From Glycera tridactyla (Eukaryota), in NCBI GenBank assembly GCA_965644265.1, contig OZ286462.1, positions 23,436,001 to 23,500,000 on the forward strand: a DNA stretch of 64,000 bases, written 5' to 3'. Made by a program: the position numbers and the translations under genes. Below the pieces are notes generated by a model that saw only the letters and a list, made by a program, of their open reading frames with translations, did not search any database and was not told the origin of the DNA. Shown in pieces: positions 1 through 64,000 of the stretch (position 1 is the stretch's first letter; the number at the start of each line of letters is the position of its first letter).

Positions 1-1685
1 GTGTCTTTGGTAGATTTCGGAACTCGAACTGTATACCTCACCCTTGTTTTGAATATGTGATATTTGTGAATTTATATAGTTCTTCAAAGATTACCTAAAG
101 GGCAATGATAGTCAAGACATTCTTATCGAACCATTCTTATGAATCTATGGTGACTTGATTAATACACATGGAAAACATGAAGGTGATTACATAGGATCAA
201 CACTCGATTTGAGAGTTTGGTCATGATACATTATGGGGTCAAGCACATTTTGAAAAACCGATCGAAGCTCACAGTTGACTCAATGCTCTCTGAACATTTG
301 GGTTAGTGAAGTAAGCAAGGATGATTTCTGCTTTGAACAGACAAAGTTATATATGATGCGAAAAAGATATTCCGCTAAAATGATAACTTTCATAAAGCAA
401 AATTGATGTGCATGTATATGATATATTTGGATGGCACTGTACGTCTTTGTCATCTTATCTAGAAAGAGATATACTGCTCCAGTGGGTAGGTGTTATTCAC
501 TGTAAGCATAGTGAATATTGAACACTGGCATTTCATGCGGCTGTGTGATCAGGGCTTATTTATAAGGTGTGTGTTACTCATCTCAATAATTTCACCAATT
601 CAATATTGCCTAGTCGAATATCATATTATATGGAGTGGCAGATTCATACATCTGAATGAGTGATTCTTTCTTGTTGGATTGGTTCTCTGAACTGCTTTGA
701 GTATTTTCATCCTGTTTACTTCTGATTGATATGACACGTATTCAACCTTATTTGTTCGAGTGCCTTATTTTCTTAATGATCGTAACTAGCTACTACCAAA
801 CTTTGTATGCACCCATTTAGACCCATTGCTTGATTATGTCTCATAGGAATGGATGTAATGTCTCTTTAATCCTGTATATTACTATGGTAACAAATCAAAT
901 TCGGCATTTCATCAAGTAATTAGATATCTAAAGACTGTGTGTCTTACCCTGAACGTCACTTGCTGACATTCACTGCTTATTCCTGTGAAATTATCTCCTT
1001 TTTTATTCACATATACTATGCTAGGTATGTGTACATATGTTCGATTAATCTATTTTGAACATTACCAATATGCATTTTCCATCATGACCCGACTTGAGAA
1101 TTCTTGGAGAAAATTTGTAAAACACAGTGTGCCAGAATATCAATTGACTGATTTATTGATTGATTGACTGTTCAGACTGATTGGATATATATCAGCCAAA
1201 TATGCCGCACCTTAGGCATCAGTAAATTTCGTGTATTTTCGCATTCTGTGAGGCAACCAATCAGAGACGTCTAGAATTGTACCACCCATGCCTGTTGCAC
1301 GGGAGTCGTTTGATACTTCCCATATCATGTTCTAGCAAAACAAACCACAAATCATTTCACTCATTGCATGGGCATATCAATATAGCTCAGGTGGGGCTGA
1401 TGAAATGATAAATGAATATGCAAACTGTTCCCGAATTTGATTCCATGTTTTACGCAATGTTCACTGCATAATGCATGGCTGTTGCTTAACAAGCCAGCAA
1501 ACAAAATCAACAAGTGTGCAAGTTATATAACAAGTGTGCAAGTTATATTAGCGATCTGGAAAAGAACTTGAAAACAAATTTATCACCCACTCTGGGGCAT
1601 TTCACTAGCTCATTCATTCCCTCAATGCCCGCCTCGTTCAAATACTCACCATATCTAACTATCTGTCTATCCGTTTCTCCCTTTT

Positions 1686-1915
1686 TCTTCTTCTTCTTCT
1701 TCTTCTTCTTCTTCTTCTTCTTCTTTTTCTTCTTCTTCTTTTTCTTCTTCTTCTTCTTCTTCTTCTCCTCCTCCTGCTTCCCCTCATACTTCCCGTCCTG
1801 CTCTTCATCCTCCTCGTCAATTCATATCAGTCAGCCAGCCAGTCAGCCAGTGAGTCTGTCAGACAGTCAGTCAGTCAATCAGTCAGTCGATCAATCAATC
1901 AATCAATCAATCAAT
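1686..1915. repeat. (CTT)n followed by (CAGY)n/(CAAT)n microsatellites
   Basis: Direct reading. Confidence 0.95.
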
Positions 1916-1989
1916 CCGATCATTCTTGTATTCTCCGTGAAGTAATGAAAAGATACACTTCTCAATTCTGATTCTAATTAAACAGAATA

Positions 1990-4030
1990 TATCTTTAGGT
2001 GTACCAAGATTCTCCTGTCTTTGGGTCTTTCCCATCTGTGGTGTGGACTCGGTTGGCTGTGTGGGGATGGTGCATGTGGGCAAAATGCCATACTGTCCTT
2101 CTGTAGGATGGAATGGCCTCTTGCTGACATGCGTGGAGGCCAAACAAAATTCAATATAAATTCTTGAATTTCAGGTTTTCAGAGAACATCAAGAATGTGG
2201 ACTTCAATTCATTAACTGGATCCAGTCCCACCATTTTATCTTCCATCTGGAAGCCAGAGGGAGGAGGCGTCTTGAATGATCTCAATCATGACCAGCTCAC
2301 GGACGTCTCAATATAGCCCTCATATTTTTCACCAGACGTGAACTAACCTCTCTATTCTGGAATGTAGGATCAGACATGAGTTCATGTGACATATGTCCAG
2401 AAATCAAGCAATCATGTATGTCACATGAAAGTATAGTATCAGGCAGCAGATAATTATTGGCATGAATTTTCATGATTTTGAATTCAGACATTGATTGAAT
2501 TTGATCTTCGATATAAATATATTTTAACTCTATCAAGAATGATGTAGTTCAATGCTAGTCACTATGTTGAGTTTGCAGGTATTGGTTGCCACGAGGAGGG
2601 ACGTTTCCGCAAGGAGAACAAATATCTCACAACTGGTATAATCATGATAATTAATGCCATTGATGATCTGCTGCCTGATGCTATGTTTTCATGTGACATA
2701 TGTCCATAAATCAAGCCAACATTGCAGCCTCATCACGTACATTTCAAGATGGTTGATTGATTAACGTGTCGCGATACTCAAATACGAATGATTTATATTG
2801 ATTTGATGTTCAGCCATTGATTGAGTGTGATCTTCGATATAAATATTCTTCAACTCTACCCAGAATTATGTAGTTCATTTCTAGTCACTATGTTGAGTTT
2901 GCAGTTATTGATTGCCATTAGAAACTAAATAGAGAGCACAGATAATCATTGAGCACACTCGTTAGTTTCGATGGTAACTATCAAAGACGAGTGGTCAGAA
3001 CATGACAATTAACGGATTGTTGACCAGAGATGGTCCAGCAAAATAAGTAGTTCTTAAAATCGCCACCAGATGCTGAGAACAAAAGATCACATGACAAGAG
3101 CTGCCATCGAAATTATCGGTCCGTTGAGCAAGTGGAACACCGTCACAGTTGGATGAATCTTTATATGAACATGTTTGAATATCGTGTTGAAAACATATCT
3201 TCCAGCTTCTTATGGAAGCAATTTTATATTACCTACATATCAGCAGTCACTCTTCAAGAACTTGTGAGCAGCACCAAGCAGGTTTCTCGACACTTAGTTG
3301 CACAATCGAATCAAATTGGGGCATATATTCATTCCCATGTCTTCAGCAAATATCTCCACTCTTGGACACAGCAAGATATTGATTCTTCCAAAAGAATAGG
3401 CGAAATGGAAATCACATTGCCCATGATCCAGTTAGATTAGATATTTTACTAGACTAGCCCTCTCGCAGACCAAATCTGATTTCAGGGAAATACCAAGACA
3501 GCTTCGCGTCATTAAGAATTCGTCGTACGCTCTTGGTATCCTCCTTTTATACCCCAGCATGGTCGCTCCCGGAGGGCATCATGAGGGCATTTCACAATTA
3601 CTATCCAGTGTGGGTCCCTTCCAAGACAATCGGGGACCACCATGTCCCCCTAGATATCAACAAGTGGGGCGCATTTCGTCTTATCAAGTGGACTCATTAT
3701 GGGGCCCCTTTTCTCAACTTTGAGTAAATCAATTTTCGAAATTCTGGATGCAGCCTTGGGTCAGATAAATCTGAAGTCGTGTCCGAGTTAATATCACAAA
3801 AATGTTGTGTTACGAAGTTGAAGACACGCTAATCAGACGGTTGGAACAGTGTCCAATATGTCTAGTTAAGTCACACGTGACAGAGGAGAGGATAATAAAC
3901 CCAATGAACCTAATCAAACATCCATCGGTTATTCCACGTGGACACCACCTGAGCTATATCGAGACACACATTGCATTGGGTGTGGATGGGATCATTCGAA
4001 ACTTTTCCTGGGTCCCAAATAGGGAATGTT
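1990..4030 (+). pseudogene. Probable degenerate LRR/TIR (Toll-like receptor-type) pseudogene
   Basis: Frameshifted plus-strand fragments resemble LRRs: NDLNHDQLTDV, LIECDLRYKYSSTLPRIM*F, LSLQLLIAIRN*IES, SNFI...LFKNL*...FLDT*LHNRI, HLVAQSNQI...VFSK. These are followed by TIR-like YV*LSHT and GHHLSYIETHIALGVDGIIRN. Internal ~310 nt duplication. Many stops; assignment by eye only. Confidence 0.42.
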
Positions 4031-4261
4031 GAAAATTGGATTGATTGGTTGGTTGGTTGGTTGGTTCTGGTTTAATGTCACGTCAGCGGCATATGTGCTA
4101 TATTGTGACGTACATACAATGGGTATAGATGGGATCTTCAAGTAATTCCTCCTGGAATGTATCAAAATATGAGATTCCTACACTCATGGTGCCATTTCTG
4201 GTATGAGGAGTGTTGAATATGGAATTGATTAGGTTAGGTTTGATTGCTTGCTTGCTTGCTC

Positions 4262-4292
<31 letters not shown>

Positions 4293-4484
4293 CCCTTCCT
4301 TCCTTCATTCATTCTACATAATACATCCTCCGCCAAAAGCCTAGTAGAATGAATCAGTTACTCTTATATCGTCGGAATCATGTGGGAAAAGAGGGGTTAG
4401 AGAGGGGATTACGTGAATCAGTGAAGCATGGGAGCTGGATTGGAGAGTAGCGATGGTGTTGCTCAAACTTTTTCCAAGTACACA

Positions 4485-4521
4485 GAGACAAGCTTGCATG
4501 TACATGTCAGTCAGTCAGTCT

Positions 4522-4582
<61 letters not shown>

Positions 4583-4611
4583 TGCAGAGACATGCTTCCA
4601 TGTACATGTCA

Positions 4612-4672
<61 letters not shown>

Positions 4673-4713
4673 TGCAGAGACATGCTTCCATGTACATGCC
4701 AGTCAGTCAGTCT

Positions 4714-4757
<44 letters not shown>

Positions 4758-4774
4758 GTGCGTGCAGAGACATG
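4485..4774. repeat. Compound satellite: (TG)n tracts alternating with a GTGCAGAGACATGCTTCCATGTACATG spacer
   Basis: Three units visible, running into the gap. Confidence 0.95.
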
Positions 4775-4913
4775 NNNNNNNNNNNNNNNNNNNNNNNNNN
4801 NNNNNNNNNNNNNNNNNNNNNNNNNNNNNNNNNNNNNNNNNNNNNNNNNNNNNNNNNNNNNNNNNNNNNNNNNNNNNNNNNNNNNNNNNNNNNNNNNNNN
4901 NNNNNNNNNNNNN
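4775..4913. other. Assembly gap (139 N)
   Basis: Run of N after a (TG)n compound array. Confidence 1.
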
Positions 4914-4998
4914 TTTGACCATCAGGGATTTTCAATGGAACGGGTACAGATCAACATGGCGCAGTGGATTGTCTGTTTCGTTAGCAACGCCGGTAACG

Positions 4999-5014
4999 CC
5001 ACCAGAGGGCGCCA
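4999..5014 (+). promoter_or_regulatory. CTCF-like core motif CCACCAGAGGGCGCCA
   Basis: Near-perfect match to the CCACCAGGGGGCGC consensus, within a small CpG-rich patch. Confidence 0.45.
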
Positions 5015-5549
5015 AGCACTACTCTCGAGTCACCTATTGAATGGCCCTCACAGGAAGTGACCAAGCATAACACAGAACATTCCCTACAACTTGGCCTTCC
5101 ACAGACAGCACACTCATGATTTAGTTGCTGACTGGAACTCACAATTTGCATGGTGTGGAATATGAGTCAGGTAATTTTTGGAGGGGCTTTGAGTTTGAGA
5201 AATTCAGGCATCCTTACTCTTTCATAAGCTCGGGACTAGTGTGTTGCTTCTTGTGTGTTGCACAAAAATATCCTGCTTCAGACTGTTTCCTTGTCACAAG
5301 GGAGAAATAAAGTTGGTGGAATTTTTCAGGATTTGATTATTAATGTTGATAAACATATAAACTGAATACTAGATCATACAATCTGAAAAAAAGTGGCTGA
5401 CAAACCTGAGGATTGCTAGTCACTGTTTTCTATACTATAGGTGAACAAAAGACCAAGATGAAAAAGAGACAGAGACTGAGACCGACAGACAGACAGACAG
5501 ACAGACAGACAGGGTGAGAAAAACAGAAAACTAAAACACCATATTTCAT

Positions 5550-8500
5550 ATTTGACATGGGTTGTAAATGTTACTTTATTTTTAATAATATTATCATAAC
5601 TTATATGTACACCAAGATATGGATGCCATATACACATGTATGCCCTATAAACAGGTAGTCTGCAGAGTGGAGAATGTACATTTGTAGCCAACTCTCTGCA
5701 AATAGGAGTAGCTCAGGGTGGTGGCAGTCCAGAGTGACTCCCGCCCAACTGAAAACACAGCAGAACCATGCCATCAGACACATACACACAACATTCACAG
5801 TCACTGAGTGGAGATTGTACAGGTGTCAGAAAGAAAGGGCAAAATACACTAAAACGCCACCTACTGGATCCAACAGATGGCCATCTTACAAGTGCCCACT
5901 AGATGGCACATATCCATATACACAGACAGGCACATTTGAGACAAACTAGGAATGATGGAAACTCATCACAAATCCAATTAATCGATCATATATATGCAGA
6001 GAATGATTTGATTCGTGCACATCCAGTCAAATCACTCTCGAGTCAAAGAGACTGGCAGGTGTGCAGACCATAACAGGTCATTTCAGAGACAGTAGTATCC
6101 ATGAGACACAAAGGAGGGATTCTGTTTTATTTGAGACTATCTCTCATACATCTGAGCAATGGTGTGCTGGGATCTTCAGAAATGTAGATGCATGCAGTAT
6201 TAGGAAAGGTCATATTGAGAACTTTTAAAGAAAAAAAAGGTTAAATCTTGCAATATTGAGCATATAGGCAAGATGTTCACACCACAAACTAAAACTTAGC
6301 CAATTCCATTTAGGCATTGATTTGTCCAAATGATTCCATTCAGGATTTTTGTTGGATAACAAACTTCATGATGGCCTACTTATCCAACAGAATACAAAAA
6401 TGTTTGTCTCAAATATATGCAATCACGAAATATACATGTAACATGAATTTGAAAAGTTACAAAGGCCTATTCGACCCCTCTAACCGATTCATAATGTTGA
6501 GTGACACTCATCTTGCAAGTGCATCTACCTTTTCGAGGAATGTCTGAATGATATCCACCAATGACCTTTCTCAAACCGGGTCATGTTGCCCCCGCTACTG
6601 TCCGTCAATCTCTAATGGACCATGGTTTCAAATGATGAAAATATATTTCCTACCATCGTCATGGACAATTCATATCACACCACATCCCAGGTATACCTTG
6701 AGTAACCTTCATGATAAAAACAATGCTCGTATTTGTAAACAGAACTGGGAAGTGCCAATTACTTCTAAAAAGAAATTAAATTCAGCTGCATATAAAATGC
6801 AAGCATATTCTGCTTGACCATCACAAATTATATGAATATAAATGATTCCCATCAAACAAAACACTTGGAATTGCTGCATAATTTAGGGAATAGTCCCTGG
6901 AATGTCCAGGATAACTTGTCCAGCATATATGATAGTTTATTGGAATGTTGGAGATAGCATATATCATACTGATGTTGCCATTCTGAGCAGAAATCCTGGG
7001 AAACAGGAAAGAGTTCTGCTAGAAACAGTACTCTGAATGAAAGCGGTTTGGTGTACTGACAAAGTAAAGTCATAAAACAAGAAATTCTGCTCATAGAAAA
7101 GCAGTAATCATGAGCAGTGGTTCCATCAGACAGGTGACTGCTTAGTATAGATGGTCTCAACTCATTGAAAGTGGTATATGTTTGCCTGAGACAGTGGTTT
7201 GTCTGATACTTAACATATATCAAAACATGTCATCATCCTCAATAAACAAAAGAATAGTCATAAGATAGGACATGTCAGGTGAATTTCAGAATATATTTTG
7301 AGAAACATCCTAATAGAAGAATTCTAGTGGAGAATTGATTGATGAAGTCACATGCGATTATAATTCTCAGCTGCTTTCGAAATATCCTCGAATATCAACC
7401 AATGAGCAAACAGTGATGGTGAACATGCAATTCATGCAGTTCTGAAAATTCTGGACCTTGCTGTTCAAAATACATTTTGATATGAGACAAATCACCCTTT
7501 ACACTTGTCATGACCTCCAATTCATATTCTTGAATGTAAAACAGTTGTGGTCATGTTGAATTTTCAATTGAGATATAATATCCCATTAAGACATATTGAT
7601 CCCTATGCACATGAGCAGCGTGCAAACAAGTTGAGCATCCAAACTCATCACATCAGAGAACCATCATTCAGAATTAAAATTGACATATTGACATATTGTC
7701 CTATGGACACAATGAAACTCTTGATCTTATTGCACCATATCCACTGGCCATATCGTGAAAGAATGCTTCAAATACCTTGTAAATAGTAAGCTTTCCAAAT
7801 CTGGCAGTCATTATTCTGAGGTCCATTCACATACATGTTACAGATGTCATCAATCAGGGTTTCGAAACGAGAATTCCTCCTCTACGAAAGCTAACTACAC
7901 AAATGGCTTGAACACAGGTATGACAGGATGGTCAAAGGGTGTGTTGGTATCCATGTGGGGAGTGGAGTATGCTCCTGTTGGCATTATTTCTAGAGGAAGT
8001 CCGCATAGCTCAGCACATAAGACAGCTTGCTCCTTCACAGGCTACGAGATTGGTGCCATGCTGGAGATCCAGGTCCAAATCCACAAGAAATCGGATAATT
8101 TCTGAGAATGTAATTTGTACATTTCAGTGGCATATCATGAAACAATTTCATTCTAACCAAGTCCCATTGTGTGAAAATCGCACAAACAGAATATCTTGCC
8201 TGTGATAGTTTGTCAATCCGGTCAGCAGCATCTTGATCTGACTCTTTGAAATATACTGATCACAATTGCTCCACAGAATATGATGAGAAAATCATGATCA
8301 CAAGAGAATGGAATGAATAGTGGAACAACTGCCATCCGGGCAGAAATGCCATATAGTTGGAAATGCATCCCTTACGTCCAAAACATAGAATCTGCAATAG
8401 TTTGATACCTGACCTTGCAAGTAATAGCATTCCACAAAAGTGACTACTGAGTTGGTTATATCTCTCTATATCACAATGTTTGTTACGAGTTATCATGCAT

Positions 8501-9885
8501 GCACAATCTCAAGATTTCCACTACTACTGGTCAAAGTACAGTCATTCTTCTCCCCTTGTTATGATGATGAAGAGACTAGTGGATTTTCCATGGACACCAA
8601 ATGATTTAGTCTCAAAATCAAATTTGATAACCTTGATCAAACTTAACCTTGTCCAAAGCAAAATTAATGAGCTGATTTCAGACTACACCGTAAGTTAAAT
8701 TTGGAATCTGAAACATTAATAGATTCAAAGGTACTGTATTATTTGGTGAAATATTGGAGCACGTCATTTCCGATTCACTTTTATCAGCTTCCCGAATGAG
8801 GCGTGTTTTAGTTGAGTATTATGCTGAGCATATAGCAGTCAGTCTATGGTCTATCAAACCACAGGATTGCCAGCTCAAATTCAAAGTATAAAAGAGATAT
8901 GCCATAATTTTCTCAATTGTTTGATCCATATCAGCATATAAAAGCAATTACTGATAATGAACACTCTTTCACTATCTCAACTTTTGAACATTCCACTGAA
9001 TCAAGAAAAGGCAGAAAAGTCGGGGATAAAATTGCACTATAGTGGGATAACATAGGCCTTTATTGTCTAGCAAACTGGTTGGGGCTAAAATTAAAGTGGG
9101 CAAATCTGTACTGGCATCACATATGATCATAGATATTGCACATTTTGTTCCAACATTGTCACGATGGCTTCCACCATGGCCAAGGAACCAAGCATTTGTA
9201 CATACACTCATACCACCTACATACAGTCTACTCAACTCTATCTGTAGCACATGCTTTTGTGATTACTCCATGGTAATTCATGGAGAACTTCTACTCCCAA
9301 TTTGCTGGTAACTTTTGTATTTTGGAATAATTCATCCATAAAACAATACAGATGCTACTGGGACATCACAATGCTTCGATCAGAAGCATTGTCGAAATGA
9401 ATAACCACAACTTTCCTTAAGTAAAGTGGTTACCATATGTCAACAAAAAAGTGAATGACTACTTTTGAATAGTAAATACCCAAAATGTCATCCACATCTG
9501 ATTTTTCTTGGTAACATCGAAGATGAAATAACTTTTATAATCATGCACATCTCAATATTTCACGAGAATGCTGGATGATGTTTATCGTAATTTGTATGCA
9601 GGTCAAATTGTTACATGTATAGCAGATACTTGATACATCAATTGATGCATTCAATTTGAAAATTCAAGAGTCAGCTATTGAAATAAACATGCCATTCAGT
9701 CATTGTAATTACAAAAACAAATGCTACAAAGTACAACAGTAATCTACCTTCCAGAAGGCAGATTTGGCAGCCAAAAGCTGGTTGAGATTTTACAAAACAG
9801 GTCGCGCATGGAAATATAATACAATTGATGAGTTAGTGACTGGGGGGTCAGGGAGAGGGGGGAAGGGGCTATATCACACCTATGA
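5550..9885 (-). other. Probable long 3' UTR of the FRMPD4-like gene, AATAAA at 5580-5575
   Basis: About 4.3 kb of AT-rich sequence after the stop, lacking the MITEs that fill the introns. Minus-strand AATAAA is followed by U/GU-rich sequence. Earlier poly(A) sites are not excluded. Confidence 0.45.
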
Positions 9886-10869
9886 TCAGCTGTTATCCAA
9901 GATTTTCAGGGTTTTCATCAGTTCACTAAGAATAGCAGCCAATGTGGTGGCTTGTCTCATAAGAGTCTTCATGTAGGGGTCACTCAGAGGTCGGCCAGCT
10001 GCAACATACGCGGCATTAACTGTCATCTTGTAAGCAGCAGCCACCTCTTTGACCTTATTACCCAGATTATGAGCTTGCGGTACCATCGCCATTGTCAGCA
10101 TGGTGTATTGTGAGGCGTGGGTGATTTTGGCGAGTGTATGAATACTAGTGTTGACATTCTCGACAAGACGCTCCGACGACTGAGTGGCACTACTCACAAG
10201 AAGTTTCGAATCGGTGACAAACTGTCGCGCTTCGCTCACTAAATCATCTTTATGTGATTGAAATTCTTCAGTTGGTAACCTACAGCTCGGTAGATTAACA
10301 TCGTTCATTGTCGAATCGAGCGATTTGATAAGTTCATCTACATCTTCATTGGCCTGAGTGAATGCTGTTGGTCCCGCGTACTTGCGATCAGTGATGATAT
10401 CGGCGATGCTTCCTGATCTCTCCTCACTGCTCTTCTCTTTCCCTATCACAGGATGTTGTTTTGATGATCCACCACCAGGTGGCGGGGACAACGGTGGAGA
10501 GATATCGGAATAATCTGTGGATTTCTGTCCAGATTTTGAGGATTTCTGAGAAGAGATCGCTCTCGAGGGGCTACTCCCATTGGAATTGTTCGTATTTATA
10601 TAAGATTTGCTTGCATCTTTCCAGCTTGGATCTCTGGTTTTCTTCGGGCTGGCCCGGAATGTACTGAAAGTCCGATTACTGGCACGACTGTCTTCATCGA
10701 TTGGTGCCGCCCACTCACGGTGGATGGGCGACGGGCTGCAACTGCGGTCACGTGGTGGTTCCCAGTTTGCTGGCAGTGTGGCGGTTGTGCTGTCGGGGTC
10801 GGGGTTTGAGGTAGACATCAGTGGATGCACAATTCTCAGTGGGATGCCTCGTTTGCTTGTATCTTTGCT
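9886..10869 (-). CDS. FRMPD4: FRMPD4/Preso-like gene, terminal coding exon (Ser/Pro-rich linker plus C-terminal FAT/talin-like helical bundle)
   Basis: Acceptor tttctgttacag|AGC at 10869 (phase 0) matches the phase-0 donor at 12642. 328 codons to TGA. Ends in an amphipathic helical domain (DDLVSEARQFVTDSKLLVSSAT...MRQATTLAAILSELMKTLKILDNS) resembling, from memory, the C-terminus of invertebrate FRMPD4-like proteins. Confidence 0.85.
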   Translation of the reverse strand, partial: SKDTSKRGIPLRIVHPLMSTSNPDPDSTTATLPANWEPPRDRSCSPSPIHREWAAPIDEDSRASNRTFSTFRASPKKTRDPSWKDASKSYINTNNSNGSSPSRAISSQKSSKSGQKSTDYSDISPPLSPPPGGGSSKQHPVIGKEKSSEERSGSIADIITDRKYAGPTAFTQANEDVDELIKSLDSTMNDVNLPSCRLPTEEFQSHKDDLVSEARQFVTDSKLLVSSATQSSERLVENVNTSIHTLAKITHASQYTMLTMAMVPQAHNLGNKVKEVAAAYKMTVNAAYVAAGRPLSDPYMKTLMRQATTLAAILSELMKTLKILDNS

Positions 10870-11373
10870 CTGTAACAGAAACACAAAGGTTTGGTTAACT
10901 TTGGTCCTCATTGATTCATCGATATCTCCTCAATCTTTTCTTCACGAAGTCATTTATGACAGAGGATTACCCCAAGCAAGCATTCAAATAGGGAAGACGA
11001 CTCTGGGAAGAAACCCTCAGAAATGAACATGAAGTATGAATATCTGATTCCCCACTTTGAATATTTTGAGTTGAGTGCCGATTTGATGGAACTAAAGAGG
11101 GTACAGCCACTTGAAACCACCCACATCAATCTTCTATTTCATGCTATCAGTGATGTATCTAATATTTTAAGGAAAAAAACTCAAGGAGTACCTCACAAAA
11201 TATGAATTACCAAATGATGACAGAGAGGGGGGGGGGGGGGGGGGTTGGAAGGATTCTAAAATCAGGCCCTGAGTTTAAAAAACACATGACACTGAAAATA
11301 CTGTACAATGAAACATGTATACAGAAATCACCCATGAGAATGTGAGAAAGTGACGGAGAGGTGATTAATAGTA

Positions 11374-11549
11374 CAGTGAAACCTGCAAAGAAAGACCGTG
11401 CCAAATGTCACCAAAATGCAGTCTCCCAAGAGAGGTTATCTCTTATTAGAGGTATATTTGACTATGTCAAATAGAACTGCTATCCTGGAAAAGTGGTCTC
11501 CCATCAGAGGTGGTCTTTCATTGGGGGTCTCTCATCACAGGCTTCACCA
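11374..11549. mobile_element. TA-flanked MITE, family A (Tc1/mariner-pogo type ends)
   Basis: CAGTGAAACCTG...CAGGCTTCAC ends; internal GGTCTC/GAGGTATATTTGACTATGTCAAATAG core shared with other copies. Confidence 0.7.
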
Positions 11550-12139
11550 TATATAATACTACAGCAGCGATAAATCGCTGGGTATCAGATTATCAAGAAT
11601 AACTAGAGATTATAGTTGTTTGTTTATGGTCAGCTGAGAAGCATCCTGGCTGTTCATTGCTCTCACCTTCCTACTAGGAAAGTGGCGCCATCATCAACTT
11701 GTGGCAGAACTAGTCAACACATTCCAGCCACCCAGCATAATGCACTCATACACTATTTCTGGATTAGAGTTTCAAAATAGATCCCAAAGTCAGAGCAAAG
11801 GCCACAAGTTTGCTATAGTAATTTCATGTGTAAAAACACTATAGCAAAAAGTAACTGGTCCTTTAAGAGCAGGTTCAATAACGCACTCATGATCTTTCAT
11901 AAAGCCTAGATTTTAGGATCTTCCTGAATGCATTAGGATACATGTACTTCCTAAAGTAACTTATGATCAATGTGGCTTACCATGATAAGCACATCATAGC
12001 TTTTGCTATTTTGATGAACTAATTTTTCAACAGCTTCTCAAAGTTATACTTGAAATCAGGAACTTATGACAGACTTCAGACAGTGAACCACACCTCAGAT
12101 CAAGTTGTTCACTAAGATATAAATGAGTTTCATTGAAAA

Positions 12140-12350
12140 TATTGCAATTCCTACAAAGGTTGCCAACCTAACTTTTGTTATGAATGACAACTTTCGTGGA
12201 GCCACTTAATTCAACGCATTCAGAGATACCTCTATTGAGAGACTAATTGCAATTCCTACAAATGTTGCCAGCCTAACTTTTATTATGAATGACAGCATTC
12301 ATGGAGCTACTTTATTCAATACAGTCAGATATACCTCTGTTGAGAGACCA
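12140..12350. repeat. Two-copy diverged tandem duplication (~105 bp)
   Basis: ATTGCAATTCCTACAAA...TTGAGAGAC occurs twice in tandem. Confidence 0.85.
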
Positions 12351-12641
12351 TGTATTGTTCCTATCCTTGTTGATTTCTCATCAAAGCTCTTGCTGTACAG
12401 ATGAGATGAATGCCAATGGGTCTCTTCTATTTTCTAATTCTTCAAAGAGTACAGATGTATTTGAAAACCATCATGATCCAGTCTTAATTGCTTGTTCCTT
12501 CAATTCAAGGTCACTTCCAGTATGATGCCTAACCCTAGATGCCATGGTATCTTCAGAAAACCATAGCAACTGGGCAACCTTTCACAATCGGAGACATTGA
12601 ATCTCAGTCAATTCTATGGAACATAAGAGCTGAGTACTTAC

Positions 12642-14482
12642 TTGCGATCCATTGGATCCAAATGGTTTACTCTGTGACCTTGACAACGTCCATGATGACC
12701 TGAGTGATCGCCGCGGTGATGGCGGTGCACTACTTGTGTCTGAGGATTCTGATGAGATGCTCTTTCTGTCTGAGCTGCCGCCACCAAAGAGTGAACGAAG
12801 AGGGCTTGCAGCTCGTTCCGCCAGCTTGCCGAAGGAACTGTGTCGATGAAGTAGGGGACTAGACTTGGGGGACCCAAAACCCTTCGGTGACGAGCTCTGG
12901 GTAAATGTCTGTGAACGATTCACTGCCTTTGATGAACTTGAGTCACTCTCTGTTTCACTCTCATTATCTTGGCTATTACCAAGTTCAAATGTCAGTAACT
13001 TGCGCGTGAAAGACGGAGAACGATGCCGAGATGACAGTTTACCATCATCATCGGGGCTCTCTCCATTTACAGGTTCCTCTTCGCCCTTAGTCACACATTC
13101 TGGTTGAAATATCTCAGGCTCAGGTTCCGGGTTTGGAACGGTGTCCTCTTTATCAATTGTCCAATTCTTTTCACTGATTTCTGCTGCTTTCGCCAATATT
13201 TCTGTGCTCACACTCAGTGGTTTGGGCTTTTGTGGTGATCCACCGAATGTACTCAGTGCTTTGAGCTCAGCCTGTCGACGGGCTACTTTACTCTGGTTAT
13301 CTTTGACACTACCACCACGTCTATACACATGGATCTCTTCGGTTTTACTCTCTTGACTGCTCACACTGTCTTTGGGCATATCTGCCGAGTCACTTTTGCA
13401 CCGAACTATCTTACACAGTGTTGGGTCTGAACCAGAATGTGACTGAATCAGATTGACATAGTTTGATTTTCGATTATCAAGGGTTAACTGAGGATGCTCA
13501 TAACTTGGAGATGGGCTGTTACCTTCTCCATCAGTAGAGTTACTGCGACTGTGACCTACGGGGATGCTGCTGCGACGGGGCGGGGGTGGCGGAGGAATAC
13601 GAGAGCGTGAACCACTCAAACAGGCGGAACTGCCACTCAGCTGTTGGCTCAGATCTTTACCTCGATGAACGGGACTACTGTCAGCACTTTTGATATCGGT
13701 ATTACGTTGATAAATGTGGATGAATTTATCAATACTTGTCTGTGAATCAGAACTCTTGAGACTGGTGGCTGATCCTTCCATGGAACTGATTCTTTGTGGT
13801 GGTTGTGGCGGAGCAATTTTTTCAGTGTCATCAGAGGCCTGACTTGACTGTACAGGCCTTACAACAGCCCGTAACACTTCAGTACTTCCAGATTTTGGTG
13901 TCATGATGCGCTCGTTATGAAACTTGGCAATTAGTTCTGAGACATGTGGAGCATTTTCCATACTGGGTGACTTGATCTCTATCGGGGGAACTATTTTCAA
14001 CTCATCCATTTCGCCATTGGAAGAAGGTGGTGGTGGTATCACCCATTTCATATATTCATCCTCGAGTACAAGAGAATCTTCGGTAGCATCCCATGAGGCT
14101 GAATTAGAATCGGGTGGAGGTGGAAATGAGGCAGAGCTGCGACTGGATCGAATAGAGAGTGACGATGCTTGCATTTCTGGTGGAGGCGGTAAATCGTGTT
14201 GGTCAGGACTGTCGTGTGGCGGCGGTGGTACTGTTAAACTGGCAATCAATGCATCGATATCATCGGTCATCTGAGAGATGTACGGTTTATCCTCAACCAC
14301 ATTAGATAGCTTGCCACCCTCAGACATTGCATCCATCCAGTTCCCGGAAAGATCAACATTCTCTGAGGAGATGGTTTCATTTCCTGAGTCGGTCTCGCTG
14401 TCAACCCCACACTCACGTTCCAGATCACGCCGGTGAAGCTTCAAGGGATCGCCTGCACCAAGGTTCAGCCCTGTGCTAGAAC
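12642..14482 (-). CDS. FRMPD4: FRMPD4/Preso-like gene, large internal exon (1841 nt, disordered Pro/Ser-rich)
   Basis: Acceptor ttgtttttcag|GT (phase 1) and donor CAA|gtaagt (phase 0). Lies within the 641-aa ORF. Contains DSETDSGNETISSE, matching vertebrate FRMPD4 ESSSDSGNETNSSE as recalled. Confidence 0.88.
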
Positions 14483-15480
14483 CTGAAAAACAATATATCA
14501 CAATCAATTAATTGAGATTTTGCTTGGAATTTATTTGGAATAGTTACCTTTTGGGAAATGCCAAATATGTGGTCATTTAGTGCTCATTGATAGAATCATT
14601 TTCTTACCCATTTTACCTCAAATAGTTTCGTTAGATATCAATGATTCAATCCATAGATTCTCGCAAGAAACTTCTCACAGTTGGCTAAAAAATTTTAGGA
14701 TCTTCAGCTTATGATCAAATGAGTGATCTGTGGTATAGAAGCAAGAACCTATGACTTTGTCAAATCCAAGGGCGAGTTCACCCAGAGCAATATTATGAAT
14801 GCATTTGATGACCATGCATTCTTGCAATGGTCTATTAGATGGGACTGAGTGACTGAGCCAATAATTAACTGGATCTTATGTTCCAAGGTGAGGCAGTCCT
14901 TGGAGATTGGAGCCGTGGATGTGAAGTCTGAATAAGTTCACTTAGGAAATTGGCAAATGAGTGACAAAATTAGATTAAACAGCATCACCGGCTCGATGTA
15001 TCTCCGCAGGGTGGAATGATAAGGGAATTTTTGGGGCAGGATAAAACCTGATAGAAATTCACTTGCAGTACCACACTCCATAAGGAGAATATACATTTCT
15101 TTCATACAAGACTAAATTACTTTGCATATGCAACTGCAAGTAAAACAACAACCAGCAGGAAGAGGAACGGAAAAGCTTCCATACAGCAAGTGAATATTTA
15201 GTGAATGACTAGATAGAATACCTGCATTCATGACCATCATTGAATGTATGCACTAGCATGAACTAAGCATATTCACCACCTGGATCCTCATAGATTCAAA
15301 TCTAAAATGCTGACTGCATCTATAACTATTTGCCCATGATTTGATCTTTCAAGTCAATTATTTGACAGTCCTGAATGTTTGAATTCACCATAGACTACAC
15401 AACCTACTGTCTGTCTGTCTATCTGTCTGTCTGTCTGCCTGTCTGTCTGTTTATCAGCCTCTGATTTGCATGATACATAC

Positions 15481-15795
15481 CGTTCCCTAAAAGTATTGCA
15501 TCCATGGCCTCAAGTTGCGCACTCAGGTCTTGATTAGAGTGGACCAGTGCATCAATACGCTCACGGATCGGGGTCGGTAAGTCGGCCAGGTCAGGTGGCA
15601 GGTCAACCAAGTCGGGTGGCATCTCCGCAACATTTGATGGGAGTAGGTCCGGCGGAACTGCATGACCGTTGTGCCTATTGCGGGGTGGTGAGCTGGAATC
15701 ATCGAACCCCGGAGGCGGGACGCTCATCGATAACGAAGTGAAATCGATGAGCGTCTCGTCATCCGGGGTTTTTGGTGGAGGAATCAGCGTGAGGT
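15481..15795 (-). CDS. FRMPD4: FRMPD4/Preso-like gene, internal exon (315 nt) with Homer-ligand PPxxF
   Basis: Acceptor tttgtttacag|AC and donor AACG|gtatgt, phase 1-1. Encodes (D)LTLIPPPKTPDDETLIDFTSLSMSVPPPGF, similar to human FRMPD4 DLTSLPPP...AIAAPPPGF as recalled. Confidence 0.88.
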
Positions 15796-15954
15796 CTGTA
15801 AACAAACAAAAGATACATGGTCATTATTCACAACTGCCAAATTCACACTATCATTACAAATATACAAATACAGTATATAAATGGTAAGAGTATTGCTGAA
15901 ATGAAAAGAAAAGCATGTCAGAGTTTTGAGTGCTCTGCTGATGTTGATGATATC

Positions 15955-16325
15955 CTGCTCATACATGAGTACATCATGATTAAGTGCTCAATTGTTTTCA
16001 GTGGGCCTGTAAAATAACAAGATTATAGTAAGAAACAACACTCTTCCATTGCTCATACATGAGTACATTATGATTGAGTGCTCAATTCTTTTCAGTGGGC
16101 CTGTAAAATAACTATATTATAGTAAGAAATAACACTCTTCCACTGCTCATACATGAGTACATTATGATTGAGTGCTCAATTCTTTTCAGTGGACCTGTAA
16201 AATAACTAGATTATAGTAAGAAATAACACTCTTCCACTGCTCATACATGAGTACATTATGATTGAGTGCTCAATTCTTTTCAGTGGGCCTGTAAAATAAC
16301 TATATTATAGTAAGAAATAACACTG
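15955..16325. repeat. 94-bp minisatellite, 4 copies
   Basis: GCTCATACATGAGTAC recurs at 15957, 16051, 16145 and 16239. Confidence 0.95.
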
Positions 16326-18172
16326 TTCCTTGATACAGAAGTATTTCAGTCACCAACACACCTCTGCATTTACACATTACATCCTGGTTTGAAGCCTGAT
16401 AATCTGCCTGACACTGATCACTTGCTGAGTACCAGTAGGGAGGAAGTGCGTACTCATTTATTCTACCTTAGATGCACATTACAATAGAACAAGATGCTAA
16501 TGAAAATTAGGGCTTACAAATATCATAATACAGTCCTACTGCAATGCACTCATTACAGCGAGTCTCAGGTAAAAAATTGGGTCTACTTGGTCTCATACCT
16601 GGACTCACACACAACTAGAGCTGTGATATAAAGGCAAAGAGAACAATCACTGTCAAGCAAGCCATGGCTTCTTAGAATTATCTGACACCTGACCACAGGT
16701 CACACTCTCTAGCAGACAGAGTTGATTAGCCACCAGGTGCTTTCGGGGGGTTTAGTCAATCCAATTTATGGTCTTATGAGTTGGAAATAGAGAATTCAAA
16801 TTACCAGTAATCAGATTTAGTTTTTGGAACCACTTGAAAGGAAGGGGAAAAGGGATTCTCTGGGGGAGAAAGATGGACCTGTGAGGGCCAGGAAACCTTC
16901 TCATCACCGGTGACATCTCAAAAATAGAGAACTTAACCCAAAAATGAAATGAAATAGGATTAGCATAATTTGAGAAACCTTAGTACCCATTATATCGAGT
17001 CATAACCTCATGACACCTCAAGTAATTTTCATGCCTCAATAAATGTTATCGAAATCACATCCTTTCAAACCACTTTGGATGAAAAATAGGAGATCATACA
17101 GTTGGTGGCCCTCAGTATCATATTATGATGATATGATTTCCATGAGTATGATACTTCCAGCTGTGATGATTTCCAATGGGAGGAATGGTGGGCTGAAAGG
17201 GGAGGTGTGAACATATGCCCTACCAACTCCTCCTGGGAAGCGTTGACTTGGCATGGGTTCACAAGGAGGCCCTATAAAATCTAGGCCTATAGGCCTAAAA
17301 TGGTTTGGAAGCAAATAATCAAGAATGGAATCAGTATCAATCCCCGTGGCAGATGACCGAGGAGGTACATCATAAAACATTACCATCCAGTTTTAAGGGA
17401 GGATGGAATCTTTGATAAGTAGGTAGGTAGGTAGGTTGATTGGTTCGTAGGTTGGTTGGTTGAATGCTTGCTTTGGATGCATGGAATCTAAATAAAGAAA
17501 ATATATCACCAATACATCCAACTTACTCAGAGATATCAGGAACGGTTGTTCTTGGTGCTGCTGGGGCAGTGGGGTCAACAAGGTGCTGACCTGGCCTCCA
17601 AAAGGAGCCCTGAGTGATGAGTATAGAATGGGCTTGATGCTATCTCATCCCATGAAAAAAATGATGGTAATCAATACGGACTTTATATAATGGAGAAGGG
17701 AAATGGGCAGGCCAAAGATCAAGATGAGCAGGATGACTAACAGATTGACCTGCTAATGAGGAAGTCTTCACTTCTAGTGACCACAGTTGAATTTCACCCT
17801 CCCTCTGCAAGGAACATGGCACTTCACTGATGGGTGACGGCAGGAAGGGAAACGCGTAATAGGCGCCAGATCCATGTAATGTAATGCTGTGAGTCTCGTA
17901 ATCAATTCTCCACCTCCACTTCCATGATCCAAATGTAATCTTCACTCTTTGATTGCACAAGATGTTTCCTCAGACCTGGTACTGGATTTGATATGGCGCA
18001 AGGGGTGTTCCATTTATATAAGATTCATACTTAGCTTGTGAGCTTCATGGCATTTATTTGCTTTGCTCCTGGAACTACAGTGAAACCGACTCAAAATGCA
18101 TCAAATGGACGAAGGCTACCTTCATACAAGTACCACTCCTAAAAGTCACTAGCAATTGCATATTGTGTAATA

Positions 18173-18351
18173 CAGTTGAACCTCCTCTGAAGACCACCTC
18201 TCCATAAAGACCAACTCTATCTGGAGGCCACCCTGAGCTGCGACAGTGGTGGTATTTTCAACAGGGAATGACCTCTCTATAAAGACTACCTCCCTGTAAA
18301 GGCCACTTTTTTTATGGGACTGAAGGCAGTCTCTATAGAGAGATTCAACTG
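18173..18351. mobile_element. TA-flanked MITE, family B
   Basis: TA|CAGTTGAA...TTCAACTG|TA with GACCACC/TATAAAGAC subrepeats. Confidence 0.75.
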
Positions 18352-18597
18352 TATAACAAAACCAATTCTCACTCCAACCAACCAGCCACGCAACCAAAAG
18401 TCCAACCATCCAACAAAATAACCGATGACTGCATGCCAAGCAGTAGAGTCTAGCAAATAATCACAAAATTTCACATTTGTGATTTTATACTTAGGTCTAC
18501 TTAGCATATCCACATCACTCAAGGCTCACCTTTTGTCTGAATGATACGGAGTCTGAGAAAAATCAATATTGCACACCGCACACAAGAAATGTTGAAT

Positions 18598-18735
18598 GTT
18601 TCCATGGCAACCACTGTTTTGTGCATTAAATAATCAATACCATGTTGTTATGCAGGGTCACCATGGCAACAAGTGGAGGCAACGAGGGCTAAATCCCTGA
18701 TTGGGAGGTAGCATCTAGGTGGTTACCATGGCAAC
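18598..18735. promoter_or_regulatory. Cluster of three RFX X-box palindromes
   Basis: GTTTCCATGGCAAC (18598), GTCACCATGGCAAC (18657), GTTACCATGGCAAC (18722). Confidence 0.55.
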
Positions 18736-19149
18736 GATGGCCATCGGTCTTCAGAAAGCAATCAACAGGCAATAATAACAAGCTGTCCCAGGACCTTCGA
18801 TTGCATTCCTGGGAAACTTATTTCTCAGCTTGCTCCACATCAGTCTTATCAACTTCTATCCAAGAAAACCCTCCAAGAATGATGTGGCACATGTGGTATC
18901 TCACCCGACCGACAGGTTATACAGAGAAACCTGTCTTACTAAAATGTGTACTCTCATGCTTCTCCCCAGAATATGATAGTCAGAGAATGGGGGCTTCAAT
19001 TCTCCAAATGCAGGTTCATCTGTTATCTTTTCATCATCTGCCTTCACCATATTTGCCTCAGAAATAGTGTAGGGAATGTTCACCATTGATGAATGATGCA
19101 GTCAACTATGATATGAATTCGAGCAGTACCCCAGAGCTCTATTCATTTA

Positions 19150-19327
19150 CAGTCCAACCTGCCTATAATGGTAACTTTCAGTCACATATAAAAATGGCCT
19201 TTATGGACAGGTGGCCTTTATAGAGGAGTCATTTACTTTTGAAAATGCCATCATGTTCGCAGCTCAGGGTGGCCTTTACAGCCAGGTGGCCTTTATAGGG
19301 AGGTGGTCTCTTGAGCAGGTTTGACTG
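19150..19327. mobile_element. MITE, family B (opposite orientation)
   Basis: TA|CAGTCCAACCTGC...GCAGGTTTGACTG; core is the reverse complement of the 18173 copy. Confidence 0.7.
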
Positions 19328-20660
19328 TTATTCAGAAAATACTGAGACAGACTGAATATATGCCATCTCGCAATGATGCAGGCCATTCCAGAGTTTGGTG
19401 GACATCTATGGATCCACCAAATTATTTAACACAAGTGGATAGGTATCAGACAAGATGATGGGCTCATCGTTAGCAAGGCGATCATCTAGCTTAGTACATT
19501 GTTGCCATGGCAGCCTGGTGCTTCAAGAGTGCCCTGGGCTGGTATGAGATGATTCCCTCTGATTAGATTTAGGATTGGGGGAATGTTTAGAAGGATTTAA
19601 GCAGCTTTTGATCATAGACATGGTGATACTTTCCAAATGGAGGAGATCAGAGATTCGAAATATGACTTTGATAAGAAAAGGGTAGCCAAGCACCACACAG
19701 GTAAAATATTTGTTTTACAGTATACATATCTAGACAATATATTTGAGAAATGACCTGTTCCTCCAGTCTCACATAATCCATCCAGGGTTAATGAGATATT
19801 AATCATTACTTAAATTATGAATAATTAATCAGCTGTTGTTCAATCAAACAATTGATTAATAAGCTGTTGTGGCAGTTCCTTTACACATGAGTATTGCCAG
19901 GGAGTGGCTCATTTCAATATATTTCAGGAAACAACCACAGTTAGGATCAGATGCTGGAATCTCATGTGAAATCAATGTAGCAGTGAGATATACAGATCCC
20001 GTATTCCGATCACATCCTCGATGCGAACTCCTAGGGGCGACATCTATCTGACAAACACTGCTACCGACACCGCCGCCGCACACTTCCAGCAGCCACAAAC
20101 AGCAGGCAAGCGGCACGCAATTAACGGAGAGATCGTGCGGAATTGCACACAAAACACTGACTGACACCTCACACCACCATTTGTATTGTCTCGGCTGACA
20201 GCCCATTCATCATATCGGGAATTGGAGACCCCAACTCAGCAATTATCAGAATTTACAACTCTCTATCATCCCCACATACAGAGATGCAAATCATCACTGG
20301 TCTCTGACACAGCTCACTTCTAGATTTCTGGCTACATCCCTGTGGAGCGGAACTTGTTGACGGGATTACAAAAGTAAGATAAGAAGATTGCACCACTAGT
20401 TACCATAGAACTTCCAGATAACAATGAAAAATGCAAACAGCACCATATGTCAGGGCATTGTATTCAACCACCAACTATAGACAGTGTTCTGTCCATAACC
20501 AATTTCAAATTGAATATCCACCATTTCTCCTTGCAGGCATGACTTGTGCAAAGCAATTACAACACAAATCACCAAAGCAGTTTTTTCAACAATGGACAGG
20601 TAGTGAGCATGGCGCTTTTCATCAATTCTCTCAGCCTCATGCTCAGGACAGGTTCCAGTA

Positions 20661-20820
20661 CAGTCGAACCTGCTCCAAAGACCACCTCTCTATAGAGACC
20701 ACCTAAGCTGCAACCGTGGTAGTGTTTTCAACAGTAGATTACCTCTCTATAAAGACCACCTACCTATAAAGACCACTTTTTTATGTGACCAAAGGCGGTC
20801 TTTATAGACAGGTTAGACTG
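20661..20820. mobile_element. MITE, family B
   Basis: TA|CAGTCGAACCTG...CAGGTTAGACTG|TA. Confidence 0.78.
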
Positions 20821-21734
20821 TATATGCCATTCTGCAAGTGTGAATCTGGTCACTTCTAATGATATTACATACATAATTCCTGTCCAGTAATCTATAGATT
20901 GGCAAGCTTTGGACATGATTTCACATTCACAATTTTGTGGCTGGCATTTGGAGTTTCAGACATCTGAATTTTTTCTTTGGAGCATGATTTTGTAATTTTT
21001 AATCTTAAAAAGCAGGGTTGTCCCCGCTATATGAACCTTTGGGTGACCCACCTAAGCCCTTTTTTTCACCACCTAAGCCTTTTTCCATTGAATTTTACCA
21101 CCTAAGCCTAATTTTCTCAAGAAATGATAGTTCTCCCTTATCCTTGCAGCCATTTAGGCCATTATTGTGGCCTTGAACCATATTTGCAGATTTTATCACC
21201 TTTTACGAAATTTACCTATGAATGAATGTGTACCACCTGAGCCTCTCAGCAAATCAGGCAAATCCAAAAAAAGTATGCTACATGTGCGAATTTCTGGTGT
21301 CTAAGAAACATGTGAGTGGATTAGCAGCAAACCAGAGTGATGTCTCTCGTTCATTCTCTCAAAGATGTGGGGTTGGGGCAGGACAAAATGGCAAACGTTG
21401 CAGCTTCTACATGGTTCAATGAATCAATAAGGGAGGCGTGTCCTGTCAGAATCAGGAGCAATTCATAACACAAGTGAGCGGCAATCATATGCAATCAGTG
21501 GAATGCAGGTTGGGTGGAAATTAGAGTGCCAACTGGTGAGCATGGCGTGGTTCATCATCATTATTTCACACCTAATTCACACCCCCACAGCCCTGTGAGT
21601 CGGCTCCCACTACACCCGCTCACTCCATGCTCACACCTGCCATATACATTCACCATGAGTCGCAGATTGAGGGTCTACTTCACAATGAATGAGAGCACTA
21701 GAAAATGACAGAACGGCTCTTTCCTGCTGTGGTT

Positions 21735-22085
21735 TTCCCACTTCACTAAATGTACCCATTAATGAAATAGGATCTGGGCTCATTTCACTAAAGGAGGAAT
21801 ACAGTACCCATTAGTGGGACAGGCTTTGGGGTTCATATCTGCTACGGTTTCCCCACCTCTCACTAAATCCACCCATCAGTGAAACATGCCCTTGGGGACC
21901 ATTTCACTAGAGAAGGAATACAGTACCCATTAGTGGGACAAGCTTTGGGGTTCATATCTGCTACGGTTTCCCACCTCTCACTAAATCCACCCATCAGTGA
22001 AACATGCCCTTGGGGACCATTTCACTAGAGAAGGAATACAGTACCCATTAGGGTAAGGCTTTGGGGGTTCATTTCACTGAAGGAG
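21735..22085. repeat. ~120-bp tandem repeat, ~3 copies, with ~40-bp internal subunits
   Basis: CATTTCACTA...GGAATACAGTACCCATTAG recurs three times. Confidence 0.9.
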
Positions 22086-23001
22086 CTACAATGATATCAG
22101 TGATTTCAATTGACAGAAAGCTCCATTCACTGCCACCATCGCTGCAGCCACTACCACCATCGCCACCATGCCACCACCACCTCATAGGAGAATAATTTTA
22201 AAACGAGAGGATGACCATAGTCCATTCAATTGAAGGATCTGATTCTAAAAATGGGCATTCCTAACATGAACAGACTATACCACGCACCCTCGTCAGATAA
22301 GTGGAGTAGGTGAATCCATGTCGGGCATCACAGCCTGAATCCACACCGATTGTCATGAACAGCAAACATGATTTGTTGGTTGGATGGTGCCAGACATGCC
22401 TCATCTCTATACACACACCACCGACATCACCCCTGGGATGCAACAGAAATATGACGACCATGGAGAAAAAATATGAGTTGATAAAAAGTCAGTGAGAGCT
22501 AGGCAATATGACTTTCCGATATGACTATCTTGGGTGGTTCAAGTTGGTAAGTGAGGATGTGAAGAGCTCAGTCAACAATGAGAGTCGTATTGTTTTAATA
22601 TTGACTGTGGGTGTATTATCACTAGGTTAACTGATAAGGTAGACAAAGGGCTTTCCAGCAAGACTGTCACTTGTGTACTCTTGAAATGTAACCAACATCT
22701 TGTGGAGAGGAGGTACACTCTTAGATAGTCTATGTATATTTGTGTTTATCAATCTTTATAAAACAATCCTTCTCAAAAAGTAGAATTTTTGCATATAAAT
22801 TAACCCTCATTTTTGCTCTAATTTAACAGGGTATAGTCAGTAAAGAAATACCATGGAACCTGTGATAAGTGACTCCTTGTTGTGAAACCACCTATTCAGA
22901 GAGATTGCTTTCAATAAACCCCTTTTCTATCTGACATAATTGAACATATAGACCTGCAACAAGAAACCACCTGCTTTGTAAGACCACTCTGCCATGATGT
23001 A

Positions 23002-23178
23002 CAGTGAAATCAGTGACAAGCAACCACCCTAAATGTTGCCAAAAAGTGGTCTCTCAAAAGAGATGGTCTCTCGTTGGAGGTATATTTGATTATGTCAAAT
23101 AGAAAAGCTGCCCTGGAAATGCGGTCTCCAGTTGGAGGTGGTCTCCTATCAGCGGGTGTTTTGTTGAAGGTTTCACTG
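23002..23178. mobile_element. MITE, family A
   Basis: TA|CAGTGAAA...TTTCACTG|TA with the family A core. Confidence 0.72.
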
Positions 23179-26159
23179 TATAGGACACTCTTTCATCATG
23201 AGTTCCATTCGTTGTGAAGACAAACAGATGAAATTTTCAATATTGGTCACCCATCTGAGTCTGAACCCCTTACACCAATGGACAACAATGCAGTATAATG
23301 GAGAAGCTTGATGATTTGCTCTCGCCTGACCATTACTTGTAGCATATTTTCTTCCAGCTGTCATGAGATCATGCCAGGGTCCATCTAGCTCATTCTGTAT
23401 TACATCAATCAAATACATACATCTCCATAATCTGAGAAATGCAGGATGCTGTTGCCATGGCAGCCAAGTAGCAGGTGGTAGAGACAGCATCTGTGGCCAC
23501 ATAGTCTTCATAACCTAGGTCCAGTCTGTCCGTGTGTCGTCTTGTCTCATCTCGTAACATCAACGGGCAAGCCATGTTGGCGGATGTCACATCAACATAT
23601 CGTAGTATGATAAGTGTTGGTATAGCACGACCAGTCTCCTCTGTCTTGGTTAGCAACCAATATCACTCCCAATGTTATGACTATGGCCTGCCATGGATCT
23701 ATATCATCATCATCTATACTCCAGATCACCCACACACTAAATAATATATACTAAGAATTGCCAACTTTGAAACCATGAGCAACCAAATAAGTACAACTTG
23801 AACCCACAGAATAAGGATGAAGGCTCAAATGCCCAGCAATTTACATGAATATCTTGCCAAGGGAAATGACTGATTCAAAACCACAGGCTGATGCTCTCAA
23901 AATCTGCTGAATCTACTCCCAGTTTGGTGACAACACAATAAATCCCGGTTCATGGCATGGGGACAGATGATATAACTTTCCAATTGGATTCAATCGTTCC
24001 ATCCATCCTGCGAGATTCTTGGTTGTGACCAGATTTTGTAATATCACAGGAAGTAATGAGCATTTGCTGGAGTGAAGAATACAAGTCAAGTTCAAGCCCC
24101 CTTCTGGAAGTCAGAAAAAGGGGATTTCATATAAATTTTCATACTAGACATGCTTGTAATTCTCATACCTTCTCCATTCTTCCTCATATTTTTTTCCTCT
24201 CTTGTTGAGGTGTTTCAGTGCATGATGAACTGGCATGATATTTTTATGGATTTTCCCAGTACAAAAAGTTGTCTTTGCATCTGCATTGACCTTCATACAT
24301 GTTGCATGCTGAATATCCTGGTACAGCTCTACTGGCGGAAGGTAGCTTGATTTACATGCAACATTAAGGGTACTGGGTGCAGCATCAAAAAGCTCCAGGG
24401 ATATTAGTTCCTGCTCCGAAGTGTCATCTGACGGACATTACAGGGCAATCTCCCATTTGATGAGAAGCATGAGCCACACTGATAAACATTAAACAAGGTC
24501 ATCACAACCAGTCACATGTGACATATATCAGTTTTATTCAGGGTAGTGAAACCTGAAGTGGTGAAACAGTAATGAACACACACAGAAGGCATGGATGAAC
24601 TTCATTTAGTATAGTGAAACCCGCAACCATTTAGAGCATTCGACCAACAAGCACTTCTCATCGGTGTGCCTGCAGACTGTTCAGTTGAGCTAAAAGAAGA
24701 AACATTCGCCAATTCCCCCATCAAATATTCTTTATTCTTAGAGTCTGAGAGAAGTATGGGGACCATGTTACCATTACAAAACATTAGCCCTTGCAACTGG
24801 ACACCGTACGGTTATCATGTTATCAGACACTAACTTGGTACCAGTGTTATACTGGATACAATACTGGCCCAGCCTCAAATATATCTTAGGTCATTCATAT
24901 GTGAAAATCAAACCAAACTTCAGTGGGAGGTAGGATTTTTTTCTGGTTGTCAGAAAGACTGTAATGGTAGCTGGTCATATCATCACTTTCATAAGGTTGA
25001 GTTGCAAATTGTGCTTCCAAACATTTTTTGAATAAGTTTGAGTAAAGCCTGCTGAAATGATGAGGAACCTATCATTTCGTCTGTATATGCCAATGTGATG
25101 AGTATGAGTGTGTATGGGTGACTGCATGCACACATTTGTGTGTAATACAGTCCAACCTATTTGAGAGACCATCTCTATTCAGAGACCACCTGCCTACAAA
25201 AGCCACTCTATGACTGTGATAAGTATCTCTACAATAAAGAACTTCTCCACGCTGTCTATGAAGACCACTTTTGTATGTAACCTAGGAATGTTTGTGTGGC
25301 TTACTGTACTCAAAACATTCAGACTTCAGACTAGTGATGGGCTGATGTTCGACTATAGTCAATGTCGTTTCGATAGCTCCAACAAATCAAATATTCGAAT
25401 GCCAAGTGAATATGTTTGATTCATCTAAATCTGAGCCTGCCTGGATTTATTGCTCTCATAAGCACCTCTATCCCACTACACATGTGTATTTTGATAGTGG
25501 ATCATCCACATCTGACAACTGCATCAGTTCACCTTGTGATTTCTCTTATCATTTGTGTGAGAAAATTCCAAAATCCCCTTATATAGAAAGTGGTCGAACT
25601 TGCAAAGGAAGCCTATACAATAAATAGGAGCTAGATAGAAGAATTTGCCCATAAAAGTATGTTGGTCGAAAATATGGTAGAACTCAAACATTGTTTGAAG
25701 TTCGTTTGGTTTTGAAAATCAAACTTCAAACATGAAAAACAAATCAAATCCCAACACTACTTCAGACATTAGCGAAGCTTCCTGAATGGGTAGCAATAGC
25801 AGGGTGTGATGGGTTGGGTTGAAGTGTGCTTATCTAGCCCAAGAGGTACCTCCTTCAAGGTATGCTGATCATAGTTAGACTGTAGGACATAGATTATCCT
25901 GCTATAATCCATGATTGGATTAAAGGTGATGGCTTAGCTGCTTCATGACCAGGCTAATGGCATGGTATAAAGCATGATTCTGGCTCATGTGTGTGTATTT
26001 TATGCGGCAATAACCACATAGATGCTCCTCCACCTCGGATTAATGCTACACTGATAGTCAAACTTCCCCCTACTGAGACTCTCTGTTATTATGTCCTGTA
26101 GATCACAAATGTGTGATCGTCATTACTTATTTCTCACCAATTCTTTGTCTTTATCATGG

Positions 26160-26425
26160 TAGACATCATCACCACCACAGTCGTCACCACCAGCATCACC
26201 ACAGTCGTCATTGTTGCCATTGCCGCTGCCACTGCCATCAACATTGTTATCATTTTCTTTGTTGTTGTCATCATCTATTTCCCCTTCCTCTTCCCCTTTT
26301 TCTTTTTCTTCTTCTTTTTTTTCTCCTGTCCTCATCTTTCTGCTATATCACTCTATCACGTTTCATCCCATTGGAGACTTGTCATCGTCATTGTTGTTGT
26401 CATCATCATCATCATCATCATCATT
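26160..26425. repeat. Compound trinucleotide low-complexity tract (CAC/CAT/GTT/CTT)
   Basis: Direct reading; explains the overlapping spurious ORFs. Confidence 0.9.
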
Positions 26426-27869
26426 CACGTCCTCCTCCTCTTGCTTATACACCTCCACCTACTTTTCTGTATTCTTCTTTTCTTGTCTTTCGTGATAGTT
26501 TTTCAACTACTTCATCTTCACTACTGCTGTGATCGTTGTCACTATGACTGCTACCTCTGACCTCATTCTCATCCTCGTTGCAATGTGGTATTTATGGGGC
26601 TTGGGCATGACCATAAATGAAACATCATCTTCAACAAATGCCAAAAAATCCACAGGATCCACATCATAGTTGAAGATGAAACAGTCCTGAGAGGTAAATA
26701 ATGTAAAGAAGCCCGTCACCAGACCACCCTAGATACAACAGTAATTGGTCCTATGAAATAGGTGGTCTATGTAAGAAGCCAATAGGAATCTGACTGAGGA
26801 GAGTGGAAATCCCAAAGAGGTAGTCTATCGCCAGGGGCTAAATTCTTGCTGCTTAAATGTATGCTGTGATCAAACATTTCCTTGGAGGTTGTCAAACAGA
26901 ACATGACATGGTCTCTCCATGTCCTTAGGAGATAAAATCAGCCTGTCCTTCATCCTCACTTCACTGATGACAGGCAGAAGCAGGCATCTGTATCTGATGG
27001 CTAAGTGTGTGCATCTTGGAGTGACACTCGATCCACAAGTACCAGCATCTTCCCTGCATCCTCTCAGCTGCGGCAGCAACCATGATGGCAGTATCACCAT
27101 CCATCATCGCCATGGCAGCCGATGACTCATATCAGTTGTGTGTCGTCAAGTGATATACGCAGACGGTTTTTGTCGATATCGATTTTTTGAAATCCTTACA
27201 GAAATGTCTAATGGTATTTGATTACTGGCTCAGCTAACTCCGGGAAAATTACTCACATCTAATCCTGCTGATAAGATTAAATCCCTGTTGGACAGGGCCA
27301 CATGATGATTGTCCCACAGATCACGCAAAAAACTTCCTCTCTCCATTCAGGAGAGTACACTGGAAAATACATTGCCCTGAAAATATTTTCATATACCCAT
27401 GACCATTTTTGTATGAAATAGGGCATGTTTCCAGTAGAGGCAAGGCTAGACAGTGGCATTCTGTTTTTTACAGTGTATCTATATTATTCTCACTAGCTCA
27501 GGAAATATATTTCTTGCGTGACAAATATGACTTGCCAATGAGATACATAAACAGAACGACATGCATATGTGATACGAGAGCTGGTATCGGAAGGCCGGCG
27601 GACAGGGCAAATTTGACCACTCTGCTGAATCCATGGAATAGTGAATCTAATTACACAAGAGTAACATAATGCTAGCTTCTCACTTGTTTGATGATATCTT
27701 CGAGATAAAAGCAATGCTCTACCAAGTGAGGTTGGAATTGAGTTATCATGGTCACTTGCATGGCTGCGGGACATCACACAAGCTTCACAATTGTGTGATC
27801 TCCAAGCCAATTCAACTTATTAGTATCTCCACTCTTCAAACAGATTCAATGAGATATGTTCAGCTTCTA

Positions 27870-28412
27870 AAGCTACCTTTACATAGGGCCTGCAACTGAC
27901 GGTGACTGATGGCGATCGTGAAATCGTCATAGATTGCCACCAATCGTCAATGATCGCCTTCAAATCGTGAGTGGTCGCCATCGATCTGCAGCGATCTCCG
28001 AGCTTGGCGGAAGTTTTGAAATGTTCAAAATTTTCGCCATCGATCGCCATCTGTAGAGACAATCCTCACCGGAGGTGAGCTGTCATAGACGGTTGTAGTG
28101 CTTCCGCCATTTATTGTAGCCTGTTGCCTGTGGTCGCCTGTGGTCGCCTGTGGTCTCCCGTCGTCGCCTGTGGTCTCCTGTCGTCACCTGTGGTCGCCTA
28201 TCGTTGCCTTGACGACTGACGCCAAAAATCGTCAAAACACCTTCGTTGATCCCCTATGAACGTGTCAAATTGTCGTGAAATGTAGACAATCGTCACGAGG
28301 CACCAGCAATATCATGAGAAAAAACGTGAAGTGTCGCGACCGCCTACGATTTCACGTAAAAAAACCATCGCAGGTGGTCGTCAACTGGCGCAGCCCAATG
28401 TAAAGGTAGCTT
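27870..28412. mobile_element. Non-autonomous TIR element (PIF/Harbinger-like MITE) with internal decamer array
   Basis: TIRs AAGCTACCTTTACATAGGGC ... GCCCAATGTAAAGGTAGCTT (one mismatch), flanked by TA on both sides. Internal (GCCTGTGGTC)n at ~28134-28200; CpG-rich. The superfamily call is tentative. Confidence 0.75.
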
Positions 28413-29044
28413 TACAGAAACAATGCCAGTAACAGAACGATTCACCTTGTGAGAGTCAATTCCAGCGATATTACATGACATCAAAACTTTGATGAGATGA
28501 AAGATAAAGGAACTACCTTCATAGGGAGCACCCCTATTTGGTTGGCATCATGAAGAATACCTCTGACGAGAGACCACCTCTTTTAAGAGACCATTAATCT
28601 CCTAGCATGTTTAATTGCATACACCTGTTTCGATCAATTTTCTTCACAGGAGTATTTATATTATCCTATCCAATAAGGCATAGTCAACTGACGTAGGACC
28701 GTAATGTATTTGCTCCACCAACTAATGAATGTTTACAAATGCTACTGTTAGTATTGTAACACAGCCTAGCTCCGCAGGATCAACAGTCAACAGTGGAGCA
28801 ATGCACACTGCTGATAGGTTTTCATAATTGTCAAACAAGAATATCGGCATTTGGACGTAAAACATTGGCAACAATAGGTGCCGCAGACTGATGGTGTTAA
28901 GCCAATGTGGTGTGACCAGTCAATAGGATGACTCATCCGCTTCAGCAATCTAAATAGTGACCTTCTCTCACACTGTCGAGCTGCTATTCCTAGATATATA
29001 TGCTTGGGTGCATGCACACACCACACACACAAGAATACAACATA

Positions 29045-29046
<2 letters not shown>

Positions 29047-29103
<57 letters not shown>
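29047..29103. repeat. (CA)n microsatellite
   Basis: Direct reading. Confidence 0.98.
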
Positions 29104-29106
<3 letters not shown>

Positions 29107-29904
29107 ACAAGCACACACACCTAGCAGAATTCACACCGAGTTTGGTATTAACGTTTTACTTCACGGACATATATTCTCGCATTTATCACATGTAGTAGGT
29201 GATAATAAATGTCTCATTCAACAAGATGAGATGTATTCCAGTTATAGCAGTTTGAAAAATAAATATCCCTTCAATCTCTGTTTGAAATCCCCTGTGCGTT
29301 CTAGCTAGGGTAGAAGTTGGTCTGCTGTTCTGTGGTAGCAGCAAAAGTATGATTTGTTTGATGACCTTGGTAGGGCTGGCCGACCTTGGAGACAGATACG
29401 ATTGTCCACAGACAGACTGCAATGCTCATCCGCTGACAAATTTTTAGTAATAAGATGTCAACTGGTGCTCATCCCACCCGAGGGAGAACCGTGATTAATC
29501 TATCAAATACTTCATCAAGGCTGCAGCTCTACCAGCCTTTGCTGCACTTAAGGGGTCTAGACAGTTAGCGGAAAAGTCAACATATGTGTTACGGTATATA
29601 TTGTATTCTGCAAATAGATGCCCCACTTCTTCTGAAGCCAACAAAATTGAAACTGAATAGATGAGGGCCGCATATCTCAAAATAAATAAATCCTGGCATT
29701 TCACCATGTATTTCACACTAATTGCCATAAAAGATGAGTGTATCATGCATTTGATAGGATGTGTTCAAATGTTCTCAGACACAGTATTCCATGATCTGCA
29801 CTGAAATAAGTTTCCATGTGCTTCCCCAAAAATGGAACAACTATAAGAACTTCTCATCAATGCAGATGCTGACCCATTCATGATATCAAAATATCACTCA
29901 ACTA

Positions 29905-30030
29905 CAGTCAAACCCTTGAGGGACCACCTCCCTATGAAGACCACCTATCAATAAAGACCACCCTGAGCTGAGCCTATAAAGGCCACTTCTTGATGCAACC
30001 AAAGGCAGTCTACATGGACAAATTTGATTG
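29905..30030. mobile_element. MITE, family B, internally deleted
   Basis: TA|CAGTCAAA...TTTGATTG|TA with GACCACC subrepeats. Confidence 0.65.
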
Positions 30031-30122
30031 TAATGGCAAAATAAAATCATCATCATTTCTTCATGATAATGATAAAAATGACAGCATCACCTTACATATC
30101 AGCCATTGAATATATGGGCATA

Positions 30123-30123
<1 letters not shown>

Positions 30124-30190
<67 letters not shown>
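30124..30190. repeat. (CA)n microsatellite
   Basis: Direct reading. Confidence 0.98.
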
Positions 30191-30194
<4 letters not shown>

Positions 30195-30453
30195 ACCTGT
30201 CCAATACATCTCCAGACACATCATACATAGTAGACCCACACACATATATGGACCCAGTGCATCAGCCTGTGCTAGCATCATTCAGAACCCCACAATCTGC
30301 CCCCCCCCCCCCCCCCCCCCCTCCCCCATTTCTCATCCTTGTCATCGACCCAAGCATGCAGCTGACATCATCAGTCACGGTTCAGTGCACTCACACGAGC
30401 AGCATCCGGGGCTCTCGATCATGTATCGATCTCAGTCTAGCCACCTGTACCAG

Positions 30454-30814
30454 GTTACCATGGAAACCAGGTGTCTATAATAAATGCCTGCCTCACCTAA
30501 TCTGCAATGCCAACTAGCTACCTGGGAGCATTCTATCAAATTTCAAACTGAATAAATCATACCATTATTTTTACTCTCCAAGTCAAAATTACCGTAATTC
30601 CCAAGAAATATTATCCAGGATGGAAAGTGAATGAAACCATAGTAATTTTTCATATTGGATCATGACTAGTATCTGGGGCTACAGAGATGGAGAGCCATGC
30701 AGACATGTCACAAGAGAGAAAAAGCAATCAAACACAAGTGAAATCTGACTCCTGTATGCAAACAATAGGACAGGAACTCATCCATGAGAAAAAAATACAG
30801 GTTGCCATGGTAAC
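30454..30814. promoter_or_regulatory. Pair of RFX X-box palindromes
   Basis: GTTACCATGGAAAC (30454) and GTTGCCATGGTAAC (30801). Confidence 0.5.
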
Positions 30815-31805
30815 ATGTGCATCTAATGAGGTGGTATTAAATGTTTGTTGACAGCTCAAGGATGATAAAGATTTGGCAGGTGAGAGAGGAGTACCGAGTT
30901 CCAGGGACTGGCCTGATTTCCCAGGGGTCATTGATAGTGGTGATTCACCATCACCGTACAGATAGCTGGGAATTAGTTCACCCATTGACCTCCAGTGCAG
31001 GCAGTAAATATATTTCCCAAGCCTAAAGCAACTCCTTGTTCGATGTACTGGGCTCTTTGAACAGCATTGTTATCACACTTCAGAATTAGATTCAGATTAG
31101 ATATGGTTGAATATGCCGCAAAAGTTGCTCTATAGTATTAGGGATGTAGGTAGAGGTGTTCACAGATTGTGAGCTAGTACCAATTAATGACCCCCATGAT
31201 TCCTTATCATCCAAAGTGGTGCTTGTTTTGGACAAGTTAACCAGATCTCATATATCTAGAGCACAGGACATATACATGGCAGCTTGAGTTGAAGCTTACC
31301 CCATTACACCCAAATCAACCAACCAACCAACACCAACTGATGCAGCAACCAACACACCAGCTGATCAGTGATGACACAGTTGCATGTAGCCTCCGGCAGT
31401 GCGGACAAGGGTCATGCATAAGTCAGGCTATGCATGAATGGTGGAGTCATTGAAAAGCAACTACCAGCTTGAATGTAAGTATTTGCTGGTAGCAATTGAG
31501 AATAAGCCTGGGTCATTCTCCAAATATTTACTGACGTTTATCTACTGGTGTATTTTTAAAAGAGACTTTGAGGCTGTGATTGAGTGAAAAAAGCAATGCT
31601 ACTGAGCTAAGGACTATTAAGAATACGATGTACTGGTAACCATGGCATCGAAATTGCCTTGGCCAGACTCAGCTTATACTTCTGTGCAAGAATTGAAATG
31701 CAAAAATACCTATCAGCATGACAGAAATTAAGATACCTGTACAACTTTCTAATATGTCTATAATTCACTTGAAAAATGGTACACTCTGTACAGATTGTCA
31801 ATGAT

Positions 31806-32250
31806 AAGATATAGGGTGTCCATGATAAGTCAGTGTTGTGGCTCTGAACAAGATACAGGGTGTCCATGATAAGTATGAGATGTGCCTCTGAACAAGATAT
31901 AGGGTGTCCATGATAAGTCAGTGTTGTGCCTCTGAACAAGATATAGGGTGTCCATGATAAGTCAGTGTTGTGCCTCTGAACAAGATATAGGGTGTCCATG
32001 ATAAGTCAGTGTTGTGCCTCTGAACAAGATATAGGGTGTCCATGATAAGTCAGTGTTGTGCCTCTGAACAAGATATAGGGTGTCCATGATGAGTCAGTGT
32101 TGTGGCTCTGAACAAGATACAGGGTGTCCATGATAAGTATGAGATGTGCCTCTGAACAAGATACAGGGTGTCCATGATAAGTATGAGATGTGGCTCTGAA
32201 CAAGATATAGGGTGTCCATGATAAGTATGTGTTGTGGCTCTAAACAAGAT
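31806..32250. repeat. 44-bp minisatellite, ~10 copies, two interspersed variants
   Basis: AAGATATAGGGTGTCCATGATAAGT(CAGTGT/ATGAGA)TGTGCCTCTGAAC. Confidence 0.96.
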
Positions 32251-32517
32251 ATAAGCAAGTTACAAATCTTTCAATTATTCACGCGGTTATCAGTCAGGAG
32301 TTGCCAAACAGGCAGGCAAGTAATGGAGACAAATTGGCCCTCAGTGTGGGGTGTGGGAGAACTGGGAAGCAAACGTGAATATCGCTATTCTGCTTATTTA
32401 TGTACTAGGGAATGACAGTGCCACTGGTAAAATATAACACCCATAACAACCAACATGAAAGTATCCAACATGAACAATTCCAGCTTAGTTTATCACTTGC
32501 AATATAGTCCTTGTCTT

Positions 32518-33080
32518 CAATTCAATTCAATCAAACTTTATTTAGCCTCGTGAACTTGTATACAGGACAACCACACTTTGCTCAAAAGGAGCATTTTTCG
32601 GCGGCCACGAGTTTTAGTACTTATCACAGAGTAATGGGTTAGTAATACAAGGATACTGTAGGATAAGAATATAGAAATATAGACATATATCTTACTATTT
32701 CCGGTGATTTTTGCTATAGCTGAATATTCCACCTTCTGAATAGCGAGATCTCTACCGTGCATTCCCATGGTTTCATTTCAACGCCACATTTGTTTGGCCG
32801 ACAAATACACGACTGTGAACCCAGTTTGCTCTTTCCAGTCTTCAATACGGTGGTGTATTTGCCTTATTCTCATGCAAATTACTTTTTTTATTTGAAGAAG
32901 GAGGTGCCTTACTTTCTTCCACGGCTTACGATAAATCCCCCGGAGAACATCGCCGACTTTGCCAACAGTCACCTCAAATATTTGCCGAATACTGCACAAT
33001 CTATCCCACTCCCACATCTGAACCCATGATCCACATAAACACAAATATAAAACCAGGCACATATTGCACAAGGAGGAAGA
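32518..33080 (-). mobile_element. Probable LINE 3' end with (ATTGA)n tail
   Basis: Minus-strand AATAAA followed by ttgattgaattgaattgaa. A similar tail arrangement occurs at ~63435-63540. The coding remnant was not confidently assigned. Confidence 0.35.
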
Positions 33081-35395
33081 GATCTCCCTGAATCTATGTG
33101 TAGCTAACATACACCACCCAACTGCAATTCAAATATATATGTCTTCAAAACAAATTAGGCATGTAGATAGATCTTCTCCGTGGCATTGAGGATTGAAGAC
33201 AATCCCATTTTCTAACCAAGAATATAATTACATTCAGCAAAGATTATAGGTTGTTTTGATTTCCTCATTGAGAATTCAAGTTTTCCATAGTATCTATCTA
33301 TAGGTTCAGGATCATGCATACTGGCAGGTAAAGTGAGCCTGAAGCATTTCTATGGTAATAGAGAAATAATACTTGATTCTGTGAGAAAATATTCCCCACC
33401 TATTTTTGTTGCACCACAAATATACCACTGCCCCCAGGGTAAGATATTTCTGAACATTCTAAATACCACAACTTCTCTCACTACACTGGAATATGATCCA
33501 GAGTTTCGTTGAATTTCATTTGTCATTACTTAATTTGTATATCAGATGTTTCTCAAATGAGTCTAGTACAAGAAATGCAAATTTGAATAGTATTTCCAGC
33601 TAGTGATTGTTTGTTGGTTGGGGTATCAACCCAAAGGATCATTAGTGTCATGCATTTCGTGATCTATAAAAGCCGGACCTCTGTCTCCTTCAGGCATCAC
33701 TCGCATAAAACCTAAACACGAGATCATGGGGAGTCAGGAAGGTTGTCAAGTGGAAGTAGCTGACTGTTCAGACACACCTTGATACATGTCACATGAACAC
33801 AAATAAATCTATCCACAGCATATCTAATTATGTAATCTGCACAGTCCATGCTGAACAAATATGACAAGAAAATGAAATAGACTTGTAGTGAACAGGGAAA
33901 GCTCCAAGCAGTTATAGTGATATCAGCATCAGCAGTTGTGGTAACAGTTCAAGAGATGCCAACTCCCAATGGTATCGATCACCACGGTATCAGCCTCCCT
34001 GCAAGAGGAGTGCATCACAGTTCACTGCACTCTCCATCATCTTGACATGATGACAGCCAGCCATCTATCTCTACCTGGCAACCACCAGCATCCAGCCATC
34101 CTCATCAGCCAGGATGCAGTGAATGTGATGGGGAATGCGATCTTGCAGGAACTAGTTTCGGAGAGCAGAGGTCCCCAGTCACCATCACGTCATTCTGGTC
34201 ACATGTTGTATACCCACCCTGCATCCCTCTACATTATGGACATCATGGTAATAACCCCATCCATAATGAATGTTACAAATGATGACAGGGTAATTGCGCC
34301 ATATTTCATCACTCTCACAGATGAGTGAAATGAATTTGAGCTAATGCTGACATGAGAGAGATCATGGGATAGAATACAGAACTAACTGTAACCCATGTGA
34401 AACTGGGGAACGAGATGACTGGTAATACTATGCCCAAAGATAAAGGACGTGCTGTTGCTGTGTGACATAAATAATGGCAGTCATCACTGAGAATATTACC
34501 CATATCACATTCAGGGCACCACAGTCATCTGCATCATTAGCGACCTACACAAAGAAGTACAGAGTGCATTTCCCATATTTGGTATATGTCAGGCACAAAA
34601 TCATGCACAAATCAACATTTTTCTGAACTGATTATAGCATTTCCAAAGGTTTCATCAATACCAGGCAAGGCTAAATCTGTGTTGAAATGAAGGAGTGGAC
34701 AAATCAAAATCAAACAAACAAACAAAACACAAAGAAATAAATGAGCACCCCAAAACAGACTTATGCCACAGCAAACTATCACCTCAACACCTGGGCATTA
34801 CTCTATGACCTGGGGCTCTGAGTAGGAACATGTATACAGACAGCAAAACCTGTGCTACGAGACATTGCAATCAATCCCACCAATGGTGGCAAAGTAATTT
34901 GTTGTATAAAATAATGAGATATTCATCATCTTACTTCTGTTTATAGGGCAGCAATTCAAAAACCTCAGACTGCAGATTGAACATGGAATGGTCCGACCTC
35001 ACCCCAGCCTTGCCTTGATTCAATGCCAATTTAATTACGGCTGGCCCCATTGCAGTCACAAGATCAGCAGTAGAGGTCACGCTCAGTGACCTCAACATAA
35101 TTTCACAGCCCTGACTTCAACTTCACATCCTGGTAGGGGAATGAACTACGCAGAATTCATATTACAGTACCTCCTGGACACCATCAATGGCCACTGCATG
35201 GTTACCAAGCAGTATTGGGAACAATAACATTATGGTAGAATCGAATGAAGTGTTATTTGTGAATGTAAAGTAAGGCTAGAAAGTGATGAGGATGCACAAG
35301 TGAACTGAATTTGTGAACTGACCTTTCATTGACTTTAATTATTGAATGGCAACAGTCAGGTGATCATTCATCTGACCTAGATTGTATTGCACCCC

Positions 35396-35665
35396 ATTGC
35401 AAATACTACAGTATGTTCAGTATTAATTGTGACACCTGTATTGTTTACATTGCAAATACTACAGTATGTTCAGTATTAATTGTGACACCCATATTGTTTA
35501 CATTGCAAATACTACAGTATGTTCAGTATTAATTGTGACACCTGTATTGTTTACATTGCAAATACCACAGTATGTTCAGTATTAATTGTGGCGCCTGTAT
35601 TGTTTACATTGCAAATACTACAGTATGTTCAGTATTAATCGTGACACCTGTATTGTTTACATTGC
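35396..35665. repeat. 53-bp minisatellite, 5 copies
   Basis: ATTGCAAATACTACAGTATGTTCAGTATTAATTGTGACACCTGTATTGTTTAC. Confidence 0.96.
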
Positions 35666-35763
35666 TTGTTTGTTCATTTGGTTGTTTTAACTGATAGATT
35701 TTAATTCGGCCTAGAATCACTCTCAGGGACTGGGTAGATCTGATCTCCTCATTGCTGCTGTCA

Positions 35764-35940
35764 TAGTGAAACCTGCAATCCGAGACTGTCCTAAATGTCA
35801 CCGAAAAGTAGTCTCTAGAAATATGTGGTCACTCGTCAGAGGTATATCCGATTATGCCGAATAAAAAAGCTGCCCTGAAAAAGTGGTCATCTGTCAGAGG
35901 CGGTCTCTTGTTTGGGGGTCTCTCGTTGTAGGCCTCACTG
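35764..35940. mobile_element. MITE, family A
   Basis: TAGTGAAACCTGC...GGCCTCACTG with a diverged family A core. Confidence 0.65.
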
Positions 35941-37343
35941 CACAATTATTGTTGAGAGAGAGGTATGCTCTGATTGAGTCTAACAGGTGGCTCCCTCATG
36001 CTTGCACTGTCCTGTTCGCAAGATGATATTGCTTGTGGCAGATCCCAGATGATCATAGATGCATCTAAAAGATGGCATGGGAGCATATCATATACATTTC
36101 ATTGGGTGCGACCCTCTTTTCAAAGTAATTAGGGGCCATGATGCTAACTCAAATCACTCAGTGAGAGGCTTGATTGATTAGTACGGTTGCAGTGAGTAAA
36201 AAACCCACGTTGGAATTCTTGGATGCAATCCTGGGTTTGTGGACCCCTGCCTAATCACCATCATCAATTAGGAACCATCATTTTCAGCTCTCAAATAGGC
36301 ACCCACACTGTCACTCTGCCCTGGTGATGTGTAACTCAACCATGGCTAGCTCAATAGTGGTCAGGTATTCTGAATTTATGCAGCTGTATTCAGTTAGTAC
36401 AGTTGGCCAGCTGTCCTCATGCCTTCAATGTGGTCACCCATCCAAATTACTAATGATTACAACAGTCACTCGACATTTGGGTCAGAAGTGGAGACACTAT
36501 GCCTACACCACGTGTCTCCCATACAGACTTCCACAGACCAAAGAAAACAATCTACAAGCCAACATTTTCAAAATATCTTGACTACCATTTTTTGAAATGA
36601 TCTGCCTTCTTTGACTATACATTAAACTTTTCTTTTAGAAAATGAACCAAAAAGTAGGTGTCATATTGGCTGCATGGAGATAAGTGTAGTGATTATGTTC
36701 ACAATGGGTCCCATCCACATACAGGGGCTGTGAAAAGGAATACTGGAACATGGGCTGCCATCGTGTCAACACAACTACACTATCATTTCTATACCATGAA
36801 TTTGACTGTCTCAGTGCATTGAATTAGGTCACTTCCGACAACACAGACAGATGACAAGCAAGAATGACAATGAGGAGTGCCCTCAAGTTCATGACATAAA
36901 CCAAGCAATTATTGTTAATGTTTGTGTTGAACAAATTAAAATGTTCTCTTTTTGCTTCACATGACAGTCTGTGCTGGATTTCCCCTGAGCATATTAAAAA
37001 ATACCTATATTCACCCTTTTTTAAGGGGTTGGGTGGTTGGCATAATAACATGACGTAATGACAACAAGAGTTTCATTTATGTGTCTGTCAGTTCATCCTC
37101 CTATCCATCCATTCATCCGTTCTTCACATCCTATTCTGCCCCCCCCCCCCCCCCACTCCACTTGAAGAGTGAGAAACATCTCCTCCATCTCCTCCATCTA
37201 TTCATTTCTCAATCCAATGGTAGTCCATGTATTTGTCCTTTAAAGCCTCTATTTGAATATTATTGTTTGTTAATGAATCCATCTATCTCTAATCCCAAAC
37301 TTGAAGTGAATACATACAAGATCAGAGGATGTGGGACCAGGAG

Positions 37344-37895
37344 GAGCAGGGGCAGGGGCAGGGGCAGGAGCAGGAGCAGGAGTAGGGGCAGGAGCAGGAG
37401 CAGGAGCAAGAGCAGGGGCAGGAGCAGAGGCAGGGGCAGGGGCAGGAGCAGGAGCAGGGACAGGTGCAGGAGCAGGGGCAGGAACAGGGGCAGGGGCAGG
37501 GGCAGGAACAGGAGCAGGGGCAGGAGCAGGAGCAGGGGCAGGAGCAGGGGCACGAGCATGGGGAGCAGAAGACCAGAGGGGCGGCAGAGGGGAAAAGGAA
37601 GAAGAGGAGGAGAATAGCAGGGGAGAAGGAGGCGGGAAAGAAAGTAGAGGTTCAACAGAAGGATAAAGAGGGAAGAGGAGGAGAAGGAGGGAAACAAAGA
37701 GGAGGTTGAATAGGAGGATAAGGAGAGGCAAGATAGAAGAGGAGCGGAAGGGAAAGGGGAGGAGAATGAGGAGGAGAAAGAGGGGCAGAAGCAGGATAAG
37801 GAGTAGGAGGAGGAATAGGAAGAGAGGGGAGGAGGAGGAGGAACAGAAGGGAGGAGGAGGAGGAGGAGGAGGAGGAGGAGGAGGAGGAGGAGGAG
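37344..37895. repeat. (GCAGGR)n hexamer array followed by a purine-rich tract and (GGA)n
   Basis: About 35 GCAGGA/GCAGGG units (37344-37555), then GA-rich sequence. Confidence 0.95.
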
Positions 37896-38015
37896 ACATG
37901 GACTATACCAAGCTCTTATATTGATTGAGGTGGTGAACTGTGCTGATGCATGTCATGCCATATTCATGTGCGGCTGAGCCCGGTGCTGACTTGATTTATA
38001 TACAGTCATCTGAGT

Positions 38016-38046
<31 letters not shown>

Positions 38047-39229
38047 GGCAGTATGAGATGCTCCAAACATGGGCTTGGGCATTCAACACATTTCTTGGAC
38101 CTGCTACTTGTGTATCACCTCACTGACATGAATCAAAACAAAATGTGTATAGAGCCAGGGCCAGATATCATGAAACCATGAGAGCTGAGCAACACTACAT
38201 TGTTAGGGCTTGCTTCATAGCTGCTCACCATGCATACCTTTTCATAGAACTCAGTGGCAGAGCAGTGATGTGTGGCCTTTTAAAAGATAAGGGAAACCCT
38301 GGGATATAGATCCAAATACACAAAATGACTCCAGTCATAAATTGTATAAAAGGTATGTTCAATTCATTCGACTTGAATGAGTTCATATAAGTTAACCAGA
38401 ATCATGGACGATACCTGGATGGCCACTTGTATGAGCTTAATGTTTTTGAACAGGCAAGAATTTTGTAGCAGTTGTCACACAGTACCAGTGGGCAGTAGTT
38501 TTATGGATTAGTGGTGTTAAACAGGAAGTTAATCACACAAAAGGGAAAAGTCAGTAGAACATGTGCAAGAAATTCCAGAATATTAGATGGAAATCTCTTA
38601 AACAATTACATGTATATCTGCTTTGGGCAACTTTGAATGTAACTTGGGGATATTTCTACAATGTTTTTCTGTCAGTCTCACGCCTGTATTCTCTATTCAT
38701 AAGGTTGCAATTTTGGGAGAAAATTGGTCATGGATTACAGCAATATTTGGTTCACCAATTCATGGGAGAATATTACAGAGGTACAGCACATTGAAAGAGC
38801 ACACCTGAAGATTATGAATTGGCTTTGTAGAGGAATCACAGAAAGAAATAAGAAAACTCGGCAAATCTATGGAGGGAGTACAAAAAGTTGATGCCTGGAC
38901 ATGGAACACATGACTCACCACTATCTGAAATAAATACGAAAATAATTTTTTAATGTGCTCAGGAATTGGTTGAGGAATTTGTTAGCATGAGCGCCCCCCC
39001 CCCCCCCCCCCCCCCCTCCCCCACCTGTCACTCCACATTGTTGATGATGACCTCATTTGTTGAATCAAAATACTTGATGCTGCATTATCTTGATATGTAT
39101 GGAAAGTGGTTGGTTTAAAACTTATTCTCCCTGCATGTCTCCAAAATGAGAGGCATGGCCATGAATATAAATGGAGAAAAACATTCAATTCATGGATCAT
39201 GTTCATGAACTATTTCATGAAATATTGAA

Positions 39230-39655
39230 CCCACTTGTGAATTTGAGTAACTTGATATAATTTTGCACATAAACTCGTCATTCAATTATAAAGTTGATGT
39301 GACTAATCAAAGCAATGGATTCGTGCCATTGCCAGAGAAAGACCAAGGAGAATATTCTTCAGTAATACTTATGGGAACCACAGTAGAATCATTTCATTCC
39401 ATGCACAACTGGCAGATTTGAATATCACATTGCATGTCTAATTTATAAAAGTCAAAAAGATCTAACACCCATGTCTATCAACATTATTTCAGTGATGAAT
39501 CGGAACTTGAATATCTCAAACAGACGGCTGGGTTTTAGTACAAAAGCATTCAGCAACCAGGGTGCAAGCTTATGGAACACCTGAAACCTAGAAATCAAAA
39601 ACTCACCGATCATAACATCTTTTGAAAGAAATTGCAGAAAGAAATTATTTTCACA
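39230..39655 (+). mobile_element. Degenerate 3' fragment of a LINE related to the 46.6-49.9 kb element
   Basis: Translates to GRFEYHIACLIYKSQKDL...NRRLGFSTKAFSNQGASLWNT*NLEIKNSPIITSFERNCRKKLF, which aligns by eye with the intact ORF2 C-terminus (DRFKYQAACLIFKSKNDM...NRRLGISTRAFSYQGAKVWNNL...). Confidence 0.8.
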
Positions 39656-40635
39656 TCCTGATACACTGATATAACTTGTAAAAAGTATATGTCCATCATA
39701 AAAATTCTGAGCATAAATGTTTCAATATCTCAAGAAGAGTATTTTTGTATCACTGAGCAATACTGATTGGGGATTATTTTCATCTCTGGGTTTATTGCTG
39801 CCAATAGGTGGATAAAGGCAGTTAGGGCAGGAGTCTATGTGATCATGAATTGTAGGACTGATGTTCAAATGTAATGGACAGAGTGTGCAATAAAAATTTC
39901 TTATTCATATCCTTATTATTATCCTGTATTTGCTACATCCACACTGGCTTCTCCATAATAGCGAGGAAGTGTGCCGCAATTTCTCTTGACATCAAAAAGA
40001 CCTATATGCATCATAAAACATCACCCCCTATATGAGATTGCGGGAGATTTTTGGATTGATCCCTACTGAAATCAAATGCATGGGCCTCTCAATATATCCC
40101 ATGTGATTCTGACAAAAAGAGAATCAACAAACCTGCCACATGCAGATTTGTTGTGTAACAATGCTGAAATGAATGACTGAAGAATGATGGATGATGTATA
40201 AATGGACTATTAGATTGATGGATGTGCCATTCGATGAGATCTTCTCCGATAATCTGAGCGAGTCGATGAGCGAATGTGTGAGCACCGGTAACATGACGAC
40301 ATCCATCATGGTATTCATCATGACGCCCGGCATCTGCCATTATTGACCCGAGTCAATTTCACAAAACCGACCCAGTACCAAGACCCTTTCATGAGGGAGG
40401 GGGTGGGTTCATTGAGAAACCCGTGACTTGGTACTATGCTCGTCATGACTGACTGTGAGATGTGCCATACCCTGGGCTAGTTGGGGCTCGTGAGGGTGGG
40501 GGACGGGGTGGATGTTGAAATAGGCCCCCAGGAATATTATCCGCCAGCTTGATCAGCATTAATGTCAATCAATAAATACACTATGTCATGCCCGAATAAT
40601 CTCCCCACCATGCATTAGGCTACGGATAGCCTGTA

Positions 40636-40640
40636 TGTGT

Positions 40641-40713
<73 letters not shown>
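40636..40713. repeat. (TG)n microsatellite
   Basis: Direct reading. Confidence 0.98.
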
Positions 40714-40718
<5 letters not shown>

Positions 40719-40854
40719 ATGTGCTTGTCCATGTGCGTGTGGTGTGTGGGTATATCAGAAAATGGGGATGCAGTTGAACTTGTCCCAAATAAGTCTCATA
40801 CTATGCAAGAACTTGCGCTGAGCAAAAGGATTGCATTCATCCCTCCAGGGTATT

Positions 40855-41215
40855 TTCGACTATATTTGACCTGTATTGAGCGTAGACTCCATCATGTCCC
40901 TCAGCTTCATGCTTGGAGCAAGTTTAACTGTATTTGGTAGGATTCAAACAAACGCACTCAATTATATGACCTCCCACAGCAGTGGTACAAAGAAATAAGA
41001 CTGCTTAATCTACCAGACGACCTGCTTGAAATATAGATGAAGCACTTGGAAGCAGCTCAACTAGCCAGTGATCTCATGACCTCAACTACCGAACTAAGAA
41101 AAAATGGGTTCACAAAGAACATGGAATCAACTGGGATGTTCTCCAACATCCAACTAGCAAAATCCAATTTAGCAAAAGAGCAATATCACTGGATCAAAAA
41201 ACTCCTGCCACAATG
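40855..41215 (+). mobile_element. Highly degraded LINE RT C-terminal fragment
   Basis: RPVLSVDSIM...LTVFGRIQTNAL resembles the post-RT RPxLEYA...RIQxRAL segment. Several stops present. Confidence 0.4.
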
Positions 41216-43894
41216 AATGAAATCCAATGAAATCAAAACACATTCTATCACATGCAAGTACATGTATATGAATGGCAAATTTTAAACTTTCCTTATTGAT
41301 CCCCAAATCAAAAAAATATCACTATATTTCATGTGACCATGGGTGGTCTTTGTACACAGGTTCATTTGTAGTACATAAAGTTCATAACTCAAAATATGAA
41401 TATACAGGGAAAGCTCTGTACTATGTCCTGACTTCAGGGTAGGCTCTCTGAACTATAGACTAAAGACTGGAGATATTCATGTTTGAATAAATCTCAGGAC
41501 ACATTTCCTGTATTTTTTTCACACCTGTTAATACCTCATAAAGTAATTTCAGACATCATAAATCCATCCAATCTGACTGGTTTATTTTCCAGCTTGACTC
41601 TTCTTCACCAACTTTGTGAGCACAGACCGGAAAAAATTATTTCATATATCCAATACACACCAAGAAAGACATTTTCCGGTGAACAAAATCATATTCAATG
41701 CTGGCATTGTTTGGTGTCCATTCATCAAAATATCAAGACTCCTAAGTGGTTGCTATGGTTTCATGAGGAATTGTGAGCAACCATGGATACCTCCTTCCAT
41801 GCTGAGAAGATGTGAATAGAAAAGACCCTTGTCCAGAAATGGAACCTTCTATGGAGGACCACACTAAATGATGACAAAATGTGGTCTTTCAAAACAGGTG
41901 GCCTCTAGTCACAGGTGTGATAGACGATGTCAAATAGAAAAGTTGCTGGTGAAAAGCTGTCTTTCAACACAGGCATTTTCTTGTTATGGGTTCTACTGTC
42001 GCAGATCTACTGTTCATAGCTCAGATACTGAGCAAGCTGTCCGTTGTCAAAATATAAGCGGTCAGACTTTATGTGCAAATATTTTCATAGATTAGGAGAC
42101 TGGTCAAATGGATAAATATGATAGTATATAGTCATGCTATAGTCGTATCTGGAAGATGACACAAATAGTGCAGAGAACTGGTCAGATAGGGTTTTTATCA
42201 GATCATCCATACTGAGGTTTGAATATCATTTGTCCATATTTCAAGATATTTGATTAACATATGCAGCTCATATATTCAATATCTACAGCAATAACACTGT
42301 TTGGACCACTATTTGAACAGTTGTGGCCTGCATATTTCAGGAACTCAAATAATAAATGAAGTGATATCTGACAGGCATTCACCATGCTGAAATAACCAAG
42401 CCAATTCACCTGTTCCGATGTATCTACACTATTGCAATATTCAAAATCACATTTCTTTATGTTTTGGACAAGCACAAGTCCACAGCATGGTGGATATTTC
42501 ACACTAGATTGCAGATGTCTGAATGCATACCGTGAAATGAAATGAAGGTTGCTCAATCTCAATCTGGATCTCAATCAGCCAGCTTGGACAATGATCAATT
42601 ACAGCTAACGATCAGTTGAATGTGACAAATTGACCAAGCATGGATCGCAGATGTCCATATAATCAAGTCAATCTATAGAAGGTCTGAGAATATTACTATG
42701 ATAGTGAAGACTTGAAGCCAATATCTATGATTGCAAAACTCATCATTTAACAACAATGATGAATTCCAAATGAACTATTCTTGCTATGATAAGGAGCGTT
42801 TGTAATGGAATCATCATTGCACGGATGCTATCTTACGTGAGCAGTAATCAATAAGTAATTTATGAGCATGCCCAAACCAAATTAAGCAATCCAATTTCTG
42901 CTATAAACTAGGAAATTGCACGTATTATATATGACTATTATTAATCATCAGACCATACGACTCAATTACTAGTTGCTTGCTGGGTTCATGTAATCAATTT
43001 CTATTTCTAATGTACCAATTCCCACACATGAGAATCAATTTTGAGAATTTAGGGACTCATTGCGGGATTCTTTTTTTTTTGCGCAATGGCAAATTGCCTT
43101 ATTTTCATTCATGCACATTGTCACCAGGAAATGCAGTACATTTGTATATACCAATAAGAGTAATTTCTTGATTCAGCATGGATATATCACAGCAAAATAT
43201 GGCACCAGGCAAAAGTTGACTTTCAGCATATTTGCATATGTGCAAAATCGGCAAACTATTTTTTGACAGAGGTATACAACAAGAAAATTGAAGGTAAAGT
43301 GAAGAGGACAGATTCTTCAAATAGTTCAGTTCCTGTTCAGGTATAAAGTCAGACCTGTGATGAGGAATACCCAAAACATCACCGCAAGAGGTCTGCAATA
43401 TGTGCGGTCTCTTGGTGGAGACCAAATAGACGGTTCTATCAAAGTGATCTCCTGTCAGAGGTGGTCAATCATCAGCATCATTCTTCGCAGGTTTTACTGT
43501 ATTCATCTGTGGTCTTCAGCACTGCAGACCCAGGTAGTGCTTCAGTTGTATCACATGACAGAATATCTAACCAAGCAGCTAAGGCCTGAATGAGTGTCAC
43601 TAGCCCACTAACAAATTATAAAGTTGTCTCTATTATAACCAGGGTAATTCAGACAATTGGCAGTAGCCCCTCACATTAGCAGGTTTGTTTTTGTGTTTGC
43701 TTGGTTGTTTGTTTGATGTTTAACAGCATGTATCAAACCAGAGGATTATGTATCCTGCGTCTTCCTAGACAATGAAAGCTAGATATTTCCTTTCCTGCTC
43801 ACATCACTCTCATAAACCCTGAACACAAGATGAAAGGTTGCCAAGTGGAAGTAGACAATAGACATACTTTTATTTAATTTCAGGATAGCTGACC

Positions 43895-44050
43895 ACAATA
43901 TCAGGGGCATCCCCATATATGAAAGTGGACCCCCTCTCTTTTGCCAGGATAATCCCCATATTTGGTAGTGGCCCCCTCTCTCCTATACCAAGGTAATCCC
44001 CATATCTGGACATGGTTCTCTTACCTAAACGAAGGTAATCGCCATATGCC
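43895..44050. repeat. Diverged ~45-bp tandem repeat, ~4 copies
   Basis: GGTAATCCCCATAT-like core recurs four times. Confidence 0.7.
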
Positions 44051-46512
44051 AGAGATGCAACTAAATCCCAGTGGATGGTGGAGTGGGCGGGAGGGTATAT
44101 CATGACTGCAGGCATATTCTATGCAATCATTCTCCTAATTTCTCATCCTATTCTTGAAATGTCACTGATGATACCTGTGCAGCCAAATATAGGTATATCT
44201 TGGTATTTTGGGATATGAAGTGACATGATGTGTCGGGAATAGAACCATCCACCCACAATGTTATTCAATCTTGCTGCTGAATCAGTATTTTCATCAAAGT
44301 AGATGTATCGCAGCTAAATATAGATCCAAAGGGGAGCAGACCTTCAATGATCCCCATGGAAAAAGGTGACCATGATCAGATACATCTTATCCTTCATATC
44401 ATTACCGTCACCAGAATCCAAGGGTTTTCTTTAACCATTTTCAAATGAATGTGTTTTTCATGTCTTGTCCATGGAATATAACACAGAATTTCCTATGCCA
44501 ACCAGTGATAGCAAATGACCGGTACAGATATTCCAGCAATCCTACCAGAAATCGTGGGTACATTTGGCTCTGTGATGTTCAAGCATCTGAATTCAAACTG
44601 GGAGTAGGATAGTCAGTACATGCTAGTCCCAGATTCAAACTTTTAACCCTTGCCAGACCTACCAGACCTCCTTCATTCACAGCTGATTTGCTGGGAAACA
44701 GTCTGAAGAAGTATGGGTCAGCGGCAAAAAGAAAAAGAATACAGAGCACTACAACAATGGTGACTAAATCTCACTCTTATCCTGAATATAATTATTAGGG
44801 GTAGGGAATGCATTCTTCCTACAAGAAAACCTGTGACATTTACTGTTGAATCGTGCAAGTGACGGCAGTTTCAACGGTGATGTTTCTGGGCAATGGTGGT
44901 GGTTCACATTGGAGCAAGGGTGGAGTCAGGTTGGATTTTCATTTTTGTTTTCATCAGTCTCCTTGAATTTCAATACCGCAAGACAGGATTGCTTGTTTAC
45001 CGAGCAATGATAGAAAAGCCTTATCGGGGAACTGCTTGTTTTTCACACGAGATTGCTCATTGCAGACTCAGCCTGATTGTCAAATCTAGCACATCTTCTA
45101 TTTCCAGATAGTGAACACTCAGCATATCACCCTGACAATAGATTCCTTAGTCAATGATGAACCAAGATCCTACTATTCTACTTTTTAATGTATTCTTTCT
45201 TGCAATTATCCATTCCAGGGGGGAGTATGGAGCACAATTTGTAAGAATGTGACTTTTTTCAACTAAAATGAATGCCTGTGTGAGAACATGAATCATTAAT
45301 TGGTACTACCATCCCATGGAAGCCCCATCTTATAAGATGAGATTTTATTTGTCTGCTGTGATCATTCATTTTGCTTAGGTGAATTGTTAGCCTGGGCTGC
45401 CTTGTAACATGGCCTATGGCCATTACATACATACAGTGAGACCTTTCAGAGCAATTCTTACAATCAATAGGCTATTGCAAAGAATCTGAGAGTGGCATCC
45501 ATATATGATGCTCAGCGCTGCTGGTGTGGGATTCCTCACCCTACCATGGGAAGTAGGTAATGAATATTGATGATTTACCACCTCCATCCCATCCACCTGC
45601 TGGCCGGCGATCAACAGCTGGCAGGCCATCTCACTCTGCATCCCGAATGCCACCAATGATGCTGAATAATGCATCTCTGGGCAACCACTCATCATCAATA
45701 GATGCAGGTGCCACACCCACGCCATCTTAGTTGGACCCGGAGACAGATCATTCCGAGTTCATATCAAATTTTGGACTTCAACCCAGGTCATCGATACAAT
45801 AGGGTGAAACCATGATGGAAGAACCTCTGAAGACAGACCACCTCTGATGGAAGACCGCTTATCACAGACAGGTTGTGGGGAAGTTGTTCACTGTATGAAG
45901 TACTGTTGTGGTCATGAGCCTGGAAAGTATTTGTGGGCGGGTGGCCTTTGTATAGATAAAGGCAATCACTCAAAAAGATTCAACTGCATCCTTACATCCT
46001 GAGTCAAATCAACTCAGTGTGTGCAATCGGAAGAGGCCTAATATAAGGATTCAGTCAAGGATATGTTGAATAATTGGAAAAACCTTCCTGTACAGCACTG
46101 TCCTGCACTGGGTCAGGGTTGGTGGGAAAGAGGATTTTAATGTCAGCAGGTAGATTTCAATATTTATCTATTATACCATGATGGCCAGTGGATGGCTGCT
46201 GTTGGACTATAAAGACTATCATCGCTCCTTAAGAATGTGTTTGAGGCAGAAGCTTGAAAGGCTGGTTAAGAAAATTAATTGTAATACTAGGTACTTTGTA
46301 ATGAGAGATGAGAGTATAAACACTCCTTCCAGCAGTCATGTGGCCTTCTAACCTAAGCACATATTTAACGCCAATAAGGGTGAGCTGGCACTCTGGCATT
46401 CAGTGGTTAGGTATAAACCACTTGTACGGAATTTGAAACATGCAGTATAAGAGGTGAGCATAATTATGGTCTTATCCAGAATCCAATCAGTGTAGCAAGG
46501 GCTACTATATCA

Positions 46513-46608
46513 GGGAATGAACAATGATGGCCCGGGAGCTGCTATTTTATGCAATGAACAATGATGGCTCGAGAGCTACTATTTCATGGAATGAACAATG
46601 ATGGCTTG
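46513..46608. repeat. ~39-bp tandem repeat (2.5 copies) abutting the LINE 5' junction
   Basis: AATGAACAATGATGGC occurs three times. Confidence 0.85.
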
Positions 46609-46609
46609 A

Positions 46610-49609
46610 TCTCAATCAGTACCCGTAGATATTGAAATCACTTCTATAATTGCGGACATCAAAATCATTTCCAAAATTTCGGATGGACACCATGGAAGAG
46701 ACATTACTTGTGATGGGGATGTCGAAAAAAATCCAGGACCTTGTGACACATCAAGTCTAGGTGATGTCTTAAGAAGCAAAGGAATAACCTTGGGGCACTT
46801 GAACATCAGAAGTCTGTTGCCACATTTGGATGATGTCAAGATAATGCTCTCGCAGTCAGATATTGATATCCTAACGCTGTCTGAAACTTGGTTGAAGTCA
46901 AACATAATTGATGCCGAATTGATAATTCCAGGTTATAATCTCTACAGATGTGACAGGGATTCTTCTATTGGAAGTGGAAGGGGGGGTGGAGTTGGAATAT
47001 ATGTCAAGTCAAAATACAATGTGACCTTTCATGACAACATGTGTATCTCGCTGCCGGACCTAGAAACAGCCTGGATAGAACTGAAACTACCATCTACTAG
47101 GAAGATTTTTGTAGGCTCTTGCTATAGACCTCCATCTGGTAATGTCACAAATGCTGTCAGTCTATTGAAAAATTGTATATCAAAATTTGGTACGAGGGCC
47201 GAAATTCATGTGTATGGAGATTTCAACATAGATTGGAATAAGAAAAACGACTATGGGTATAAAAGGTTAAAGTGTATGTCCGATGAATTTGGTTTATTGC
47301 AGTACATCAAGGGGAACACACGAGTTTCCGAGAACTTATCTACATGTATTGATCTCCTTTTTTGCAACCGACCAGAAGTCTGTCTCAACAGTCATATTGT
47401 TCCAGTTGGCATCAGTGATCATGAACTTGTAGTTCTTGCCAGAAAGTTGGTAAAATGTCATGGAACAGTGAGCAAAATTTGGGCTAGAAGTTTCCGGCGT
47501 TTTGATGAACAGGCATTTTTGAATGATTTAAGAAATACATCTTTCCGCGAAATTTGGTTAATGTCAGATGTGAATATAGCTTGGGATTTCTTCCAAAGTG
47601 TGTTTATTACTATTTTGGACCTACATGCTCCTTATAAGTGGATGCAGTTCAGAGAAAAGAAATGCAACTGGATCACTGCCGAGTATATATCACTAATCCA
47701 TGACAGAGAATATTTCAGACGCAGGGCCAATAGAAATAGAACTCCAGACAACCTTGATAGAGCAAAATCAGTCAGGAACCAGGCCAATATACTGAGAAAG
47801 CACTTGAAGAAACAGTATATCTCTTCTGCAATCTCTGAAAACAAGAACAACCCCACAAATCTTTGGAAAATACTGAAAAATTTGGTTCCAACTTCTGGTT
47901 CGACTCAATCTTTACCATGTGAAATAAATGGAAAATCAGATTTATTCGACTGTGCTCAGGAGCTCAACGAGAAGTTTGCTAATGTGGGACCAATTCTGGC
48001 AAGTAAAATAGTTCCTCCAGTTGATTTTATAGATGATAGAATAGAAGCGGCACCAGAGAGATTCAATTTTTCTGCTATATCCAGCAAATTTGTTGAAGAT
48101 GAATTGAAGCAGATCCCTACCAACAAAGCAACTGGACTTGATGGTATCAATGCTCGAATCCTAAAAATATCCTCCGAGATCATAGCACCAATTATGGCCA
48201 GGATATTCAACCTGAGTATTGAAACAAACTCATTCCCAAACTCTTTTAAGATAGCGAAGATAACTGCATTACATAAGAGTGGATCAACTAGTGACCCGAA
48301 TAACTATAGACCTATTTCGATTTTGCCTGTTTGTAGTAAGATTCTAGAACGAGCAGCACAAAAGCAAGTCATGGAATTTGTTTCTAGAAATAATCTCTTG
48401 GTAGAACACCAGTCAGGTTTCAGAAAATACCACTCGACATCTACTTGTCTCATATCATTTTTGGAAAAAATATATGACAATATCGACAAAGGTAAAATAA
48501 CTGGAATTGTTTTTCTTGACTTTCGAAAAGCTTTCGATACGGTGGATCATTTGAGGATGTTGGAGAAATTGTCAAAAATGGGGTTTGGTGAAAATGCTGT
48601 GTGCTGGTTCAGAAGTTACTTGTCCAATAGGTATCAACAAACAGCATGGGGAAGTGTTCTATCCAATGCTGAGTTGGTCAGATGTGGGGTGCCACAAGGC
48701 TCGATTCTGGGACCGATGATGTTTGTATTATACATTAATGATTTGACAAAATATCTTGAGTATTGTACCCCATCGCTATACGCAGATGATACTGCATTAT
48801 TGTGCCAATCTACTAACATGTCTGAACTAGAGTGTTATATGCAATCTGATCTGGGTGTGGTTGAAGACTGGCTGGCCATGAACAAACTGTCTTTAAATGT
48901 ATCAAAAACAAAGAGTATGGTCATCACCACTAACAGACGAAATATGCAAATTGTGGACCTGCATTTATATATGAATCAACAAATGATTGAATCAGTTCAA
49001 GAATTCAAGTATCTGGGTGTTATTTTGGATATCAGACTAGATTTTTGCAAGCACGTTGATAACACCTGTAACAAAGTCAAACAACGTCTAGGTGCCTTAG
49101 CCAGGGCAAGACCATACCTAGATCAGAATATATCCTTACAATTATATAAGTCTCTGGTGCTCCCGATTATTGAATACTGTGGATTGCTCCTTCTTGGTAC
49201 TTCAGTAGAGAATGTGATGAAGTTGCAAGTTTGTCAGAATAGAGGGTGTAGAATCATTTTATTACGCAAACTGGGAGATAGCACAGCAGAAATGCATCAA
49301 ATACTAGAGCTACCAAAGATTATTGACAGATTCAAGTATCAGGCAGCTTGTCTAATCTTCAAGAGTAAAAATGACATGTGTCCACAGTACATTGGAAATA
49401 TTTTTAGACCAGTTAATACAGTGCATAGATATAATACTACGTCATCCAGTGGCCAAAACCTATATTTAACAAATAGGAGGTTAGGGATTAGTACCAGAGC
49501 TTTTAGCTATCAGGGTGCCAAGGTCTGGAATAATCTCAACGTAGAATGTAAAGAGGCACCTACTATTGGATCCTTCAAGCGACTGGTCAAGGAACAGCTT
49601 TTTCCATGA
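46610..49609 (+). CDS. LINE ORF2: 2A-like peptide, apurinic endonuclease and reverse transcriptase
   Basis: Frame open from 46610 (TGA at 46607). APE motifs GHLNIRSL, LSETWL, GSCYRPP, GDFNID, SDHELV. RT motifs NYRPISIL, FLDFRKAFDTVDH, GVPQGSILGP, YADDT, KYLGVILD. No internal stops. Confidence 0.95.
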   Translation, partial: SQSVPVDIEITSIIADIKIISKISDGHHGRDITCDGDVEKNPGPCDTSSLGDVLRSKGITLGHLNIRSLLPHLDDVKIMLSQSDIDILTLSETWLKSNIIDAELIIPGYNLYRCDRDSSIGSGRGGGVGIYVKSKYNVTFHDNMCISLPDLETAWIELKLPSTRKIFVGSCYRPPSGNVTNAVSLLKNCISKFGTRAEIHVYGDFNIDWNKKNDYGYKRLKCMSDEFGLLQYIKGNTRVSENLSTCIDLLFCNRPEVCLNSHIVPVGISDHELVVLARKLVKCHGTVSKIWARSFRRFDEQAFLNDLRNTSFREIWLMSDVNIAWDFFQSVFITILDLHAPYKWMQFREKKCNWITAEYISLIHDREYFRRRANRNRTPDNLDRAKSVRNQANILRKHLKKQYISSAISENKNNPTNLWKILKNLVPTSGSTQSLPCEINGKSDLFDCAQELNEKFANVGPILASKIVPPVDFIDDRIEAAPERFNFSAISSKFVEDELKQIPTNKATGLDGINARILKISSEIIAPIMARIFNLSIETNSFPNSFKIAKITALHKSGSTSDPNNYRPISILPVCSKILERAAQKQVMEFVSRNNLLVEHQSGFRKYHSTSTCLISFLEKIYDNIDKGKITGIVFLDFRKAFDTVDHLRMLEKLSKMGFGENAVCWFRSYLSNRYQQTAWGSVLSNAELVRCGVPQGSILGPMMFVLYINDLTKYLEYCTPSLYADDTALLCQSTNMSELECYMQSDLGVVEDWLAMNKLSLNVSKTKSMVITTNRRNMQIVDLHLYMNQQMIESVQEFKYLGVILDIRLDFCKHVDNTCNKVKQRLGALARARPYLDQNISLQLYKSLVLPIIEYCGLLLLGTSVENVMKLQVCQNRGCRIILLRKLGDSTAEMHQILELPKIIDRFKYQAACLIFKSKNDMCPQYIGNIFRPVNTVHRYNTTSSSGQNLYLTNRRLGISTRAFSYQGAKVWNNLNVECKEAPTIGSFKRLVKEQLFP

Positions 49610-49892
49610 ATGAGTCAGTAGTAGAGTATCAATACTGAGTCCATCTGCTGTGTTGAGTATAACGTCTGAGATAGTAAGTAACAAAAGCATGTGCATGATT
49701 GTTCTTATGATATTTTATTATTGCATGAGTTGTCTCTTCCAGGTGTACATTTTATATTATGTTTACTAGCGATAATGCATGTCAGGAAACAGGGTGTCAC
49801 ATGACATCGGGTTCTTACACTTGTGTATACTTGTAGTGCCATACCTGTATAATGAACTGTCAAATAAATAAATAAATAAATAAATAAATAAA
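46618..49892 (+). mobile_element. Non-LTR retrotransposon (CR1/L2 group LINE), 5'-truncated, intact ORF2, 3' UTR and (AAAT)n tail
   Basis: APE-RT ORF, ~250 nt 3' UTR, (AAAT)n tail at 49862-49892. Flanks atctcaatc (46609-46617) and atctcattc after the tail form a possible imperfect TSD. Confidence 0.93.
46682..46741 (+). other. 2A/StopGo ribosomal-skipping motif DGHHGRDITCDGDVEKNPG|P
   Basis: Manual in-frame translation upstream of the ORF-track start gives an exact D-V-E-x-N-P-G-P consensus at 46718-46741. The final Pro lies 17 codons before the TTG (46790) that begins LGHLNIRS of the endonuclease. Confidence 0.85.
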
Positions 49893-50212
49893 TCTCATTC
49901 TCAATCTCAATCTCACACTGGTGGGAATGTGATCTTTCTTCAAGAAAACACGTGACATTTACTGAGATGGTTAGATCCTCCTAGTGACAGCAGCGACGGC
50001 GTTCCGAGGTCGTACATCAGCAAGCGCCCCGTCGTATATCAGAGCGCCACCGAAGCATTATCGCTGCAACCTGCATCCCACCTCCGCCCATCCATCTCCA
50101 TTAAACGCTGCTATCTAATTATCAGAGATAATGCACTAAGCTTCATTGCGCTGACAAATAATAGTGGTTACAACCGACTCAAATTTGAGATCTTTGTGAT
50201 AAAATTGAAATA

Positions 50213-50397
50213 TAGTGGAACCTGTAATATGAGACCCTTCTAACGGGAGACTCCCTCCACCAGGAGACTCCCTCCACTGGGAGACTGCTTTCTCGTGGCC
50301 AATTTTCTTTTGGACATATACATCTGATAAGGAACCACCTGTTTTGAGAGACTGCATTTGGGTAACATTTAAAGTTGCCTTGTCACAGGATTCACTG
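50213..50397. mobile_element. MITE, family A-like (opposite orientation)
   Basis: TA|TAGTGGAACCTG...CAGGATTCACTG|TA with GGAGAC subrepeats. Confidence 0.65.
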
Positions 50398-52204
50398 TAT
50401 TTTCAGGATTTAAACCCTTTCTTGAGTGTTGGGGATAAAGCAATTTATTACGACTATCATATAAGTGTCAAGAAATGCAGAATTATGTCCCTCAGTGGAA
50501 TAGACTGAGAAAGGCATTCAGGATCGGAATCCATTAGTCCATTCAAAGATGCTATAGGTGCACTAAATACATGTTTTCCCAGATACCCTGGGCAATTGGG
50601 AGCTCTGAGCTCATATCCTCAGCTCTCACTTTACCGGTGAAATGGATCCATGGAGACTGAGGTACAACCATATTCCATTCTGCTGATTATGCTCTCAGAA
50701 GATTGGATTGCTCTCTTGGTTTCTAAATCTAAACATAGCGGATTCTAGTCATGGAGTGTCTTCATTCAAAGCCCTGATTGCGAATTTGAGCTCAAGTGGA
50801 TCATCCGCCTCAAGCTAAAGTCTGTCCAATTGTGACGGCTATGTTTTTCAAACTAACATCACAAATTTGCATCAGATTGTAATGAGAGTCAGGGACAGAT
50901 TTTATCTACATCTCCGGCGACTCAAAATGTGGTAACGATGAAGTTTATCCACTTCACCTCAGCACCGAAAAAAATGTAGAATAAATGCTTGTTTCGCTGC
51001 AAGTGCAGTGCCTGTATCTCCATTGTTTCACATACTAAAATTTGGTGATACTGCCAGCGATTCGTCATTGAAATTCAATAAAATGAGAGTATGTCCTCTT
51101 CAAAGGTATGCATTGTATTCAAGTTCAACGATTGCTGAAAGACCTAAACAATCAACTCATGTTATTGAAACTCAAATTGGACAAAAAATGGTGAATTTAG
51201 AGTGTGTAACATACCCACCACGTTTGGATTTGAGAGTTTATGAACAGCCAGAGTGTCCTAATTCTACTGCACACCAACACATGTTTGCTGTTCCATCACT
51301 TCTTCATACTCTACACACTTGTCTAAATATTTATCTCAATATTTTTCAAGACTCACTGAATACTGCATGATGTGCTAATATCATTCAAAACAAATAATTC
51401 CAATAGATAACTATTCTGGATGGGATGATTTACTCATGAAATATCCCATAAAGTGATGTGACAATAGACTCAATAATGACTAACATGATGGATTCTGTAA
51501 TTGCCTCAGTGATAATTGCCAGAGTAATAACCGACATTACAGCAGGGAATGGGAAAATGGTCTTGGGAATCATTTATAGCATGAATGGGAATAACGTCTA
51601 AATAATCAATTATATCAGCGGCAGAATTGGTCAATATTGCCGCAGAATAGGTGCTAGGCCATCTGTGACAGCTAGTGTGCGAGATGCTATGGAAGGAATC
51701 GAGAGGGGTTGGATGATGATGATGACAGTGGGGGGGAGTGTGTATGCTGGGAGGGGGGTTTGGAGGGCCGGTAAGCACATGCCCTCAAAGCCTCAACTGG
51801 CCAGTCAGTGTACATGCTAAAATGCTATTTATCGTCTAACATGGGTGACATTGGCTGATCCTAGGATCAATACTGAGATGGGGGGGGGGGAGGAGGGGAG
51901 AGTGAGTGTAAATGATGCGGGTGCACACGCATGCATGCTGGGCCTCATTATGAGAAACGCAACACATGGCCACCTCCCAGGTTCCATTCACCAAGGGACA
52001 GGATGGAGAAGCAACCCTAGCAAATGTGACTCAGTATCGAAACAAGATGGTCCCACATTATGTTGATGCCATAAACAGGAAGTAGTGATTATTGGATGAA
52101 AATACCACATCCTATGAGATGAGTTTGCATTGCGTTTTCATGAGGCCGAAGGTCAAGTAATTCCATTTGGTGCCATAATCATGTTTGCCTCTCGTATGAG
52201 GTGG

Positions 52205-52236
<32 letters not shown>

Positions 52237-53198
52237 GTAATGCTTAGCATCTAGACCCAGGCAGGGGACTGAACATATGTATTGGAGGCACCCCCAAGAT
52301 GTTTCAAGAAAGTTATTCACAATAACCCATGGATTTTTGTCCCATGAATATAGAAGTAGCAAATCCAGTGATGAGTATCATTTCCCGTGATGTCACTGAT
52401 AGGGTAAAAGTAACTGAGTCTCATAAGTGACATTCAAATTTAAAAGCAACCATGTGAATGTGGTCTCCCATCAGAGGCATTTTTGTCTTCTTTCCGAGGT
52501 TCGACGGTAATAACCAAGTCTTCACATTACCTCCTACTTCTTTATCAAATATCTCATTGCATCACCACCCAACAGCAGCTCAACTTCATGTCTCAGTTAT
52601 TGCATCCAAAGTGCCTGAAGCATAATCATCTTCTTACGCAACCAACAGATTGTGAGTGCTGTTTCCTACCTCCATCATGCAAGAGTTGATGGCTGACATT
52701 CTACTTCATATCCTGGTAATTGCTTCTATGATTGCCCATTAGCATCACTAAGAGACAATTTTCAAGAAAGGAAAGTCATGACCTTACAGTCAACAGACTA
52801 TAAAGACTGTGGGCAATCTTCTGTAATCCAAATTCCTTGCATATCACTGGCATTCAATAGAGCAGAAACTGACCCATTCCAACTTAAAGGTATAATGATG
52901 GCTATCTCACTGACTATAGTCCGTCAAATATAACCATCATGCCTAGATATCACATGCTCAAGTCATTATTTCTTTTCTGATTATAGTTTCATCTGAACAT
53001 CTTATTATTGTGAAGGACATCCAGTCATGCTTTCAACTGAAGATTTGTTCTCATTTCATTGCACTCTGAGGACGAATCTGCCAATATTATCAACTGTTTT
53101 ATATGCATGAAATCATAGTGGTCTGGCCACCTACCAAGCCATTAAAACTGCATCAAATTGATGGTTCATGTAATTGACATGCAGGGGAGATGAATATA

Positions 53199-53340
53199 CA
53201 GTCGACCTTTGGTCACATAAAAAAGTTGCTTTTATAGGGAGGTGATCTTCATGGAGAGTCATTTACTGTTGAGAATACTATCATAGTCGCAGCTCAGAGT
53301 GGCCTTTATAGAGAGGTGGTCTTTAGAGGAGGTCCGACTG
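53199..53340. mobile_element. MITE, family B
   Basis: TA|CAGTCGACCT...AGGTCCGACTG|TA. Confidence 0.7.
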
Positions 53341-55151
53341 TATGTGCAAACCTTTCATAATCATAATTCTGGTCTTACAGATATGTAGACAGAGCTGGTC
53401 AGTGAGTTTCATTTCAATAGCAACTAAATTGTTGTGGTGTAGTGAGAGCGAAACGATACCCCTCACATTTGAACATTTGACTTTACATGAAGATGTATCT
53501 GACAAAATTCTGTGATAACGAGAAGGGGAATTTTACAATGTGTTAATGACTATAGATCCTGATGTACTAATATCCTCACTAATGAGCTGAATATTGTCAT
53601 TATCTTCACTTACTGTCTCATTTACAATAGCATATGATGCCAGAAATGGCCGGAGGGGATGAAATCATCTCCTATTCAACTTCTGGAGCCCCCATGTCTG
53701 GCCAGTATTTTGTGATAATGTGCAGAGAATTACGTGATGATGTGTTAATGGTGGTGAATTTCGCACTGATACCCTTGCTAATGAAGTAAATATTGCCATC
53801 ATCTACATTCACCCCTTATTTTCCAAAAGATACATTAATGCATGAATGAGCTGAAGGGTTTCATATCATCCCTCTACAGCCTTTTTTGACACCCTTTTAC
53901 ATCTCAAGGCTTCATGACAAAGTTTCCATCTGACTTTCCAGATCAGGCAAATGTACTAGAGATGCACTTGCCCAAACCGAAAATGCACTTACTCCATCTA
54001 TTTCATATATACAAATATACATGAAAAGAATTCAACTGGAACCAAATGTAATGTTTGCCCTTTCACATAGCAGACTTGATCAAGACAAGGGCCATTATCA
54101 AAGTGTGAAACTTTCTATGTGTGAATAACTCAAACTCCATGTTCTTACAACCAATTTTTATCTGGTCCAGGAGCTGACCCATTTTCATATGATCCACAAC
54201 TCACAAGCGTGGCCAACAGTTGGTCATAGACCACTAGTTTAGAGATAGTGTTTCAACATGGTCTGTAACACAAAATGTGTGTCGTAGTCCCCAATAAACA
54301 TGACTATACATAATTATATAGTAGAACATAATGGCCCCCCGGGTCCAGATCACCATAATGTGCCTACGCCTATGACTGTGATGGAAATGCCCAGCTATTG
54401 TATTCTAGAGATTAACAGCAATTCACAAACAACTGTACATCTACACTTCAGTGAAAAGGGTACTCTTGGCTGCTGAAAAAATAATACTGTGGCACCATAA
54501 ATTCACCACAACAACTGCACACAGTGGCATTACTGTGCCCTCCTATATTTTATATGCCCAACATATGCATGTGCTAAGTTCCTTTCCTCATGGTATTTCT
54601 GAATGCCACAATCAGAATGTCGATTTTATATAGGTTTTGTCAAAATATCCTGGATTTCAAAATTATGAATATTGTGAATGAGCTTAAGGATAGCTTGAAA
54701 TGGCTGCAGGTCTCTGTGATGTAAATACATCTGCAAAGGGCACTGAATTTTATCTCCTTTTCATTTCACCATTAGCCCATTTAATTAGAAAGAAAACACT
54801 TTTTGAAAAATTCCAACCAACCAGTTCATGATGGAGGAAATTGAGGAACACTATCCTTTCCCTCTCATCCCTTCAATTACTGTGCTGCATTTGAAGTATA
54901 TGCATATATTCTGACAAAAGGTATCCATGACACGCAATGTGATGATTGGGCAGGGATGTTGGATAAGAGAGCAAGCACACAAGATCTGACACTTTCGCAG
55001 CAAAGTAGCTGAATTCTAGGTGATATCCAGGGCCTAAATTGCTGCTTGTAAGTCCAGGGTATCTCCCAGGTTCCTGAGGGCTACAGGGAAATCCATATTA
55101 AACAGCAGCTGTAAGTCAATGTGCAAATATTATGCCTTGCAAAAACCCTGA

Positions 55152-55185
<34 letters not shown>

Positions 55186-56062
55186 CTACAGTCATACTGA
55201 AGACATCTGTCCCTATGTGCCACGATGCTTGCATGATCAGATAGTCCCCTACAGATTAGTCCAACTGTAGATAAGATCTCAACTGAATTTGTGAGGGATT
55301 ACCATAGAAACAAGCCAGTAAGTCTCTGTATTTTGAACCAAGAAATTGCAGAATTGGCAGCCTGGCAGATTTAGAGATGGACTCACTGGCTGGCTGCCTG
55401 ACTGATTCATTGCTTGACTGATTGGTTAGTTGATTGGTTGAGTGATTTAAGTTTGATGTCCTGTTCCCCATGGCACCGGTCATACTCAATGACAATAATC
55501 AAAGATATTCAGTTTCCAAACTCAATATGCATTCCACTCATTTGGAAGGGTGGATATACCTGTAATTTAAATATGGCTTGCCTTGTTTTATACCTGCAAA
55601 CATGATTGGCATCAAGCTCCTCACATCAATGTGCATGGAAAGCCAGCAGTATTGCAATAAACACATATAAAACAAAGACGGGTAATACAACCTAGTCAGC
55701 AATATCATAGACCATTTCATTGTGAGCCTTCACCTATAAGCTGGAATTGTCCATGATCATCCCACAATTTGATGGAGAAATGGAAAAGTATTGAATAAAA
55801 GTGCAATGTTGGAATTCCATGACGCTGAATGACTGATTGAAAAATATGTTATTGCACCCAAACATTGGTGGAGTGATATCAGTATTGTTGCATCAGAAAA
55901 TCACAAAATTTGTGACCTATAAATCAAATTCTGGGCAGATTCATATGATCAAAATCTTTTCCATAAATGGCAGGCTGGGACATTGGTAAAATGATCACAG
56001 ATACAGATATTTCACTATAGAATACACCAATAAATGTGAACGTAAATAAATATGTGACATAC

Positions 56063-56254
56063 CTATGATGTCCGGATCCAAGTATAGTCCTCCATCGCAG
56101 AATAATCGCGGATTATAGCTGGGATGTAGATTTTCCTCAGTCAGTGGAACACTGTCTGGACTGTGCAAACCAAAGCTAGAAGCGATCTCTTTAAACTCGG
56201 TCTCCGACTTGGGCAGCTGGTCAGGACTGTGTAATCCAAAACTCTGCGGTCGTT
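56063..56254 (-). CDS. FRMPD4: FRMPD4/Preso-like gene, internal exon (192 nt) upstream of the 40 kb intron
   Basis: CTAAC branch site plus tctctatctcgattgcttacag|AA acceptor; donor ATAG|gtatgt; phase 1-1. Splicing to 15795 rebuilds YLDPDII-D-LTLIPPP, equivalent to the FRMPD4 DDIIDLTSLPPP motif. Confidence 0.8.
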
Positions 56255-56513
56255 CTGTAAGCAATCGAGATAGAGATTGACAGTTAGGTTTGATAAAGCT
56301 TAGATATATCCCAAAAGCCCGACCGGGCAGAACAAAGGCCCGGCAGCAGCGGCGGCCAGCTCGTAACAGTGATGAGGATGACGGCGATGATGATGATGAT
56401 GACGGCAAAAGCTGGGTATCAGCTGATGAGCCCGGTTTGCCCGTATCCACAACGACCGTCGTATACAACTGTGATGTTTTGCTATTGTCATCAGAACAAT
56501 TTGACATCGCCAT
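56255..56513 (-). CDS. Candidate alternative first-exon coding extension (MAMSNCSDD...) in frame with the 56063-56254 exon
   Basis: The frame stays open upstream through the acceptor to an ATG at 56513 in strong Kozak context (ataATGg). The segment is CpG-rich. Confidence 0.45.
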
Positions 56514-56830
56514 TATGAGACGGAGTGATCGCTGATGTACTCCATCGCTGACTGAAATGAACGGCAATAGCTGCTAATGTTCGGCAGCAAATGAACGCTG
56601 CCGGACTGAGCAACGCGCACACATGGAGAATTGTGTCGGCTATTGCCACTGCAACCTGAGCTACTGATGACGGCAGCGTGTACGCGTGCCGCTTTCTACG
56701 GAATCACTCCGCATGCTCCGGCAGCTCTCTCCTGCAGAGTAGATTCTGTCCTGTTCATCCCCTCCCTCCCTCCCTCCCTCCCTCGCTCTCTCGCTCGCTT
56801 CCATGATGGCATCTACTAGCATGTGCTTTC
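56514..56830 (-). promoter_or_regulatory. CpG/GC-rich candidate internal promoter or 5' UTR
   Basis: Sharp local CpG enrichment, GA-rich (GAGG)n/GCGA tract and TCAGT Inr-like motifs just upstream of the candidate ATG. Confidence 0.4.
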
Positions 56831-58714
56831 TCCCATTCAGCATCCTTCACCTCCGATGACGATGCCCATTCATCATCACTCATCCTTCGTTTCATTCAAG
56901 CACAGCACCATTCCAAAATTGGAATGCACACACAAATCCCACCTTTCATTCTAATCACAATGATGGCTGATTTCTGAACAGCTGAAATCCCAATGTTTGA
57001 ACACTGAATCAAAAGCAAACATTTGAAGAAAAAGTGCTGTCATTGGTTGGGTGGATATGACATGCAAACCCTCGTAAGTAACAGCATCACAATTGAGAGA
57101 GATAATCAGAAATAATGACATGCAATGTTAATTAAATTTTGGTAGATGGATATGTCATCAGGAGCCAGGCATTTAGAGCAAACCAAAAAAACGGGATTAT
57201 ACCTTCAAAATAGCTCAAGTAGTCATGAAAATCTTTTTTTTTTCTATAATTTACGGACTGAGAAACAGATCCTGCATGTCCTGAACTTGATGCAATGATT
57301 CAAAATGAGAACAACACAATTGAAGTAAACTCACAATGCTTTTGGTTGATCATGAAAGATATGGTTACAAGTATAATATGCGCTTTAGCCAAATATGCTA
57401 CGGAAAATGTTGTTTCAGAACCAATGCAGAATCCATAGAGAAAACTGTGGTGGAATTACCAGAAAGGGTGCTGCTTTGGGTTTGCTCTCTCAAGAATATT
57501 TTCCAAATTGTCAGCAACTCAAAATCTTGTTATTTTAGACAAAATCATAGAGGACCATTTTCTCCAAATCACTTGACCAACTCCTGCCTCCTCCACATAG
57601 ACATCAAAATCACTGTTGAAAAATCCACAATCATACATAAATCAATTTTGTCCAAAAATGCAATCAACAGATTCTGGCAATGATTCAGGAGATTGACCCT
57701 GACTTTCCTTCAAGCAAATTTGGCAAAAAGATGTAAATTTCTTCAACTGGATGATAAGAGTCATGGTCAGTTGGCTAATGGCTTGAGCTTCCCAGCACCT
57801 GGTATTTATATCTGATGGCATCAGGAAGGCATACATATCTATCTATGATCATATACCCATAAGAAGTATAAGGCTATCTGGCGGGAAGCTGGCGAGCATC
57901 TCTAAGGAATGATGTACACCGATGAGGTAGGCTCCTTATGGTGAGCAAAATCTGGACAATCATCGATTCTTCTTCTATACAACAAATGAGTCTCCTCCTC
58001 TGTGAGCCTTTCCCCCTCCCTCTACCCACAGGCCCTTCAAGTGCCATCACCTCATATGGCCTAACTCAACATCATCAATTTTGACAGAAAAAAACACACA
58101 TTATCCTTCTTCCCACCTGACTGCAGAGTTCTATTCAAGCTGTCAACCCTTATAATGATCATCATTATAATCATTGTATTGATTCGAACAGATAATCACA
58201 TCTGAGCTACATTCATAGTCAAAATGGTATCTGGGAAGCCAACAAGCAAGTGGGGTATGTGTGTTGAAAATCATGTCTCCCTTCTTCATGGGTCTGAAAT
58301 TTGAAGTGCCCGAAACCCCGACCTGGTATTTCACTGATGACTTGTCCAACTTTGCCTTGGTATCATCTTTTTCACTTATGATTAATTTCCCATGTTCACT
58401 GCATTGGTACTAAAATGTGGCACTTTTGAGAGCTGACATGCTGGATTTCTCTCACCCAGTTTCCTGCCAAAATTCAAACTTGAAATTCCTAATTTTACAC
58501 CTTTCAACACCATTATCACTTGAATGTGTCCAACATCAATCCCGTGGCACAGGCATCATAATACAGCACCTCATAATGGTGTGATGTGGAGATAAAAGAG
58601 ATATCCTAAACTTGAGAAAAACTGGTAAATTTCTGGGACAAATCTAAAAGAAATATGCAACAGGTTCACCATCCTTCAAAGCAAGCCATATCTCATATAA
58701 TCAAAGATTCAATA

Positions 58715-58891
58715 CAGTAAAACCTGTCTTGGGAGACCACCCCAATGCCAACGAAAAGTGGTCCCTCAAGACAGGTGGTCTCTCATTGAAGGTATATTTG
58801 ACTATGTCAAATAGAGAAGAGCCGACGAAGAGCGGTCTCCCATTAGAGGGTGGTCTCCCAAAAGAGGGGTCTCCCAAGACAGGTTTCACTG
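58715..58891. mobile_element. MITE, family A, near-consensus copy
   Basis: TA|CAGTAAAACCTGTCTTGGGAGACC...GGTCTCCCAAGACAGGTTTCACTG|TA; ~24 bp TIRs with one mismatch. Confidence 0.85.
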
Positions 58892-60313
58892 TAGTATGAA
58901 GCGACCTATAGAGTATGGAGAAATAATTGAAAATGGTGTCGAAGAGTCGACATGTTTTTGGTGAGGCATCAATCTAATTTCATTGCATAGCATTTGCGAT
59001 GAATGCTGTATGCAGTACGAGATGCATTGTTCACAACCTTCAAACTGAGATATTGCAGAAAAAAGATGTCATATTGGATCTGATGTTCTATTGAATACGA
59101 ATGGTTACTGAGTGAGCAGGTATTTGGCCTGAATCTGGAAGGATTGTATTGTATTTGTTCATCTCACATGATATCATTACCTTCACCTGGATGAATAAAG
59201 ATAATATCATACTGTGACATTTGATGGGATTCAATCTTCTGAAATTGCTACCAATAACTGATGATGAATTGGAGCCTATATCAGCATATTTTGCAAATAT
59301 TGCAGTCTTCACTGAGGCAGCCATTGAACAGCCAGTTAGATTTGATATACAGTTAGACCAGTCCTAAATAGTCAGTGTACTAAGCAGCCATCTATCTTAA
59401 GCAGTTAACTTCCACAGGAGCTTTTCCGCAATAATTCTTGTGCTGTCTTTGCCAATAAAAATTCTGTCATTGCCCCTGTCATATCATAGACATTATCATC
59501 CTCTACAGTCACCTGTCTGGAGAAGCCTGATTTTGCAGCCCCTCAAAGAGGAGGCCTGGATCTGGTTCAGCTACACATCTGTTTCATTCACCTGCTGTTT
59601 TCTTTATTCATATTTCTTATAGAAGATCAGTCAAACAACTGCTTTGCGGAAGAAACAGGGATGCAATAGAACAACGCAAATTCTGTGTTTCCATCTGATT
59701 TTCTGACCAGTGAGTGGGTCACTCTGGCCCAATAACCAGAAATACCATGGGCTATATTGAACGATGATGGCCCATCTTCCATTTTCCCATGGATCGCAGC
59801 AATGAAGAAACTGGACATGCTGACCCACAGCGGAAAATATTGGTGGGCTAATAGTTGGGTAATACAGCGAAAATGGTGGTCTGTGCGCAACAACAGTTTG
59901 AAGGGCCAGTGATAATACAATATCGCCATCTTTTACCACTCCACAAATGCCTGCAGGTATAATCAAGTGGGTAGTGTAGTGGTTCTTGAAGTGGATATTA
60001 TGAAGTTAGCATGCTAAACCGCCCACATCTGCATCAGTCACAGCAATAGGTGGGGGAAATAACTGAATTATCTCACCCATGTATCAGGTGGCTGGAGTCA
60101 TGCTTGCACTCCTAGTGGAGGGGGTTGTGGCTTGTAAAGCTCGCTATATTGGGAGCTAGGGTTGGCAGCTGAGTACCGCTAGATTTATGGATGAATTCTA
60201 TATCAGAAGCGACAAGCACCACACACTATCATATTGATCCCCCTGACAACCTCCAACATCCCCACCTCATCCCCCTCAGGATTATCACACCTACTACCCT
60301 GTGTATTCAATTA

Positions 60314-60484
60314 CAGCGAAACCTGCCAACAGAGACCACCCTAATTGTCACTAAAAAGCGCTCTCTCAAAACTGGAGGTCTCAGGTTGGAGGTATATTTG
60401 ACTATGTCAAAAAGCTGCTCTGAAAAAGTGGTCTTATGTCAGAATTGGTCTGTCGTCAAGGAGTCTCTTGTCACAGGTTTCACT
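60314..60484. mobile_element. MITE, family A
   Basis: TA|CAGCGAAACCTG...CAGGTTTCAC with the family A core. Confidence 0.7.
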
Positions 60485-61063
60485 ACCAATGATGTTTTTA
60501 ACCCCAGAGGACAATGCATCCTGTCGATCTAATTTGACTGTTCAGAGTGACTTGTAAGTCCTTATATGGTTAGAAAGGTGCCAGATATGCATTTTGGATA
60601 AAATAGTCCTTTCATCCATAAACACATGTTCATGAAGATATGTACCGGTTTTATCATCTCAGATTACAGAAGTGCACGTGAAATACCAGTTTCCTCTTAC
60701 AATTTAGGGATTCATTGAGGACTTGACCGATCATACTTTCAGTCACAGTGTATAATATGAGCTAATGCATCACTGCCTCTATATTCTTTTGTTGTAAATA
60801 TAAACAAAGGGTTGGTTTATTATGATGTCTATCAAAAGCTAGGCAATCTTGGTCTCTGACCCTCATCTCTTGATTGATAATCTCAGATTGATAATCACTA
60901 CATGTACATGCTTTTTGATTTGAAAGATGAATAATGGTTCTTATCATCAAGGCATCATGATATCACTGGTCATTACCAGCTTTCAAGTTGACATTTCATA
61001 ACTGAACAAACTGATTAAGTATTTACCTGATTCGCCATCAAGTATGGTGCTCTGTGTCAAATA

Positions 61064-61224
61064 CAGTCGAACCTGTCTATAAAGACCGCCTTCGGTTGCA
61101 TCAAAAAGCGGTCTTCATGGGCAGGTGGTCTTTATAGAGAGGTCATTTACTGTTGAAAATACTACCACGGTTGCAGCTCAGGGTGGTCTTTATAGAGAGG
61201 TGGTCTTTAGAGCAGGTTCAACAG
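61064..61224. mobile_element. MITE, family B
   Basis: TA|CAGTCGAACCTG...CAGGTTCAACAG|TA. Confidence 0.78.
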
Positions 61225-61331
61225 TACAAGCATTGCTCTCAGGCTTGAGTGTCTGCTTTCAGTCAGTATCAGAGTTGAATATACCATCGATAGGTTCCTT
61301 CAGGTTCATGTGACGTGTGTAGCGAAGTGTG

Positions 61332-61518
61332 TAGTGGTGAACTGTCACCTACTCTGAAAGTTAAGATCAGAGACCACTCAAATATCATCAAACTGTGGTC
61401 TGTCAAAAGCGGTGGTCTCTCATCACATGTATATCTATCATAGAAAAGCCACCCTGAGAAAATGGTCTCCTGTTGGAGTGGTCTCTCAACAGTGGGTCTC
61501 TCGTTGCAGTTTCCACTG
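61332..61518. mobile_element. MITE, family A, diverged
   Basis: GGTCTC subrepeats, right end TTTCCACTG|TA. Confidence 0.55.
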
Positions 61519-61796
61519 TACTACCACTTGACAACCTATCTGGTTACACATCATCATGTGTATAAGGTTTGTGAGAGTAACACTGCAGAGGACAGAGCAT
61601 GCTGCTTTCCTAGATCAGGAATACATATCATACAAAATCTTTTGGGTTTATGCATACTGATAAACCGACCAAGCAACCAACCAACCAATCAACCAACAAA
61701 CCAAGCTGTTCTCAACCATAAATGTTTTGGTGGATGACACAAGTTTGCAGGAAGGCCACAGCAAACTCCGCTCTCGGAACCTTCACAGGATGTAGC

Positions 61797-61893
61797 AGTC
61801 AGCGTCATCTCCTCGCTTGTAAATAACAAGGCACTTAGCCATGATGTCAGCGTCATCTCCTCGATTGCAAATAACAAGGCACTTAGCCATGAT
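61797..61893. repeat. 48-bp two-copy tandem duplication
   Basis: GTCAGCGTCATCTCCTCG...ACTTAGCCATGAT occurs twice. Confidence 0.9.
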
Positions 61894-64000
61894 CAAATAT
61901 TGAAATTTTTATAACAGTTCGGTGGACGATCCTGACAAGCTAAATGAAGATATAGAACCCATCATGGTGCATGTCTGAATGTCACTCTTCCAGCCATTCA
62001 GTGCAGGCTGCCCTAGTTTGGAATGAGTCCCCTTCAGCCCGAGGCGCAATGGCCCATCAACGCCAGATATTCAGCCGCATGATTCGTTCATTCCTCGTTC
62101 GATGTTTATCTCATTCTGGATTATCGAGCTCATGATTCTGCATTTTATGATGCCCCACTGAGTACACACCCTATAACTGATGCATCGGGCTGGATATTTC
62201 TCCACAATCAATCCTTGTGATAAATCATCGTAATTGTATTAACGGAAAATCACATGGGTCATTGTAATTTCAGAAAGGAAAATCACCAGGGCTCAGCTGC
62301 CCGAAGACAGAAAAAAAGTTGGGAAGATCATCTAGAAGCCCACACCTCTCCAGGCTGTATGCATGTGCAGGAAAAAAAAATAAGGAAATCATGTTGTAAC
62401 TGTCATTGTTGTCAATGTTCAAATACCCCATGTTCATTACATTGGCTGCTATTAGTACAGTTCATGTACATTTCAACATGTATTCAAAATGCTAATTTTT
62501 CAACTACTTCCTTTGACCACATTTGCACAAAATATGTCATGATCATTGAAAATATCAAATGTTGCTCGAATTCCTCATGAGTGGGGGGGGGGGGGGGGTC
62601 TCAGCATAGTGGCTGTTGTGCTAATTCTTCTGAGGCGATAGTATATGTGTTAAGCTGTAATTAATGTTACAACATATATAATATTAGACTTTCCTAAATC
62701 TAGATATTGAATGAGAATATGTGTTATGCACAGCAAACTTCCTCAGATTAATCTTACATCCATTCATGAAATATTCGGTTTGTATATGTTTTCTATACCT
62801 CTACTTCCACTTGACAACCTCTCAAGTTCCATATCATATTGTGTTCAGGGTTTCTCAGAGTGATGCTTGCAGGAGAGAGATCATCTAGCTTTCTTCTTTC
62901 AGGAACAGATCGCATGCATAACCCCTGCTAAAAGGCCCCTAGTTGCTCACAGTGTTTTATTTTACATCTGCAAATGATTGCCATTATAAATGTGATCAGC
63001 TTGCAGCTTTGGGATAAAAGCTCACATCAGCAATGAAACCAAAATGATCAAAATACACCTGCTATACAAGATTGGTCAAACACCTGGCTTTTGTAGAGCT
63101 AGGCAGTAGGCTCGGGGGATACAACTAAACATCACAGATCTGTGTGTTTGGGTGAGAAGCAGTCAAGTGGAACCAGCTGTGTCCAGCTGTGATAATGAAG
63201 GGTAATTACAGCTGGTGTTAGCTCATTATTGACTTTGTCCTCTCCCACTCTGTACACATGCTGCTCAAGTGAACAATGAGTGAATGTTGTAATAATGGCT
63301 GGATTTACACACCATACTGACTTTATGATGTTGTATCTGCTGTTGTTATTAGGCAGTGATCACCAAATATTTCAGCCACTTTAAAATATAATGGTCTCTC
63401 GTGTCAATTGTAAAAGCAGGTCTAAAAATGGGGTCTCAATTCAATTCAATCCAATTCACAACTCTTTATCTAAACTCGTAACATTTTTACAAAATTACCG
63501 CATTTAGCTCACCGAGCTTTTTACAGCAGCCACGGGGCAGTTAGGTAATTAATATCAATATTTTACTCAAACAAGGGTGGAACATTGCATCAATACGACC
63601 AACAAAACAGGATAAGCATTAATAATGGTGGAGGAAATTTCCTCATGGTCTTATGCAACTCAGACAAACTCACAAATAAAAAGTCTTCTTTTCCTTCAAA
63701 ATTTCCCAAATATATGAAATGGATCATGAAACAGAATGCTCCCGTGTTATTGTCCAACTACTGATGCATATGTATACCAAATATCGAGAATATAGGTGCA
63801 ATATTAGCCGAGTGAGGCTTCAAAGAAAAACTTTAACCAAAACTTTAACCAAAACCTTAACCTCAGACCTTCACGCCGGAAGGATGGCCGGACCAACTGC
63901 GCAATTACAAAGACTCCCATTAAGCTTCGGTTAGGTTGTTAGGTTATTTACATATATACACAGGTAACAACCCATTGGAGATGATCTCTCATCAAGGGGT

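Follow-up and report, generated by a model that had tools for sequence, protein, structure and literature searches.

An RNA-virus-class StopGo (2A) context ahead of the endonuclease of a probably Crack-like LINE in Glycera tridactyla

StopGo (2A) motifs at the N-terminus of LINE-encoded enzymes are an established phenomenon. Odon 2013 (PMC3708506) describes approximately 50 2A-bearing elements in Rex1, L2, L2A, Crack, CR1 and Ingi; the initial annotation of the present locus likewise mentioned 2A-like motifs in trypanosome L1Tc and in CR1/L2-type LINEs of marine invertebrates. In these elements (Rex1, L2, L2A, Crack, CR1 and Ingi/L1Tc), a single frame has the 2A in its N-terminal region, in some of them directly before the APE endonuclease, which is followed by the reverse transcriptase (RT); the 2A is located about 40-80 aa from the initiating Met, usually without an ORF1, and 5' truncation is common. 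Several LINE 2As are active in reticulocyte lysate, many others with a largely canonical core are inactive, and in the Crack-clade 2As the key Glu is changed in all cases and activity is very weak or absent. The choice between a single ancestor and repeated acquisition of the LINE 2As was left undecided in that paper. Snell and Matreyek (PMC13405545) report 16 clusters of ORF2p 2As in 16 species, and Baral 2026 (10.64898/2026.09.24.754024) lists about 580 2As of RT elements, of which 7.4% are highly active; its RT-element set includes 330 class A contigs. The idea that ribosome falloff limits the amount of the LINE enzyme goes back to Odon and Luke. Neither Crack nor Daphne is a clean clade, according to PMC13343379.

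The sequence upstream of the core differs between 2As, and six classes of upstream hexapeptides, defined on RNA viruses, are distinguished in Li 2026 (PMC12846837). Motif 4 of this classification is DLTxDG, with the extended signature WV(R/K)DLTx[acidic]G. One wild-type example of this motif was almost 100% active, nearly all mutants of characteristic residues were close to dead, and more than 30 residues can be needed for full StopGo activity.

The locus analyzed here lies in a window of 64,000 nucleotides (the whole analyzed stretch of contig OZ286462.1, to which all positions refer). A single stop-to-stop ORF of 999 aa (46610-49609, plus strand) holds both an APE endonuclease domain (aa 64-271, 46799-47422; PF03372, E 7.3e-9; PF14529, E 7.9e-9) and an RT domain (aa 558-806, 48281-49027, with YADD at 48779; PF00078, E 1.6e-34). 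The stop codon (49607-49609) is followed by a 252-nt 3' untranslated region (49610-49861) and an (AAAT)8 tail (49862-49893), the final two letters of which overlap the 3' target-site duplication, and both the simple-repeat tail and the target-site duplication of a non-LTR insertion are present. The duplication consists of ATCTCAATC at 46609-46617 and ATCTCATTC at 49892-49900, which pair over 9 bp with one mismatch (8 of 9 identical). Such a pairing is weak evidence on its own, since random draws attained it in 57 of 400 stretches of 101 nt and in 6 of 400 stretches of 10 nt; it is strengthened by an empty-site paralogue of the host repeat that hosts the insertion (44753-44877, plus strand, outside the element), because the match of the 5' flank ends on the 9 nt that open the match of the 3' flank. 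Specifically, nhmmer aligned the 3' flank to 44767-44874 (E 4.9e-7), the 5' flank (46594-46617) is identical to 44753-44776 at 19 of 24 ungapped positions (a score also attained by 6 of 350 other tiles), and the two alignments have 9 nt of the empty site, 44768-44776, in common. The element is therefore delimited to 46618-49891, starting 100 nt 5' of the 2A core; it is an uninterrupted APE-type non-LTR retrotransposon copy that likely is 5'-truncated. The initial annotation had placed the feature at 46618-46789, the start of which coincides exactly with the 5' junction, and the peptide that it quoted overruns the end of this range (HLNIRS begins at 46796).

The region directly 5' of the insertion is occupied by a 37-bp tandem repeat (2.9 units, 46501-46606) with ATGATG in each unit; the end of its third unit shows homology with the 44753-44776 repeat. 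We considered a near-full-length element with a nonsense change (ATG ATG at 46598/46601, TGA at 46607; the second 37-bp unit has CGA at the position of this TGA) and rejected it, given that the empty site assigns 46594-46617 to the host flank. An ORF1 upstream of the LINE was likewise rejected, as stops are present in all three frames of 46200-46609; none of the 268 best homologues (see below) matched 44000-46600, and a Pfam scan of two short upstream frames yielded no meaningful match. The host repeat that carries the insertion is short and dispersed, with copies at 44746-44877 and 49892-50000, one being the empty site and the other the insertion site. The window further contains an abundant, possibly MITE-like short repeat family on both strands (45800-45990, 50200-50405, 11367-11554, 22842-23304, 35757-35937, 58711-58895, 60309-60497 and 61377-61532), as well as two large open frames on the minus strand (9889-10929 and 12585-14507) that probably represent exons of a gene of the host; in the former, a talin-like rod domain (PF21865) is matched weakly, at a sub-threshold E of 0.002. 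The frames may resemble FRMPD/FAK-type C-termini.

The 2A motif precedes the endonuclease in frame, as the initial annotation stated: the core DVEKNPGP (aa 37-44, 46718-46741) lies inside the ORF with APE and RT, and fits the StopGo pattern (D/G/C/N)(V/I)ExNPGP, the predicted skip falling after Gly (46736-46738) and before Pro (46739-46741). No other NPGP occurs in any of the six reading frames of the window, and 6.5e-5 occurrences of D[VI]ExNPGP are expected there by chance from residue frequencies. With APE and RT in one ORF and the 2A upstream of APE, the copy shares the layout of the elements of Odon 2013. The core is preceded by the hexapeptide DITCDG (46700-46717) and by an Ile-rich leader remnant of 27 in-frame codons (46619-46699), which includes nine near-cognate Ile codons and lacks an in-frame AUG. 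There is no in-frame AUG ahead of APE anywhere in the element (from 46618 onward). In agreement with the initial annotation, the first in-frame ATG (46844, aa 79) is located within the APE match, and a complete APE-containing protein cannot start there, since translation from Met79 would drop HLN (aa 63-65), which forms the first strand of APE. The annotation took this lack of an AUG for a sign of translational recoding; in light of the empty site, 5' truncation is the likely best explanation, and the missing AUG therefore provides no evidence for recoding. On its own, the copy is probably unable to make the whole APE-RT. An overlapping +1 frame that opens at ATG 46683 was judged incidental, its four ATGs arising where a GAT or CAT codon of the 2A frame precedes a G. 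A Pfam scan of the leader gave no match, and the APE part, when compared with PDB sequences, had a single match attributable to chance (E 0.88).

The upstream context belongs to the DLTxDG class rather than to the Leu-rich type. By pattern comparison with the text of Li 2026 (PMC12846837), as opposed to its FIMO matrix, DITCDG agrees with the motif 4 hexapeptide, including the Asp at p12, with one conservative change (Leu to Ile); the R-D-x-T-x-D-G series and the following D-V-E-x-N-P-G-P are in the same register in both. The extended WV(R/K) signature is absent: the corresponding HGR keeps the Arg and lacks the Trp and the Val. Motif 4 was defined on RNA viruses; the present copy is chromosomal, with His-Gly in place of Trp-Val, Ile in place of Leu and Lys in place of the usual Ser. 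The comparison with viral 2As called for in the initial annotation accordingly supports its suggestion of a viral RDLTxDGDVE-like context, although its attribution to insect picorna-like viruses is narrower than the class of Li 2026, which pertains to RNA viruses generally. The 'A/B chimera' W(V/I)RDL-GDVESNPGP of Baral 2026 (10.64898/2026.09.24.754024) is a counterpart in the same register. As regards the classes described in Rao 2025 (PMC12338488), the GDVE...NPGP core of class A is present and its upstream Leu stretch is not (no Leu at -19 to -10); class B, our first guess, was rejected, the invariant Trp near -16, the EEGIE center and the Pro before N/H-PGP all being absent.

To place the motif among natural representatives of its class, we used a pattern scan of metagenome contigs, which gave 62 loci with 55 distinct motif-4 20-mers. 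At position -16, where the present copy has His, Trp is frequent (25 of the 55; W/Y/F in 35, non-Trp in 30), and Ile at -12, as found here, occurs in one of the 55. Gly -8, Asp -9, Asp -13, Thr -11 and Arg -14 of the copy are the commonest residues at their positions among these 20-mers; five of the six shared positions were fixed or narrowed by the search pattern, and Arg -14 (29 of 55) was free. By Pfam, 50 distinct motif-4 contexts comprised 8 with a viral RNA helicase, 2 more with a dsRNA-binding motif, 3 with APE downstream of the 2A (L007, E 8.4e-11; L033, E 1.7e-4, sub-threshold; L035, E 5.3e-8, in the next frame) and 37 uninformative ones; L012, L027 and L057 are APE-like by eye only. 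In these loci the 2A class is found directly ahead of the endonuclease, as in the present copy, but with long upstream frames and W or F at -16, where the copy has His. The 20-mer of L035 is identical to one that Snell and Matreyek (PMC13405545) tabulate as a skipping peptide of eukaryotic origin. None of the 62 loci was matched by the LINE protein (tblastn, E 1e-3). Hence motif 4 ahead of APE is not unique to this element and also occurs in unrelated lineages of the metagenomes. Seven loci (L007, L012, L027, L031, L033, L035 and L057) are non-LTR-like, with long upstream frames and a Trp/Phe motif-4 2A directly before the endonuclease, and one of them has, by eye, an OTU-like stretch in the upstream frame. 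Elsewhere in the same set, two back-to-back motif-4 2A peptides are located 21 residues apart (L045:596-1084:-), and L003, L042, L050 and L060 encode two such peptides apiece.

For comparison with LINE 2As we assembled 268 homologues, namely the best 120 of 167 matches to the whole protein and the best 150 of 23,692 matches to aa 1-300 (148 of them new). The named homologues belong to a fish, a crinoid, a hydrozoan and an insect, which together with the microsatellite-rich DNA points to an animal host, and the closest full-length one, among the best 120 of 167, is 36% identical. A 2A-like motif is present in 53 of the 268 best homologues, and in none of these 53 does a hexapeptide ending in DG precede the 2A; the comparison with LINE 2As that the initial annotation had proposed thus gives 0 of 53 for the DLTxDG class. 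The 50 2A-bearing homologues with a full upstream window have a Leu-rich helix there, with 4-9 L/I/V/F/M residues at -19 to -10, compared to a single such residue in the DITCDG context of the present copy. Anchoring 250 homologues on the Asn that is conserved in strand 1 of APE gave 132 that start with Met no more than 45 residues away (median 19), 61 that start further upstream without a 2A, 53 that have a 2A and 4 that are partial; these are the starts of called proteins, which may hide an upstream 2A. In 34 of the 53 cases, the 2A lies 7-38 residues ahead of this Asn. The 2A Pro of the present copy is 21 residues N-terminal of the Asn, close to the median of the Met starts, and therefore a product starting at Pro would match the usual N-terminus.

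The copy is a member of the CR1 group and, judging by its RT sequence, probably Crack-like. In one of the 51 supplement parts of Odon 2013, the RTs of Crack-7_BF, Crack-1_SP and Crack-1_PM are the most similar by eye among the rows compared, and a hand count gives 57 of 120 identical residues with Crack-7_BF; the likeness to Crack rests on this comparison by eye in that part and passages of the paper, as the rows of our RT tree include no clade-named references. In this quick tree (124 rows), the LINE protein groups with two Met-start proteins without a 2A (SH-aLRT 84, weak), within a group that is not resolved and also contains elements with Leu-rich 2As; one homologue in the tree (P0003) has a 2A motif under a broader pattern. 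The key Glu, changed in the Crack-clade 2As according to the text of Odon 2013, is kept in the present copy. Given that the arrangement of a 2A before APE is known, what differs at this locus is the virus-class upstream context in a putatively Crack-like LINE. No DLTxDG-class 2A from an animal LINE came up in the literature search; the supplements of Baral 2026 may contain such LINEs. Li 2026 alone had 'DLTxDG' among the papers listed, and DITCDGD had 0 matches in the supplements of Snell (4 files), Rao (4 files) and Li (2 files). The initial annotation suggested that the variant may be undescribed; its novelty is limited, since the same class precedes APE in unrelated elements.

A metagenome scan with the LINE protein for further motif-bearing copies gave 16 pattern matches, of which 0 were confirmed. 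Contigs that derive from three runs belonging to a single study (presumably RNA) span parts of the interval from 46758 to about 49900, with identities mostly below 99%; they begin at 46758, and 46000-46757, including the motif, is outside their coverage. Among the contig differences listed, 31 of 40 are at third codon positions and 33 of 40 are synonymous (206 further differences are unlisted), and therefore the lineage, which is about 5-10% diverged over the covered region (with the motif outside it), was under coding constraint; the contigs represent sister copies or the family of a related species. A decayed, internally deleted relative of the same lineage is present in the window at 38303-39650 (plus strand, about 60% DNA identity), without the 5' part and the 2A region; among 269 proteins, that of the LINE copy alone matched it (E 1e-4).

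Taken as a whole, we consider it somewhat probable that this is a CR1-group LINE with a leader-2A-APE-RT frame, likely 5'-truncated, in which the 2A is predicted to let some ribosomes release the leader and resume at Pro. Under this scenario, the 2A would be a family feature, and full-length members would be translated from an AUG further upstream that was lost in the present copy. The ribosome would stall with the 2A in the exit tunnel, free the leader at Gly43 and in part resume at Pro44, giving a 956-aa APE-RT with an N-terminal overhang like that of AUG-start relatives; skipping would likely be partial, the rest being drop-off or read-through, such that the 2A would set the N-terminus of the enzyme and also limit its amount. 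The exact canonical core and the class-typical upstream residues argue for skipping, and the position of the Pro, the layout known from the elements of Odon 2013 and the coding constraint on the lineage speak for the reading as a whole. Published analogues point both ways: the wild-type motif-4 example of Li 2026 was almost fully active, but of 22 DGD[VI]E rows in the table of Snell and Matreyek (PMC13405545), 3 were dropped (off-register or non-NPGP ends), and among the 19 in-register DGD[VI]ExNPGP 20-mers kept, by our own count, 0 of 11 without W/F at -16 fall in the skipping class (6 show falloff only and 5 no skipping), compared to 3 of 8 with W/F. These classes refer to 20-mers in human cells and were assigned by a model with 86% accuracy on the samples used to train it. 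Further points against are the His at -16 and the Ile at -12, given the effect of mutating characteristic residues in Li 2026, the very weak or absent activity of the Crack-clade 2As of Odon 2013 and the small share of highly active RT-element 2As in Baral 2026. By analogy, the Trp-less data lean against efficient skip-and-continue, and we put useful skip-and-continue by this 2A at about even odds.

An alternative that we regard as possible, with low confidence, is that the 2A is familial but inactive or causes falloff only, so that the enzyme would be an uncut leader-2A-APE-RT fusion, its level lowered at most. The lack of Trp at -16, the Ile at -12, the absence of a Leu stretch, the above result for the 11 comparable 20-mers and the inactivity of many near-canonical LINE 2As (Odon 2013, PMC3708506) are all compatible with this alternative. 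Conversely, the core is perfect in a lineage that, outside the motif, is diverged under coding constraint, the 30 natural motif-4 peptides without Trp at -16 make up more than half of the 55, and the published classes derive from 20-mers in human cells, and the stretch needed for full activity can exceed 30 residues (Li 2026, PMC12846837). It is improbable that the 5' 125-140 nt are foreign, that is, another RNA (e.g., of an RNA virus with a motif-4 2A) that was joined to one copy during reverse transcription and replaced an AUG start. The absence of the class from the 2A-bearing homologues, the short Met starts without a 2A in 28 of the 40 closest APE homologues, the two nearest neighbors without a 2A in the RT tree (weak, as noted) and the lack of any protein match at E 10 for residues 1-75 (among 30 candidates) or 1-90 (among 31 candidates) would fit such a join; it would, however, require a chance stop-free, in-frame junction exactly where LINE 2As or start codons are located, the GC content of the 5' segment (0.37) resembles that of the remaining ORF (0.38-0.39), and no viral protein (lengths up to 1749 aa covered) matches the leader. 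Slightly less probable still is a full-length copy with a very short 5' end, non-AUG initiation and a subsequent skip at the 2A: the ORF is intact, the target site is duplicated and the Ile codons of the leader could serve as near-cognate starts, but a 5' UTR or promoter would have no space, the 2A is preceded by about 50-240 residues in most homologues whose N-terminus is intact, and 5' truncation is common in such elements (Odon 2013, PMC3708506).

Beyond the reading of a leader-2A-APE-RT frame with partial skipping, it is a tentative possibility, well short of an even chance, that a Crack-like animal LINE lineage captured an RNA-virus-type (DLTxDG) StopGo independently of the Leu-rich 2As in related elements, placed at the site where sister elements have their AUG, with an active 2A making the N-terminus of the enzyme. 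Given that the phenomenon is already established, the gain would be modest unless activity and conservation in the family are demonstrated. The peptide is a natural Trp-less, Leu-less variant of motif 4 and as such would be useful for probing the upstream residues that StopGo needs. That one group of elements has differing 2A classes at a single site favors repeated gain or replacement of the 2A, RNA viruses being a possible source; if viral capture is true, the case would represent a datable transfer of a 2A from a virus to a LINE and a direct test of the choice between one origin and repeated acquisition posed by Odon.
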